Assembly: GCA_947626535.1 (NCBI GenBank)
Contig: CANQSO010000001.1
Span: 1 to 63,321, forward strand
Source: an uncultured Bacilli bacterium
GTDB taxonomy: Bacteria; Bacillota_I; Bacilli_A; RF39; UBA660
Direction of reading: 5' to 3'
DNA length: 63,321 nucleotides
Below, piece by piece: positions 1 to 63,321 of the stretch; the first letter of the stretch is position 1, and the number at the start of each line of letters is the position of its first letter. The translations under genes were made by a program, and so were the position numbers. A model generated the notes under the pieces. That model was given only the letters and a program-made list of their open reading frames with translations, did not search any database and had not been told where the DNA came from.

Positions 1-5
1 ACCAA

Positions 6-392
6 ATGGTAGCTGCCAGTGTCAAGCCTTACAGGCTTCAGAGAAAAACCACCCTTTTTAAGGGTGGATTTTTACTTTCTGAAGAACATAATATACTAAC
101 ATTAGAATTAATATATAAAGGATATATAAATGAAAATGATAGTCAAATATTTTATTATGACAATTTATTTAATCAACTATTGGAAGATAATTCATATAAA
201 GACTTAATACAAATAATACATTATATTGTTCCGAGAGTAATTAAAAGAAATTTTCTAGACGAAGATGGAAAAATAATTGAAAATAAATTTGGCTATTTTA
301 AAAATGCGATTAATAGTAATATAAATAAATTAAATAATGAAGTTGAAAATTTATGGGAAGAAGAGGCAAATAACTTTGATATGAACTTATAA
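6..392 (+). pseudogene. Open frame without a credible start. It is probably a 3' gene remnant, or the tail of a gene entering from upstream
   Basis: 128-aa ORF. Its first ~27 codons overlie a strong hairpin plus T-run (36-84), and there is no in-frame ATG/GTG with an RBS after the hairpin. Confidence 0.3.
36..84 (+). terminator. Rho-independent terminator-like hairpin
   Basis: Core CCACCC(49-54)/GGGTGG(62-67), extended by A5/T5 and by CTTCAG/CTGAAG, followed by a T-run. A second small hairpin AAGCCT-tac-AGGCTT lies at 24-38. Confidence 0.6.
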
Positions 393-525
393 ATTTTTGA
401 TTTGCTATTTTTTAATAATCTTAAAAAAGTTTTATGTAAGTAGCTAACTTACTACAAAGTTGATAATATTTAAATGTTGTATTATAATTGTAATAGTACA
501 AAAAAAGAATAACTATAAATTATTC

Positions 526-798
526 TTATCGTCTTGGTATGCGATGATTTTCAATAGTTGGTCTATCAATAAATAATTGCTCTATTGAAACACCTAAAGT
601 ATCGGCAATATGTCCAATATAATCAATTCGTACATTTCTCCTAGCATTTTCAAGATTAGATACATAAGTAGTTGTTGTCCCAAGTTCATCTGCAAAATCC
701 TCTTGCGACCAATTCTTTTTCAATCTAAAATATGTAATATTATTAGCTAAAATTTTACGAGCTTGATTTTTATATTTTGTGTTTTTGATTGTCATCAC
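526..798 (-). CDS. XRE-family helix-turn-helix transcriptional regulator
   Basis: 90 aa. WSQEDFADELGTTTTYVSNLENARRNVRIDYIGHIADTLGVSIEQLF is a typical Cro/C1 HTH. A hairpin plus T-run lies downstream at ~497-525. Confidence 0.8.
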   Translation of the reverse strand: MMTIKNTKYKNQARKILANNITYFRLKKNWSQEDFADELGTTTTYVSNLENARRNVRIDYIGHIADTLGVSIEQLFIDRPTIENHRIPRR

Positions 799-966
799 AC
801 CCTTTCTCTTATCAACTTATCAATATTGTAATAAGTTTAATTTGCACTAACCATACTAACTATGTAGTAAGCTATAAGCATTATATTGAAAATTAAGAGA
901 AAAAAATGACGAATTAAGTGCTATGAATATGTAAATTTAAAAAATGTAGAAATGAGGAATTAAAAA

Positions 967-1521
967 ATGAAAAATGGTATTGATAAAATTAATAATATTA
1001 GTGAGGGAATTATTAGAAATACAAGTAGTGAACTCAATAATGTACTTAATGCATTAACTTTAGAGTTTGAACACATATACTGCTTAATTGAAAATTTACC
1101 TAATGGTGATAAAGATAAAGTAATGGGCAATGTTTTGAATAAACTCTTAAAAGCATTAAGAGAAAAAGTAACTATAAATTTTTATAGTAAAATTACTAAC
1201 GAAGTAGATATGGTAATGAATTACTTCACTAGTCAAAAAGATAGTTTTGATATGGTAAAAGAAAATGGAAATAAAATTGCTAATGAATTATTATTTGAAG
1301 AGCAATATAAATTGCCAATAGATATATCTTCAATTAAGAAATATTGCCTATCATTAGAAATAAAAAAAGAACAAATTTATGATGTTCTTATGTGGATTAT
1401 AATAAGACTTATAGCAATAGATAGGCGTATGACTTGGCAAGTTTATTTTGATGATTTGAAAGAAAATTACAAAGAAGAAAAAGTAATACCTAGTAAATCA
1501 CTAAACTTATTTGAAAATTGA
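967..1521 (+). CDS. Hypothetical protein, divergent from the XRE gene
   Basis: 184-aa ORF with RBS-like AGGAAT upstream. No motif recognised. Ends in TGA. Confidence 0.55.
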   Translation: MKNGIDKINNISEGIIRNTSSELNNVLNALTLEFEHIYCLIENLPNGDKDKVMGNVLNKLLKALREKVTINFYSKITNEVDMVMNYFTSQKDSFDMVKENGNKIANELLFEEQYKLPIDISSIKKYCLSLEIKKEQIYDVLMWIIIRLIAIDRRMTWQVYFDDLKENYKEEKVIPSKSLNLFEN

Positions 1522-1558
1522 TGATATAATAAATTATAATTTGTTTTAGAGGTGGAGT

Positions 1559-2983
1559 ATGCGTATTGGTGTTGATATTGATAATGTTTTGTCTAATTTT
1601 AACGAAGTATTATTAAATGATTATATTCGCCACGATAAAGAAGTGAGAAATAAAGGCATAATTAAAAATAACGTTTATATAAGAGAAATGTTTGATTGGA
1701 CAAAAGATGAAGAACAACAATATTATAATGATAACATTGAAAGATTAGCAGAATTTTTTGAGCCTATTAAAGATTGTGCTAAATATATAAAAAAATTGCG
1801 AGAAGAGGGAAATGCAGTTTATATAATAAGTGGCAGAGATAATGGGGAATATTCTGATCCATACAATATGACTATTAAATGGCTAAATAAATATGGTATT
1901 GAATATGATAAGTTAATTTTAACTAATGCTTATCATCATCAACAAAAAGCAAGTGCTTGTATGGAAAACAAAATAGATTTAATGATTGATGACTCAAGAA
2001 CAGTTTGTGAAGAATGTATTAAGAATAACATCAATTCAGTACTTTTTAATACTGATTATAATCAAGATGAGTTAAGATTTAAAAGAGTAAATGATTGGGA
2101 GGAAATATATAATTATATTGCTAAAAATCATAAAATAAATGTTATTTTAGATACAGATACTTATAATGAATGTGATGACCAATTTGCCCTTGCTTATATG
2201 ATTAAAAGTCAAGATATATTTAATATAAATGCAATAACTATAGCACCTTATTCACATAAAAAAAGAAATGAAACAGTAATTAGTGGTCTTGAAAAAAGTT
2301 ATAATGAAGTATTAAAAATATGTAATTGGCTAAGTTTTGATACCACTAATAAAGTTTTTAAAGGGTCAGAGGACTATATTGACAATAATTATGATAAAAC
2401 AAATCCGGCAGTTAACAAAATAATTGAAATAGCTTTAAAAAATGAAAAAACTTATATTATGGCCATAGGTGCCATTACTAACATAGCACTGGCAATAAAA
2501 AAAGAGCCAAAAATAGTAGATAAAATTGAAGTAATTTGGCTAGGTGGTAATGAATTAGGTTATAAAGATAATTTAGAATATAATTTTAGACAAGATATTC
2601 AAGCTATAAAATTTGTTTTCAATTCAAAGGTAAAATTAACAATACTTCCGTGTAAAAATGTTGTTTCAAAACTAAAAATTGATATAAATACTTTAAATAA
2701 ATATTTAATTAATAAATCAAAACTATGTAATTACTTAATAGAAAGATTTCACGATGATGGTTATCATGGTATACAAGAAGAACGAGTTATTTGGGACATA
2801 TCAGTAATTGCTTATATGATAAATAGTGAATGGTTTAAGATTAAGGAAGTAAGTTGTCCTATTATTAGTGATGACACTTCTTACAAAATAACTGATAATT
2901 GTCATAAAGTAAAATTTGTAACTGATTTAGATAAAAAGAAAATATACAAAGATTTATTTTTGAAATTAGCAGAACAAAATTAA
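1559..2983 (+). CDS. Fusion of a 5'(3')-deoxyribonucleotidase-like (NT5C/HAD) domain and an inosine-uridine-preferring nucleoside hydrolase-like domain
   Basis: N-terminus has MRIGVDIDNVLSNF (DxD HAD motif), IISGR and LMIDDS. C-terminus has ILDTDTYNECDDQFALAYM (the IUNH DxDxxxDD aspartate cluster) and AIGAITNIALAI. RBS GGTGGAG precedes the start. Confidence 0.75.
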   Translation: MRIGVDIDNVLSNFNEVLLNDYIRHDKEVRNKGIIKNNVYIREMFDWTKDEEQQYYNDNIERLAEFFEPIKDCAKYIKKLREEGNAVYIISGRDNGEYSDPYNMTIKWLNKYGIEYDKLILTNAYHHQQKASACMENKIDLMIDDSRTVCEECIKNNINSVLFNTDYNQDELRFKRVNDWEEIYNYIAKNHKINVILDTDTYNECDDQFALAYMIKSQDIFNINAITIAPYSHKKRNETVISGLEKSYNEVLKICNWLSFDTTNKVFKGSEDYIDNNYDKTNPAVNKIIEIALKNEKTYIMAIGAITNIALAIKKEPKIVDKIEVIWLGGNELGYKDNLEYNFRQDIQAIKFVFNSKVKLTILPCKNVVSKLKIDINTLNKYLINKSKLCNYLIERFHDDGYHGIQEERVIWDISVIAYMINSEWFKIKEVSCPIISDDTSYKITDNCHKVKFVTDLDKKKIYKDLFLKLAEQN

Positions 2984-3053
2984 ATTTTCACGAAGTAACT
3001 CTTTATGCAATATACATTTTAGTGATATAATTTAGGTATAAGAGGGCGATAGT

Positions 3054-3278
3054 ATGATTAATGAAGTCAAAGAAAAACTTATAACTAATAAAAAAATACA
3101 AATTAGAGTATATTCTTTAGATTATACTATTGAACAACTTGATGATAATGTAGTAATTTATGCTAATTTATATCCTAATCAAAAAAAATCTTATAGAACA
3201 ATAGAAGAACTATTAGATAATTTTACTATTTACAATGAAAATATAATAGACAATATTGATAGTATAGTAAGTATATAA
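3054..3278 (+). CDS. Small hypothetical protein
   Basis: 74-aa ORF with RBS AGAGGG upstream. Confidence 0.5.
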   Translation: MINEVKEKLITNKKIQIRVYSLDYTIEQLDDNVVIYANLYPNQKKSYRTIEELLDNFTIYNENIIDNIDSIVSI

Positions 3279-3362
3279 AATTAAAACCTAATATATGAGA
3301 AATAATTGACAATTATGATGAAATATTATATTATATAAAACAATTTCTAGGGGTGGTATTTT

Positions 3363-4256
3363 GTGTTTGAAATGTATGATTTAAGAAACAATTTTATGTA
3401 TTATAGTGACTTTTATATTTCGGCTAAAGCAAAAAGCTTTTCTGATGCAAGTAGAAAGCATAACATTTCATCATCTAGCTTATGTAGAAGTGTAGCTAAA
3501 TTAGAAGAAATGTTAGATTTAAAATTGATAAAAACAACTAATAAAGGTTTTGACCTAACACTAGATGGGGAAAGGTTATATAAAAAGCTAGATGAATTTT
3601 TTAGTAATATAGATATTTTTTCGGCAAAAAATTTGTCATCTAATTTAGATATAACATTAACAATAGGAACAACGAGAAATATTGCAGATTATATACTTGG
3701 CAACTATTTGAATAAATTTAGTAAAATATATCCTAATGTTAAAATTAATATTTATACAGATAATGCAACTACTCTTAATGAATATCTAATAAATCATAAG
3801 ATAGATATTTTGATTGACTATTTACCACATATAAATTATAGCGAAAAATTTGATTTAGAAATTCAACCTATCGCTCAATATAGTACTTGTTTTGCTTGTT
3901 CAAAAAGATATTATGAAAAAATAAAAGATGAAGTTAAGTCTTTAAGTGATTTATCTAATTATACTTTAGTTGTTTCTGGTAGTTCTAGGAGAAGACAAAT
4001 GTTAGATGAAGTATTGCAAAGGAATAATATAAAGCTTAATCCTACTCATCTAATGCCGGATTCAAAACTAATGGCAGATTATATAAAAGAAAATGATTAT
4101 ATTGGTTATTTTATTGAAGACGAAATTAAAGAATATGATTTAATGAAAATTAATCTAAAGGAAGAAATGCCTATTAATCCTATTGGAATTATCTACTCTA
4201 AAAAGTCAATTAATCATATTGCTCGTGATTTTGTAAATACAATAATTAAAAATTAA
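3363..4256 (+). CDS. LysR-family transcriptional regulator
   Basis: N-terminal wHTH (FYISAKAKSFSDASRKHNISSSSLCRSVAKLEEMLDLKLI) followed by a substrate-binding-type C-terminal domain. 297 aa. Confidence 0.85.
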   Translation: MFEMYDLRNNFMYYSDFYISAKAKSFSDASRKHNISSSSLCRSVAKLEEMLDLKLIKTTNKGFDLTLDGERLYKKLDEFFSNIDIFSAKNLSSNLDITLTIGTTRNIADYILGNYLNKFSKIYPNVKINIYTDNATTLNEYLINHKIDILIDYLPHINYSEKFDLEIQPIAQYSTCFACSKRYYEKIKDEVKSLSDLSNYTLVVSGSSRRRQMLDEVLQRNNIKLNPTHLMPDSKLMADYIKENDYIGYFIEDEIKEYDLMKINLKEEMPINPIGIIYSKKSINHIARDFVNTIIKN

Positions 4257-5452
4257 TTATCAAATTTTTCTATTCTTTTTATATTTATGCCCACTACTAA
4301 TATAGATAATGTAAGCAATACCATAACTATATTTAATATTAATTGACTACTACTTATACCAACAAATAAAAGCATTAAATATCCTACAATTCTACCACAA
4401 TTTAATATACCTTCTCTAATTGCAAAGAATTCAATTTGATTACTATTATCTACAATATAACTATCTGATATATTAAATAATCTTATTTCTCTTGTTATTG
4501 TAAGTAGTGAAGTAAAAATAACATAGCAAATATTATAAATAATTATAGTTATATTATTTTTTAGAAGTAGAAGTAATAAAACTGATAAAATTGGTAAAAT
4601 GCTAGATATAAGAATTACTATTTTATCATCTTTATTTTTATAAATTTTTCCATATAAGTGAACAAATATCATTGATAAAATTGTTGCTATTGAAGTAATA
4701 ATTCCAAGATTTAAATTTGTTTTAAATGAATTAAATATCAATATTGTCATTAATATTTCTAAAGCTCCATCGCTTACATTCATACCTATAAAGAATTCTA
4801 CAATAGATATTTTCTTTATTTGCTCGTTATTCTTTAATTTGTTCCATGTGTTTTTTAAATTAAATTTATGCAAAATATTTTCTTGTTCTGGAGTTAATAA
4901 AAACGAAAGTAAAATTTGACCTAACGATATAAATAAAATAATAATTGCCGTTAATTCATAATTAGTAGCAGTTATTATTGATCCTAATAATACAGGACAT
5001 AATACTCCAATAATTGATGAAACAATTTTAGATTTAACTGTGTATTCAGTTCTATAATTATTTTCAATTTTATTAATTACGAATAAATTATATGGAAACC
5101 AATATACACTAGAAGATATTCCATATAAAACTGATATTAATACTAAATGATTTACAATATTTTCTTTTAAAATAATGATTGTTAATATATAAAAGAAATT
5201 TAATATTACACCAATTCTAAACATACCTATTCTAAATTTATTTTTTATTATACTTGCTACTATAAAACTTCCAACTGCAAGCAATATATATGAAAATATA
5301 TAATATATGGATAAATCAACAATACTTTCCTGTGAAATTTTAATAAAATAAGCTGTTAAAAATGGTCCTAAAAATAGTACCATTATTTTTTTCATAGCAT
5401 CTATTGCTATAATTATATTACTCTCTATTTTTTTGTTTTTCATAACTATCAC
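4253..5452 (-). CDS. Multi-pass membrane transporter, MFS-like
   Basis: 399 aa, about 12 hydrophobic segments, convergent with and overlapping the LysR stop. Confidence 0.6.
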   Translation of the reverse strand: MIVMKNKKIESNIIIAIDAMKKIMVLFLGPFLTAYFIKISQESIVDLSIYYIFSYILLAVGSFIVASIIKNKFRIGMFRIGVILNFFYILTIIILKENIVNHLVLISVLYGISSSVYWFPYNLFVINKIENNYRTEYTVKSKIVSSIIGVLCPVLLGSIITATNYELTAIIILFISLGQILLSFLLTPEQENILHKFNLKNTWNKLKNNEQIKKISIVEFFIGMNVSDGALEILMTILIFNSFKTNLNLGIITSIATILSMIFVHLYGKIYKNKDDKIVILISSILPILSVLLLLLLKNNITIIIYNICYVIFTSLLTITREIRLFNISDSYIVDNSNQIEFFAIREGILNCGRIVGYLMLLFVGISSSQLILNIVMVLLTLSILVVGINIKRIEKFDN

Positions 5453-6169
5453 CTATATTATTTCATCTATTAGATTAGAAACACTTTCATATTCATTTAT
5501 AGATATTTCTTTTAACTCATCTACTGCATTAATCATTGCATATCCATTAAAATCTTTAATCATTTCTATATCACTATAACTATCTCCAATTGTATAAACA
5601 TTCTTTTTTAATATATTTAATCTATTTATTAGTAGATTTATAGCATTTGATTTGTTAGTCTTATTTGAAATTATTTCTAATGAATTTTCTGTAACATAAT
5701 AAGAATTAATATAATTAGCATATTTATTATTTATGATTTTATCAATAAGCATTGCTTCTTCTTTTGAATTATATTCAATATTTATCTTTGTTAAATCACT
5801 ATGTTCAAAGTTGACTCTACTTTCTAATTTACTACAACAAAAGCTTTTTATTGATTCATTTAATTGTAAATCTTTTTTAATATTATTTATGATTTTATTA
5901 TTTATTGAAAAATTTGCAAAAATATTATCATCTTTATCTAATATTGTTGCACCATGATTAATAATTACGTAATCATATTCAAAATTATACTTATCTACTT
6001 TATTATGAAAATCAAAATGACTTCTACCTGTGGCGATAACAAATATATTTCCTTCTTTTCTAAATTTAGCAACTGCTTTTTTATTTATTTCAATATCTTC
6101 ATCATTTAAATAAAAAGTTTGGTCATAATCACTAACTAATATCTTTTTATTTGCATTCACAATGAACAC
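5453..6169 (-). CDS. HAD-superfamily hydrolase, Cof/IIB type
   Basis: VSDYDQTF (DxD-type motif I), IATGR, and GDSYSDIEM (motif IV). Confidence 0.75.
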   Translation of the reverse strand: MFIVNANKKILVSDYDQTFYLNDEDIEINKKAVAKFRKEGNIFVIATGRSHFDFHNKVDKYNFEYDYVIINHGATILDKDDNIFANFSINNKIINNIKKDLQLNESIKSFCCSKLESRVNFEHSDLTKINIEYNSKEEAMLIDKIINNKYANYINSYYVTENSLEIISNKTNKSNAINLLINRLNILKKNVYTIGDSYSDIEMIKDFNGYAMINAVDELKEISINEYESVSNLIDEII

Positions 6170-6545
6170 ACCTCTTTCTTGTTGATTAATTTAAATATTA
6201 ACTCATATATTATTATATCATCACACAATATTTTATTAAATAGAAATCATCATTGAGATAAAATCTTAAAAAACCTAGTTTAATTTTTACATTTATATCA
6301 ATTTGAAATTCCATATTTAAATAAAAACTTTTTTAATAATTTCTTTTGATTATTTCTATAAATTGTTCTATTTAATTTATTATCTATATCCATTAATAAA
6401 TTATTTATTGATTCTAAATTCACTGCAAATTTAATAAATTTTTCTTACTGATTTTGAACTTATTCTTAATATCATATTCTAAAAACTTTGCTTTACATTA
6501 TATAAAAAAATGTATATACTATGTTTAGGGAGAGGAGTTTGTAAT

Positions 6546-7208
6546 ATGTTAAAAAATAGATATTATCGATTAAGTTTAAATGATGATAAGGGAAAAAACT
6601 ATTTATTAAGAGTAAAAAAAGATTTCTATACGGAGGGTATTAGTATAGATGAAGATAAATTATTACAAGGTTATTTTTATTTTAAAGATTATATGAGTTT
6701 AAGCATTTTGGATAATAATGATTTAGAAGCTAAAATTTGGGAACATAAGGGGATTGTTGGCTCTATTGAAGAAGGAGTTGCTTATGGGGGGTTAGATGAA
6801 GAATTTATTTCCTATAAATGTTCAAGTAAAATTGATGTTAATCTAGAAGAGATTACTGATAAAGAATTAATTGGTAAAATAGATTTCTTAATTAGGAGTT
6901 CTATTAGAAATTTAAGTCCAAATAATAGACAAATTTATGATTTTTTCAATCAAAGAAGAAAACAATATTTTCAAGAGTTTAAATCAGATATTACATCGCC
7001 CATTTATAATGTTGATGGAACAGAATATATTGAGATTGATGATCCCGAACTTGATTTTACACGTGAAGATTTAAAAGAAATTGGGCAATATTTACAAAGC
7101 CTTAATCAAAAACAAATAGTTAATGGAAGAGATGAAAATGGAAAGAAAATAAGAAAAAGAGCCATTAAAAATAAAAATAAGCCAAAAATGTTAATTAAAA
7201 ATAAATAA
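6546..7208 (+). CDS. Hypothetical protein, paralogue of 14452-15087
   Basis: Start refined to MLKNRYY (RBS GGGAGAGGAG). Long stretches are identical to 14452-15087 (e.g. DKELIGKIDFLIRSSIRNLSPNNRQIYDFFNQRRK). Confidence 0.7.
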   Translation: MLKNRYYRLSLNDDKGKNYLLRVKKDFYTEGISIDEDKLLQGYFYFKDYMSLSILDNNDLEAKIWEHKGIVGSIEEGVAYGGLDEEFISYKCSSKIDVNLEEITDKELIGKIDFLIRSSIRNLSPNNRQIYDFFNQRRKQYFQEFKSDITSPIYNVDGTEYIEIDDPELDFTREDLKEIGQYLQSLNQKQIVNGRDENGKKIRKRAIKNKNKPKMLIKNK

Positions 7209-7220
7209 TGAAAGAAAGTA

Positions 7221-7264
7221 AGTAAGATAAGAAAATAATAAGGAGTTTTTTTATCTTACTTTTA
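7221..7264 (+). terminator. Hairpin terminator after 6546-7208
   Basis: AGTAAGATAA(7221-7230)/TTATCTTACT(7251-7260) followed by Ts. Confidence 0.5.
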
Positions 7265-7316
7265 GTTAGTATAGATAAAATTTTTAGTTAGATTAAAATT
7301 TTTAGTTAGATTAAAA
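7260..7316. repeat. Tandem direct repeats immediately upstream of a promoter
   Basis: TTTTTAGTTAGATTAAAA occurs at 7281-7298 and 7299-7316, with a degenerate copy at 7260-7280. TTAGATTAAAA recurs at 8602-8612 before the next TTGACA. Confidence 0.6.
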
Positions 7317-7319
7317 TGG

Positions 7320-7347
7320 TTGACAAAAAAATATTTTTCTATATAAT
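7320..7347 (+). promoter_or_regulatory. Sigma-A-type promoter for repeat-protein gene 1
   Basis: TTGACA(7320-7325)-16 nt-TATAAT(7342-7347). The downstream leader ATGACAyAAkTTGAAAGG is conserved. Confidence 0.5.
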
Positions 7348-7377
7348 ATGACATAAGTTGAAAGGAATGGGAATTTT

Positions 7378-8598
7378 ATGAATAAAAATATTAAAAAAAT
7401 AATAGGAGAAGATTTTAACAAATTTTTAAAATTGGTAGAATTAGGAATTATCGATAAAGAAACGGTGACAAAAGCTATTATAAATAGTAATTCTGCTAAT
7501 CTTATTTATGAATTTGCTAAAGGAGTAAAAGGTGTAGATATAGAAAAATTACAAGATGCAATTATAAAAACACAAGATGCTTATTCTATATATGGCTTTG
7601 CTAAAGATATAGAGGGAGCAAATATAGAGAAATTAACGGATGCGATTACTAAAACTCAAAATGGCCTTTGGATTTATTACTTTACAAGAGGTATAAAAGG
7701 AGCCAATATAGATAAATTAACGTATGCAATAATTGCATCACAAAGTGTTCAATATATTTATGAATTTGCTAGAGATGTAAAAGGAGCAAATATAGAAAGA
7801 TTAACAGATGCTATTATAAAAAATCCAGTTAAAGAAAATGCAAGTTTAATTTATGAATTTGCTATGTATGTAAAAGGAGCAGATATAGAGAAATTGCAAA
7901 ATGCAATAATTGCAACACAAAATGCAGAGTACATTTATGAATTTGCTAGAGATGTAAAAGGAGCAAATATAGATAAATTGACAGATGGAATAGTTGCTAC
8001 TAAAGATGCAAGATGGATATATGAATTTGCTATATGTATGAAAGGTGCCAATATAGCAAAATTAACAGATGCAATAGTTACAACAAAAAATGCTCAATAT
8101 ATATATTATTTTGCTAGTATGATAAAAAGTGCCGATGCAGATAAATTGACAGATGCAATAGCTGCAACTAGAAATGCAGAATATATTTATTACTTTGCTA
8201 AAAATATAGATAGTGCCAATATAGATAAATTAACGGATGCGATTACTAAAACTCAAGATGCCAAATATATTTATGAATTCGCTAAAGGCGTAAAAGGAGC
8301 AAATATAGAGAAACTAGCAGATGGAATTATGGCAACACAAAACGAAGAACTTATTCTTCTCTTTACTGAATGCATAAAGGGTACAAATACAGAAAAATTA
8401 AAAAATGCGATAGTTGAAACTAAAGATGAAAATTATGCTAATTCAGAAGATGGAACATTATCAGTATTAATGGAATTGTTAAAAGAAAAGAAATTTGAAG
8501 ATATTTTGGACAATAAAGAAAAATTTTCTAATTTATTTGTTGATAAAGAACAAGTTGCTAGTAAAGAACAACAAAAAATGTTAATTAAAAGTAAATAA
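7378..8598 (+). CDS. 28-residue tandem-repeat protein (11 units), family not recognised
   Basis: Units such as IYEFAKGVKGVDIEKLQDAIIKTQDAYS. N-terminal cap FLKLVELGIIDKE and a C-terminal tail ending KEQQKMLIKSK. No signal peptide. Confidence 0.85.
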   Translation: MNKNIKKIIGEDFNKFLKLVELGIIDKETVTKAIINSNSANLIYEFAKGVKGVDIEKLQDAIIKTQDAYSIYGFAKDIEGANIEKLTDAITKTQNGLWIYYFTRGIKGANIDKLTYAIIASQSVQYIYEFARDVKGANIERLTDAIIKNPVKENASLIYEFAMYVKGADIEKLQNAIIATQNAEYIYEFARDVKGANIDKLTDGIVATKDARWIYEFAICMKGANIAKLTDAIVTTKNAQYIYYFASMIKSADADKLTDAIAATRNAEYIYYFAKNIDSANIDKLTDAITKTQDAKYIYEFAKGVKGANIEKLADGIMATQNEELILLFTECIKGTNTEKLKNAIVETKDENYANSEDGTLSVLMELLKEKKFEDILDNKEKFSNLFVDKEQVASKEQQKMLIKSK

Positions 8599-8615
8599 TT
8601 ATTAGATTAAAAAAA

Positions 8616-8644
8616 TTGACAAATAAAATTTTTTGTTATATAAC
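8616..8644 (+). promoter_or_regulatory. Sigma-A-type promoter for repeat-protein gene 2
   Basis: TTGACA(8616-8621)-17 nt-TATAAC, followed by the same conserved leader. Confidence 0.5.
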
Positions 8645-8673
8645 ATGACACAATTTGAAAGGGGAAATATTTC

Positions 8674-10083
8674 ATGAATAAAAATATTGAAGAATTATTT
8701 TCAGAAAAACGTTTTCATCCATTTTTAAAGCTAGTAGAGTTAGGGATTATTGACAAGGAAGTAGGAACAAAGGCAATCATAAGTACCAAAGTGCCTAAAT
8801 ATATTTTTGAATTTGCCAAAAATATAGAAGGAGCCGATATAGAAAAGTTAGAAGATGCCATTATAAAAACTAAAGATGTTCATTATATCTATTGGTTTGC
8901 GAAAGATGTAAAAGATGCTAATATAGAAAAGTTAGAAGATGCCATTATAAAAAGCAAAAATGGTTATGAAATCTATTGGTTTGCGAAAGATATAGAGGGA
9001 GCAAATATAGATAAATTAACAGATGGAATAATGAAGACTGATTGGGTAGCACATATTTATGAATTTGCTAGAGATATAAAAGGAGCCAATATAGATAAAC
9101 TACAAGATGCTATTATAAAAAATCCAACAAAAGAAAATGCAGAATATATTTATAATTTTACTAATTTAAAAAAAGGATTAGATATAGAAAAATTTCAAAA
9201 AGCAATAATTGCAACAAAAAATGCTCAATATATATATTATTTTGCCAGATTTAAGGAAGGAGCAGATATAGAAAAATTACAAGATACAATAGTTGCTATT
9301 GGAAATGCACAATATATTTATGAATTTGCCAAAGACGTAAAAGGTGCTAATATAGAAAAATTAGAAGATGCAATAATTGTAACAAAAAATGCAGAATATA
9401 TTTATGAATTTGCTAGAGATGTAAAAGGTGTCAATATAGCGAAATTAGAAGATGCCATTATAAAAAGTTCAAGAGGAGAAAAAGAAAAATATATTTATAA
9501 TTTTGCTAAAAACATAGAGGGAGCAAATATAGATAAATTAACAGATGCAATTATAAAAACAAAAGATACTTATTATATTCACAAATTTGCAGAAAATATA
9601 AAAGGTGTCAATATAGCAAAACTAACAAAGGGAATAATTGCAACAAAAGATGCACCTGGTATATATGACTTTGCTAAAAATATAGAGGGTGCCGATATAG
9701 AAAAACTAACAAAGGGAATCATTGCAACACAAGATGCATTTTGGATGTGTGACTTTGCAAAAATAGCTAAAGGAGCAGATATAGATAAATTGGCAGATGC
9801 AATTATAGAAACTAAAAGTTTGCATAAGATGTATGAATTTGCAAAGTGTATAAAAGGCATAAGTGCAGAAAAGAAAGACACAATAATGAAAATAGTTTCA
9901 TATAATGATAGACGTTATGGCGCTAATGAAGAAGCTAGAACTTTATGGTTATTATTATGGTTAGTAGATCATAAAGATTTTAAAACAATTTTGGACAATA
10001 AAGAAGAATTTTCTAATTTATTTGTTGATAAAGAGCAAGAAGTTAGTAAAGAACAACAAAAAATGTTAATCAAAAGTAAATAA
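8674..10083 (+). CDS. 28-residue tandem-repeat protein (13 units)
   Basis: Same unit and the same N and C caps as 7378-8598 and 17433-18839. Confidence 0.85.
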   Translation: MNKNIEELFSEKRFHPFLKLVELGIIDKEVGTKAIISTKVPKYIFEFAKNIEGADIEKLEDAIIKTKDVHYIYWFAKDVKDANIEKLEDAIIKSKNGYEIYWFAKDIEGANIDKLTDGIMKTDWVAHIYEFARDIKGANIDKLQDAIIKNPTKENAEYIYNFTNLKKGLDIEKFQKAIIATKNAQYIYYFARFKEGADIEKLQDTIVAIGNAQYIYEFAKDVKGANIEKLEDAIIVTKNAEYIYEFARDVKGVNIAKLEDAIIKSSRGEKEKYIYNFAKNIEGANIDKLTDAIIKTKDTYYIHKFAENIKGVNIAKLTKGIIATKDAPGIYDFAKNIEGADIEKLTKGIIATQDAFWMCDFAKIAKGADIDKLADAIIETKSLHKMYEFAKCIKGISAEKKDTIMKIVSYNDRRYGANEEARTLWLLLWLVDHKDFKTILDNKEEFSNLFVDKEQEVSKEQQKMLIKSK

Positions 10084-10144
10084 TTAGAATGAGTAACAAG
10101 AAAACTATTGTTACAAGAAAACTATTGTTTTCTTGTTTTACTGT

Positions 10145-10428
10145 TTTCTGGTAGTTCTAGGAGAAGACAAATGTTAGATGAAGTATTGCAAAGGAATAAT
10201 ATAAAGCTTAATCCTACTCATCTAATGCCGGATTCAAAACTAATGGCAGATTATATAAAAGAAAATGATTATATTGGTTATTTTATTGAAGACGAAATTA
10301 AAGAATATGATTTAATGAAAATTAATCTAAAGGAAGAAATGCCTATTAATCCTATTGGAATTATCTACTCTAAAAAGTCAATTAATCATATTGCTCGTGA
10401 TTTTGTAAATACGATAACTAAAAACTAA
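10145..10428 (+). pseudogene. 3' fragment of a LysR gene, duplicate of 3973-4256
   Basis: 10145-10412 appears identical to 3973-4240, and the last 16 nt have 3 mismatches. There is no N-terminal HTH and no RBS. The ORF-track 10108 start is an artefact. Confidence 0.85.
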
Positions 10429-10487
10429 AAATTAAATAATTATATTATTAAGATTTATGCTACAATACTTGATGGGAGGTTTAATAT

Positions 10488-11102
10488 ATGGATTTTAGTA
10501 AAGAAATAGTTAGAGAAATGGCAGGAATGGGAGGTACATTCCTTTATGGTAATGTAGTAGGTAATGTTTCCCCCGACATTGAATGGATAAAATGGTTGTC
10601 TTATGAGCCAGAGTTTGAGAAAAAAAGAATAGAATATTTAGATTCTAAAAAGGTATCAGAATTATCTTATGAAGAACTTAATGAAGCAAGTATATATAGT
10701 AGAAACAAAATGTTTGCAAAATTATTTAAAGCATATGGGACAAAAGAATGTTCTGAAGAAGATTATATAAAAGTATATAACTTTATGTGTGAAGAGTCTA
10801 TTGAAAAATTGATGCTTAGTAAATTAACAGTTGAAGAATTACAATATGCAAAGCAAGAAATAACTAGATTACTTGATATTCCTAAAGAACAACTATGTGC
10901 TAAAGTACAAGAAGAACAAAGGCCAGAGAAATATGAGAAACTATCAATGGTAGATTCTTATATACTACACATTATGTCTAATGTAGATTATGCTAGAGCA
11001 AGGTCTGATTTAGATAGAAAAATTGGGAAACAATTAGAGCAAAACGATGTTGTGATACGTAAAAGTTTATGTTATGCAAATAATTCATATATGAACTTAT
11101 AA
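10488..11102 (+). CDS. Hypothetical protein upstream of the membrane-anchored repeat protein
   Basis: 204-aa ORF with RBS GGGAGG. Its stop lies 17 nt before the next gene's start. Confidence 0.65.
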   Translation: MDFSKEIVREMAGMGGTFLYGNVVGNVSPDIEWIKWLSYEPEFEKKRIEYLDSKKVSELSYEELNEASIYSRNKMFAKLFKAYGTKECSEEDYIKVYNFMCEESIEKLMLSKLTVEELQYAKQEITRLLDIPKEQLCAKVQEEQRPEKYEKLSMVDSYILHIMSNVDYARARSDLDRKIGKQLEQNDVVIRKSLCYANNSYMNL

Positions 11103-11119
11103 TTTTAGGAGGTTTACAG

Positions 11120-13501
11120 GTGAATAAACAAGATTTGAAAAATCTAAAAAAAGCATTAATTGAAAAATATAAAAACAATTCTTCAGAAATTGATGTTTTA
11201 GATAATAAGATAAATATTTTAGATGTAAATAGTTATGATAAAAAATTGAATGATTTTTTAACTTGGGCAGGAATTCCGTGTGTTTTCAATGTGATATTAT
11301 TACCTAATATAATTAATATTAGTACACTTCCATTAAATTTACTACAAGCTTTAAATGTTAGTGTGCCTATACTAATTGGAATAGTTGGGGAAAAATTATC
11401 ATGGAAAAAGATAAATGAAGAAATGAAAAAAGTTTCAAGTTCTAAAACTTATAAGCAGAGAATAGAAGAGTTGACAAGATGTGAAATAGATAGAGATAAA
11501 CTTCTACTTTTAAATGAGGATTTAAGTTTTCAAAATTTTTTAATTGAAGAAAAACTAATAGATGATGATAAAGACATAATTGAAAAAAATGATATTGATT
11601 ATGTGGAAACACAAAATAATATTCAAAAAATAGAGGAAAACATTGAAAAAAAAGAAAAAGAAATAAACGAAACATTAACTAAAGATATTTTAACTTCAAA
11701 CTTTAACAAATATAGAGGTACAAAAGAAGAAGCAATTATTTCAAGTATTTTTGGTGGTATATGTTTATATGCAGCGTGCAATATTCATCTTGTTTCAAGA
11801 GTGTATAATGGAAAAATAAATAATCCTTTTGAAATAGCATTACCTTTTATAATTGGTGCATTATCTTGTGGAGCTTATTCTATGAAAGAAATTAAGGATA
11901 ATTTGGATATATTTAATAAAATTAATGATGAACTTGGTGATAGTAAATTGCCAAAATATAGTAAAGAAGATAAAAAATATACAGAAGATTATCGCTATTA
12001 TTTAAGACTTAAAATGGCCGAATTACGTGAACTTAGAACAAGTTTAGCTCGAGAACAATATAAATTACTAGATTTAGATAGCCAACAGGATAGTCAAAAT
12101 CGAAAATTAGAAGAACAAGATAAAAACAATCATATAAACAAATTTATAAAAGAATTAGAAGCAATCAAAGAAGAACATGGAGATAGTTTAGTAATTGAAA
12201 GATTTGAACAAAAAGCATTACAAGAAAAAAATCCAGTCTTAAGTTGGTTTTTTGCTACTAAAATTAAAGGAGCAGATATAAAAGCCCACGAGCAAGTAAT
12301 CATTGATAGTAAAGATCCAAAATATAATTATAAGTTTGCTTGTGATGTTAAAGGAGCAGATGTAAGAGCTCATGGACAAGTAATTATCGATAGTAAAGAT
12401 TTACTTTATAATTATTATTATGCTTTTGATGTTAAAGGAGCAGATATAAAAGCCCACGAACAAGTAGTCATTGATAGTAAAGATCCAGAATATAATTATT
12501 ATTTTGCTCATAATTTTGAAGGAGCAGATATAAAAGCTCACGAACAAGTAGTCATTGATAGTAAAGATCCAAAATATAATTATTGGTTTGCTCGTAAAAT
12601 TAAAGGAGCAGATGTAAAAACCCACGAACAAGTAGTCATTGATAGTAAAGATCCAGAATATAATTATTATTTTGCTCATAATTTTGAAGGAGCAGATGTA
12701 AAAACCCACGAACAAGTAGTCATTGATAGTAAAGATCCAAAATATAATTATTATTTTGCTGATAAAATTGAAAGAGCAGATATAAAAGCCCACGAACAAG
12801 TAGTCATTGATAGTAAAGATCCAGAATATAATTATTATTTTGTTCGTGATGTTAAAGGAGCAGATGTAAGAGCTCACGAACAAGTAATCATCGATAGCAA
12901 AGATCTAAAATATAATTATTTATATGCTCTTAAAGTTAAAGGAGCAGATGTAAGAGCTCATGGACAAGTAATCATCGATAGCAAAGATCTAGAATATAAT
13001 TATTGGTTTGCTCGTAAAATTAAAGGAGCAGATATAAAAGCCCACGAACAAGTAGTCATTGATAGTAAAGATCCAGAATATAATTATAAGTTTGCTCGTG
13101 ATATTGAAGGAGCAGATGTAAGAGCTCATGGACAAGTAATTATCGATAGTAAAGATTTACTTTATAATTATGATTATGCTTGCGATATTGAAGGAGCAGA
13201 TGTAAGAGCTCATGGACAAGTAATCATCGATAGCAAAGATCCAGAATGTAATTATTGTTATGCTTATAATGTTAAAGGAGCAGATATAAAAGCTCACGAA
13301 CAAGTAGTCATTGATAGTAAAGATCTAGAATATAATTATTGGTTTGCTCGTAAAATTAAAGGAGCAGATATAAAAGCCCACGAACAAGTAGTCATTGATA
13401 GTAAAGATCCAGAATATAATTATAAGTTTGCTCGTGATATTGAAGGAGCAGACGTAAAAGCCAACGAACAAGTAAAAATTTTAACGAAAGAAAAAAAATA
13501 A
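11120..13501 (+). CDS. Membrane-anchored coiled-coil protein with 15 C-terminal 28-residue repeats (variant subfamily)
   Basis: GTG start after AGGAGG. Hydrophobic segments (e.g. PCVFNVILLPNIINI, ISSIFGGICLYAACNIHLV, ALPFIIGALSCGAYS) and Lys/Glu-rich coiled-coil-like regions. The unit YNYxFAxxxxGADIKAHEQVVIDSKDPx is repeated 15 times up to the stop. Confidence 0.85.
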   Translation: MNKQDLKNLKKALIEKYKNNSSEIDVLDNKINILDVNSYDKKLNDFLTWAGIPCVFNVILLPNIINISTLPLNLLQALNVSVPILIGIVGEKLSWKKINEEMKKVSSSKTYKQRIEELTRCEIDRDKLLLLNEDLSFQNFLIEEKLIDDDKDIIEKNDIDYVETQNNIQKIEENIEKKEKEINETLTKDILTSNFNKYRGTKEEAIISSIFGGICLYAACNIHLVSRVYNGKINNPFEIALPFIIGALSCGAYSMKEIKDNLDIFNKINDELGDSKLPKYSKEDKKYTEDYRYYLRLKMAELRELRTSLAREQYKLLDLDSQQDSQNRKLEEQDKNNHINKFIKELEAIKEEHGDSLVIERFEQKALQEKNPVLSWFFATKIKGADIKAHEQVIIDSKDPKYNYKFACDVKGADVRAHGQVIIDSKDLLYNYYYAFDVKGADIKAHEQVVIDSKDPEYNYYFAHNFEGADIKAHEQVVIDSKDPKYNYWFARKIKGADVKTHEQVVIDSKDPEYNYYFAHNFEGADVKTHEQVVIDSKDPKYNYYFADKIERADIKAHEQVVIDSKDPEYNYYFVRDVKGADVRAHEQVIIDSKDLKYNYLYALKVKGADVRAHGQVIIDSKDLEYNYWFARKIKGADIKAHEQVVIDSKDPEYNYKFARDIEGADVRAHGQVIIDSKDLLYNYDYACDIEGADVRAHGQVIIDSKDPECNYCYAYNVKGADIKAHEQVVIDSKDLEYNYWFARKIKGADIKAHEQVVIDSKDPEYNYKFARDIEGADVKANEQVKILTKEKK
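12239..13498 (+). repeat. 15 tandem 84-bp in-frame coding repeats
   Basis: Period of 84 nt, with higher-order identity at offsets of 168 and 336 nt (12986-13116 equals 13322-13452). Confidence 0.9.
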
Positions 13502-13564
13502 AAAAGTTAATCTAAAAAATTGGAAAAGAAGTAAAATTAATTTTTTAATTGTTCATAACTATGA

Positions 13565-13604
13565 AAAAGACAATTCTAGAATTATCTAACTAGATTGTCT
13601 TTTT
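13565..13604. terminator. Bidirectional terminator between convergent genes
   Basis: AAAAGACAATTCTAG / CTAGATTGTCTTTT, flanked by A and T runs. Confidence 0.6.
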
Positions 13605-13606
13605 AA

Positions 13607-14257
13607 TTACATATGTTTACCTTTACTTTCACCTATTTCATTATTAATAGCATAATTTGAAACCGCTCTAAAATTTTCGTCATAAGGGTAAACTTGTTGA
13701 CCAAATTGAAGCCACATCGTTGACCAAGAAGAACCTGTTTTAAGCAATTCTTGAACTCTTGCATTATTCATTGTAGGATTATCTTCTTGTTTATCTAAAT
13801 CAACACAACCTTCTTCATCATACAATTTACTTTGTAGATCACATTCTAATTTATCACACTGATAAGCAAACATTGATTCTTTTGTATTATGTGCATCAAA
13901 TTCCAAAAATAATTCTTCAATTTGATTACCATCTAATAAACCATTTAATATTCTATGTACTGCTTCGTGTTCCATTTTTTCTTTTTCTTCTTTTGATATT
14001 TGAAATTGAGTTAAATCACCAATGACAGTCTCACCAAGTTCGTGAACTGCTAGCATATATATAACTTTCATAATATCAACATCATATTTATACTCTGATT
14101 TCATAGCAATTGCTAACATTTGAACTCCAAAAATATGTTCAGCAACACTCTCAATTCTTTCTCTTTGAACATTCCAATTTTTCCAACCTGTTCTTATAAC
14201 ATTTTTTAATCTATTACATATAACATAATAATTTATTACATTTTGTTCTTTTGACAT
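13607..14257 (-). CDS. HD-superfamily phosphohydrolase, YfbR/HDDC2-like 5'-deoxynucleotidase type
   Basis: Start refined to MSKEQNV (RBS AAGAGG). Contains SVAEHIFGVQMLA and LAVHELGETVIGDL, so the metal motif reads HE rather than HD. Confidence 0.7.
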   Translation of the reverse strand: MSKEQNVINYYVICNRLKNVIRTGWKNWNVQRERIESVAEHIFGVQMLAIAMKSEYKYDVDIMKVIYMLAVHELGETVIGDLTQFQISKEEKEKMEHEAVHRILNGLLDGNQIEELFLEFDAHNTKESMFAYQCDKLECDLQSKLYDEEGCVDLDKQEDNPTMNNARVQELLKTGSSWSTMWLQFGQQVYPYDENFRAVSNYAINNEIGESKGKHM

Positions 14258-14451
14258 AAAATTGCCTCTTTTCGATGAATTATTATAGTCTTTAATTTTA
14301 TATTTGTCAATAATATCAATTGTTTGTGACTTTAAGTTAAAATGTCCTAATAAAAACAAAATGATAATAAAATAAAAAAATCACAAGATTTGCTTTATTT
14401 TATATAAAAAATTGTATATAATATCAAGTAAATTAAAAAAGGAGTCCATAT

Positions 14452-15087
14452 ATGTTAAAAAATAGATATTATTGTTTAATCTTAAATGACGATATAGAAA
14501 AAAGATTTTTATTGAGAGTAAAAAAAGATTTTTATACAGAAGGTATCAGTGTAGATGAGGATAAGTTATTACAAGGGTATTTTTATTTTAACGGTTATAT
14601 TTGTTTAAATATTTTGGATAATAATGATTTAGAAGCTAAAATTTGGGAACATAAAGGAATTGTTGGCTCCATTGAGGATGGCGTTTCTCACGCGGCACTA
14701 GATGAAGAACTTGAGTCTTATGGACGTTCAAGTAAAATGAATGTCAAACTAGAAGAAATTACTGATAAAGAATTAATTGGCAAAATAGATTTTTTAATTA
14801 GGAGTTCTATTAGAAATTTAAGTCCAAATAATAGACAAATTTATGATTTTTTTAATCAAAGAAGAAAACACCATTTTCAAGAGTTTAAATCAGATATTAC
14901 ATCGCCTATTTATAATGTAGATGGCACGGCATATATTGAGATTGATGATCCCGAACTTGATTTTACACGTGAAGATTTAAAAGAAATTGGGCAATATTTA
15001 CAAAGTCTTAATCAAAAACAAATAGTTAATGGAAAAGATGAAAATGGAAAGAAAATAAGAAAAAGAACTCATAAAAAACAAAAGTAA
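14452..15087 (+). CDS. Hypothetical protein, paralogue of 6546-7208
   Basis: 211 aa with RBS AAGGAG. High identity to 6546-7208 but lacks its C-terminal KPKMLIKNK extension. Confidence 0.7.
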   Translation: MLKNRYYCLILNDDIEKRFLLRVKKDFYTEGISVDEDKLLQGYFYFNGYICLNILDNNDLEAKIWEHKGIVGSIEDGVSHAALDEELESYGRSSKMNVKLEEITDKELIGKIDFLIRSSIRNLSPNNRQIYDFFNQRRKHHFQEFKSDITSPIYNVDGTAYIEIDDPELDFTREDLKEIGQYLQSLNQKQIVNGKDENGKKIRKRTHKKQK

Positions 15088-15146
15088 TAAAAAAATACAA
15101 TTTAATAAAAAGCTGTAATTTGATAAGGAAGAGAGGCTAATAATTT

Positions 15147-16079
15147 ATGGAAACAGATCTATTAAAATATGTTAGAAGAATACTTGGAACACCTGATAAA
15201 AATTTAAATTTAAAAACTTCGATAGGAATAAAAGAAATGATAGAGTTACTTGACTTTATTGTAGAAAATAAGTTGGATTTAGAAAGTAAAAGTATGACCG
15301 TTGATATAAATGACAATAGATATGATATTATATTTTCATATCATACAAGTAGTAATAGTGATTTTACTTCTTCTGATAAATCTTGGTTTGTTTCTATTAA
15401 AATAATAGGTCAAAATAAAAGCATTGTTTTTAAAGAGTATAAAAATAAGAAAGAATGTTATAATCCAAAAAGTTTTGATTTTTCTAATATTGATAAAAAA
15501 TATACAATTATTGAGTCAATAGATGATTATGGTCAAGTTTATACAATGATAAATCAATGTGGAACTATTTATGATAAATATTATCATCCTAATTTTAATG
15601 AACTTATTCAAAATTATTCTTATATAGGTCAAGGCTTACATATTAGTGATAATTATTGGAGTGAAGAAAATGGTATTAAAGTAAGAAAAAAAGATGATGG
15701 TACGATAGAAATTGAAGACCATTCTTCATCTTTAGGTACTTTAAGCGAATATATCAAAAAAACGGGAGATAAATATATTACGATAATTAAAGATGGTGAA
15801 CAATATTATTATGATATAGATAGTCAAAAACTTTTAAATGAGAAAAAATCTGAAGAATTAAATATTCCTATACGTGATTACAATACTGACCATCCAGAAT
15901 ATACGCCTTATATAAAAAAGGATTCTAATTTTTGTAAAATAATTTCATTATTTTCAAGATTTGATAAAGAAGTAAAATTAACAAATTTTAATGATGATGA
16001 ATTAAGTGCTATTAAAGAGCAAATTAAAAACAATTTAGTTAAAAGTAAAGAAAAAGCTAAGTGTTATAAAAAAATATAA
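15147..16079 (+). CDS. Hypothetical protein
   Basis: 310-aa ORF with RBS GAGAGG. No motif recognised. Confidence 0.6.
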   Translation: METDLLKYVRRILGTPDKNLNLKTSIGIKEMIELLDFIVENKLDLESKSMTVDINDNRYDIIFSYHTSSNSDFTSSDKSWFVSIKIIGQNKSIVFKEYKNKKECYNPKSFDFSNIDKKYTIIESIDDYGQVYTMINQCGTIYDKYYHPNFNELIQNYSYIGQGLHISDNYWSEENGIKVRKKDDGTIEIEDHSSSLGTLSEYIKKTGDKYITIIKDGEQYYYDIDSQKLLNEKKSEELNIPIRDYNTDHPEYTPYIKKDSNFCKIISLFSRFDKEVKLTNFNDDELSAIKEQIKNNLVKSKEKAKCYKKI

Positions 16080-16285
16080 AAATCATAAGAAAATCCAAAA
16101 ATGTTTGTTAAAATGTAGGAATAAAAGAAAGTAACAAGAAAACTGCTTTATTGTTTTCTTTTAGTAGTTCAAATATGTATTCATTTACAAAATGTTTATA
16201 ATATGTTAATATATAACGAAAAAAACTTTGCTTAAAAATAAAAAATAATATTGTTTTTAATTAATGTATCGTGAGGTGAAAGAAT

Positions 16286-17329
16286 ATGGAAGCAAAATTA
16301 TTATATGATTTTGAAAAATATTTACAACTTAAACAAAATACTTGTGCTGCAAGAATATTTTTAAATGCTTTTAATCTTATATTAGAAGAAAATGTTGAAA
16401 ATATCGATCAATTTTCAAAGCTAAAAATTTTTGATTCTGATATGAATGAGGTTGGAAAATTATATTTTAAGAATGGAAAAGTTTTTATATCTGCAAACTT
16501 TAATAATAATGTTTTAAATGCAGAATTTAACATTGCCAAAATATATGGCTATTATGCTATTCTTGAAGACAATATTCAAGGAAATTGGAATAATGATATT
16601 GATTTTCAGTTACAACAATCAAATGGTATAAAGCTTTCAGGGCAATTTGAAATAAGAGCAGCTTTAGATAGTGAGTATGGAATTCATTGTAATTGTCATC
16701 CGTTAATAAAGTATGAAGTTGATGGTAAAGAAATGATGATATTAAAAATGTTTAGAGATGGTAGTGAACTTAATCTTCAAATAATGAAAGACAATTATAA
16801 AGAAAAAATAGATATATGTTCTTGGGATAAAAATCGTTATCTATATCACGAAATAATAAAAGGTGAATATGATAGACAAAAATTAGGAAATCCATTTTCT
16901 AGATATGTTTTAGTAAAAGAAGCAGAAGATGAAAAAAATAAGGGAAAATTAGCATCGCTTTTAAGTGAATCAAATTATATTAGACCAGTGCTTTTTGAAA
17001 CAAATTATATTCCAAAAAATAGTAATAATTCTATTCAATTATCATTGCAAATTGGAAAATTAATGCGAGAGTTAGATCCAAGTATGTATGAAAGAATAAA
17101 AGAAACAAAAGAAATTCTAAAAATTGATAATAAATCTATATTTGACAATTTAGTTGGTATATGCTTTGAAAAATATACTAATGAGCAAGTAGAGGCATTG
17201 CTTGGAGTTACAAAAAATAAAATTTTATATCAAGATGGAAATGATACATTAGCAAATTCTTATTTTGGAATAAATAAAAGTGATTATTTTTTTCCTAAAG
17301 AAATGCAAAAAAAATTGGTAAAAAAATAA
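16286..17329 (+). CDS. Hypothetical protein
   Basis: 347-aa ORF with RBS GAGGTGA. No motif recognised. Confidence 0.6.
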   Translation: MEAKLLYDFEKYLQLKQNTCAARIFLNAFNLILEENVENIDQFSKLKIFDSDMNEVGKLYFKNGKVFISANFNNNVLNAEFNIAKIYGYYAILEDNIQGNWNNDIDFQLQQSNGIKLSGQFEIRAALDSEYGIHCNCHPLIKYEVDGKEMMILKMFRDGSELNLQIMKDNYKEKIDICSWDKNRYLYHEIIKGEYDRQKLGNPFSRYVLVKEAEDEKNKGKLASLLSESNYIRPVLFETNYIPKNSNNSIQLSLQIGKLMRELDPSMYERIKETKEILKIDNKSIFDNLVGICFEKYTNEQVEALLGVTKNKILYQDGNDTLANSYFGINKSDYFFPKEMQKKLVKK

Positions 17330-17432
17330 GAATAATATTAAAAAATGATTTAGAAAAATTTTTAATAAATTTTATGAGAAAAGAAAATGTTATGTTATAT
17401 AATATGACACAATTTGAAAGGAGAAACATTTC

Positions 17433-18839
17433 ATGAATAAAACTATTGAAAAATTACTAAAAGAAAGAGAATTTAATAAAATTTTAAAGCTAGTAGAATT
17501 GGGTATTATTGATAAAGAAATAGGAACAAAAGCAATAATAAGTACTAAAGAGCCTGAATATATTTATAGATTTGCGGCTTCCATAGAAGGTGCAGATATA
17601 GATAAATTACAAGATGCAATTATAGATGCAGGTATAAATGATGCTATATATATTTACTACTTTGCTAGAGATATAAAAGGTGCCAATATAGAAAAGTTAG
17701 AAGATGCAATGATAAAAATCGAAAACAGTCATCAAATTTACTATTTTGCTAGAGATATAAAAGGAGCAAATATAGATAAATTACAAGATGCAATAATGAA
17801 AATTAATTGGCCACCTATTATTTATAAATTTGCCGGGGATGTAAAAGGAGCAAATATAGATAAGTTACAAGATGCAATTATAAAAAATCCAACAAAAGAA
17901 AATGCAAAATATATTTATGAATTTGCTAATTTAAAAAAAGGATTAGATATAGAAAAATTACAAAAAGCAATAATTGCCACAAAAGACGCTCAATATATAT
18001 ATTATTTTGCTAGATTTCAGGAAGGAGCAGATATAGAAAAGTTAGAAGATGCAATAATTGCAACAAAAGCTGCTTATTATATTTGCGAATTTGCTAAAGA
18101 AATAGAGAAAGCAAATATTAAAAAGTTACAAGATGCAATTATTGCCACAAAAGATGCAGAATGCATTTACGAATTTGCTAAAGATATAGAAGGTGTTGAT
18201 ATTGATAAATTAATAGATGGAATTATTGCTACACAAGATGCACGATGGATATATGAATTTGCTAATGAAATAAAAGGTGCCAATTTAGGAAAACTAACAG
18301 ACGGAATTATTGCTACACAAGATGCTTATTATATTTGCGAATTTGCTAAAGAAATAGAGAATGCAAATATAGAAAAATTAGCAGACGGAATTATTGCAAC
18401 AAAAGATGCTCCTTATATTTGTGAATTTGCTAAAAATATAAATGGTGCTAATATAGAAAAACTAACAGATGGAATTATTGCTACACAAGATGCACGATGG
18501 ATATATGAATTTGCTAAAAATATAAAAGGTGTCAATATAGATAAATTAACAGATGGAATTATTGCAACAAAAAGCTATGATGTTATGCATGAATTTGCTA
18601 AGTGCATAAAAGGCATAAGTGCAGAAAAGAAAGATGCAATAATGAAGATTGTTGAAGTTAAAGATACAGATTATGGTGCTACTGATTATTCCAAAACTTT
18701 ATCGTTATTAAAATATTTACTAGATACGAAAGATTTTGAAACAATTTTGGACAATAAAGAGGAATTTTCTAAATTATTTGTTGATAAAGAGCAAGAAGTT
18801 AGTAAAGAACAACAAAAAATGTTAATCAAAAGTAAATAA
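17433..18839 (+). CDS. 28-residue tandem-repeat protein (13 units)
   Basis: Same caps as 8674-10083, and its central units are nearly identical to that paralogue. Confidence 0.85.
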   Translation: MNKTIEKLLKEREFNKILKLVELGIIDKEIGTKAIISTKEPEYIYRFAASIEGADIDKLQDAIIDAGINDAIYIYYFARDIKGANIEKLEDAMIKIENSHQIYYFARDIKGANIDKLQDAIMKINWPPIIYKFAGDVKGANIDKLQDAIIKNPTKENAKYIYEFANLKKGLDIEKLQKAIIATKDAQYIYYFARFQEGADIEKLEDAIIATKAAYYICEFAKEIEKANIKKLQDAIIATKDAECIYEFAKDIEGVDIDKLIDGIIATQDARWIYEFANEIKGANLGKLTDGIIATQDAYYICEFAKEIENANIEKLADGIIATKDAPYICEFAKNINGANIEKLTDGIIATQDARWIYEFAKNIKGVNIDKLTDGIIATKSYDVMHEFAKCIKGISAEKKDAIMKIVEVKDTDYGATDYSKTLSLLKYLLDTKDFETILDNKEEFSKLFVDKEQEVSKEQQKMLIKSK

Positions 18840-18953
18840 TTAGAATGAGTAACAAGAAAACAACAGTTTTCTTGTTTTACTGTTTGGTTATTTTGACTTT
18901 ATAAATTATTTATGTTACAATATGTCAAAATAGTTTTAGGAGGGATAGGTTTT

Positions 18954-19778
18954 ATGAAAAAATTAGAAATATCAAAAGATAAGTTTGAAGAATTTGATAA
19001 TATTGATATGGGCTACCCAAAAATTGAAATAGTGTATGATTCTACTAAATATGAATTTGAATGTGTTTATGGCTTAAATAAAATTATTTTGAGAAGATTA
19101 AAAGATGGAAAAATTATTCATATATTTGATACCAAGATAACATTTATAGTAGAGTGTGATAAAAATAATAGAGCAAACTTTATGGTCGGTGAATGTTCAG
19201 GTGAATTTCGTAATAATAAATTAAAGCATTATATTGACAAAGGCAAAGAAAATTTAGAATTAGAAAGCACATTAGATATAAGCAGTGAGTGTAGTCTTGA
19301 CCAATGTCAAATTACAAATAATTCTTTTGCTTTCGTAAAGAAAAATAGTCAATGTTATAGTGCCTACAATAGTATTTACACACTTGATGGACGTATAAAA
19401 TCTTTCAAAAAAATATATAATGATAAGCGAATTCAAATGAAATTTAAGGAGCCAACAATATTAGTTGAGCAAGAATATGGAAAATCTTATTATGATAGTG
19501 TTAGTGATAGAGTTTTCTATGGTGTTAATCCGGAAACATTAGAAATTAATACTCCTATTTGGAGTGAGCTTCAACAACGATTAATACCTATCTACACTGA
19601 AGAAGATATAAAAAATAAAAACATTATAGATCCTATAGGTTTAGGAGAAACAACTCTTTATTGTGAAGTAAAAAAGCCTTTAGATGAAATAGCTAGATAT
19701 TTAACTCCATCTAAAGAAGTTTATACAGACAAAAGTGAAATTAATGATGAATTTATAAGACAATTTGTTAAAAAATAA
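18954..19778 (+). CDS. Hypothetical protein
   Basis: Start refined to MKKLEIS (RBS AGGAGGG). Shares an (W/Y)SELQQ(R/K) motif with 20308-21162. Confidence 0.6.
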   Translation: MKKLEISKDKFEEFDNIDMGYPKIEIVYDSTKYEFECVYGLNKIILRRLKDGKIIHIFDTKITFIVECDKNNRANFMVGECSGEFRNNKLKHYIDKGKENLELESTLDISSECSLDQCQITNNSFAFVKKNSQCYSAYNSIYTLDGRIKSFKKIYNDKRIQMKFKEPTILVEQEYGKSYYDSVSDRVFYGVNPETLEINTPIWSELQQRLIPIYTEEDIKNKNIIDPIGLGETTLYCEVKKPLDEIARYLTPSKEVYTDKSEINDEFIRQFVKK

Positions 19779-19825
19779 TTAAAACAATATTTCACAAAGT
19801 TTAAATAAAATTAAAGGGGTAATAA

Positions 19826-20206
19826 ATGAAAAGAGTATTAATTATAGGCGATAGTGAATTTATAAGTAATATGCTAAAAAGATTAAGTTCAAATGAAATA
19901 GATATTTTAAGTGTTCCATCAGTAGAAGAAGCAATGAAAGTTTTGACTAAAAATGATATAAATATAGTAGTTTTGAACTTAAAATCATCATTAGAAAATA
20001 TGAAAAAAATAGCCAATAAAATACAAGCAAAATATAATATATCTACTATAATATTTGAATCTGTTCACGAGCCAAGCTTCGAGCATATTAATTTAGACTT
20101 TGATTTACTTAATGAAGAGTTTAAACGTGATAATATGAGAAGAAGTAATTATAATTCAAAACGTAAATATAAAGTAAAACACAAAGTTAAACGTAATAAA
20201 AATTAA
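19826..20206 (+). CDS. Receiver (CheY)-like domain protein lacking the phospho-acceptor Asp, with a basic tail
   Basis: KRVLIIGDSEF...INIVVLNLKS has the REC-like beta-alpha pattern, with N where D57 is expected. C-terminus is RRSNYNSKRKYKVKHKVKRNKN. Confidence 0.45.
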   Translation: MKRVLIIGDSEFISNMLKRLSSNEIDILSVPSVEEAMKVLTKNDINIVVLNLKSSLENMKKIANKIQAKYNISTIIFESVHEPSFEHINLDFDLLNEEFKRDNMRRSNYNSKRKYKVKHKVKRNKN

Positions 20207-20307
20207 ATATTTATAAATAGTTTATAATATAACTAATTTCTAATAATTATAGTGCAAATGAAATCATAAAATATTTTAAAATAACTTTTAGAAAAGAGGA
20301 GAAAAGA

Positions 20308-21162
20308 ATGATAATATTAAGAGATATAAAAGATATTCCAGAATATAGAGGAAGACCTATTAAAATAGGTGAGTTTTATAGACCACCTATAGATGAAAAA
20401 CCTCATAAATTTTATGAATATAATAAAGAATTAAGCTCTAAGGTTAATGGATACAGAAAAGGCCCTAAAAATCCGTATCTTGATTATTTGTTAGGTGATT
20501 GTCAAGAATTAAGTGATGTAAATATTAAGGGTTTGCCATTTGAAAATATGAAAATGGGCAAATTCATAATTTATGAAGATGAAGATAAGAAAATTTTTAT
20601 TTACAATAAATTACATAATAAGTTATCTTCTATAGAAGTATGCAATAGAGCCGAAATAAATAAAATAAAGCAAACAGATTTAGGAGAATTGCTATTTTTT
20701 ACAAATGATGAAACTAAATTAACTCATTACTATTTTGAAGACAGTGATGATGAAGTGAGAATAGATACTATTTATAGCGAATTACCATTAGAGGAAATCT
20801 TACCAGATATATATTTGTCATCTAGTGAAGATGATAATCATTATTTACTATATAATGTAATAAGCAAAAATAGTTTAGAAATTCAAAATGATGAAATTAT
20901 GGTTTTAGATAATAAGCTTTTATTAGCTAGAACTATTGAAGAGGGAAATTTTAAAGATATTATCTATAAGATTATTGATAAATATAATTTAGAATGTGTA
21001 AATATTTATAGTGAGTTACAACAAAAAATGTTACTTGGAGAAAATTTTCCTTTAACAAGTGAAGAGGAAAAAGAATTAATAGAGAATAAAGTTGTTAAAT
21101 ATCTTAAAATGTTAAATGAAACAACATCAATAGAGCGTAAAAAAATTTTAGAAAAAAAGTAG
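20308..21162 (+). CDS. Hypothetical protein
   Basis: 284-aa ORF with RBS AGAGGAG. Confidence 0.6.
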   Translation: MIILRDIKDIPEYRGRPIKIGEFYRPPIDEKPHKFYEYNKELSSKVNGYRKGPKNPYLDYLLGDCQELSDVNIKGLPFENMKMGKFIIYEDEDKKIFIYNKLHNKLSSIEVCNRAEINKIKQTDLGELLFFTNDETKLTHYYFEDSDDEVRIDTIYSELPLEEILPDIYLSSSEDDNHYLLYNVISKNSLEIQNDEIMVLDNKLLLARTIEEGNFKDIIYKIIDKYNLECVNIYSELQQKMLLGENFPLTSEEEKELIENKVVKYLKMLNETTSIERKKILEKK

Positions 21163-21293
21163 TATTTCAAAATTACCACAAAGATTATATTAAAATTTTA
21201 ATTATTTTTTCTTAAGCCAAAGCAGTGTGTTCAAATCACATCGAGGACGTCATTAGTAAATTTGTTTTAAATTTATGCTTTTTTGGAGGAATT

Positions 21294-21851
21294 ATGAAAT
21301 GCATTAAAATTATAACTGATGAAGATTTTAATTTGGAAGTTAATGAATTTGACAATCCTAGAATTCGTTTAGGAGCTAGAGGCATTGTATTTAATGATAA
21401 GAAAGAAATAGCAATTCTTCATAAAGTTTATAAAAATGAATATAAACTTGTTGGTGGTGGCATTGAAGAAAATGAAAATCCAATAAATGCTTTTAAAAGG
21501 GAAGTATTGGAAGAAACAGGTTTTAAAATAAAAGTTGATGACTGTCTTGGTACTATAAGAGAAGAAAAATCTCAAGATAATTTTATTCAAATTTCTACTG
21601 TATATGTAGCACACATTGTAGGAAACTTTGAAAAAACAAGTTTTACTCAAGAAGAAATTGATGATGGTGCAAAATTATTATGGCTTTCTATTGATGATGC
21701 AATAAATAAAATTAAATCTTGTGAAAAAAATCTTGTAGCCTCTAAACACGAGGGAAACTTGAGTGTATATCATACAAGATTTATTGTTAGAAGAGATTAT
21801 ACTATTTTGAAATATTATACTGAAAAAATATTGAAAAAAAATAAAAAATAG
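21294..21851 (+). CDS. NUDIX hydrolase
   Basis: Nudix box GGGIEENENPINAFKREVLEETGF. Start refined to MKCIKI (RBS GGAGGA). Confidence 0.85.
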   Translation: MKCIKIITDEDFNLEVNEFDNPRIRLGARGIVFNDKKEIAILHKVYKNEYKLVGGGIEENENPINAFKREVLEETGFKIKVDDCLGTIREEKSQDNFIQISTVYVAHIVGNFEKTSFTQEEIDDGAKLLWLSIDDAINKIKSCEKNLVASKHEGNLSVYHTRFIVRRDYTILKYYTEKILKKNKK

Positions 21852-21854
21852 ATT

Positions 21855-21890
21855 TGCATTGCATTTTTGCAATGCACTTATTTTTTTTGT
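21855..21890 (+). terminator. Rho-independent terminator
   Basis: TGCATTGCA-tttt-TGCAATGCA followed by T8. Confidence 0.65.
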
Positions 21891-21967
21891 TTAACGAATT
21901 AAGACTTTTTTATTTGAATTAAATTATTAATAATATATAATAAGCACCAACAAAGGAGCAAAATAAT

Positions 21968-23692
21968 ATGAAAAATGTTGCTTTAGTTGGTGTCGGACCA
22001 CACGCTAAAAGAATTTATTTGAATTATTTAAAAAAACATAGAGTTAATCTTTCATTTATTGTAGAATTAGATTCTCAAAAAGATAACGTAAGAAAATATT
22101 TAGATGAAAATGGTTTTAAAAATACAAAAATATTTACAATAGATGATAAGTTTAGAGATGCAGAACATCTTCCAGAAGATACTGCAAGTAATCTTCTTGC
22201 CGTTTGTAAAACATTTGAAATAACTCATTTAATAATATCTACCGAGCCAAAGGCACATTTTATGTATTTGGAATTGGCTTTGAAAAATAATATAAATGTG
22301 TTAACCGATAAACCTATTACTGTTGTAAAAAATATGACAAGTTTATCAAGTATTGAGAAGATTAGAAAACAATATTATGAATTAATTGAGTTGGCTAAAA
22401 AATCAACAGGTACTTGCAAAGTTATGTGTCAACGCCAATATCATAAAGGCTACGAAAAGATAAAAGAAGTTTTAACTGACACAGTTAACAAATATAAAAT
22501 GCCTATAACTAATATTGATATTTTTCATTCTGATGGTGCTTGGGAAATGCTACACGATTTAGAAAAAGAAAATCACCCATATAGATATGGCTATGGAAAA
22601 TTATTTCATAGTGGTTATCATTTTATAGATTTATTAAGCGATTTTATTAAGATTAATGATTCTCTTGGTGGCAATAAAAAAATTGTTGATGGGGAAGTTT
22701 ATTCAAAAATATTTACACCAAATGATGAAATGAATATTTTAAATATAGAAGATTACAAAAGATTGTTTAAAGGACAAAATATTCCTGATTATTATAATGA
22801 AAATGATAATCCTACTTTTAACAAATATGGTGAAAAAGATTATCACGGTCTATTAACTTTCTATAATAAAGATGGTTTTACTATTACAACTGCTAATCTT
22901 AATTTATTACATAATGGTGTATCAAGAAGAGCCTGGATTGAAACAAAAGACTTTTATAAGTCTAATGGACGCATAAGGCACGAAAGAATTAATATTGAAA
23001 TTGGACATCTTCTAAATATTCAAGTACATAGTTATCAATCAAAAGAGATTTGTGAACGTACTGATGACGAAGAAAATGTTGGTGGTCTTGAGCATTTTGA
23101 TATTTATTTCTTTAATAACCCATTAGTTGATGATAAACCTTTTAAAAAAATTCATCTAGGAGATATGTATTCAGATAAAGAAAAGAAAGAATTTTTAGGA
23201 TATAATGAATTATCACGTGAAGTATTCTTAAATAATTTTTTGAATAATAAAGAATGTAAAGGGGACATTATGGATCAAGCACTAGCTATTGAGATATTAT
23301 ATTCTTGTGCTAAAGGAGTTCATAATTATTATCAACATAAAAATAAGACAGAGAAGATTAAAATTAGAAATGAATATACTTATAGATTTATTGCTAAAAG
23401 ATTAAAAGAATATTCTAAACCTTATAATATTGATACAGAGAAAAAAATGATAAAAAGTGGTATATTCTATAAAGATATTTATACTCTTTATAATTCTATG
23501 AATTTTATTCCAAATGAAAATGTCTACGAAGTATTCTTATCTATAGATGATACTAAAAATGTAGCAGGGTCACTTTTACATAAGAAATTTAAAAATAAGT
23601 ATTTTGCTATTTTGTATTATAAATACTTGGAATATATCATTAAAAACAAAAAGATTTCTTATATAGAACGCAAAATTGAAACGTATGTTTAG
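21968..23692 (+). CDS. Rossmann-fold (Gfo/Idh/MocA-like N-terminus) protein with a large uncharacterised C-terminal region
   Basis: MKNVALVGVGPHAKRIY is a GxGxxA dinucleotide-binding start. 574 aa. Confidence 0.45.
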   Translation: MKNVALVGVGPHAKRIYLNYLKKHRVNLSFIVELDSQKDNVRKYLDENGFKNTKIFTIDDKFRDAEHLPEDTASNLLAVCKTFEITHLIISTEPKAHFMYLELALKNNINVLTDKPITVVKNMTSLSSIEKIRKQYYELIELAKKSTGTCKVMCQRQYHKGYEKIKEVLTDTVNKYKMPITNIDIFHSDGAWEMLHDLEKENHPYRYGYGKLFHSGYHFIDLLSDFIKINDSLGGNKKIVDGEVYSKIFTPNDEMNILNIEDYKRLFKGQNIPDYYNENDNPTFNKYGEKDYHGLLTFYNKDGFTITTANLNLLHNGVSRRAWIETKDFYKSNGRIRHERINIEIGHLLNIQVHSYQSKEICERTDDEENVGGLEHFDIYFFNNPLVDDKPFKKIHLGDMYSDKEKKEFLGYNELSREVFLNNFLNNKECKGDIMDQALAIEILYSCAKGVHNYYQHKNKTEKIKIRNEYTYRFIAKRLKEYSKPYNIDTEKKMIKSGIFYKDIYTLYNSMNFIPNENVYEVFLSIDDTKNVAGSLLHKKFKNKYFAILYYKYLEYIIKNKKISYIERKIETYV

Positions 23693-23848
23693 TTTACTAT
23701 TTGAATACTGTTTGGTTTACTAAAAAAATACTATTTAGTTTATTGAAAAAAACTTGTCAAGGTGTATAATTGAATAAAATGAGTTAATTATGCAAAGAAA
23801 ACAACTCATTTTTTTGTTTATGTGAATTAGCAAATTTTAAGAAAAATA

Positions 23849-23876
23849 TTGACTTTTCTGATAATATGACTAAAAT
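23849..23876 (+). promoter_or_regulatory. Candidate promoter of the ICE regulatory leader
   Basis: TTGACT(23849-23854)-16 nt-TAAAAT(23871-23876). Confidence 0.4.
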
Positions 23877-23904
23877 ATATAACAAATTTGTTGGTGGTCT
23901 TATT

Positions 23905-24000
23905 ATGATTGATTTAAAAGAAAATTTAATTCTTAACAAAAATTTATTAATTCAAAATATAAATAAAAAGAGATTTTTATCGGGCTTTTACGCTCTTTAA
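23905..24000 (+). CDS. Candidate 31-aa leader peptide
   Basis: The ATG follows GGTGG. The stop lies inside the downstream hairpin. Sequence is MIDLKENLILNKNLLIQNINKKRFLSGFYAL. Confidence 0.3.
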   Translation: MIDLKENLILNKNLLIQNINKKRFLSGFYAL

Positions 24001-24016
24001 AATCTCTTTTTCTATT
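23966..24016 (+). promoter_or_regulatory. Attenuator-like terminator hairpin with an alternative pairing
   Basis: AAAAGAGATTTT(23966-23977) pairs with AAAATCTCTTTT(23999-24010) followed by Ts. Alternatively AAAGAG pairs with CTCTTT at 23993-23998. Confidence 0.4.
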
Positions 24017-24033
24017 ATGAGGAGGTTTTTCTA

Positions 24034-24558
24034 ATGGACAATGTTGTTACTCTTAACGAATTGATTAATATAAGTGATTATATAAAAAAAGTAGCAGAAA
24101 AAAATAAACAACAAAACGAATTGTTAAGTGAACAAGTTTGCAATTCATACGATACTTCATACATTAGAAGTAATCTTTTAGAATTGTTTAATAAGTTTAA
24201 GTCGGCAAAATATTTATACGAATTTCCACTTGATAGTTCCATTAAGCTAACACCTAGTTATACTTTAGATGAAGCTTGTCATCAGTTAAGTAATGTAAGT
24301 CAAGTTGAACAAATTATTGAAAATCATATTGACAAACAGTTATTAACTACAAACATTTACAATTCTATTATCAAAGTAAGTTACAAATTATCAAATGAAG
24401 AAGTAATTTATTTTATTAATACATTTTTTAGTCGCAAATCAGAAGAAGATATTGCTAATATAATAGGTATCTCAAAAACTTATTTACAAAAAATCAAAAA
24501 AAGTTGTTTGATTAAAATGTGGGTAGATTTAAAGAAATATTGTGAAATAGATGATTAA
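24034..24558 (+). CDS. Sigma-70 region-4-like / ArpU-type transcriptional regulator
   Basis: C-terminal HTH is SEEDIANIIGISKTYLQKIKKSCLIKM. RBS GAGGAGG. First gene of the conjugation block. Confidence 0.5.
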   Translation: MDNVVTLNELINISDYIKKVAEKNKQQNELLSEQVCNSYDTSYIRSNLLELFNKFKSAKYLYEFPLDSSIKLTPSYTLDEACHQLSNVSQVEQIIENHIDKQLLTTNIYNSIIKVSYKLSNEEVIYFINTFFSRKSEEDIANIIGISKTYLQKIKKSCLIKMWVDLKKYCEIDD

Positions 24559-24687
24559 GTTCATCTTTTTTTTTATGAGTTTATAGGGAGCTCATTATCA
24601 AAAAACTAATTTTATGAAAGGAGGAAGAAATATGTTTTTGATATTTCATAAGTTAAAAATACCATAATTTTAAAAATTCATAAAAAA

Positions 24688-24723
24688 CTCTTGCAAAATT
24701 CACTTTTTTAAGTGATAAATAGT
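24688..24723 (+). promoter_or_regulatory. Conserved promoter-like box, copy 1
   Basis: CTCTTGCAAAATTCACTTTTTTAAGTGATAAATAGT, nearly identical to 51958-51992. Confidence 0.5.
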
Positions 24724-24793
24724 ATAAGCGAAATTCTTAATTTTGCCTATTTTTAGCCAATTTAAGAAACTTTATGGTAGGAGTTGACCAGTT

Positions 24794-25489
24794 ATGAGAG
24801 AAAAAATAAAAAACAATAAGAAACTAATTATTTTTAGCAGTAGTTTAGTTGTAGTTATAGGGGTATTATTAATTGGTTTTAAATTTTATAATAATACTAA
24901 TAATAAGTTAAATAATAAGAAAGAAGAAACTCAAAATGATTATATTGTTCAAGATAAAGAATTAAATATAAAAGAAGATAAGGGAGAAGAAAGTATAGTT
25001 GAAGAAGAACAAAATCAAACTGATAACACTCCAAAAAATATAGAAGATAATAATATTAATTCAAAATCTAGTACAAATAACAAATCAAATAATACTCAAA
25101 AAAATTCTACACCTAATAATGATAATGTAAATTCTACTACTGATAATAATTCTAATGTAGAAAATAATTCTACACAAAGCCCTGTTGAAGAAACTAGCCC
25201 TAAAGTAAATGAAGAATCAAAACCTCAAAATTATGTAGGTGTACCAGATCCAAATTCATTCTTTTATTCTATTCATAAAGGGCGAATTGATAAGAATTAC
25301 ACTACTTTAGAGGCTTGTAGACAAAAAAGTGTTGATGTTGGATTTCTTGATACAACTGATATACTAAATATTATTTGTTATGAAGTTCTAGATGGACAAA
25401 GTAACGTTTTAGGAATCTATATGCACGTAAATTGTATTTCAGGGAATTGTGAAAGATATAAAGTATTAGCCGGTATTGAAACTAGCTAA
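24794..25489 (+). CDS. Membrane-anchored protein with an Asn/Ser/Thr-rich linker and a Cys-containing C-terminal domain
   Basis: N-terminal TM segment LIIFSSSLVVVIGVLLIGF, followed by low-complexity NNKSNNTQKNSTPNN. Confidence 0.6.
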   Translation: MREKIKNNKKLIIFSSSLVVVIGVLLIGFKFYNNTNNKLNNKKEETQNDYIVQDKELNIKEDKGEESIVEEEQNQTDNTPKNIEDNNINSKSSTNNKSNNTQKNSTPNNDNVNSTTDNNSNVENNSTQSPVEETSPKVNEESKPQNYVGVPDPNSFFYSIHKGRIDKNYTTLEACRQKSVDVGFLDTTDILNIICYEVLDGQSNVLGIYMHVNCISGNCERYKVLAGIETS

Positions 25490-25511
25490 TTTTTTTATGG
25501 AGGAATGATTT

Positions 25512-25634
25512 ATGAAGATATTATCTTTAATAGTTATTTCACTAGTAACATTGCTAGTGATTTTTTTATTTTGTGCTTGTTTTATTTCAAGCAATTTTGA
25601 ATTAGAGGAGGAATTAGAAAATGAAAAAAAATAA
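25512..25634 (+). CDS. Possible 40-aa hydrophobic peptide
   Basis: MKILSLIVISLVTLLVIFLFCACFISSNFELEEELENEKK, preceded by GGAGGAA. Overlaps the adhesin start. Confidence 0.3.
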   Translation: MKILSLIVISLVTLLVIFLFCACFISSNFELEEELENEKK

Positions 25635-28320
25635 ATTGTATAAACTGTTAGTGTTTCCGTTAATGGCAATAAGTATGTTGTTAGGAACTAAAACTGTTCA
25701 AGCATCAACCGAAAAATTAACACTAACTTATTCAGATTGGTTTAGGTCATATACTGCAGGTGGTGTCTATTCAAGTTGGTACTTGGTAGATTATTCATTT
25801 AATGGTAGAACTGCTTATTGTATTGAGCCAGAGATTGAAAATGGAACTTATTATCAAACAACAAGCGATTTTTCGATAACTAATTATACCAATGAACAAA
25901 AAGAACGAGCTCTTTTAATTGCATACTATGGTTATGATTACCCAGGTCATCAAACAAGAGCATACCGTGCAGCTACTCAAGCTCTACTATGGGAAAACGC
26001 AGGTAGTTCACCTGTAATTTTTTCAACACAAAGATATGATAATGGAATGATTTATGACATTTCTTCTGAAAGAAATGAAATCGAAAGATTAGTTAGTGAG
26101 CATTATAAAAAGCCATCTTTCAATGGACAAAACTTTTCTGCAAATGTTGGTGAAACAATTACATTGACTGATGAAAACAATGTATTATCAAATTATGAAG
26201 TTTATTCATCAAGCAATGCTCAAGTGAGTATTAACGGAAATAAACTAACAGTTAAACCTACAACGGTAGGAAAAATAAATATAAAGTTTGTAAAAAAACA
26301 ATATACATCTCAACCTTACTTACTTTATCATAGTCCAAATGAACAAACAATGTTATCGGCAGGAGCAATCGATCCAGTATATTCTGACGTAAATGTTAGC
26401 TCTTTAGGAGGTAAAGTTGACATTGTAAAGCTTGATAAAGATTCAAATACTGCAGTACCACAAGGAGAAGCTACTTTAAAAGGTGCAGTCTATGGAATTT
26501 ACGATGCAGATACTGACGTATTAATTGAAAAAATTACGACTAACGAAAAAGGCATAGCGATGAGTAATAATTTATCAAAATTAGGAAAATTCTATTTAAA
26601 AGAAATTACTGCTAGTAAAGGTTATAAATTGGATAACACAAAATATTACTTTACAAGTACACTTGAGAATCCTAACGCGTCTTTAAAAGTAAAAGAAGAT
26701 GTTATCACGAGAGATTTTAGAATTATTAAAGTATACGCTAGCGATAAAACACAAATTATGACACCAGAAGTTAATGTTAAATTTGGTATTTATGATAGGA
26801 ATAACAAATTAATTAAAACTTTGACAACTGATGAAGAGGGGAAAATTACGTTCAATTTGCCTTATGGTCATTACACGCTAAAGCAATTAAATACTCCAAG
26901 CGGTTACGAGAAAATAAAGGATTACAATTTTGAAGTAAAAGATTTAGGTGCAACTATTAATAAAGTATTCTCTAACGCAGAAATTACTGCGCGTGTTAAA
27001 GTTGTTAAAGTGGATCAAGATGGAAAGATTATTACACGTGCAGGAATTAAGTTCAAGATTAAGGATTTATCTACTGGCAAATACATTTGTCAAACAGTTG
27101 CTTATCCAAATCATAAAACATACTGTGAATTTGAAACAGATAAAAATGGTATACTTATAACTCCATACCCTTTAAATTCAGGAGATTATCAACTAGAAGA
27201 AGTAGACCAAAGAATAGATGGTTATTTATGGAATAGCAATCCTTTGAAATTCTCAATAAACGAAAATTCAAATATTCAAAGTACGGAAGATTTTGATGCA
27301 ATATTAGAATTGAAATTTACTAATCAAGAAGTTAAAGGAAAAATTGAACTACACAAGAAAGGCGAACAAGTCGTTATTGAAGATGGTAAGTTTACTTATG
27401 TTGAAGTACCACTTCCAAATGTAACTTTTGGCTTATATGATGCTAACGGAAATTTAATTGGTGAATACAAAACTGATTCACAAGGAAACTTAGTAATTGA
27501 AGGATTAAAATTAGGAAAATATACTTTAAGAGAACTTAAAACATTAAATGGCTACGTACTTGACAAAAATGTATATACATTTGAATTGGCTTACAAAGAC
27601 CAGTACACGCCAGTCGTTGTAAAGACATTTAACTTAAAAAATAAACTTAAAAAATCTGATTTAGAATTTTCTAAAACTGATTTAACAACTGGTAAGGGAA
27701 TTCCAAACACAAAGGTGGAAATTTATACTGAAAATGATGAGCTAGTTTTTTCTGGTCGTACTGATAAAAATGGAAAAATTGTCATCAAAAATTTATTTGT
27801 TGGAAAATTCTATATAGTAGAAACTGAAGCTGCAACAGGTTATCGTTTAAGTGATGAAAAAGTATATTTTGAAATAACGGAAGATGGTAAAGTTGTAAAA
27901 GCTAATATGACTAATGAAAAAATAAAAGGAACTTTGGAATTTACAAAACAAGATTTATCAAATGATGAGGCTCTACCAAACACATTAATTGAGATTTACA
28001 ATGCAGAAACTGATGAGCTTGTTTTCTCTGGTCGTACTGATGAAGAGGGAAAAATTGTCATAAAGGATTTAGAATATGGAAAATATTACATATTAGAAAA
28101 AGAGGCACCAGAGGGATATACTTTGAATGATGAAAAAATGTATTTTGAAATTTTAGAAGATGGCAAAGTTGTAAAAGCTACTATGAAAGATGAAAAGATT
28201 GTTGAAGTGCCTGATACTTTTAAAAATGATTATTTAATGCTTGGAATGAGTAGCTTAATAATTGTAGGTGCAGGAATTGTAGCTTATGGAATCATTAAAA
28301 AGAAAAAAAGTCAAAAATAA
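25621..28320 (+). CDS. Surface adhesin with an N-terminal thioester (TQXA) domain, Cna-B/SpaA-type repeats and a C-terminal sorting signal
   Basis: Signal peptide present. Cys67 in YCIEPE and Gln120 in ATQALLW. Repeated GxYxLxExxAPxGY-type Ig-fold modules. The tail is VPDTF, a hydrophobic stretch and then KKKKSQK. Confidence 0.85.
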   Translation: MKKNKLYKLLVFPLMAISMLLGTKTVQASTEKLTLTYSDWFRSYTAGGVYSSWYLVDYSFNGRTAYCIEPEIENGTYYQTTSDFSITNYTNEQKERALLIAYYGYDYPGHQTRAYRAATQALLWENAGSSPVIFSTQRYDNGMIYDISSERNEIERLVSEHYKKPSFNGQNFSANVGETITLTDENNVLSNYEVYSSSNAQVSINGNKLTVKPTTVGKINIKFVKKQYTSQPYLLYHSPNEQTMLSAGAIDPVYSDVNVSSLGGKVDIVKLDKDSNTAVPQGEATLKGAVYGIYDADTDVLIEKITTNEKGIAMSNNLSKLGKFYLKEITASKGYKLDNTKYYFTSTLENPNASLKVKEDVITRDFRIIKVYASDKTQIMTPEVNVKFGIYDRNNKLIKTLTTDEEGKITFNLPYGHYTLKQLNTPSGYEKIKDYNFEVKDLGATINKVFSNAEITARVKVVKVDQDGKIITRAGIKFKIKDLSTGKYICQTVAYPNHKTYCEFETDKNGILITPYPLNSGDYQLEEVDQRIDGYLWNSNPLKFSINENSNIQSTEDFDAILELKFTNQEVKGKIELHKKGEQVVIEDGKFTYVEVPLPNVTFGLYDANGNLIGEYKTDSQGNLVIEGLKLGKYTLRELKTLNGYVLDKNVYTFELAYKDQYTPVVVKTFNLKNKLKKSDLEFSKTDLTTGKGIPNTKVEIYTENDELVFSGRTDKNGKIVIKNLFVGKFYIVETEAATGYRLSDEKVYFEITEDGKVVKANMTNEKIKGTLEFTKQDLSNDEALPNTLIEIYNAETDELVFSGRTDEEGKIVIKDLEYGKYYILEKEAPEGYTLNDEKMYFEILEDGKVVKATMKDEKIVEVPDTFKNDYLMLGMSSLIIVGAGIVAYGIIKKKKSQK

Positions 28321-28927
28321 AAAATGCTCAATTATATTTTTGGGCGTTTTTTTAATGATTTTAGGAATAACTGTATTGATATGTAATTACTATAACAATA
28401 AAAATAAAGACAAAATGAATGATAAGCAAATAGAAAGCTTTTTTCAATTAGAAGAACAAGAAGAAAGCTTATCTACAACTAATGAAGTTGATGAAGATAA
28501 AAGTGTTGCTCAAGAAGAAGTTAATTACATTGCTATTTTGGAAATTCCTAAAATAAATTTAAAGAGAGGATTATTTGAAAAAACAAGTCCTCAAAATAAT
28601 GTAAATAAAAACATTTATATTTTAAAAGAAACAACATTGCCAGATGAACAAGTTAATAGTCATATATTATTAGCAGGTCATTCTGGCAATAGTTATGTTT
28701 CATTTTTTAGAAATTTAAAACAATTAAATATGAATGATAAAATTTATTTTTATTATAAGAATATTAAATATCTCTATGAAGTATCAAACATATACGAAAT
28801 AGAAAAAACAGGAACAGCTATAATTAGAAATACTAATACTTCTGATATAACTCTTATTACTTGTATTGGTACTACTAATAGGCAAGTTGTTTATGTTGCA
28901 ACACTAATAAATAAAATAAACTACTAA
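28286..28927 (+). CDS. Sortase (transpeptidase)
   Basis: N-terminal TM segment, LLAGHSGN (His), ITLITC (the TLxTC Cys) and a downstream Arg. Confidence 0.85.
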   Translation: MESLKRKKVKNKKCSIIFLGVFLMILGITVLICNYYNNKNKDKMNDKQIESFFQLEEQEESLSTTNEVDEDKSVAQEEVNYIAILEIPKINLKRGLFEKTSPQNNVNKNIYILKETTLPDEQVNSHILLAGHSGNSYVSFFRNLKQLNMNDKIYFYYKNIKYLYEVSNIYEIEKTGTAIIRNTNTSDITLITCIGTTNRQVVYVATLINKINY

Positions 28928-28943
28928 TAGAAAGGACAACATT

Positions 28944-29324
28944 ATGGAAAAAGTTGCAGTATATGCAAGTTTTAAAAAACAAAGTAGAAAATCCATAGAT
29001 TTCTTTTTAAGGAAAATAGCCGATTGGTGTCTTGTAAATAATTATGATTACACCATTTATTTTGATAAAGTACAAGAACGTACAAACTTAAAAAATAGGA
29101 AAGAACTAGAAAATTTAAAAGAACATATAAGACAAAAACGGTATTCTAAAGTAGTAGTTAAAAATATTACTCAATTATCTACGAATACTGATGAAAATAT
29201 AGATTTTATAAATTTTCTTTTAAGTAATGATTGCAAGATAGAAAGTATGGATAATTTGGATCTAACTTTGTATAAAAAAATTATTGAAAGATTTAAAAAT
29301 GATAAGGAGGAAAGAGAAAGATGA
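28944..29324 (+). CDS. Resolvase-catalytic-domain-like protein, apparently inactive, with no DNA-binding domain
   Basis: The layout parallels a serine recombinase N-domain (KVAVYASFKK...YSKVVVKNITQLSTN). However, the YxRxS serine and the DRLxR residues are substituted. Confidence 0.4.
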   Translation: MEKVAVYASFKKQSRKSIDFFLRKIADWCLVNNYDYTIYFDKVQERTNLKNRKELENLKEHIRQKRYSKVVVKNITQLSTNTDENIDFINFLLSNDCKIESMDNLDLTLYKKIIERFKNDKEERER

Positions 29325-29749
29325 ATAATGAAATTGAAAAAGAAGAAAGAATAGTAAGAAACTCAAGAAATAAATTTGAATTGGAAGGAAATGTTGCTAA
29401 TATCAATGAAATTTATACTAATCAAAATGGAAAACAAATATTAAGATTTGATTTAGCACAAAACAATAATGGAAATACTCAATTTGTACCTATTGTATTA
29501 AGAGGTGAATTGGTTAATTCTTATGGTAATGAAATTCAAAAAGGTGATTGGATTTCCGTTAAAGGTAGAATATCTACTTATTTAAAAGATACCGAAAAAG
29601 ATGGTATGACATTTAAAGAAAAAGCTATTGATATTTTAGGCTTTGAAATTACTAATAGAATAAATAATAAAGTTTATACTTCTGATGGTCAAATTCAAGA
29701 ATTATCTAATAAAAAAGAAACTGAAAATGATTCTGAAATGGAAAGATAG
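29321..29749 (+). CDS. Single-stranded-DNA-binding (OB-fold) protein-like
   Basis: ELEGNVANINEIYTNQNGKQILRFDLAQNN...VPIVLRGELV...GDWISVKGRISTY matches the SSB OB-fold pattern. Confidence 0.55.
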   Translation: MNNEIEKEERIVRNSRNKFELEGNVANINEIYTNQNGKQILRFDLAQNNNGNTQFVPIVLRGELVNSYGNEIQKGDWISVKGRISTYLKDTEKDGMTFKEKAIDILGFEITNRINNKVYTSDGQIQELSNKKETENDSEMER

Positions 29750-29751
29750 TT

Positions 29752-30255
29752 ATGAAATATAATTATGAAATATTAAATTATTGGAAAGACTCTCGTGATT
29801 TGTATGTAAATTATACAGTAGAAAATGTTGATACTAAAGAAAAAGCTAATACCATAGCTTATTATAATGTTAATGATTTAAAAGTTAACTACGATGCAAC
29901 TACTGATGAAGAAATTAGAGAATATTTGCTAAAAGATTTACAAAGAAATAATGGATATGAATTTAAAAAACCTAAAGTTAGTATATTAAGTCCATTATTA
30001 CAATATGTTTATGATACTGTTTGTCAAAACGAATCAAATATGTGTCATATAGATTATGATGATTGGCAAGAACTAAAAGAAGATTATGATTTTACAGAAA
30101 AAGATATAGATACTTTAAAAAAAGAAATAGATAAATATAATCTTGATGAATTAGTAGTTGTTGATGATGGTGAATACAAAATATGTGGTTATGGTATTAT
30201 TCAAGAGTTTTTCAATGATGATAGAGTAAAGGAAAATGATGAACTTGAAAGATGA
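29752..30255 (+). CDS. Hypothetical protein
   Basis: 167-aa ORF, tightly packed in the operon. Confidence 0.55.
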   Translation: MKYNYEILNYWKDSRDLYVNYTVENVDTKEKANTIAYYNVNDLKVNYDATTDEEIREYLLKDLQRNNGYEFKKPKVSILSPLLQYVYDTVCQNESNMCHIDYDDWQELKEDYDFTEKDIDTLKKEIDKYNLDELVVVDDGEYKICGYGIIQEFFNDDRVKENDELER

Positions 30256-30913
30256 ATTAAAAAAAGGTCAAGCCTTTATAGGCCTTGATGATAACAAATA
30301 TTATTTTTTAGGACTTGATTATGATGACCAAGTCTTTTTTACAACATTAGATTTATGGAGTGAAAAAGAACAAAAATATATGTCTAAAAGTAACATTTTC
30401 ATAAAAGAAGTATTAAATGAGAAGTCAGATATAATAGAAAATTGTACTTGGTATTATCAATCTATGAAAGAATTAGATAACTCATCTATGGAAGAAAAAA
30501 TAAAAAGATGTATAGACATTATTAAAAATTCAAATACAAATGATTTTGAATTAAGACCAACCGAAGTTGGTCCATTAGTAAGAGGTCAAGCATATAGTAA
30601 AGAATTTAATCAATATTATGAAGTTATCGGCTTTATCGTTGATAATAATATTTACGTTGATGATAATTTGAAATCAAAACAAAAAGGATTTTTTGCAATA
30701 TATCATTCTAATTGTGAGAATACTGTACCACTGATATTTGAAAGAAATTTTAGTGAAAAAGATAATTCCTTTGATGGAAAACATTTTGTTGCAGGAAATA
30801 ATGATAGAGTCGATATAGAAGAAATTATTTGTAATAAAGATTTAGTTAATTCATATATGAATGACACATTAATAGAAAGATTAGAAACAAACAATAGAGA
30901 AATGTCAAAATAA
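30236..30913 (+). CDS. Hypothetical protein
   Basis: 225-aa ORF overlapping the previous stop. Confidence 0.55.
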   Translation: MMNLKDELKKGQAFIGLDDNKYYFLGLDYDDQVFFTTLDLWSEKEQKYMSKSNIFIKEVLNEKSDIIENCTWYYQSMKELDNSSMEEKIKRCIDIIKNSNTNDFELRPTEVGPLVRGQAYSKEFNQYYEVIGFIVDNNIYVDDNLKSKQKGFFAIYHSNCENTVPLIFERNFSEKDNSFDGKHFVAGNNDRVDIEEIICNKDLVNSYMNDTLIERLETNNREMSK

Positions 30914-30943
30914 AAAAATAGACTAATGTTCTTTGAAAATTTG

Positions 30944-31010
30944 GTTAATAGCTACACATTCTAGTAAGGTATAGTGTTTATACTCTTTCTTGGATTGTGT
31001 AGTTATTAAC
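30944..31010. repeat. 15-bp inverted repeat upstream of the T4SS membrane genes
   Basis: GTTAATAGCTACACA(30944-30958) / TGTGTAGTTATTAAC(30996-31010), one mismatch, 37-nt spacer. Confidence 0.4.
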
Positions 31011-31076
31011 TAAGCTATTAATAATTACATAGTTCTTTTTATTTTATAGACAAAATTAAAAGAGAGGGTGAAAACA

Positions 31077-31355
31077 ATGAGAAATTTTAATTTATTAGCA
31101 ATCCAACAATTAGAGGGTGGAACTTATACTGTTGATACAGTATTAAAAGTCATAAAACAAATAACTGATTGGGCATTAGCCGTAGGTATATCTCTAGCAG
31201 GTGTTGCTCTTGTAGTTAGTTTTATTATGTATGCAGTAGTAGATGTAGACCAAAAGCCAAGAGTAAAAACAAGAATATTACAAACATTGCTTGGAATCTT
31301 TGGAATAATTTTAGCTATTTCATTAGTTAATATTATAATTAGACTATTTACGTAG
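31077..31355 (+). CDS. Small two-TM protein, VirB2/TrbC-position conjugation component (putative)
   Basis: Two hydrophobic helices. Lies immediately before the VirB6-like gene. Start refined to MRNF (RBS AGAGAGGG). Confidence 0.4.
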   Translation: MRNFNLLAIQQLEGGTYTVDTVLKVIKQITDWALAVGISLAGVALVVSFIMYAVVDVDQKPRVKTRILQTLLGIFGIILAISLVNIIIRLFT

Positions 31356-31365
31356 GTGCTTGTAT

Positions 31366-32757
31366 ATGATGATAAAAGTTTTTGATTTATTAAGAAGTTT
31401 AGGTTGGTATATAGTTAGTTTTATTTATGATTTAATTGATGGACTTCTTGAAATTATCAGAAAATTAAATGCTTTTGATATAATCAATTCATTATCAAAT
31501 AATCAAGCATTTAAAAGTTTTTATACAGGAGTTATGGCAATAGCCGTAACACTGTTTGCATTATTTATAATATGGAAATTTGTAAATAAACTTTTAGATC
31601 CAGATGAAGAAATAACTTTTAAAACTATAATAATGGAAGTTATAAAATGTGGTGCATTAATAATGCTTTCTACATTTTTATTTGTCCAAGTATCCAATTT
31701 TTCAATAACACTATCTAATTATACAGGAAATATTTTTGAAAATAGCACTAATACAAAAATGAGTGATACAATGCTTACAATGTTTATTTCTTATAGTGAT
31801 AACTATAAAAATAGCGACAAGTTTAGTGAAAATAAAAGTATAGAAGAATTAGTAAAAAGTGATTCTTTTGATAATGATGAGAAATATATAGAAAAGTATG
31901 TTACAAAATCACGAGCAATATTATCTGATGAAAAAGATTACAAGTATGATATTAATTGGTTTATGGCCATAATAAGTGGAGGCTTTTTCTTATATAGCTT
32001 ATTTTTTGCAGGAATAATGTTAGGTAGAAGACAAATAGAATTTCTATTCTTATTTTCTATATCACCAATAGTTTTTGCAACAAGTGTAGGCAATAAGCAA
32101 AGGCGAGGAGCAGTAATAGAACAATTAGTATCACTAGCACTTCAAAGTGCAGTAGTAATGTTAATAGTTAGCTTAACTGTTATGGTAATGCAAGAAATAA
32201 ATGTAACAACATTTTTTACAAATACCTTTATGAATATAACTACTAAATCATTATTGTATTTAGGGTGTGCAACATTTATTTTAACTGGTAGTCAAGTTAT
32301 CAATCGTTTTATTGGTGCAAATGTCAGTGCGGCAAGTGGTAGAGAACAGTTAATGTCATTAATGGGATATGGCAAAATGGCAGGAATAGGAGCAACAGTT
32401 GCAACAGGAGTTGGAATTGGTGGAGGACTACTTGCAACAGGAGGAGCAATAAAAGGTGGGAAAGCTTTAGGCTCACAAGCCCTAACTCAAACAGGACTAG
32501 CTTTAGGAACAATGGGAATGGTTGATTCTACAAATGGACAAACACCAAATAGAATGCAACAATTTGCAACGGCTATGGGAAGTAAAATGTATATTGCAGG
32601 TCAAAAATTAGGTAAAAAAACTGATACCAATAAATTTAGTGCAAGTGATGCTTTTATAAATGCAGGAGCTAATAGTCTAAATAATACGGTAAGAAAAGTA
32701 ATGCCACGAGCAAGTTATAACACTTCTTATTATAGAAGAAGAAAAAATATGGTCTAG
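31366..32757 (+). CDS. Polytopic membrane protein, VirB6/TrbL/ConG-like (putative)
   Basis: More than 6 TM segments and a Gly-rich C-terminal region. Assigned by position in the T4SS operon. Confidence 0.5.
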   Translation: MMIKVFDLLRSLGWYIVSFIYDLIDGLLEIIRKLNAFDIINSLSNNQAFKSFYTGVMAIAVTLFALFIIWKFVNKLLDPDEEITFKTIIMEVIKCGALIMLSTFLFVQVSNFSITLSNYTGNIFENSTNTKMSDTMLTMFISYSDNYKNSDKFSENKSIEELVKSDSFDNDEKYIEKYVTKSRAILSDEKDYKYDINWFMAIISGGFFLYSLFFAGIMLGRRQIEFLFLFSISPIVFATSVGNKQRRGAVIEQLVSLALQSAVVMLIVSLTVMVMQEINVTTFFTNTFMNITTKSLLYLGCATFILTGSQVINRFIGANVSAASGREQLMSLMGYGKMAGIGATVATGVGIGGGLLATGGAIKGGKALGSQALTQTGLALGTMGMVDSTNGQTPNRMQQFATAMGSKMYIAGQKLGKKTDTNKFSASDAFINAGANSLNNTVRKVMPRASYNTSYYRRRKNMV

Positions 32758-32909
32758 TTTTAAAATTTATTATTACGTTATTAATAATATAATTTTAAGA
32801 GCTTTACAATTTCCATTCCCAAATAAGTCAACTTTGGACTTTTTTGGGAATAACTAATTGATAATTTTCTTAAAAAGGAGTAAAATAATACTTGAAAGGG
32901 AGAATCAAT

Positions 32910-34160
32910 ATGAGAATAAATCGTGATTATTACTTAAATAGGCTTATAGAAGCTCAAAATGATGGACTTATAAAAATTGTTACTGGAATAAGAAGATGTG
33001 GTAAATCTTATTTGCTTAATACATTATTTTATGAATATCTGATAAACAATAATGTGGCAGAAGACCATATTATATCGGCAGCATTAGATGATTCTGATAA
33101 TGAACACTTATTAATTCCCCAAAATTTAAGTAAATTTGTTAAAGAAAAAATAATTGATAAAGAAAAATATTATGTAATACTAGATGAAGTTCAAAAATGT
33201 AAAAACTTTGAAGGCGTTTTAAATGGACTTTTGAGAATACCAAATATTGATATTTATGTAACGGGTAGTAATTCAAAGTTCCTATCTAGTGATATAGTTA
33301 CGGAATTTAGAGGAAGAGGCGAAGAAATTAGGGTATATCCACTATCATATTATGAATTTATGTCAGTATATGAGGGTGATAAACTTGATGGTTGGGTTGA
33401 ATATATAACTTATGGTGGACTACCATTAGTTGCTTCAATGAATAGTGATGAAAGAAAAATGGCTTATTTAAAAGAACAACAAAAAAATGTTTATGTAAAT
33501 GACGTTGTTGAGAGAAATAATATAAAAAACGATAGTGAATTAGTTAGTTTGATTGAGATAATTTCCTCAAATATTGGCTCATTGACAAATCCAAAAAAAC
33601 TTTCTGACACTTTTCAATCAACTGCAGGAATAAGCATTGACCATAAAACAATTAGTTCCTATTTAAAATACTTAGAAGAAGCATTTATAATAGAAAAAGC
33701 CGAAAGATATGACGTAAAAGGAAAAAAGTATATAAGTACTCCTAACAAATACTATTTTACGGATTTAGGACTTCGCAATTCTTTTATCAATTTTAGACAA
33801 CACGAAGAAACACATATTATGGAAAATGTTATATATATAGAATTAAAAAGAAGAGGATACAATGTTGATGTTGGTCTTATAAAATTAAAAGAAAAGAAAG
33901 AAAATGAATTTACTTATAAGCAATTAGAAGTTGATTTTGTAGCGAATAAAGGAAATAATAAAATATATATTCAATCGGCATTTAGTATGCCAACTGAAGA
34001 AAAGATTAAACAAGAAGAACGACCACTTTTAAAAATTAGCGACTCTTTTAAAAAAGTTATAATTGTAAAAGACTATATAAAAAGAACTAGAACTGAAGAT
34101 GGAATAATCACAATGAGCATATTTGATTTTTTACTAGACCAAGACAGTTTAAATTATTAA
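32910..34160 (+). CDS. AAA+ ATPase of the COG1373 type (AAA_14 plus DUF4143-like C-terminus)
   Basis: Walker A GIRRCGKSYLL and Walker B YVILDEVQ. C-terminal EVDFVANKG resembles a PD-(D/E)xK-like motif. Has its own RBS and upstream intergenic region. Confidence 0.8.
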   Translation: MRINRDYYLNRLIEAQNDGLIKIVTGIRRCGKSYLLNTLFYEYLINNNVAEDHIISAALDDSDNEHLLIPQNLSKFVKEKIIDKEKYYVILDEVQKCKNFEGVLNGLLRIPNIDIYVTGSNSKFLSSDIVTEFRGRGEEIRVYPLSYYEFMSVYEGDKLDGWVEYITYGGLPLVASMNSDERKMAYLKEQQKNVYVNDVVERNNIKNDSELVSLIEIISSNIGSLTNPKKLSDTFQSTAGISIDHKTISSYLKYLEEAFIIEKAERYDVKGKKYISTPNKYYFTDLGLRNSFINFRQHEETHIMENVIYIELKRRGYNVDVGLIKLKEKKENEFTYKQLEVDFVANKGNNKIYIQSAFSMPTEEKIKQEERPLLKISDSFKKVIIVKDYIKRTRTEDGIITMSIFDFLLDQDSLNY

Positions 34161-34239
34161 TAAAAATTTGAATAGAGAAATCTATTCTTTTTATTTTGTA
34201 TTAAGCTCTACAACAACAAATTTAAAAGGAGGAAATTTT

Positions 34240-34542
34240 ATGTATATAACAGTAAAAACGATAAAAAGAAATCTAGGCTTTAAAGGTATAGAAGTATCTG
34301 ATATTATTATAGCCTTGCCAATGATAATTTTATTTATAGTCTTATTTTGCTTTACACCATTAAAAATACCTGCAATAGTAGGTTTAATGATAGGTATATT
34401 TTGTCTACTTCCTATCAATGTAAGTAAGAAAAATAGAATGTATAAAGTAATAGGGCTTATATTTAAGTTTTTATTTAATGAAAAAATATTTGTATATCAA
34501 AAAGAAAGAAAGGTGAATAAATTAGATGAAACAACAGGTTAG
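34240..34542 (+). CDS. Small membrane protein, VirB3/PrgI/ConD-position (putative)
   Basis: Two TM helices. Overlaps the start of the VirB4-like gene. Start refined to MYITVK (RBS AAGGAGG). Confidence 0.5.
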   Translation: MYITVKTIKRNLGFKGIEVSDIIIALPMIILFIVLFCFTPLKIPAIVGLMIGIFCLLPINVSKKNRMYKVIGLIFKFLFNEKIFVYQKERKVNKLDETTG

Positions 34543-37033
34543 CAAAGAAGAAAAGAAACAGGAAAAAGAACATAAAATTATAGAACAGTTTGCTAAAAAA
34601 AGAGATAAAGTAAAGCAAAAATATTTAACTAAAAATAAATTGAAAAGAAAATTTAAAAATGCAGAAATTTTTGTAAATACCGATTTTGTAAATGATGATG
34701 GAATTATAAAACTTCGTGATAATAGTTTTGCAAAAGTACTTTCAGTAGATGCTATAGATTTATCTTTAACATCAAATACTCAAAAGAATAGCTTTTTTAA
34801 TCAACTTAAATATCTTTATCAATTAAAAGATTTAAATCTAAGAATATATAAACTAGATGATAAAATAGACCTTAATGCAAATAAAGACTATTATACAAAA
34901 CTTATAGAAGAATATTCTGATGATGAAGAAAAAGTTAGATTTTTAAAAGAAAGATATGATAGGTTGGAATTATTAGAAGAACAAAACTTAACAACAACAA
35001 GTAGATATTATTTTGTATTAGTTAGTGATAACGATAAAGAATTAGAACATATATCGGAAGAAGTATCAATACACTGTTATAATATGACACCAAAACTCAA
35101 TGTTAAAGAAATAACTAATAAGCTAGAAATATATCAATTTCTTATAAATCTCTATGTATCTACTGCAAATATAGAACAATTAATGTGGAGCGATTTAATA
35201 GAATTAATCTCTCCTTTTTTTATTCAAGAAAATATGGGTTATATTAAGATTGATGAAGAAGAAATTGAGGTTATTACAATAAAAAGAATTCCACCATTTA
35301 TTGATGAATTATTTTTTGAAGAGTTATTCAATGTACCTGATACTAGGTGTTGCATTCATATAAAGGATACAATTCCAACTGACGAGTTAGTAAGAAGATT
35401 AGATAGCAATTATGAGTTTTTAATTTCTGAAAGAAGTACAACAAGAAAATTGTCTGATGCTACACAAATGGATACTGAAAGAGAAAATTTTCAAGCATTG
35501 ATGACACAAATAAAAAATGGTGATGAAAGAATTAAAGAAGTTGATTTTATTATTATCATAAATGGTAACAGAAAACAAAGAGATGAAAAGATGAAAGAAT
35601 TAAAAAAGATAGCCGACGTTTTTCATATAAAGTTAGATGCTCCACGTATGAGGCAAATGGAGGGTTGGAAAGCATTTGATGTATCTAAAAATGGCTTTGA
35701 AGATTATCATAATTATCTTCCAAGTTTGACAATTGCAGCATCTTTTCCCTTAACAATCACACATTTTAATGATGAAACAGGTTATATGATAGGATCGGAC
35801 ATACATACTGCTTTGCCTACAATATTTGATTTATTTCATAAAGATTCAAGTAGACCATCAAGTAATTTAGCAATTATAGCCTCTACTGGTGGTGGTAAAA
35901 GTTTTACATTGAAGAAAATAATTATAAATGAGATTAATCGTGGTAATAAATGTTTCTTGTTTGATGCAGAAGGTGAGTATGAAAAGTTAGTTCGAAAAAA
36001 CAAAGGAGAATATATTGATATGTATTCTGCTAGTGGTGGAATAATAAATCCACTACAAGTTAGATTTCTACCAAGTGATAAAGAAGAAAAAGATAATAAT
36101 GATGTAAGTACAATAAACTACGAAAACTGTCCACTTGCTAAACATCTTGGCTCACTAGAAACATTTATAAAGTGTGCTTTTGAAGAAATAAAAGAAAGTG
36201 AAGTTGTAGTTTTACTTGATATGATAGAAAAATTATATAAGAGGTTTGGAATAACTAAAAATACTAAAATATCGAGTTTAGAAAAATTAGAGAATACTGA
36301 CTATCCAATATTTTCTGATTTAATTGAATTTTTGCCAGATTATCGAAATATGATTTCTAACCCAGAACAATTAAAAATAGTTGATAAGCTAGAAATATTA
36401 TTAGATAGATTTAAAGTAGGAACTGATGCAATGCTTTTTAATGGCTATACATCAGTAAATCTTGAGGCAAATTTAATAGCCTTTAATGTAAAAGATTTAT
36501 TGTATAGTAAAAACAAAAGAATTATCACTACTCAATTAGTTAATTTGTTAACTTACTTAAATAACATTATTGTAAGAAACAAAATTATAAATGATAAAGT
36601 AGAAGATAAAATGAGAATTAAAAATATTGCCGTTATCGTTGATGAATTTCATTTGTATTTAAAAAATACGGATAGTGAAGTATTACTAACTTTTGAGCAA
36701 ATTGCTCGTAGAATTAGAAAATATCACGGAGCTTTTATTCCTGCAACTCAAAGTATTCACGATTTTTTAGGTGATGATGATAGTGTTAGAAGTGCTACGG
36801 CAATATTTAATAATTGCCAATATCAATTAGTAGGTATGTTAAAAGAAGATGACTTAACAACTTACTTAAAATTATTTTATCAAAATCCACTGACCGACAC
36901 TCAAAAGGAATTTTTAATGCAGTCGGAAATGGGTGAGTTCTTACTGACAATTAATTCAAAGAATAGAATTAGAGTTAAAATACTTGCCACTCCTATTGAG
37001 CTTGAACTTATGGAAGAAGAGATTAAAGTATGA
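34526..37033 (+). CDS. VirB4/ConE/TcpF-like conjugative ATPase
   Basis: 835 aa. Walker A ASTGGGKSFTLKK and Walker B IAVIVDEFH. Confidence 0.9.
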   Translation: MKQQVSKEEKKQEKEHKIIEQFAKKRDKVKQKYLTKNKLKRKFKNAEIFVNTDFVNDDGIIKLRDNSFAKVLSVDAIDLSLTSNTQKNSFFNQLKYLYQLKDLNLRIYKLDDKIDLNANKDYYTKLIEEYSDDEEKVRFLKERYDRLELLEEQNLTTTSRYYFVLVSDNDKELEHISEEVSIHCYNMTPKLNVKEITNKLEIYQFLINLYVSTANIEQLMWSDLIELISPFFIQENMGYIKIDEEEIEVITIKRIPPFIDELFFEELFNVPDTRCCIHIKDTIPTDELVRRLDSNYEFLISERSTTRKLSDATQMDTERENFQALMTQIKNGDERIKEVDFIIIINGNRKQRDEKMKELKKIADVFHIKLDAPRMRQMEGWKAFDVSKNGFEDYHNYLPSLTIAASFPLTITHFNDETGYMIGSDIHTALPTIFDLFHKDSSRPSSNLAIIASTGGGKSFTLKKIIINEINRGNKCFLFDAEGEYEKLVRKNKGEYIDMYSASGGIINPLQVRFLPSDKEEKDNNDVSTINYENCPLAKHLGSLETFIKCAFEEIKESEVVVLLDMIEKLYKRFGITKNTKISSLEKLENTDYPIFSDLIEFLPDYRNMISNPEQLKIVDKLEILLDRFKVGTDAMLFNGYTSVNLEANLIAFNVKDLLYSKNKRIITTQLVNLLTYLNNIIVRNKIINDKVEDKMRIKNIAVIVDEFHLYLKNTDSEVLLTFEQIARRIRKYHGAFIPATQSIHDFLGDDDSVRSATAIFNNCQYQLVGMLKEDDLTTYLKLFYQNPLTDTQKEFLMQSEMGEFLLTINSKNRIRVKILATPIELELMEEEIKV

Positions 37034-37212
37034 ATATATTTAATAAAGATGAATTGCAAGAAATTTTTAAAGAAATATATAAAGAAGAGTTCGAAGATCC
37101 AAATGAATCTTTTATGGATTTTTTGTTAGATTTAATTCCAAAAAACAAATTAATTAAAACTATTGAAAGAGGTAAACGTTACTATTATTCTCTTTTTGGT
37201 AAGTATAAATAA
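37030..37212 (+). CDS. Small hypothetical protein
   Basis: 60-aa ORF, translationally coupled on both sides. Confidence 0.45.
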   Translation: MNIFNKDELQEIFKEIYKEEFEDPNESFMDFLLDLIPKNKLIKTIERGKRYYYSLFGKYK

Positions 37213-38102
37213 TGAAAAATAATAAAAAAAAGAAAAATATTTTTATTAAAATTATTGGTAGTAGCACCATTTTAACTGTTGCTGTTGTATTAGTTATTTT
37301 AATATGTGTGTTGATGATATTTGATTTTTTTGGAGCAAAGCTTACAAAAGAAAAGGTACAAAATAATGCAGAGTATGCAGATGCTTACAAAGTAGCAGTT
37401 AACAAATATTTAAAAGATGGCTATGTACCATTACAAAGACTTTTATATTTTCATTTGGAAGATACAACTCTATCTTTAAATTCTTTATATGAAATGAATC
37501 AAAACAAAGACCAAAAAACTGCAAGAGAAATTCAAGCAGTATGTGAAGACCAACGAGTAAAAAATATGGTAGCTTGTAGTGAAAATAACATAAATGAAAA
37601 TAAAGATTATTTAGTTGTTAGTACAGGACATTTTAATTTGCCATTAGAAAAAGATTTTACAATAACAAGTTTTTTTAATGAGCAAAGAATTATTTATGGT
37701 GAAAGTAATGTTCATAACGGTTGGGATTTAGCAGTACCTGCCGAAACTCCTGTTTATTCAGTTTGCAGTGGAACAGTTGATGCAATAACATTTACTCAAA
37801 ATGAAAATGTACCTTATGACCAAAGTAATAATAGTATTGGCAATTTGATAACAATTAAATGTGATGAAGATTATGATGAAACTTATTATGTTGTCTTTGC
37901 ACACCTATATCCCAATAGTGCAAAAGTAAAAGTTGGCGACAAAGTTAGTCATTGGACAGAAATAGCAAGTGTAGGTACAACTGGACAATCAACAGGAAAT
38001 CATTTGCATTATCAAGTAGAAAATTCAAATCGAGAAAAACTTGATGGTATGCAATTTATAGATTTTAATTTGAAAAGTCCTAATTATCATAATGGATTTT
38101 AA
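37212..38102 (+). CDS. Membrane-anchored M23-family peptidoglycan hydrolase (conjugation cell-wall hydrolase)
   Basis: N-terminal TM segment, then HNGWDLAVPAETPVYSVCSGTV and GNHLHYQV. Confidence 0.85.
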   Translation: MKNNKKKKNIFIKIIGSSTILTVAVVLVILICVLMIFDFFGAKLTKEKVQNNAEYADAYKVAVNKYLKDGYVPLQRLLYFHLEDTTLSLNSLYEMNQNKDQKTAREIQAVCEDQRVKNMVACSENNINENKDYLVVSTGHFNLPLEKDFTITSFFNEQRIIYGESNVHNGWDLAVPAETPVYSVCSGTVDAITFTQNENVPYDQSNNSIGNLITIKCDEDYDETYYVVFAHLYPNSAKVKVGDKVSHWTEIASVGTTGQSTGNHLHYQVENSNREKLDGMQFIDFNLKSPNYHNGF

Positions 38103-38140
38103 AAATTAAAAGAAGCACATAAAAAGTTGATATTTAAAAT

Positions 38141-38388
38141 AGTAGCCACTTTCCTACATAATCGTAGTCATAATAATCATTGAAAATAAAGTAATTATTT
38201 ATAAAGAGTAGCCACTTTCCAATAAGAAAGTAGTCATTTTTGCAAGTGCAAAAATAGTTATGCTACCCATTTTATCCTAGTTATTATAAGGGATTAAATA
38301 GATTTGGGTGGCATTTATCTTATGCCCATTAAAAATATGTAATAGTTTTATTAGAAAATATCACTGATTATGTAGGAAAGTGGCTACT
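38141..38388. promoter_or_regulatory. Candidate oriT / relaxosome assembly region
   Basis: A 23-bp perfect inverted repeat AGTAGCCACTTTCCTACATAATC (38141-38163, with its reverse complement at 38366-38388). An extra direct copy AGTAGCCACTTTCC lies at 38207-38220, and the palindrome TTTTTGCAAGTGCAAAAA at ~38236-38254. The region sits just upstream of the RHH and relaxase genes. Confidence 0.45.
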
Positions 38389-38415
38389 CTAAAGTTTTAT
38401 AAAAGGAGGCAATTT

Positions 38416-38610
38416 ATGAATAGGGGAATTGTTAAGTTTTCAATAAGAATGGACGATAACTTAAAAACTAGAATTGAATTATTAGCAAAGAAAAATAATA
38501 TGAATTTTACTAAAATGCTTAATTATATTGTTGAGCTTGGCTATCAAACTTACATATCTAGATTTGAAGAATATTACCAAAAACAAAATAAAAATGAGAA
38601 AGAAGGTTAA
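38416..38610 (+). CDS. Ribbon-helix-helix protein (relaxosome accessory or regulator)
   Basis: Start refined to MNRGIVKFSIRMDDNLKTRIELLAKKNNMNFTKMLNYIV (an RHH pattern). RBS AAAGGAGG. Confidence 0.55.
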   Translation: MNRGIVKFSIRMDDNLKTRIELLAKKNNMNFTKMLNYIVELGYQTYISRFEEYYQKQNKNEKEG

Positions 38611-38616
38611 AAAGTT

Positions 38617-39093
38617 ATGAAGAAAATTAGAGTTTATAATGATAGTGAAATTAAAATTTTACTAGAAAACTCCAATGTTGAAAGAATAAAAAATAAAAGC
38701 CAAATAATTTATAAAAATAGTTTTAAGCTATGGGCAATTAAAGAAAAATTACTTAATTCTTCTAAAACGGCAAGACAAATTTTTATAGAGGCTGGCTTTG
38801 ATATGAATATACTAGATGATAGAACTCCTCAAAGAAGATTATCTTTTTGGCTTAAAAAATATGAAAAGTTTGGAAAAGATTATTTTTTAGAAGAGAATAA
38901 ATATTCATATAAAGCATTGGAAAAAATTAATAAAGAAAATTTTTCTGAAACTGAAAAAAGATTTACCAATTCTATACAAAAAGTTATGGACAATTCAAAA
39001 TTTGTTGCATTTATAATTGATAAAGAAGATTTTAAAAATATTGGTAAAGTAAAACAAATGGGAAGTTTAGAAAATGAAAAAACTGACTGTTAG
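38617..39093 (+). CDS. Hypothetical protein
   Basis: 158-aa ORF between the two RHH genes. Confidence 0.5.
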   Translation: MKKIRVYNDSEIKILLENSNVERIKNKSQIIYKNSFKLWAIKEKLLNSSKTARQIFIEAGFDMNILDDRTPQRRLSFWLKKYEKFGKDYFLEENKYSYKALEKINKENFSETEKRFTNSIQKVMDNSKFVAFIIDKEDFKNIGKVKQMGSLENEKTDC

Positions 39094-39403
39094 AATAGAA
39101 GATTATATCTTTGATAGATTATTTCTTGTAGCAAAAGATAATTCTACTTCTGCAAATAAAATTGTAAATGTAATTTTGGAAAAGTACATTAATGAGCCTC
39201 GTGAAATAAATTATTTAAAAGAAATTGATAATAAATTACAAAAGTTAAATGATAATATAGAAAAAATATCTAAAAGACAATACTTGCATTTTAAATTATC
39301 AAAACAACACTTTGCTAACTTCGGTTATTTATCTAATGCCGATATAAACGAAGATAAATGTCTTAAGCAATTATTAAATACAAAGGACAATTTTAATGAA
39401 TAA
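39074..39403 (+). CDS. Ribbon-helix-helix protein
   Basis: MKKLTVRIEDYIFDRLFLVAKDNSTSANKIVNVILEKYI. Confidence 0.5.
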   Translation: MKKLTVRIEDYIFDRLFLVAKDNSTSANKIVNVILEKYINEPREINYLKEIDNKLQKLNDNIEKISKRQYLHFKLSKQHFANFGYLSNADINEDKCLKQLLNTKDNFNE

Positions 39404-40760
39404 AAAAAGCCCAAATGTTGTTTTTAAAAGTAAATATTGTTTGGCACTCACTTCACGTGATAATAGAAATCAATCTTTAAGTTATAAAGATGATAGAATA
39501 AAAGATGTTAGTGATATGATTGATTATTTTTCTAATGAAAAGAAAAAAACTGTTGGAATGTTTGAGTATTATATGGGACATACTAGAGGCGAAAATTATA
39601 ACCTTGTTTTAGAAAATGGCTCTTATGCTACTAAAAAAGACATAACAAGAATTAAAAATGAATATAAAAAATATATTGAAAAATCTAATTTATGGAAAGG
39701 CATTTTAAGTTTTAAAAGAGAATATCTTGATGAGAATATAGATATAAAAACATTAGAACAAAAAATGGCAAAAGAAATAATGCCCCAATTTTTAAAATAC
39801 TGTGGTTTTAAAGATATTAAAAATATGAGTTATGTTTTTTCTATTCATACAAATAGGAAACATCAACCTCATATACACTTTGCTTTTATAGAAAAGTGTC
39901 CTAATTATAAATGTGCTGATAAAAAATTAGGATATAGAAGAAAAGGAAAAATAACTCTTGATGAGCAAAGATATTTAAAACGATTAGTAGAACTTACTAT
40001 TGAAAGAGAAAAATATTATACTCCATTACTAAAAAAGACTAATGAAGATATTGATTATTTAAAATCATATTTTAATCCAAAAGAAAGAAATTTTACTTTG
40101 AGAAATATTGATGAAATATATGTAGAAGAAGATATTTTAAAACTTGGCGAGTTATTAAAAAAGTATCGAGAACAAAATCAAAATACCTCAAAAAGAATAA
40201 AATATAATTCAATTAAAAATAATGAATTGGGAAGTGAAATAAAAGCTTTAACTAAAAAGATTAAAAAATATTTATTTAATGATTCTAACTCAATTCTTTA
40301 TGCTCGTAGAAAAGATATAAGTAATGACTTAATAAAATTAAATGAATATTTTGATACTTTAAATGAAAATAACAATATTGCCGAAAAAGTAAAAAATAAT
40401 AGTATTGTAAGAAAAAAAGAAGAATATATTGATAATTATATTTACAATGCAATAGTCAATCACTCTTTATATAAGTATAATCATATTTCTATGGTCGTTA
40501 AAACAAAATATGATAAACAAAATATATCAATAGAAGATTTAATTCAAGAAATAGCATATCAAAATAGTAAAAGAAGTAATTATTCTGATAAAGAAAGAAG
40601 AAAATTTATATTAGATAATTATTTCAAAGGAAATAGTAATATTTCAAAATTTCCTAGTAAGCATAAAATGGAAAAAGCTTTAAAAAACATAAATTATGAA
40701 ATGGAAAAAGCATCGCAAGAATTTAGTAAATTATTTAATTATGATGAGAAAAAAATGTAA
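39396..40760 (+). CDS. Relaxase / mobilisation nuclease (putative)
   Basis: Histidine-triad-like motif HTNRKHQPHIHFAF. Lies downstream of the candidate oriT and the RHH genes. Confidence 0.6.
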   Translation: MNKKSPNVVFKSKYCLALTSRDNRNQSLSYKDDRIKDVSDMIDYFSNEKKKTVGMFEYYMGHTRGENYNLVLENGSYATKKDITRIKNEYKKYIEKSNLWKGILSFKREYLDENIDIKTLEQKMAKEIMPQFLKYCGFKDIKNMSYVFSIHTNRKHQPHIHFAFIEKCPNYKCADKKLGYRRKGKITLDEQRYLKRLVELTIEREKYYTPLLKKTNEDIDYLKSYFNPKERNFTLRNIDEIYVEEDILKLGELLKKYREQNQNTSKRIKYNSIKNNELGSEIKALTKKIKKYLFNDSNSILYARRKDISNDLIKLNEYFDTLNENNNIAEKVKNNSIVRKKEEYIDNYIYNAIVNHSLYKYNHISMVVKTKYDKQNISIEDLIQEIAYQNSKRSNYSDKERRKFILDNYFKGNSNISKFPSKHKMEKALKNINYEMEKASQEFSKLFNYDEKKM

Positions 40761-40870
40761 ATATGATTATTAACTTTAACATTTTCTTTTGAAATAGTTT
40801 CTAGTACAGACTATTTTTATTTTGCAATAAATGTTATAATATTTAATAATATTAATATCAGTTTGTAGAA

Positions 40871-41275
40871 ATGGATGATTTTATGAAAAAATTTTTAACA
40901 ATTGTATTCTTTGTAGTTTTAATATATTGTATATGTATTTGGCTTATTATGAATAAAAATTCTATTTTTAGAACAAAATCAGAATATGAATCTTTCACTA
41001 ATATACCTGGTGATGGAGTAATAGATGATAAAAATCATATTTATTGGGATTCTAGAAATAAAGTCTTTTTCAAAGATAATCATTTTAATATTTGCTATAT
41101 AGCTGAAAGAACAGACGTTGAAGAAACTTTTTATATAAAAGAAGTATACACTAGACGTTTTACAATAGATGAAAAGACTTGTAAAGTTATAAATTATGTA
41201 TTAGCAAGAGGCAATTATCTATATGCTCTTACTAATAAAAGTATTAATGTCTATAATTTAAAAACAAAAAAGTAA
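40871..41275 (+). CDS. Hypothetical membrane-anchored protein
   Basis: 134 aa with an N-terminal TM segment. Confidence 0.5.
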   Translation: MDDFMKKFLTIVFFVVLIYCICIWLIMNKNSIFRTKSEYESFTNIPGDGVIDDKNHIYWDSRNKVFFKDNHFNICYIAERTDVEETFYIKEVYTRRFTIDEKTCKVINYVLARGNYLYALTNKSINVYNLKTKK

Positions 41276-41286
41276 AAGTTCATAAA

Positions 41287-41460
41287 ATGAATAAAAAATA
41301 TGAAGTTTATGGAATAAAGGATAAAGAAATCTACTTTAAATACAAAAATAAATATTATAAAGTTGATAAAAATATTAATAAGAAAGTAAAAATAGATGAA
41401 ATTCCAAAAGACTTTGATTATATACCTCAAAAATTTGATTTTTCAAAAAATGAGCCATAA
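41287..41460 (+). CDS. Small hypothetical protein (57 aa)
   Basis: Hand-translated ORF MNKKYEVYGIKDKEIYFKYKNKYYKVD.... Not in the supplied track because it is shorter than 60 aa. Confidence 0.3.
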   Translation: MNKKYEVYGIKDKEIYFKYKNKYYKVDKNINKKVKIDEIPKDFDYIPQKFDFSKNEP

Positions 41461-41500
41461 TTAGCATTTTTTAATATTTAGAAATTTACAAGGAGGAAAA

Positions 41501-42115
41501 ATGAAAAAAGGTCTAAAAATTACTATAATTGTTCTAGGTATTTTGGTAGGAATTATTGCACTTGATACTTTACAAGCAAAAATCTTTGATAATAGTCCAA
41601 TATTGAAGATAAGAAATAATTTAGATGATGGATCTACCGATTATGTTGATAAAGGGATATTTGTAAATTATTATCATTGTAGTAATAATGAAAAAGTTAC
41701 TACCTGGAAAGGTACAAAATTTACTTGCTCTGTTAAAGAAAGTAAAAAAGATGAATTTGATTTTTATTTAACCAAATTAGAAAATCAAAACACCATTAAA
41801 TTTAAGAATTATTATACAACTTATGATAGAACTATATTTTTAGCAAGTAACATTGATGAATTTTATGTTAAAGATTTAGATGCCAATATTACTTTAAAAA
41901 CATATTTATCAACTACATTTCAAACTTTGACTGATGGAATAAAACATATTACTGATAAATTGGATAAAGTTAATATATATAGAGATGGTGGAACAACTGT
42001 ATATAAGTCAAAAGATAAAGATATAACTTTAATAACTTGCAATAAAATAAATGGAAGTAAAAATATTTATATTGGCGATTATCAAATAGAATATACTGAT
42101 GATATATGTGAGTAA
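41501..42115 (+). CDS. Membrane-anchored or exported hypothetical protein
   Basis: 204 aa with an N-terminal TM/signal anchor. RBS AAGGAGG. Confidence 0.6.
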   Translation: MKKGLKITIIVLGILVGIIALDTLQAKIFDNSPILKIRNNLDDGSTDYVDKGIFVNYYHCSNNEKVTTWKGTKFTCSVKESKKDEFDFYLTKLENQNTIKFKNYYTTYDRTIFLASNIDEFYVKDLDANITLKTYLSTTFQTLTDGIKHITDKLDKVNIYRDGGTTVYKSKDKDITLITCNKINGSKNIYIGDYQIEYTDDICE

Positions 42116-42253
42116 GATAGTAATTTGTAAGAATGTAAATACATTTTTACAATCTATATAAGAAATTTCAAAAGACTTTGATAGACGAAAAAAAATATAA
42201 ATATTATACTTGTTTCAATAAGTTTAGATGAGTTATTAAAATAAGATTTAAAG

Positions 42254-42472
42254 ATGAGAGAAAAAATCAATAGAGATGTAAATAATGCAAAAAATAATGA
42301 AAAACTAATATTAGTAACATCAATTATAATTTTTGTGGTTATGTTGATTTATACGATTAGTAACATTATTGGTGGTCCATTTTCTTATTTTTGCAAAGAA
42401 GCAATAACTTGGATATTAATTGGAATTGTTCTTTCATTCGCTATGGCATATTTAAATTCTAAAAATAAATAA
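42254..42472 (+). CDS. Small two-TM protein
   Basis: 72-aa ORF. Confidence 0.5.
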   Translation: MREKINRDVNNAKNNEKLILVTSIIIFVVMLIYTISNIIGGPFSYFCKEAITWILIGIVLSFAMAYLNSKNK

Positions 42473-42547
42473 CAAATTACATTTTATATGAATAAGATTA
42501 TCAAGAAATTGATGGTCTTTTTTATTTTAAAAAAGGAGGTAAGGAAA

Positions 42548-42670
42548 ATGTTATTAATTATATTATTCGCAATAGGACTATTCTTATTGCTTTTTATTTA
42601 TTCTGCTTGTGTTGTATCAAGCAGGTGTTCAAGAGAGGAGGAAGATTATGAACATATTAGAAATGTATAA
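42548..42670 (+). CDS. 40-aa hydrophobic peptide
   Basis: Start refined to MLLIILFAIGLFLLLFIY after AAGGAGGTAAGG. Confidence 0.4.
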   Translation: MLLIILFAIGLFLLLFIYSACVVSSRCSREEEDYEHIRNV

Positions 42671-42860
42671 AAGATTAACAAAAGAAGATAAATCTAATTT
42701 AACTATATATTGTCTTTACGATAGTATTTATGATGTAGCTAAAAATGAAGAAATTGAAATAAGTGATGAAATTGCTATGAATATTCAAGAATATGCCTAC
42801 AATTTATATTTAGATGATGAATATAACAACTTATCGGCATCTCAAATAGCTTTTTTCTAA
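42648..42860 (+). CDS. Hypothetical protein, possibly frameshifted at a T6 tract
   Basis: Start refined to MNILEMYK (RBS GAGAGGAGGAAG). An open frame continues in +1 from the T6 tract at 42851-42856 to 42985. Confidence 0.45.
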   Translation: MNILEMYKRLTKEDKSNLTIYCLYDSIYDVAKNEEIEISDEIAMNIQEYAYNLYLDDEYNNLSASQIAFF

Positions 42861-42994
42861 CAGAATGTTACGTAAAAGATAAAACATTTTTAGATAAGAT
42901 AAAAGATATTGATTACGATGATATACTTCAAGCAGTTGTTGATGATAATAATGATTTTTATAAAGAAGAGGAAATGAAAAGGTAGGTAATAAAT

Positions 42995-43270
42995 ATGGAT
43001 TTTACTAAATTAAATATTGAATTTGCTAATATGCAAAATATCATTAGTAAGTATAATAATTTGCAAAATGAAATAAAGAATAGAATTAAAATTGATTTAA
43101 AAGATATAAATAAGTATGAAACTAAAATAAAAAATACTAAAAATGCTTTAGAAAAAGAATGTTTAAAAATGATTATTATATCTTTAAAAAATGAAACAAC
43201 ATTTTTAGAAAGCTTAGTAAAGGAGGAAAATAATAATGAACGAGAAACAAGCACTACTAAAACAGTATAA
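42995..43270 (+). CDS. Small coiled-coil hypothetical protein
   Basis: 91-aa ORF. Confidence 0.5.
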   Translation: MDFTKLNIEFANMQNIISKYNNLQNEIKNRIKIDLKDINKYETKIKNTKNALEKECLKMIIISLKNETTFLESLVKEENNNERETSTTKTV

Positions 43271-43634
43271 CGAAGATGAAATAAGAAAATTGTTAAATGA
43301 CAAAGTAAAATTGGTTTATATTGATAATGGAAGTGAAGAAATAGTAGCAAGGTATGAGGATCTACCAGATATTATAGTAGATATAAACGAAAAACTTGGT
43401 CATACTGAAAATTTAAAAGTTTATGATTTTGATAATCCAACATTAGATAAGCCTTTGTTAAGTACAGTTGGTTATTTTTTAGATAAGTGTGATTCTAATG
43501 TACGTAAGGATATAATTGATAGACTAATGGGTTTACAATTAGGAGAAATTAAAACAAAAGATTATAAGGTAATTGATGAAGATATGTTAGATGAAGTTAG
43601 AATTGCTATGGAGCAAGATGAAAAGGAAAAATAG
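43236..43634 (+). CDS. Hypothetical protein
   Basis: 132-aa ORF with RBS AAGGAGGAA. Confidence 0.6.
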   Translation: MNEKQALLKQYNEDEIRKLLNDKVKLVYIDNGSEEIVARYEDLPDIIVDINEKLGHTENLKVYDFDNPTLDKPLLSTVGYFLDKCDSNVRKDIIDRLMGLQLGEIKTKDYKVIDEDMLDEVRIAMEQDEKEK

Positions 43635-43636
43635 CT

Positions 43637-45613
43637 ATGCTATTTTCATATATAATTATTCTAGTTATAGTTTCTTTAATAATTATATTTTTATATTTTA
43701 TTGAGCCACTAGTAACTAGACAAAAAATAAAAAATAATAATGAACACGGTAGTGCAAGATGGGCAACAGAACAAGAGATTAAAAAGAACTTTAGAAAAGA
43801 GCAAGTTAGCCATATTGTAGAAAGTGGTTTTCCAGTATATTATTCAAAAGATAATAAATATGTATGGTTTGATATGGTTACGCCACACTATATTTATTTA
43901 GGCTCAACAGGAAGTGGCAAAAGTGCTACTGCCGTAATTCCCGAGTGTAGTTTTATTGCAACTGCCCAAATTAAAAAAAGTGTTTTTATAACCGATCCAA
44001 AAGGGGAAATATTTACTACTACGAGTAAAATGTTTAAAGATAATAAATACAATGTATTTACATTAGATTTTAGAAATCCAAAGTTTTCTAATCACTCTAA
44101 TCTGTTAGAAACGGCAATTATAGAATATGAATTATATGATAAAAATGATAAATTAAGTAAACAAGTAAATGAAGACAAACAAAAAATAAATTATAAAAAT
44201 GAGGCAATAACTCATTATGCCCAATGTAATCAAATAGTAAATGATATATGTACTATGATTATGTCAGATAAAACTGCAAAAGAGGCATTTTGGAATAATA
44301 GTGCTAGTGATTTACTTTATGGAATCATTTTTTTATTTTTGGAAGATTATGCCGATGGAAAAATAAAAAGAGAGCAAATAACTTTAACTTCTATGAAGAA
44401 ATTTCAAAATAGTTCAATGACTGATAAAAATATTAAAATTTTAAGAAAATATGTAGAGGCAAAGCCTTATGGCTTTAAAAGTAAAGATAAATTAATACCA
44501 ATTATATCTACAAGTGAAAATACTTATAAAAGTATAACTTCTATTTTTAATGAAAGAATGACTTTATTTGATGACGTTAATGTTGAAAATATCACATCAA
44601 ATTCTGATTTTGATTTTGATATTCTTGGTAAAGAGCCAACTGTATTGTATTGTTGTATACCTGATGAATCTAAAATCTATTATACTCTTGTATCAGTTGT
44701 AGTTTCTTTAATTTACAAAAGATTAGTTTTATTATGCAATATGCAATCGAATAAAAAATTGCCTACGGAATTAGTATTTTTACTTGATGAATTTGCTAAT
44801 ACTCCTCCATTACAAGATATTGAAACAATAGTGTCAGTAGCAAGAAGTAGAGGTATGTATTTTCAATTTTTCTTACAAAGTTTTGCTCAACTTGACAACT
44901 TATATGGTAAAGAAGTTAGTCAAATAATACAAGATAACTGTGGTCTTGCTTATCTTAAAACAAATACTCAAGAAACTGCCGAAGCAATTAGCTCTCGTCT
45001 TGGTACTCACGGAGTAGAAACTACATCTATAAATTATTCAATGAGTTATATGAATAATAATGGTAGTAAGGGAACAAGTCTTATTTCAAGAAGACTGTTA
45101 ACTGCCGATGAAATAAAACAACTACATTATAAAACTATTATCTTTTCAACGATAGGTTATCCAATATTCCGTGATACAGTAATTTATCAAAAATTTAGTT
45201 GTTATAAAGAGGGATTTATTGATAGAGAAATAAGACCACTTGAAAGACTAATAGGAACGTACTATACAGTTGAACAATTAAAGTTTGATAATGAAAATAG
45301 TGTTAATCAAGAGCCTAAACTTAATACTGCCGAATCGCAAATGAAAACAAAGTTAGTGTCTATTATAAATGAAGTCATAAAAATATTTGGAAAAATTGAT
45401 TTTAATGTTGAGTATATAAAAGAAAAAAATAACATTATAGCTCAATTATTTTTAGCACCTCCATTGTCTACTAACGATATAAAAAATTTAGAAGAATTGA
45501 GTAGTAATTTGAACTTTGAATATAATGCTATATCAGATAAAGAAAAAGTAAATAGGAAAAATAGAAACTCTCTAATAGAGATTTTTTTAGTTGAACGTGA
45601 AAAAGAAATATGA
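43637..45613 (+). CDS. Type IV coupling protein (VirD4/TraG family)
   Basis: N-terminal TM segment, Walker [11 protein letters not shown] and Walker B FLLDEFAN. Confidence 0.9.
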
Positions 45614-48600
45614 AAGAAGGTGTAAAAGTGAAAGATAAATTTTTAGAAAAATTTATTGCCTTAAGAGATGAAACTTTAGAAGATATACAATTAAATGCAA
45701 ATAATTGGAATCAGTTTATTTCTTTTTGGTCTAATATATTAGAAAAGCATACCATTGAAAATATTCTTAATTTATATGCATATAACTCAAGTGGCAAAGT
45801 ATTTATGACATTTGATGAGTGGAACAGTGAAGAAATAGGTAGAAGAATAAAACCTAAAAGTAAAGGAATACCAATTTTTAGTCATAATGGTAAAGTTTAT
45901 GTTTTTGATATAAAGCAGACTTATGGGAAAAAATATGAAGAATGGCAATATAATCATCAAATAGATAATGCAATTTTGGAATATTATCAAAATAGTATAA
46001 ATCTTAATAGAAATGACAATAAAAATCTAAATGAAAATTTTTATGATACTTTTTATGAAATATCATTACAACATATCGCAAATAATTATAAAACACTTAA
46101 TTCTGATGAGGTGGAGTTTACTGCAAGAACAATTACTTCACTTTTTTTGGCAAAGTCTAATTTCAATATTTATAATCTTCCTAATTCTCACGAAATGTTA
46201 CAAGAATTAGATATAGTTGATATTTTAGTTTGTATGGAAATTGCCAATAAAGAAACTGCTATACTTTATAAAGATTTTATAAAAAAAGCTACTATATTAG
46301 AATCTATTCAAAATAATATTCAAAATAATGTTCTTTCTCAATTTAAAGAAAATAATTTTTTAACTGAAGAAGAAAAACAAGACTTTATTTTTGACTTAGA
46401 ACTCAATACTCATATTGATGAAAAAACTCTAAATAGTATCTATGATAGTTATATTAAAAAATATGAAAAAGCTTTCAAAAAAACAGTTGAAAATTCTGAT
46501 GAAACTGATATAGAAAAAACTAATGAAATAAAACAAAAAATAAAAACAACGAGTGATGATTCTAATGAGCAATTATCATTGTTTGCACCAAGAGAAGAAG
46601 AATTGGCAAATAAACTTTGTGATATATTCAATTCTTTTGATACCAAATATCAAAATACTTTTGAAATCAGTAATGTTGAATTACAAGTGTGGGAGCATAC
46701 ACCTAGTAAAAAAAGAAATTTGAGTATTATCTTAACGAGTTCTTTAATTGAAGACTTTGCCGATAGAGAAAATAGTTTTACTTATTTTAATAGTGATAAA
46801 ACTGATGAAAAAAAATTAAATGATTCAATAGTAAATAATGCTTTTATTCAATCATTATACAAAGATAAAGATTTTTCAATTACATTTACTCCTAGTTTGA
46901 TTCATATTCATTGGCTCAATTTTGATAATAAAAAGTTTGATATGGATATACCTAGTACGAAGTTAGTAGACCAAAATGAAATTGATAGTCAAGAACTAGA
47001 AAAAATCGATGATGAAATATCTGCTATTACTGACAATAAAGTAGATTATAAAGTTACTACTACTGAAATAATACCAACTCTTAATGGTATTAAAACTAAT
47101 GTAATAGAGGAACATAGTTATAATAAAGAAAATGTAGAAATTAAAGAAGAATATCCACCACTTAATTATCATATTAGCGATGATAAAGTTGATACAAGTT
47201 TTGGTGCTAAAACGAGATTTGAAGATAACATAAAAGCAATAGAACTTTTAAAAAAATTGGAACAAGAAGATAGAAATGCAACAAAAGAGGAACAAGATAT
47301 TTTATCACGTTATGTAGGTTGGGGTGGAATAGCCGATGCTTTTGATGAAAGAAAAGAAAATTGGCAAAAGGAAAGAGAAAGATTAAAACAACTTTTAAAT
47401 GATGAAGAATATAAAGCAGCCTCTCATTCAACTCTATCTTCTTTTTATACTCCTAACATAGCCATAGATGGAATATATAAAGTATTAAAACAGTTCGGAT
47501 TTGAAAAGGGAAACATTTTAGAGCCAAGTTGTGCTATTGGAAATTTTTTTGGAAGATTACCTAGTGAATTTGAAAAATCTAAATTATATGGTGTAGAGAT
47601 AGATAGTATAAGTGGTAGGATTGCCAAAAAATTATATCCAAATGCTAAGATAGAAATAAATGGTTATGAGGATTCAAAAGTTGTTGATGATTTTTTTGAT
47701 ATTGCAATAGGAAATGTTCCTTTTGGAAGTAATAGTGTATATGATAAAAGATATAAAGATAAATTTTTAATCCACGATTACTTTTTTCAAAAAACGCTAG
47801 ATAAAGTTAGAGATGGAGGAATAATTGCTTTTATTACTACTGATGGAACATTAGATAAAAAAGATACAAAAGTAAGAGAATATATTGCAAAAAGAGCAGA
47901 GTTTTTAGGTGCAATTAGATTGCCAAATAATACTTTTTTAGGCAATGCCAATACAAAAGTTACATCTGACATTATATTTCTAAAAAAAAGAGATGAGCTA
48001 AAACAAGATTTAAGTGATGAAAAATGGATTTATACAAGTGAATATGAAGATGGAATAGTTATAAATAATTATTATATCGATAATCCGAATATGATGCTTG
48101 GCAAAATGGAATTGCACTCAACTCCTTATGGTTACGATAATACCTTATCACCAATAGATGATGATATGAATAATTTAATGAGCCAAGCTATAAAAGAATT
48201 GCCAAGTAATATATATGAGGCAACTGAATTTGTTCAAAATGAAGATACTGATTATGAAATATTAGAGGCAGAAGATAATATTAAAAATAATGCTTTTATA
48301 ATTATAAATAAAGATGGCAAAGATATTATTTATCAAAGACAATCTTCTAATTTAATACCGTATAGTGTTCAAGATGGTATGGGAGCCAAAAGAATTATTG
48401 GTCTTTGTAAAGTAAAAAATGCTTTAAGAGAAGTTTTTGATGTGCAACTTCGTGATGGGACTGATGAAGAATTATCACTTGCACAACAAAAATTGAGTAA
48501 AGAGTATGATGAATTTTACAAAAAGTATGGTTATATCAATGATAAAGTAAATGAAAGAGTGTTTGATAGTGATCCGGATTATTATTTACTAACTTCTATC

Positions 48601-51600
48601 GAAAATAAAATTAGTAGAGATGAGGAAGATGACAAGCCTAAATATGTAAAAGGTGATGTATTTACCAAAAGAACAATAAGAAAAAATAAAGTAATAACAA
48701 GTGCAGAAGATGCCGAATCTGCACTTCGCTATTCTTTAAATAATCGTGGTTGCGTAGATTTTGAATATATGAAAACTTTATATCCAAAAAGTGAAGAAGA
48801 AATTATAGAAGAACTTGATAATTTAATTTATCAAGACCCTGAAAAAATAAATGAATTTAATAAAGGTTGGGTTATAGCAAGTGAGTATTTAAGTGGCAAT
48901 GTAAAACAAAAATTAAATTATGCCAAAACAGTAAATGAAGATAATAAATATGATAAAAATATAAAAGAACTTGAAAAGGTACAACCAACACCACTAGAAT
49001 ATGATGAAATAAGTATCAAACTAGGCTCTACTTGGATACCGGAAGATATATATCATCAATTTTGTTGCGAACTTTTAGATATTCCTAGTTGGAATAAGAG
49101 TCATTTGAAAATAAAGTATGCAAAAGAAGTTAATACTTGGCTATTTCAAGCAAGTGGGTTATATGGCTATGGAGTTAAAAATACAAATACTTGGGGAACT
49201 AAACGAGCTGATGCTTTATCTTTAATTAAAAATGCTTTAAATCTTCAAAGTGTAACAATATATGACAAATTAGATGATGAAAGAAGAGTTGTAAATCCTA
49301 TTGAAACGGCAAATGCTAGAGAAAAGCAAGAACTTATTAAACAAGAATTTAAAGAGTGGGTATGGAAAGATGAAGAACGAAGAAATAGACTAACTAAAAT
49401 ATATAATGAACAATTTAATTGTATAAAAGAAAGAGAATATGATGGTAGTCATTTAACGTTTGACGGTATGAATCCAACTATTGAACTTCGTGAACATCAA
49501 AAAAATGCCGTAGCTCGTGCTATATATGGAGGAAACACTTTACTTGCCCACGCAGTAGGAGCAGGAAAAACTTATGAGTGTATTGCTAGTGCTATGGAAT
49601 TAAAAAGACTTGGTATTGTCAATAAGCCAATGTTTGTTGTTCCCAATCACTTGTTAGGGCAATGGGCTAATGAAATTTTGAAACTTTATCCTACTGCCAA
49701 TATTTTAGTAGCAACGCAAAAAGATTTTGAAAAAACTAGAAGAAAAAAATTAATGGCAAAAATAGCAACAGGAGAATGGGACGCCGTTTTAATTGCTCAT
49801 TCTAGTTTTGGACTTATTCCAATGAGCAAAGAATATGAACAAAAATATATGGAAGAACAAATTGAAGAAGTAGTTAATGCTATTGATAGAATAAAACAAG
49901 AAACTGGTGGCGAATTAAGTGTTAAAAAACTTGAACAAATAAAAACAAGTTTAGATACAAAATTAAAAGCATTATTAGATAGACCAAAAGATGATGTAGT
50001 AACATTTGAAGAGCTTGGTGTAGATGAATTAATTGTAGATGAAGCTCATATGTTCAAAAATTTACCTATGTACTCAAAAATAAGAAACGTTGCAGGAGTT
50101 AATAATACGGAAAGTAAAAAAGCAACTGATTTATTTATGAAAATATCTTATATTCTTGAAAATAATGGAGGAAAAGGAGCAATATTTGCAACAGGAACTC
50201 CTATATCAAATTCAATGGGTGAATTATTTGTAATGCAAAAATATCTTCAAATTGATAGATTACGTGAAATAGGGCTAGAACATTTTGATGAATGGGCATC
50301 AACGTTTGGTGAAGTTGTTAATAGCTTTGAAATTGCTCCCGATGGTAGTGGTTTTAGGACAAAAGCACGATTTGCTCAATTCTTTAATATTCCTGAACTA
50401 ATGGCTCTATTCAAAGAAGTAGCAGACATAAAAACTTCTAAAATGTTAGATTTACCCGTACCAAAATTAAAAGGTGGCGAATATAAAACAATAGTTGCTC
50501 CAAAAAGTGAAGAATTAGGCGAATATGTAGAAAAATTAGCAGAAAGAAGTGAAAGAATTAGAAATGGGTGTGATCCAAGACAGGACAATATGCTTTTAGT
50601 AACAAATGATGGTAGAAAGGCAGCTCTAGATTTACGAATGATAGACTCAAGTATGCCAGACTTAAAAAATTCAAAAATAAATATGGCAGTAGAAAATATT
50701 TATAAAATATGGTTAGAAAATCAAGAAGACAGGTTAACGCAACTTGTCTTTTGTGATTTATCTACTCCTAAAAATGATGGAACTTTTAATGTCTATGATG
50801 ATATTAAAAATAAGTTGATTGCTAAAGGAATACCTGAAAATGAAATTGAATTTATTCATAATGCTAAAACTAATCCTCAAAAGTTAAAATTGTTTGAAGA
50901 TATGCGAAATGGAACAAAGAGAATACTTATAGGCTCAACTTCTAAAATGGGAGCAGGTATGAATGTTCAAGATAAACTTATTGCTTTACACCATTTAGAC
51001 TGTCCTTGGCGACCATCTGATATAGAACAAAGAGAAGGTAGAATATTAAGACAGGGAAATCAAAATGAAGAAGTTGAGATATATAGATATGTTACTGAGG
51101 GTAGTTTTGATGCTTATTCTTATCAACTAATTCAAACAAAATCAACATTTATAAATCAAATAATGGCAGATAGTAATAGTGGAGGAAGAACAGCTGAAGA
51201 CTTAGATAGAGATACACTTACTTATGCCGAAGTTAAAGCTATTGCGAGTGGAAATCAATTAATACTAGATAAATTTAAAGTTGAAAATGAATTAAAACAA
51301 TTATATTTATCAAAAAGTAGATATGATAAATCCCATTTAGAACTTGAAACAAAGTATAATAATGAACTTCCAAGACAATTAAAATATCAAAAACAATATT
51401 TAAGTGGTCTTGAAGAGGACTTAAAAAATGTAAAGGATATATCTGGTGATAATTTCACGATTACTATTAGAGATACGACATATAATTCAAGAAAAGATGC
51501 AAGTACAAAGCTTTATGAAACATTCTCACTCCTAAAACCTAAAGAAGAAACTAAATTAGGCGAAATTAGTGGCTTTGATATTATTGGTACTAAAGATGAA

Positions 51601-51930
51601 TTATGGTATAAACCTATCATTTATATAAAGGGAGCAGGAAAATATAAAGTTGAAATAAATAATATAGATGAGATAGGTAATATTTATAAGCTAGAAAATA
51701 TGCTAAAAAGTTTTGAGAATAAAATTAATACTGTAAAAAGTCAAATTGATTATACGGAAAAACAATTAGTTGATATTAAGGAAGAATTAGATAAAGAATT
51801 TAAAGGACAAGATAGAATTAAAGAATTACAAAAAGAAAAAGCTCGAATTGATAGTGAACTTGATTTGGATAAACAAGAAAATATGAGAAATATAGAAGAA
51901 GATATTAATGAAAAGGAAATGGAAAGATAG
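45610..51930 (+). CDS. Giant N6-adenine DNA methyltransferase / SNF2-type helicase fusion protein
   Basis: 2106 aa. Methylase motifs [12 protein letters not shown] and GNVPFG. Helicase motifs [15 protein letters not shown] and GTPISNS, plus a C-terminal helicase lobe. Confidence 0.9.
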
Positions 51931-51957
51931 ATAGGTTTACGATTTTTTAAAAAAAAT

Positions 51958-51992
51958 ATCTTGCAAAATTCATTTTTTTAAGTGATTAATAG
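51958..51992 (+). promoter_or_regulatory. Conserved promoter-like box, copy 2
   Basis: ATCTTGCAAAATTCATTTTTTTAAGTGATTAATAGT. Confidence 0.5.
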
Positions 51993-52191
51993 TTTGAACA
52001 AAAAATGCCATTAAATATACTTAATTTAATTGATATTGAATTTGAACTTAACGATTGAATAGTTATAAGCATAAAAAAATAATATCGCTTAAAATGGCTT
52101 TAAATTGATTTTTATGAAAGGAGTTGTTTTATGCTCGTAGAAAATAACATTATATTAACAAAAAATAAAAGTAATAAGGGAGGAATGAATT

Positions 52192-52707
52192 ATGTATATT
52201 ACTGAAACTACTGAAAATGTAAGAAAACTAATTAAAGAAATTGAAGAATTAGATGATATTAACAAAATGAGATTTCTAATTTATGTATTTGGCTTATTAA
52301 ATAATAATCAAATAAACAATAAGAATGAATCAAATCCAGATTTATTGGAAGATGATAATCTAGAAATATTTAATTTCACATCATTAGGATTTTCAGAAAA
52401 CACTTTTACTATATTTTTACAATATTTAGCTATGGTTTATAACATTTTGATAAGAAAAAAACAGGCTTATGAGGAAAATGGCAATGTTTTAGGTATTGAA
52501 TTAGATGAAATAGACAAAACTATTGCATCAAAGTTTGAAAAATTAAGTTTTATAGAAAAGTTAAACGTAATTAGTGAATTAATAATAAGGTATGATAATG
52601 AAACTTATTTTGAAAGTGAATTAACTATTCTACCATTTGATTCAAAGACTAATGGATATGTTGTTGCAAAGATGATACAAGATTACATAAATAAATTGGG
52701 TAAATAG
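52192..52707 (+). CDS. Hypothetical protein
   Basis: 171-aa ORF with RBS AAGGGAGGAA. Confidence 0.6.
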   Translation: MYITETTENVRKLIKEIEELDDINKMRFLIYVFGLLNNNQINNKNESNPDLLEDDNLEIFNFTSLGFSENTFTIFLQYLAMVYNILIRKKQAYEENGNVLGIELDEIDKTIASKFEKLSFIEKLNVISELIIRYDNETYFESELTILPFDSKTNGYVVAKMIQDYINKLGK

Positions 52708-52708
52708 T

Positions 52709-53290
52709 ATGGAAAAAAGAGAATATGAAATTTTATGGAATTACTACTATGGACTTGGCAAAGTAACTAAAGTAGGAATAGAAGATATAAGGACTTTAGA
52801 TAAGAAAAAACTCATTAAAAGAATTTACGAAATAATTGATAATGATTACAATGAAGTGTGGTATTTAATTAGAGATAAAAAAGAAAAAAGTCATATTTTA
52901 AAATCAAAGTATGGCAATTATTATGCTAATGAACTAATGAAAGAATTTAACGAAAAATATACATTTTTTAAAATTACAACTGATTTAATAAAAATGTTTG
53001 ATAAAAATATTTATCCGATTGTTTTTAAAGTTAAAGAAGAAGATTTTAAAAACTTCTATAATAATGAAAAAAATATAAACAATGCTTTTTTCAACAATTA
53101 TTACTCTTATATTGATAATACTTATAAATCTGTACGTGAATATAGAAATAAAGTTGAAACTGAAACTTTTGATAAAGAGGAAGATGCAGTATATTGGTGT
53201 TCAAATATTGAACTTACAAAACAACAAATTTTAAGCAATAATATAAGACCTTTTGATTTAAAAGAAAAGGTATATAACTATGATTCTTAA
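52709..53290 (+). CDS. Hypothetical protein
   Basis: 193-aa ORF, coupled to the previous gene. Confidence 0.6.
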   Translation: MEKREYEILWNYYYGLGKVTKVGIEDIRTLDKKKLIKRIYEIIDNDYNEVWYLIRDKKEKSHILKSKYGNYYANELMKEFNEKYTFFKITTDLIKMFDKNIYPIVFKVKEEDFKNFYNNEKNINNAFFNNYYSYIDNTYKSVREYRNKVETETFDKEEDAVYWCSNIELTKQQILSNNIRPFDLKEKVYNYDS

Positions 53291-53308
53291 GAAAGGAGGA
53301 TTTTTAAA

Positions 53309-53641
53309 ATGATTAACAACAATGATGTTTGTCAAACATTAAAAAAAATGACATTAGAAGAGTTTGCAAAAATATTAAGTGGTTATAATGAAATGAAAAT
53401 TAACAATGAAAAAGTTATAGAAAAATATGAAGAAGAAAATAAAAAAATTTATTATACAGTAGATGAACTCATTGAAGTATATCCATTTTTTACAAGGTAT
53501 AACATTAATAAGGCAATTCAAAAATGTGGATTGCCTTATTTTACGATAGGCAATAGGAGAATGTTTAATAAAGATGACGTTGAAAAATGGCTAGAAAAAG
53601 AGTCAAAAGTAAAAAAAGAAAAAACTAAATATGATATTTGA
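53309..53641 (+). CDS. Excisionase-type (MerR-like HTH) DNA-binding protein
   Basis: YYTVDELIEVYPFFTRYNINKAIQKCGLPYFTIGNRRMFNKDDVEKWL. Lies directly upstream of the integrase. Confidence 0.6.
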   Translation: MINNNDVCQTLKKMTLEEFAKILSGYNEMKINNEKVIEKYEEENKKIYYTVDELIEVYPFFTRYNINKAIQKCGLPYFTIGNRRMFNKDDVEKWLEKESKVKKEKTKYDI

Positions 53642-53655
53642 CGGAGGAATTAGTT

Positions 53656-55431
53656 ATGCAAGAGAGAGTTGAAAAATATATTTATTATATTGCAGAAAAC
53701 AAGTATAGAGTAAAATTTTTAAAAATAGATAAGAAAAATAATAAAAGAATAAACTTCGATCAATATGTGTGTGGAACATTGGAAGAAGCTATAAAATTAA
53801 GAGATGACAAACTTAAAGAAAATGGTTTGACTTTAGAAAAAGTTGTAGAAGATAAAGTTGATATATTTGCTATAGATGAAGATGAGGATAAAATTACACA
53901 AGAAAATAAGCCGAAAAAATCACGAAAAAATGCAGAAAATAATGATAAAACTAAAGTAGATAAATATATTTATGAAATCGAAAAAGGGAAAAAATATAGG
54001 ATATTTATAAGAAAAGGTGGAACAAATGGACAAAAAGGCGATTATTATTCTGAAATATTTAATGGAACATTACCACAAGCAAGAAAACAAAGAGATATGC
54101 AACTTGCTAATTTAAAATTAAAAAATGGAAAAAGTGATAAAGGAAATATTAAATTTATTGATTTTGTAAGAATTTACTATAAAGAATATGCAGAAGTAGA
54201 ATTAAGTCCTACAACAGTAAGTGGTGGAAAATGCGAATTAAAAAATTATGTTTTGCCAGAGATAGCTAATATGCCATTAAATAAAATTGATGCGTTAGTA
54301 ATACAAAGAATAATAAATAATTTAAAAGTTAGAGATAAGGAAAAGCCAGATAAAAATGGAAATGTTCAAAAATTATCAATTACTAGCGTAAACAATGTAT
54401 ATAGACTATTAAGGAAAATATTTAATAAAGCTATTGCGTGGGACTATATTAATGTTAATCCTGTAACGAAAGTAACAGCTCCGGGAGTATCAAAAATAGA
54501 AAAACAATCTTATAATAGAGAGGAATTATTAGAACTATTAGAAATTTTAAAAAAAGAAGATATTTTCACCGAAGCATTATTTACTATTGCTATATGTACA
54601 GGATTAAGACGTGGAGAATTAGTTGGTTTGCACGTTGAAGATATTGATTTTATCAACAATATGATTTTTATAAAAAGAGCTGCAGTATGGGACGCACAAA
54701 ATAAAAAAATAGTAGAGAAAGCCACTAAAACTAAAGGCAGTGTCAGAGAAGTACCTATGCCATTATTTTGCACCGAAACAATAAAAGAATATTTAAAATC
54801 AAGAGATAGAGCTATTCAAAGATTTAAAAGGAAAGATAAAAATTATATTGCACCAAAAAATTTGTTTTTAAGTAAAAATGGAGGAATAATGTTTCCAGAT
54901 ACTCCATCAAGTAAATGGCTAAAGTTTAGAAATAAACATAAAGAAATAAGAAATGTATCTCTACACGGATTAAGACACAGTTATTGCACTATGCAAATGA
55001 ATGAAAATCCAAATTTATCACCTGCCGATGTAAAAAAATTGATGGGGCATTCTCAATTAGCAACAACATTCATTTACACTCATTCTAACGAAGATAAAAC
55101 GCAAGAGGCAATATCAGTATTTGATAAGTATTACAATGACAATAAAGAAATTAAAGTTAACTTTAATCAAATGTTATCATTATATACAAGAATGAATTTT
55201 GCATCAAAAAGAGAATTAGATGAATTATTAAAGTTTGCAGTAGATTTAAAAGTAGCAGAAGATGAAAAATATAATATGATAAAACAATATATTGATAATA
55301 GGTATCCTATGTTCAAAAAAATAGACATATCTAATATTAATTTTAGTAATGTTTGGGATATTTTAGATTTATATAAACAAAAATATGGTGATGAATTTAT
55401 ATTATCACCAATTAATAAAACAGTAGACTAG
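53656..55431 (+). CDS. Tyrosine recombinase / integrase with a duplicated N-terminal module
   Basis: TGLRRGEL, HGLRHSYCT and FIYTHS (R..HxxR..Y). Start refined to MQERVEKY (RBS GGAGGA). Confidence 0.9.
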   Translation: MQERVEKYIYYIAENKYRVKFLKIDKKNNKRINFDQYVCGTLEEAIKLRDDKLKENGLTLEKVVEDKVDIFAIDEDEDKITQENKPKKSRKNAENNDKTKVDKYIYEIEKGKKYRIFIRKGGTNGQKGDYYSEIFNGTLPQARKQRDMQLANLKLKNGKSDKGNIKFIDFVRIYYKEYAEVELSPTTVSGGKCELKNYVLPEIANMPLNKIDALVIQRIINNLKVRDKEKPDKNGNVQKLSITSVNNVYRLLRKIFNKAIAWDYINVNPVTKVTAPGVSKIEKQSYNREELLELLEILKKEDIFTEALFTIAICTGLRRGELVGLHVEDIDFINNMIFIKRAAVWDAQNKKIVEKATKTKGSVREVPMPLFCTETIKEYLKSRDRAIQRFKRKDKNYIAPKNLFLSKNGGIMFPDTPSSKWLKFRNKHKEIRNVSLHGLRHSYCTMQMNENPNLSPADVKKLMGHSQLATTFIYTHSNEDKTQEAISVFDKYYNDNKEIKVNFNQMLSLYTRMNFASKRELDELLKFAVDLKVAEDEKYNMIKQYIDNRYPMFKKIDISNINFSNVWDILDLYKQKYGDEFILSPINKTVD

Positions 55432-55469
55432 CAAGAAATTTTAGTTAGGATAGCATTTTTTAAAAAAGT

Positions 55470-55491
55470 GTCGCGAATTTGTCGCGAATTT
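55470..55491. repeat. Two tandem 11-bp direct repeats, candidate integrase arm sites
   Basis: GTCGCGAATTT repeated twice, conspicuously GC-rich for this DNA. Lies 145 nt from the att core. Confidence 0.45.
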
Positions 55492-55633
55492 TGAAAAATT
55501 TTATTTAAAATAATCAACATTTTCCTTTTAATTTAAAAAAATTCAATTTAAAAAATTGTTTAATTTCATAATTAAAATAAGGTTTTTAAAAAAATCGACA
55601 CGTATTTGAGTATTTGAAATTGTTAATGACTTT

Positions 55634-55678
55634 CTCCTAAGTCGTAAGTCGGCAGTTCAAATCTGCCCGGGAACACCA
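55634..55678 (+). other. 3' fragment of a tRNA gene (anticodon loop to CCA), probable attR of the ICE
   Basis: CTCCTAA-GTCGT-AAGTC-GGCAG-TTCAAAT-CTGCC-CGGGAAC-A-CCA. The T-arm and acceptor 3' strand are intact. The anticodon would be CCU (Arg). No matching 5' acceptor strand lies upstream. Confidence 0.55.
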
Positions 55679-55686
55679 TTATGTAA

Positions 55687-55712
55687 TTAAGAACTGATTA
55701 TTGGTTCTTTTA
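55687..55712 (+). terminator. Terminator after the tRNA fragment
   Basis: AAGAAC-tgattattg-GTTCTT followed by TTT. Confidence 0.5.
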
Positions 55713-55731
55713 TTATTGCCTAAAAACAAAT

Positions 55732-55762
55732 AAAACTAGAGTGCGCTCTCTAGTTTCTTTTT
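55732..55762. terminator. Bidirectional terminator
   Basis: CTAGAG-tgcgct-CTCTAG, flanked by A4 on one side and a T-run on the other. Confidence 0.6.
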
Positions 55763-55897
55763 TAAGTGCCTGTTCATGGCCGGCATCACCGCTTTTTTAA
55801 GTTCCTGTCATAGTCGGGATCACTAGCTTTTTTAAATGTCATTCATAAAATGACAATACTATTATATGCATTATCTGCACAACTTAATCACTTAAGT
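55735..55897 (-). ncRNA. Candidate ~160-nt small RNA
   Basis: Bounded by the TTGACG-17-TATACT promoter (55904-55932, minus strand) and the terminator at 55732-55762. Locally GC-rich and contains three 35-nt units. I found no ORF with an RBS by hand. Confidence 0.3.
55757..55861. repeat. Three tandem 35-nt repeats
   Basis: Units start with CTTTTTTAA at 55757, 55792 and 55827, and each contains a short hairpin. Confidence 0.7.
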
Positions 55898-55903
55898 AAC
55901 TGT

Positions 55904-55932
55904 AGTATACATCATTTATTTTTAAACGTCAA
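55904..55932 (-). promoter_or_regulatory. Promoter (minus strand)
   Basis: On the minus strand TTGACG(55932-55927)-17 nt-TATACT(55909-55904). Confidence 0.45.
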
Positions 55933-55959
55933 GCAATTCGTACTTATTTATATACTTTG

Positions 55960-56058
55960 TTAAGAACAATGTCTAGAAATATTAAGAAGTATTCCAATAC
56001 TAGCCATACTCACAAGTAAAAAAGAACTGGCATAACTAAGAAAATGAAGCATAATTCA
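55960..56058 (-). pseudogene. Degenerate copy of a SEDS-protein C-terminal coding fragment
   Basis: Minus-strand translation is [31 protein letters not shown]. Confidence 0.5.
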
Positions 56059-56114
56059 ATAACATCGCAAATATAACTGACTTTATAGGTGATGCTTACA
56101 AAATAATTGAATAA

Positions 56115-57005
56115 TTATTCTATAATTGTAAGTACATATTTTATTAAACTATTTTTTACTATTTTATCTTCTAATTTATTAATTGAAAAAATTTTATTAC
56201 CTGCATAATTAATAGATGCTCCACAATGATAAATTTCTTTTTGGTCTAATATAATGTACCTATCGTGAAAATCATTGTTATAAACTACTTTTAAATTTTT
56301 ATATTGTTTTTGATATTTATCTATATCTATTTTTTTTAACAGACAATTACTTTTACATATTATAGTTACATTAAGTTTTAAATTTCTTATCATATCTAAA
56401 ACATTTTTATCCGCATAGTTATCAATAATAATTATGTTATTATGAGCTTCGTTTAAAATATCAACTATTTTCGAATAAGCATCATATATTTGTCCATTAA
56501 AATAGATTTCATTATCTTTTATATTTTCTTCAAATTTATTAAAAGACAGTTGTAACAATTTGATATCTTCCTCATGTTTTATTACTAAATTGTTAATATA
56601 TTTTTGTTCAATTAGTTCATTAGAAATATATTTTCGCATTATTACAAAAGCATGCATAATGCTAACGCTTACTTTTGCAGCAACTGGAGTTCTTAAAACA
56701 CTTGCTAACATCGCAACTCCTTGTTCTGTAAAGACATATGGATTTTTTCTAACGCCACCATATCCATTTAAACTTGAAGTCCCAATTTGTGACTTCAAGT
56801 TTAAAAATTCTTCGTTGGTTAATTGAAAATAAAAATCTTCAGGAAACCTATCAATATTTCTTTTTACAGACTGATTAATTGCTTTAGTACCATTTACACA
56901 TTTATAAAGTTTTGCTAAATCAGAGTCTAGCATTACCTGTTTTCCTCTTACTTCATAAATCATATTTTCAATCTTTTCTTCTTTAACTAATATATTTGTG
57001 TTCAT
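56115..57005 (-). CDS. ORF6N-domain DNA-binding protein
   Basis: VRGKQVMLDSDLAKLY...VKRNIDRFPEDFYFQLTNEEF is the ORF6N signature. Start refined to MNTNILV. Confidence 0.8.
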   Translation of the reverse strand: MNTNILVKEEKIENMIYEVRGKQVMLDSDLAKLYKCVNGTKAINQSVKRNIDRFPEDFYFQLTNEEFLNLKSQIGTSSLNGYGGVRKNPYVFTEQGVAMLASVLRTPVAAKVSVSIMHAFVIMRKYISNELIEQKYINNLVIKHEEDIKLLQLSFNKFEENIKDNEIYFNGQIYDAYSKIVDILNEAHNNIIIIDNYADKNVLDMIRNLKLNVTIICKSNCLLKKIDIDKYQKQYKNLKVVYNNDFHDRYIILDQKEIYHCGASINYAGNKIFSINKLEDKIVKNSLIKYVLTIIE

Positions 57006-57040
57006 ATAAAAATTCCCCACTTACTTTGCTTGTAACCAAC

Positions 57041-57069
57041 AATATACCAAGTATTTGTTGCTGTGTCAA
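57041..57069 (-). promoter_or_regulatory. Promoter of the ORF6N gene (minus strand)
   Basis: TTGACA(57069-57064)-17 nt-TATATT(57046-57041). Confidence 0.5.
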
Positions 57070-57096
57070 GCATTTTGTACTTATTTATATACTTTG

Positions 57097-57195
57097 TTAA
57101 GAACAATGCCTAGAAATATTAAGAAGTATTCCAATACTAGCCATACTCACAAGTAAAGAAGAGCCGCCATAACTAAGGAAAGGAAGCGTAATTCC
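57097..57195 (-). pseudogene. 3'-terminal fragment of a SEDS (FtsW/RodA/SpoVE) gene
   Basis: Minus-strand translation is [32 protein letters not shown]. Upstream of it the frame loses all SEDS similarity. Confidence 0.6.
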
Positions 57196-57264
57196 CTTTG
57201 CCCTTTTAGAGTTATAAAAAAATATAGGGTTGCCTGTACTTTTGTTATAACCCTTAGGACAAAA

Positions 57265-58878
57265 TTATCTTAAATTACTAGCAATATATTCTAATTCTTT
57301 AAACTTAAAATATACTTCAACTTCTTTAGAATCACCTTTATCATATACAACAATTTTATCAATTAAATTTTTAACTGTACTCCTTGATGGAGTTTTTAAT
57401 TTCATAAAATCTTCTATTGCCTTACGACATTTTGTAAATTCTTTTTCTTTTGATTTATCTGCAAATATATTTAATCTATTCTCAATATTTCCTTTTTCTA
57501 TCTTTAATTGTTGTAATTCTTTTTCGTGATTATCTGATAAGTTTTTATATACATCAGTAGAGATAACACCCTCAAGTTTATCATTATATAAATTAGATAT
57601 TATATTAATTTTCTTTTCTATCTTTTTATTAATTTCTTGCAATTTATTTTCCATTTCTTCTATATCTTTATTATAAATATAGACAGAATCTTCAACTAAA
57701 TTTCTTAAATCATAGTGTTTTATAAATTCCTCACCAATTTCATTAAGAAATTCTATAATATCTTTTTCTAATAGATGATAATTTAATCTATTGGGAGTAC
57801 ATCCACTTACTTTGCCTTTTCTTAAATAATGATTACAATGAGTATATAATGATGGTGCTGATTTTGTCTTTTTAACACTTACTCCTAAAGTATGATTGCA
57901 TTTACCACAAAACATTATGCCAGAAAGTAAAAATCTATCAAAATTTTTTTCAGTTGGTGTATAACTTTTATCTTTTAACATTTTTTGTACTGTATCAAAA
58001 TCTTCTTTGCTGATTATTGGATCGTGAGTATTTTCTACTATAATATATTCTTCTTCTTTTATATGCCTACATTTTTTTTGATTATAACTTATTTTTTCGT
58101 GAGTATGTTGCACCATATTGCCAATATACATTTGACTTTTTAAAATATTTCTTACAGTAGAGTTCTTCCAAACACCAAATCCATCATTTTCAGTAACCAG
58201 TAAACCTCTAGGTTCTTTTTTGTAAACAATAGGAATAGCAATTTTTTCATCTGTTAATTTTCTGCATATTTTGGTAACACCTAAACCCTCTAAATACAGA
58301 TCATAAATTAATTTGACTATTTTACTTGCTTCTGGATCTATTATTAATTTATGTTTATCATTAGGATCTTTCATATAACCATAACATGGAAAACTACCAA
58401 TATATTCTCCTTTTTCTTGTTTTACTCTAAAAGAAGAACGAACTTTTTTAGAAACATCTCTTAAATATAAATCATTAACACCTAATCTAAGACCTAACAT
58501 GGAGTCCCCAATATTAGAATCGTAGGAATCATTAATAGCAATATATCTAATATTATGTTCTAAAAAATATTCTTCAATGTATTTTCCAGTCTTATACATT
58601 TCACGACCAAGTCTTGATAGATCTTTTGTAATAACACAATTAATAATTCCATTTTCTATATCTTCTATCATTTGTTTAAATGCTGGTCTATCAAAATTAC
58701 CACCAGAATATCCATCATCAACATATTCTTTAACAATGTTTAAATTATTATGTTTAGCAAATCCCTCATTAATCATTCTTTGACTTTGAATTGAAGAAGA
58801 TTCATCATTATTATTAATATCTTCCTTAGATAATCTTAAATAATCACCACAATTATAGATTTTATTATTGTTTCCCAT
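57265..58878 (-). CDS. Large serine recombinase
   Basis: YLRLSKED...SIQSQR, DDGYSGGNFDRPAF and KDLSRLGR, plus a recombinase domain, a Cys-rich zinc ribbon and a coiled coil. Confidence 0.92.
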   Translation of the reverse strand: MGNNNKIYNCGDYLRLSKEDINNNDESSSIQSQRMINEGFAKHNNLNIVKEYVDDGYSGGNFDRPAFKQMIEDIENGIINCVITKDLSRLGREMYKTGKYIEEYFLEHNIRYIAINDSYDSNIGDSMLGLRLGVNDLYLRDVSKKVRSSFRVKQEKGEYIGSFPCYGYMKDPNDKHKLIIDPEASKIVKLIYDLYLEGLGVTKICRKLTDEKIAIPIVYKKEPRGLLVTENDGFGVWKNSTVRNILKSQMYIGNMVQHTHEKISYNQKKCRHIKEEEYIIVENTHDPIISKEDFDTVQKMLKDKSYTPTEKNFDRFLLSGIMFCGKCNHTLGVSVKKTKSAPSLYTHCNHYLRKGKVSGCTPNRLNYHLLEKDIIEFLNEIGEEFIKHYDLRNLVEDSVYIYNKDIEEMENKLQEINKKIEKKINIISNLYNDKLEGVISTDVYKNLSDNHEKELQQLKIEKGNIENRLNIFADKSKEKEFTKCRKAIEDFMKLKTPSRSTVKNLIDKIVVYDKGDSKEVEVYFKFKELEYIASNLR

Positions 58879-58920
58879 TATTTACTTAACCTCCTTATTA
58901 TAAGGGAAACACTTGGGAAT

Positions 58921-59166
58921 CTACGCTTGAATGATAGCATCATTTTTAAATTTTTGCAACTCATTTTTTCCTCCAGTTAGGATTTGCTCATTTCTTATTT
59001 CACTACGATAACATTGTTCCAAAATATCTTTTAATTTTTTACCATTTTCATTAAAACAAAAAGTAAATTTTACTAGTTTATTACCATATTGTCTTATCAT
59101 AGGATCACCCATTTTAAGATTATGATTATCAGTTCCATTTAATGATATAGAAACAAAATTAGACAT
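58921..59166 (-). CDS. Hypothetical protein
   Basis: 81-aa ORF overlapping the stop of the coupling-protein gene. Confidence 0.5.
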   Translation of the reverse strand: MSNFVSISLNGTDNHNLKMGDPMIRQYGNKLVKFTFCFNENGKKLKDILEQCYRSEIRNEQILTGGKNELQKFKNDAIIQA

Positions 59167-61189
59167 TAGTTTTATTTCCTTTCTCTAATGTTAAATCTTG
59201 TTCTAAAGGACTTTTTAAATGTATTTCAATAGTAGATTTAGTATTATTGCCATTATCTATTTCTATATGATATATATCTTTATTTATTTTTCCTTTTATA
59301 AATGTTAATTCTTTAGTATTAAGTGGCTTAGACAATTCAAAACTAGCATAAGTTCTATTATTATTTTCTTTAAATTCAAATAAAGATATTTTATTTTTTA
59401 ATTGTTCTTGTACTATTTCAACTATATTTTTTAATTTTTCTTGTTCTTGTTCCTTAAATAAATCATATTCTGATATTTCTGGCTTTTCAATAAACTTATC
59501 ATTTCTATTTCTATAAAGTCTATCATATTTAGTTTTAATATCTTCTACTGTAAAGTAGGTACTACTTAAATCAACTAATGGAGTTACAATTCTTTCTAGT
59601 TCACCACTAGAATAACATGATAGTTTTTTATAGATAACAGTATCCCTAAAAATTGGATAACCTATGTTGGGGAATATAATTGTTTTATAATGAAGATTTT
59701 TAACTTCATCTGGAGTAAGTAAATCACGAGCAATTAAAGAAGTAGATTTATTACCATTATAATTAGTTAAACTAACTGACTGACTAATAGAGTTAGATTC
59801 TATTGTTTTTTTACCTAATCTTTTACTAATTGCCTCAGCAGTATCCATCGTATTAGTTTTTAAATAAGCAAGTCCAGAGTTATCAAGAATAATTTGGGCT
59901 ACCTCTTTACCATAAACATTATCTAATTGACTTAAAGACTGAATAAATAAGTGGTATCTTAGTCCACGAGATCTAGCAACACTAATAATTGATTCTATAC
60001 TTGGCTCTACTAAGGGTGGGCAATTTGAAAATTCATCACAGATCCAGTCTATCTCAATAGGACACTTTTTATTATCATTGCTATTAGCAAGTTTTACTAA
60101 TTCTTTATATAACAAACCTAAAATAATTGTAACTAAAGTATAGTAAATTTTATCTTCATCTGGAACTATAACAAATAAAGCAGACTTTTCTTTACCTAAA
60201 ATATCAAAATCAAAATCTGACTTACTAGTAACATTAGCAACATTTACATCATCAAATATTGCCATTTTTTCTGAAAAAACACTAGTAATAGATTTATATG
60301 TATTTTCACTAGAAGAAAGAATAGGAATTAAACTATCTTTAGATTTAGTACCATAGGGCTTCTGTTCTATGTATAACTTAAACTTTTTAGAATTTTTTTC
60401 TTCCATTGTGGAGTTTTGAAATTTACGAATGGAAGTCATAGTTATTTGCTCACGAATAATTTTACCATCTTTATATTCTTCTAGGAAAAAACCTATTAAA
60501 CCCTCAAGTAAATTCTTAGCACTATTATTCCAAAATGGATCTTTACCTTGTGTCTTATCATAGGTAATCATTGATGCTAAAGAAGTAATTAATCTATTAG
60601 TTTCTGCATAACTAGAAATAGATTTATTTTGAAAATCTAATTTTTCTTGCTCATCAGTAGCAGAATTACTTAATCTTTCATATTCAATATACTTTTCATA
60701 TTCACATATAATTGGCTCTAAAATATTAATATGATTAGATAATTCTGGATGTCTAAAATCTATTGTTAAAACTTTATAACCTTTATCATGTAACATTTTA
60801 GAAGTAGTATGATATATTTCACCTTTAGGATCTGTTACAAATATACTTCTTGGCTTTTTAGCATTAGCAATAAATGTTACCATATTAATAACACAAGTAA
60901 CACTTTTACCAGATCCACTAGATCCTAAATAAACATAGTGGGGAGTTTCTTTATCAAACCATACATGATTAACTTTTTTATCATAATAAACTGGAAAACC
61001 AACATCATGAATATTAGAAATTCTTTCTTTAACAAAATGTTTATTTATTTCTGATAAAGTAGAAAATCTTGCTGATCCATATTCATTATTATTTTTAATT
61101 TTATGTTTAGAAATTATTGGCTCTATATATATAAAACAAATAATAAAGACAATTAAAATTAACAATAAAGTAATAAGGGGCAAACTCAT
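59159..61189 (-). CDS. Type IV coupling protein (VirD4/TraG family), paralogue of 43637-45613
   Basis: Walker A LGSSGSGKSV and Walker B WICDEFSN. Colinear similarity to the ICE copy along the whole length. Confidence 0.9.
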   Translation of the reverse strand: MSLPLITLLLILIVFIICFIYIEPIISKHKIKNNNEYGSARFSTLSEINKHFVKERISNIHDVGFPVYYDKKVNHVWFDKETPHYVYLGSSGSGKSVTCVINMVTFIANAKKPRSIFVTDPKGEIYHTTSKMLHDKGYKVLTIDFRHPELSNHINILEPIICEYEKYIEYERLSNSATDEQEKLDFQNKSISSYAETNRLITSLASMITYDKTQGKDPFWNNSAKNLLEGLIGFFLEEYKDGKIIREQITMTSIRKFQNSTMEEKNSKKFKLYIEQKPYGTKSKDSLIPILSSSENTYKSITSVFSEKMAIFDDVNVANVTSKSDFDFDILGKEKSALFVIVPDEDKIYYTLVTIILGLLYKELVKLANSNDNKKCPIEIDWICDEFSNCPPLVEPSIESIISVARSRGLRYHLFIQSLSQLDNVYGKEVAQIILDNSGLAYLKTNTMDTAEAISKRLGKKTIESNSISQSVSLTNYNGNKSTSLIARDLLTPDEVKNLHYKTIIFPNIGYPIFRDTVIYKKLSCYSSGELERIVTPLVDLSSTYFTVEDIKTKYDRLYRNRNDKFIEKPEISEYDLFKEQEQEKLKNIVEIVQEQLKNKISLFEFKENNNRTYASFELSKPLNTKELTFIKGKINKDIYHIEIDNGNNTKSTIEIHLKSPLEQDLTLEKGNKTNV

Positions 61190-61207
61190 AAGATGCCCCT
61201 CACTAAA

Positions 61208-61444
61208 TTATTGCTGTAAATCATAATCCTCCTTAGAGTCTTTTTCTTTTTCTGGATCACAATATAAATCAATAAACATATCAAAATCTATTTTAGATAA
61301 ATCTAAATTAATTTCCTTATTTCCATAGTATTGTTTTATATTTAAAACTGTATCAGTCTTAAAACTAAATTCTTTAGATGAATTTAAAATTGTTTGTAAA
61401 TCCTCATATTTTTCTTCTATATTATTCATATTCATAATCACCAT
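61208..61444 (-). CDS. Small acidic hypothetical protein
   Basis: 78-aa ORF. Confidence 0.5.
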   Translation of the reverse strand: MVIMNMNNIEEKYEDLQTILNSSKEFSFKTDTVLNIKQYYGNKEINLDLSKIDFDMFIDLYCDPEKEKDSKEDYDLQQ

Positions 61445-61790
61445 CCTTATTTTTATCTAAATCATAAATAATAGTATCAATAATATTATTTATATCTATA
61501 TTAGTAATATTTTTAAAATTACCATATCCATCTTTTATTAAATAATAGCAATTAGTATCTTTAACATCCTCAAGCATATATTTAATTTTTTCCCAACCAA
61601 ATTTATCAATATCATTTCTTATAATATCTCTAATACCATTGTCATCATAAATATCATCTGTATATTCGTATAAGTCATTTTGATAAATATAGTCCATAAA
61701 GTCATTAATCTTAGTATATGGAAGTTCATTATCAGAACTTATCTTAAATTTTAGTAATTCTTCTTTATTCAATGTCATAATCTTTTTCAT
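61422..61790 (-). CDS. Acidic hypothetical protein
   Basis: 122-aa ORF. Confidence 0.55.
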   Translation of the reverse strand: MKKIMTLNKEELLKFKISSDNELPYTKINDFMDYIYQNDLYEYTDDIYDDNGIRDIIRNDIDKFGWEKIKYMLEDVKDTNCYYLIKDGYGNFKNITNIDINNIIDTIIYDLDKNKDGDYEYE

Positions 61791-62217
61791 TTTCCTTTTC
61801 TAAAATTTCTTTTCTAGCAAGTTCTAATCCATGTTTTAAAGTAGGGCTTTCCATTACCTGATCGTAAGTTAATTCTAAAGCATCTAAAGTATCTTCTAAG
61901 TCATGAGTATAACCATATTCATGATTTTCAAGTTCATATAAAAACATATCTTTAATGTAACCCTCACCAGTTTTATCTTGTTCTATTAAATCTTTCTCTT
62001 CTTTTCTGATTTCATCCCACATTTTATTATATTCTTCTAAATCAGTTTTTCTTATATATCCACCCGCACCAATAGAATATATCTTATCAGTATCAGTTTC
62101 TTTTAATCCCCATTTTTCCATCATATTTTTAAATTGATTATTACTAAAGGCAAAGCCTAATGGAAAATCATCAACTCTTTTTTGATGTTTGTTGTTTATT
62201 TCTTCATATTTATTCAT
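61765..62217 (-). CDS. Hypothetical protein
   Basis: 150-aa ORF. Confidence 0.55.
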   Translation of the reverse strand: MNKYEEINNKHQKRVDDFPLGFAFSNNQFKNMMEKWGLKETDTDKIYSIGAGGYIRKTDLEEYNKMWDEIRKEEKDLIEQDKTGEGYIKDMFLYELENHEYGYTHDLEDTLDALELTYDQVMESPTLKHGLELARKEILEKENEKDYDIE

Positions 62218-62930
62218 TTAATATCATCCTCCTCGTTAATTTCCGATATTCTTTTTAAAGCAATATCATAATATTTTTTATTTATTTCAAATCCTATATA
62301 ATTTCTATTTTCTAAAATACAAGCAACAGCAGTTGTACCACTACCTAAAAAGCAGTCTAAAACTATATCTTTTTCTTTAGAACTGTTCCTTATCATTTTT
62401 CTAATTAATTCTAAAGGCTTTATAGTTGGATGTTCATATAACTTTTTATCTTCCACATTTGCTTTTGAAATATAAACAGTTTTAGCATCTTCATAATTTT
62501 TAGGTTTACAGTAACCACCATTACGAAAATATAAGCAATATTCTTTATCATTCATATATTTATTACTATATAATGGCATAGGGTTAGTCTTATTCCAAAT
62601 AACAACCTCTAACTTGCATTTTAATTGTAAATTAAAATATTTAATATACATAGGTATCTGTCTAGCATTACACCAAATATAAATATTTATGTCTTTCATA
62701 ACTCTTACTAATTCATCTAGAACTTTAATATCAAAACTATTTACCAAATCATTATTAATTAATTCTTTTTCTAATTTCATTATATCTTTAGCAAGGTTAC
62801 CAGTTCCTTTTTTACCACCAGTAGTACATATATCATAAGGTGGATCAATTAAAACTAAATCAATAGATTTATCTGGTATTCTTTTAAGTCCAACTAAACA
62901 GTCCTCATTATATATTTTGTTTATTTCCAT
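62214..62930 (-). CDS. Beta-class N4/N6 DNA methyltransferase
   Basis: DPPY motif (LIDPPYDI) near the N-terminus and an AdoMet motif (DCFLGSGTTAVAC) near the C-terminus. Confidence 0.85.
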   Translation of the reverse strand: MEINKIYNEDCLVGLKRIPDKSIDLVLIDPPYDICTTGGKKGTGNLAKDIMKLEKELINNDLVNSFDIKVLDELVRVMKDINIYIWCNARQIPMYIKYFNLQLKCKLEVVIWNKTNPMPLYSNKYMNDKEYCLYFRNGGYCKPKNYEDAKTVYISKANVEDKKLYEHPTIKPLELIRKMIRNSSKEKDIVLDCFLGSGTTAVACILENRNYIGFEINKKYYDIALKRISEINEEDDIK

Positions 62931-63184
62931 TAACTAAGTTTCCTTTCAAATAAAAAGATAGGAAGTATATCCCATCTTTGCCTAGTTACATATCCATAAT
63001 CAATATTTAATATCTTACATATTCTATATATAAAAACACAATTAATTTTTTTAATTTTATTATTTTCTATCTTACTAAGAGTAGAGATAGAAATATTAGA
63101 TAATTTTGATAGTGTTTCTAAAGATAAATTTCTTTTTATTCTTTCTTTTTTCAATAAATTTCCTATTTTATTTATAGGCATCAT
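62930..63184 (-). CDS. XRE-type HTH protein
   Basis: RIKRNLSLETLSKLSNISISTLSKIENN. Confidence 0.6.
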   Translation of the reverse strand: MMPINKIGNLLKKERIKRNLSLETLSKLSNISISTLSKIENNKIKKINCVFIYRICKILNIDYGYVTRQRWDILPIFLFERKLS

Positions 63185-63321
63185 CCTCCTTTATATAATT
63201 TTATTGTATTAAAAAACAGATCACTTAATTTGATCTGTTCGATTAATTGTAATTTAGCGAATAGTAACTTAATTTTCTTTTTTATTAAACATATGGCGTA
63301 CTTTATCTATTCGATTATTTG

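Follow-up and report, generated by a model that had tools for sequence, protein, structure and literature searches.

Four genes in the window analysed here, a stretch of 63,321 nucleotides from an uncultured Bacilli bacterium (contig CANQSO010000001.1), encode arrays of 28-residue tandem units, and they raise the questions of which repeat family these proteins represent, what they do and whether they belong to the conjugative element nearby. All four open reading frames were found on the plus strand at exactly the coordinates given in a preliminary description of the locus made from the sequence alone, and register-anchored extraction reproduced its unit counts of 11, 13, 15 and 13 (52 in total). 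Gene A (7378..8598, 406 aa) encodes an N-cap, 11 units of the Ile1/Leu16 type and a flexible linker, followed by a small helical C-module and the basic tail KMLIKSK; gene B (8674..10083, 469 aa) encodes an N-cap, 13 units, the C-module and the basic tail; and gene D (17433..18839, 468 aa), the closest paralogue of B, also has 13 units. Gene C (11120-13501, 793 aa) comprises an N-terminal part of 373 aa (11120..12238) with two transmembrane (TM) hairpins and long helical, coiled-coil-like segments, and an array of 15 units of the Asn1/His16 type (12239..13501). TRF detected 84-bp periodic arrays in all four genes (14.6 copies with 84% match in C), and the units of the four proteins are in register at a spacing of 28 aa, except for a few units of 30-31 aa; in A, B and D, unit 4 contains an 'NPxKEN' insert. 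These three proteins have both the N-cap LKLVELGIIDKE and the C-terminal module with the end KEQQKMLIKSK that were described earlier as common to three members. A perfect sigma-70-type promoter (TTGACA-16-TATAAT, 12/12 match) lies on the plus strand upstream of gene A (7320..7347), and alignment of the three 5' flanks revealed homologous promoter and RBS (GAAAGGAG) blocks upstream of B and D. Intrinsic terminators, both on the plus strand, were located directly 3' of B (10113..10136) and 3' of D (18851..18876), the hairpin sequence being identical in the two. Based on the homologous 5' flanks, the promoter match and the terminators, the repeat genes form independent transcription units. Rfam and tRNA scans of the window returned nothing above cut-off.

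The helix-turn-helix solenoid guessed at in the preliminary description is in accordance with the AlphaFold (AF2) model of protein B, a two-helix alpha-solenoid with pLDDT 90 and pTM 0.76, in which 28 regular helices of 9-11 residues span the 13 units, with two helices of about ten residues in each unit (positions 26-7 and 13-22). Moreover, units of the Ile/Leu type display a hydrophobic profile with 100-degree periodicity, and the coupling of positions 1, 16 and 19 fits helix-helix packing because positions 16 and 19 are i/i+3. Foldseek searches with the model of B retrieved from PDB only structures of ARM/HEAT, karyopherin and designed types (probability <=1.0), with designed helical repeats, karyopherin-alpha and beta-catenin as the best matches, and from BFVD proteins of LRV, Sel1 and DUF4116 types. 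By prediction, the proteins would thus be placed in the alpha-solenoid (ARM/HEAT-like) class, with which the shallow-alignment model of C disagrees. We propose that the two helices of a unit (26-7 and 13-22) are joined by a conserved loop (8-12, 'xKGAN/D') and followed by a turn (23-25, 'TKD'). Stacking of the units would produce an elongated rod whose fixed hydrophobic core is putatively made up of positions 1, 2, 4, 5, 8, 11, 13, 16, 19-21 and 28 and which exposes two variable faces to solvent.

The fold class does not name the family, and the earlier statement that it could not be named still stands: Pfam, NCBIfam, PHROGs, PADLOC and PDB, searched by sequence and profile, gave nothing above cut-off for the family and no confident match to any characterised repeat family; PADLOC returned no match at all, and PHROG only sub-significant matches to families of unknown function. 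Sub-threshold matches to OHA, SH3_6, YerC and NQRA_SLBB covered 15-50 residues of repeat motif and were rejected as spurious. The best match to the TrpR-related YerC/YecD model (TIGR02531) reached 36.3 bits against a cut-off of 42.2 and covered positions 2-53 of the ~88-aa domain, again from the repeat motif, and the TrpR-like PDB entry 3kor was matched at E=0.39; one JGI record in which a relative is called 'YerC' probably has the same spurious cause. With HEAT_PBS, whose units measure ~27-31 aa, and with the ARM/HEAT class (importin-alpha, beta-catenin), the proteins have in common short two-helix units, an elongated solenoid, a hydrophobic core and exposed faces. However, HEAT_PBS (PF03130) and the HEAT/Arm Pfam models were absent at E<=1 for the four window proteins and at E<=0.01 for 100 members, and the motif (IYxFA...KGAN/DIxKLxxAII.TKD), the caps and the basic tail are the family's own; the TM-scores of only 0.1-0.26 indicate that the superhelical geometry differs from that of the ARM/HEAT matches in PDB. 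LRV and DUF4116 proteins, known from bacteria, giant viruses and protists, likewise contain short helical repeats, structural or of unknown role. LRV units, though, are ~24 aa long and alternate alpha and 3-10 helices, as opposed to the 28 aa and two alpha helices (AF2) of the unit described here, and the HMMs of DUF4116 (PF13475) and LRV (PF01816) matched none of ~110 members at E<=0.01 and none of the window proteins at E<=1. Among the BFVD fold matches, an LRV-named phage protein ranked second (TM 0.2, generic) and a DUF4116 protein 44th (TM 0.32-0.39). The loose resemblance to DUF4116 noted earlier was reasonable by eye and finds an echo in a weak likeness of fold, but not in any HMM match. 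The best structural match anywhere was the phage protein A0A6J5RY29 from an uncultured Caudovirales (246 aa; Foldseek E 3.3e-7, TM 0.56 on the target, rmsd 6.6 A over 238 columns, 26% identity), which may genuinely belong to the family. This protein is shorter and uncharacterised, and no other viral case was seen: a pattern scan of IMG/VR and tblastn of INPHARED phages gave no relatives.

The preliminary description likened the repeats to modular binders of the TALE, PUF and PPR kind, whose tandem helical units likewise keep a fixed scaffold while certain positions differ between units. This likeness depends on how variation is distributed within the unit. The re-derived consensus sequences, IYEFAKDIKGANIEKLTDAIIATKDAEY for the soluble-type units of A, B and D and (Y)NYYFARKIKGADVKAHEQVVIDSKDPE for the membrane-type units of C, agree with those proposed earlier. 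Among the positions listed as almost invariant, F4, A5, K15, L16 and I20 are indeed nearly so, but D18 and A19 are not, each with an entropy of ~1.3 bits and 4-6 residue types. Variation is uneven across the unit, as claimed, and positions 27, 7, 28, 3 and 6, named as hypervariable, are high in the 37 soluble units, but not exclusively: positions 17, 24, 25, 26 and 22 are about as variable. In C, variation peaks at 3 and 6, then at 7, 8, 27, 20 and 26, and position 28 is not variable. Family-wide, for 388 distinct units from 178 proteins, the two exposed helix faces have equal mean entropy (2.43 vs 2.41 bits) and position 28 is Tyr in 97% of units, findings that lend no support to a fixed scaffold carrying a few hypervariable positions; on the sequences compared, the variability is the generic buried/exposed pattern of amphipathic helices and not a small recognition code. 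That the proteins are programmable nucleic-acid binders, in which one unit reads one base via two or three specificity residues, is therefore extremely unlikely in our view, despite the tandem modular helical arrays of 11-15 units and the variation of the local paralogues at few helix positions. With a pI of 5.0-6.4 and a net charge of -2 to -23, the proteins range from acidic to neutral and are not basic; their variable positions admit 9-14 residue types including aromatics, with no small recurrent code; no Pfam match to the TAL, PUF or PPR models was obtained; and the unit differs in length from those of TALE, PUF and PPR proteins (34, 36 and 35 aa, respectively). Fusion to NDK or AAA_5 domains and membrane tethering do not suggest sequence-specific reading either. 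Mutagenesis of the DGR type was rejected as a source of the variation, as no reverse transcriptase was present among the ORFs scanned against Pfam and the variation is not limited to adenine-templated codons.

Gene C carries the second type of unit. Its four TM segments are arranged as two hairpins (aa 46-90 and 204-255), whereas A, B and D are without a hydrophobic segment (maximum KD19 <=1.02), and none of the family proteins here has a signal peptide, as had been claimed. We propose that C is a repeat module held at the cytoplasmic side of the membrane by the two TM hairpins and a helical stalk, a topology that we infer from the hairpins. P0250, an orthologue of the N-terminal part of C (69% identity), consists of that part only and has no repeats; the orthologue works without the array, which makes the array an add-on module. 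The array units of C are 71-100% identical at the DNA level, and their nonsynonymous differences peak at codons 3 and 6. Across the family, positions 1 and 16 covary almost perfectly, with 450 I/L units, 149 N(S)/H units and one mixed unit. Such a switch of a core pair from hydrophobic to polar might mean that the Asn1/His16 type, which occurs in C and in the NDK and AAA_5 fusions, differs from the other type in structure or chemistry: it might form a beta-solenoid, or else an alpha-solenoid in which an internal Asn-His(-Asp12) ladder takes up metal ions or protons once in every unit. In line with this, Asn/His units have a 160-180-degree hydrophobic periodicity stronger than the 100-degree one and no clear alpha periodicity, they contain Gly17 in 40% and Asp12 in 74% of cases, and AF2 rendered the array of full-length C as beta strands, three per unit. 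However, that run was shallow (an alignment of only 4 sequences, mean pLDDT 56, array pLDDT ~55-94, N-terminal part not trusted) and its input was a near-perfect repeat; in our judgement, spurious beta-solenoid models are plausible with such input. Moreover, the two types are clearly homologous (cross E-values 1e-35 to 1e-73), and 22 proteins mix both in one array, so that they must stack in a common fold; Pro26 after Asp25, and Asp/Asn12, suit helix N-caps; and Chou-Fasman propensities do not differ between the types and do not separate alpha from beta. Taken together, a separate structure or chemistry for the Asn/His type appears quite unlikely. The two types may be two chemical states of one buried contact, and it is a quite unlikely though conceivable extension that the Asn/His ladder, through metal or proton binding or a beta-solenoid switch, would turn the array into a rod that responds to ligand or pH and controls the enzyme or membrane anchor joined to it.

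Divergence among the local paralogues was analysed for B and D, which are 70% identical at the amino acid level and 80% at the nucleotide level from promoter through terminator. Their dN/dS values were 1.09 for the helix-A face, 0.37 for the helix-B face, 0.50 for loops and 0.09 for the core; the A-face exceeded the B-face (OR 3.2, p=0.027), but its value was not significantly >1 (p=0.83), and relaxed constraint accounts for it equally well. The faster helix-A face is limited to these local paralogues, both faces being equally variable family-wide. Most differences among A, B and D lie on the helix-A face, so that the three would probably have different partners. Unit number also differs between samples: a same-species variant of D has exactly 3 units fewer, and length variants change at repeat-homology junctions. 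We propose that arrays lengthen and shorten via unequal recombination between similar units, a cause suggested by the junctions; the variants may instead reflect short-read assembly collapse (2.3x and 6.3x contigs). The fast helix-A face and the varying unit numbers would suit immunity or decoy proteins of inter-bacterial or phage conflict, that is, rapidly diversifying tandem paralogues neutralising varied toxins or effectors, as would the tandem paralogue pairs that are common (this window and loci L003, L005, L006, L008 and L012) and the lineage-specific orphan genes in which the local block is rich. By contrast, no toxin, LXG/WXG, Rhs or nuclease domain was present beside any member examined, PADLOC gave no match, and two of the subfamilies behave in ways atypical for conflict genes: one keeps a constant place between an M50 protease gene and rplU in several genomes, and the other is an NDK fusion within a core gene cluster. 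A role in conflict is accordingly quite improbable.

The location of the genes had led to the speculation that they are cargo of the conjugative element (ICE), with the basic C-terminal tail as a possible transfer signal. As such they would be either anti-defence or establishment proteins or substrates transferred via the T4SS. The conjugation module starts near 25.6 kb with an adhesin gene and includes VirB4 at 34.5 kb, so that the repeat genes are ~7-18 kb away, and a PcfJ-like domain, named for a gene of the conjugative plasmid pCF10, is present in two distant relatives. The tail itself is real and conserved family-wide: a basic/hydrophobic tail was found in 11 of the 13 ORFs of the 6.5-21.9 kb block against 5 of 40 elsewhere (p=3.5e-6) and in 48% of family members, but nothing ties it to transfer. 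Being common to non-homologous neighbours, the motif could conceivably be a new targeting signal, a quite unlikely reading. Against cargo, the survey of whether homologues always ride on ICEs, with an idealised 5-unit consensus of 140 aa as query, found ~10 distinct neighbourhoods elsewhere, mostly housekeeping and with no T4SS genes in any. C and the adjoining HD gene have syntenic counterparts at a related locus that carries no ICE and whose C orthologue lacks repeats, and NUDIX and GFO/IDH-type genes occur in the block together with HD. Furthermore, megablast of the region and tblastn of B gave no match in 72,556 plasmids and 50,697 phages (INPHARED), a pattern scan of IMG/VR viral contigs found no family member, and PADLOC was silent here too. 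The right att remnant of the ICE is a tRNA 3' fragment (55651-55678, sole copy); the left att site was not located, as k-mers common to the candidate boundaries were <=14 nt and AT-rich. Cargo of the ICE is thus very improbable, and the synteny of C and HD argues for a chromosomal place. The repeat genes would rather be a locally expanded family of chromosomal genes in an uncultured lineage of low-GC gut Bacilli, outside the neighbouring ICE.

Beyond the window, HMMER identified ~1,300 clusters at 50% identity, almost all of them without a name and derived from MAGs of gut Bacilli, and a metagenome pattern scan found 3 loci only. Elsewhere, arrays are fused to the housekeeping enzyme NDK in at least 9 clusters, to AAA_5 in at least 7 (one such fusion heads an AAA+/DUF2201 cluster) and to PcfJ-like domains in 2 cases. 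Since the same array is joined to such unrelated catalytic or anchoring domains and to the TM stalk of C, a modular binding role is suggested, by analogy with other ARM/HEAT-like solenoids, in which case the most likely task would be to bring partners together or to localise them; the lack of signal peptides and the hairpin topology of C point to a cytoplasmic location. We put at about even chances that the genes, chromosomal and not ICE-borne, encode cytoplasmic alpha-solenoids of a hitherto undescribed repeat family that act as protein- or peptide-binding scaffolds or adaptors. Counted against the scaffold reading were the equal variability of both faces family-wide, the beta model of the C array and the lack of a recurring neighbour gene, a search of 13 loci having found no partner gene beyond orthologous housekeeping synteny.

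The family is new and undescribed but of a known kind, its members most likely being cytoplasmic protein-binding scaffold modules with an ordinary-looking fold; it opens no new mechanism or long-standing question at present, the mobile-element and TALE-like readings being unsupported. The low-GC gut Bacilli in which it occurs (MAG labels Bacilli, Tenericutes and Firmicutes) are uncultured, abundant in animal guts and almost entirely unstudied, and the 28-aa repeat is a lineage-specific building block of theirs, with ~1,300 clusters and neither a curated model nor a solved structure. The clean Ile/Leu to Asn/His switch makes the family a convenient case in which to study the tolerance of a solenoid core for a polar ladder, and defining the repeat would provide a Pfam-type family and remove hundreds of 'hypothetical protein' labels.

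The four repeat genes were recovered as plus-strand ORFs exactly where the preliminary description had placed them and with the unit numbers it had counted: A (7378-8598, 406 aa) with 11 units, B (8674-10083, 469 aa) with 13, C (11120-13501, 793 aa) with 15 and D (17433-18839, 468 aa) with 13, the register being anchored on the FA...G motif. The unit consensus sequences, the N-terminal cap LKLVELGIIDKE and the C-terminal module ending in KEQQKMLIKSK were likewise as described. Units are spaced 28 residues apart, a few being 30-31 residues long, and a common 'NPxKEN' insert occurs in the fourth unit of A, B and D. Independently of motif anchoring, TRF detected 84-bp periodic arrays in all four genes, with 14.6 copies at 84% match in C, where the array covers 12239-13501. 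A, B and D are devoid of hydrophobic segments, whereas C has four, arranged as two transmembrane hairpins. Each of A, B and D possesses its own conserved promoter and ribosome binding site, that of A being a perfect TTGACA-16-TATAAT, and an identical terminator hairpin follows B and D, which share 80% DNA identity from promoter through terminator. An 18-bp tandem repeat (TTAGTTAGATTAAAATTT, 2.9 copies, 7266-7317) directly upstream of the promoter of A could be an operator or UP-like element. The periodic minus-strand ORFs inside the arrays (9579-9881 and 12401-12883, 100 and 160 aa) are by-products of the repeats and not genes.

Searches for known relatives support the view that this family is a real and undescribed one of the alpha-solenoid kind. 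Comparison of A-D with Pfam and NCBIfam gave nothing above cut-off, no repeat family recurred in a scan of 100 diverse members, PHROGs and PADLOC returned no match, and the PDB yielded none by sequence and none by profile even at E ≤ 10. A word-indexed search found 548 relatives, and exhaustive HMMER analysis of 1.84 billion representatives found 1,276 at E ≤ 1e-3 and 654 at E ≤ 1e-10. The relatives are unnamed or 'hypothetical protein' apart from one 'YerC', a name considered spurious, and the matches in reference genomes belong to MAGs of uncultured gut bacteria (labels Bacilli, Tenericutes or Clostridia) that were recovered from rabbit, human and Hadza samples. The AlphaFold2 model of B, built on a 50-sequence alignment, is a regular alpha-solenoid (mean pLDDT 90, pTM 0.76) in which each unit consists of helix A (positions 26-7), a loop (8-12), helix B (13-22) and a turn (23-25); a disordered linker (aa 409-419) and a small helical C-module follow the array. 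Foldseek comparison of this model with the PDB retrieved only generic solenoids, namely designed helical repeats, karyopherin-alpha, beta-catenin and HEAT proteins (TM ≤ 0.26), and the best match in BFVD was a 246-aa protein, itself uncharacterised, from an uncultured phage (TM 0.56, 26% identity), ranked ahead of generic LRV, Sel1, ankyrin and DUF4116 proteins.

Coupling analysis over 664 distinct units identified positions 1 and 16 as the most strongly coupled pair (MIp 0.53): a hydrophobic residue at position 1 accompanies Leu16 in 450 units, Asn or Ser at position 1 accompanies His16 in 149, and the combination of hydrophobic residue and His16 occurs once. A, B and D are purely of the Ile/Leu type and C is purely of the Asn/His type, in which Asp12 (74%) and Gly17 (40%) are enriched. 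In 22 proteins both types are mixed (35 N/S-H units, 27 C/I/V-L/M units and 3 exceptions), and since the coupling holds unit by unit inside these arrays, it points to physical contact between positions 1 and 16 and not to lineage history alone. The pairs 1-19 and 16-19 are coupled as well, which fits the packing of helix A on helix B because positions 16 and 19 are i/i+3 neighbours. The AlphaFold2 model of full-length C (m6758dfe90354, mean pLDDT 56), computed from four sequences, contradicts the confident model of B in that each unit of its array forms three beta strands, at pLDDT values that swing between about 55 and 94. Less probably, the Asn/His-type array might be a beta-solenoid, a reading to which the weaker alpha periodicity of these units, when Asn and His are scored as polar, would also lend itself. 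However, both unit types are clearly homologous, arrays mixing them exist, and Asp25-Pro26 and Asp/Asn12 fit helix N-caps; for these reasons we rely more on the model of B with its deep alignment, and the beta-strand model of C is probably an artefact of its shallow alignment.

With regard to variability, the entropy profile across the unit was uneven among the window units and not spread evenly, as the preliminary description had observed; its claim of position-specific hypervariability holds only in part. Among the units of A, B and D, positions 27, 7, 28, 3 and 6 indeed showed high entropy, but positions 17, 22 and 24-26 were comparably high, while in C positions 3 and 6 stood out against a near-invariant background (71-100% DNA identity between units, pN of 0.56-0.57 at codons 3 and 6). 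In the model, one face of helix A is made up of positions 27, 28, 3, 6 and 7, and one face of helix B of positions 14, 17, 18, 21 and 22. Unit-by-unit comparison of B with D gave dN/dS values of 1.09 for the helix-A face, 0.37 for the helix-B face, 0.50 for the loops and 0.09 for the core; the excess of the A face over the B face was modestly significant (OR 3.2, p = 0.027), but the A-face value was not significantly above 1 (p = 0.83). These values hint that the helix-A face is diversifying among the paralogues of this genome, a local and unproven effect. Across the family (388 distinct units from 178 proteins, a harvest favouring well-matching units), mean entropy was equal on both faces (2.43 and 2.41 bits), position 3 was the most variable and position 28 was Tyr in 97% of units. 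Given this equality, unit variability mostly reflects the contrast between buried and exposed positions that is generic for an amphipathic solenoid. A TALE-like modular code, to which the repeats had been likened, is not supported, as 9-14 residue types occur at the variable sites and the proteins have an acidic pI of 5.0-6.4.

P0250 (L017 5556-6626, L018 3522-4592), the orthologue in a related organism of the N-terminal membrane/coiled-coil domain of C (69% identity), lacks any repeat; the array of C is therefore an add-on to a membrane/coiled-coil protein, which would have been either gained in the lineage of C or lost in that of P0250. C-type arrays are fused to nucleoside diphosphate kinase in at least nine clusters, as in P0357 (L035 7001-8095), with 7 units and a complete NDK domain, whose gene is flanked by pnp and gpsA within a dnaG-sigA...rpsL-fusA-tuf region. 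Moreover, at least seven clusters join a C-type array to an AAA_5 ATPase, among them P0120 (L031 2782-4896) at the head of an AAA_5/AAA/DUF2201 (VWA-like) cluster, and two members combine the array with a PcfJ-like domain. Because the array is appended to unrelated enzymes and anchors, or stands alone between conserved caps, it is most simply regarded as a module for protein interaction or localisation. In a Hadza gut MAG (L012 4213-8239), the genes of two paralogous proteins of 643 and 650 aa, with N-terminal signal or anchor segments and without a Pfam domain, immediately precede two repeat-family genes in tandem.

Array length differs between contigs. In a contig of the same strain (L019 370-2079; flanks 99.7-99.9% identical), C has 7 units as compared to 15 in the window, in the order W1-W2-W12-W13-W14-(W4-like)-W15, with the junction where W2 and W11 have 57 identical nucleotides in common; in a same-species contig from another sample (L021 3250-4404), D has 10 units instead of 13, exactly three being missing, and the junction falls inside DGIIATQDARWIYEFA. 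Unequal recombination would explain both variants, and so would collapse during short-read assembly, the variant contigs having 2.3x and 6.3x coverage and many contigs breaking at these two genes.

The window does contain a conjugative element (ICE), comprising a SpaA/thioester adhesin (25621-28320), VirB4 (34526-37033), an M23 peptidase, VirD4 (43637-45613), a giant SNF2 protein and a tyrosine integrase (53638-55431). A tRNA 3' fragment (55651-55678, GGCAGTTCAAATCTGCCCGGGAACACCA; T-arm, acceptor and CCA), likely the att remnant of the ICE, is located some 220 bp beyond the integrase gene; neither a second copy, an intact tRNA nor the left end of the element was located in the window. Adjoining the ICE on the minus strand is a second mobile element (56115-62930), in which a large serine recombinase (57265-58878) is accompanied by an ORF6N-domain protein and another VirD4-type coupling protein (59159-61189); this arrangement suggests tandem integrated conjugative elements. 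Several ICE proteins (28944-30913, 45610-51930) end in acidic '...E(R/M/L)ER' tails (EERER, SEMER, DELER, EKEMER), a C-terminal regularity distinct from the basic tail of the repeat proteins. The repeat genes had been placed in a cargo-like region beside this element. A role as its cargo is not supported, as they do not travel with conjugation genes elsewhere: the conjugation proteins of the window had no match in 11 related genome loci, and most neighbourhoods of relatives are of the housekeeping type. P0030 is flanked by thioredoxin/CvpA and WhiA/ClpP, one and the same slot (MreC - M23 - M50 - repeat - rplU - prp - rpmA) is taken by P0005 and P0065 and recurs in part at L004 and L011, and P0108 is found among rpe, rsmE, fmt, def and priA. 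P0250 follows the same MFS and HAD genes as C and, at the ICE-free locus L018, precedes the same HD gene (92.6% nucleotide identity). NUDIX and GFO/IDH-type genes also occur in the block downstream of D. Since relatives' neighbourhoods lack conjugation genes, plasmid, phage and IMG/VR collections held no family member and the C-HD synteny persists without an ICE, we conclude that the repeat genes belong to the chromosome and are simply neighbours of the ICE.

Right after the terminator of B lies a 326-bp copy (10137-10460) of the 3' end of an intact LysR gene (3965-4290; 94.8% identity), yielding a 106-aa pseudo-ORF (10108-10428); it marks a rearrangement or insertion by which A, B and ORF 6510-7208 came to separate the HAD gene from C. 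ORFs 6510-7208 and 14452-15087 are paralogous orphan genes (87% nucleotide identity) with no Pfam or PHROG match, each upstream of repeat genes (P-A-B and P'-x-y-D), and only the first copy carries the extended KMLIKNK tail.

Furthermore, a basic tail (four or more Lys/Arg among the final 12 residues) was present in 11 of the 13 full-length plus-strand ORFs of the 6.5-21.9 kb block (6510-21851) as compared to 5 of 40 elsewhere in the window, the LysR fragment being counted with the latter (Fisher p = 3.5e-6, although the paralogy of A, B and D lowers the number of independent cases). A hydrophobic pair usually stands just before the basic residues (KMLIKSK, KILTKEKK, KKLVKK, KKILEKK, KILKKNKK), and the product of ORF 6510-7208, non-homologous to A, B and D, ends in PKMLIKNK, nearly as they do. 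Family-wide, the last 12 residues contain on average 3.3 Lys/Arg as compared to 1.6 in internal 12-mers, 48% of C-termini and 5% of internal 12-mers have at least four, and hydrophobic and basic residues alternate also among members with different C-modules. Over their final 30 codons, A, B and D share 91-98% DNA identity, and the synonymous divergence of this stretch between B and D is only 0.08 as compared to 0.3-0.47 in the repeats; either gene conversion therefore homogenises the tail or its DNA sequence is under constraint. The tail may serve in membrane or polyanion binding, in docking or in targeting.

Taken together, the members of this family are chromosomal and cytoplasmic proteins whose repeat array is probably a modular protein-binding scaffold. 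Their interest, which we consider moderate, rests on the switch between Ile/Leu and Asn/His cores, the fusions to enzymes, the shared basic tail and the abundance of the family in an unstudied gut lineage.
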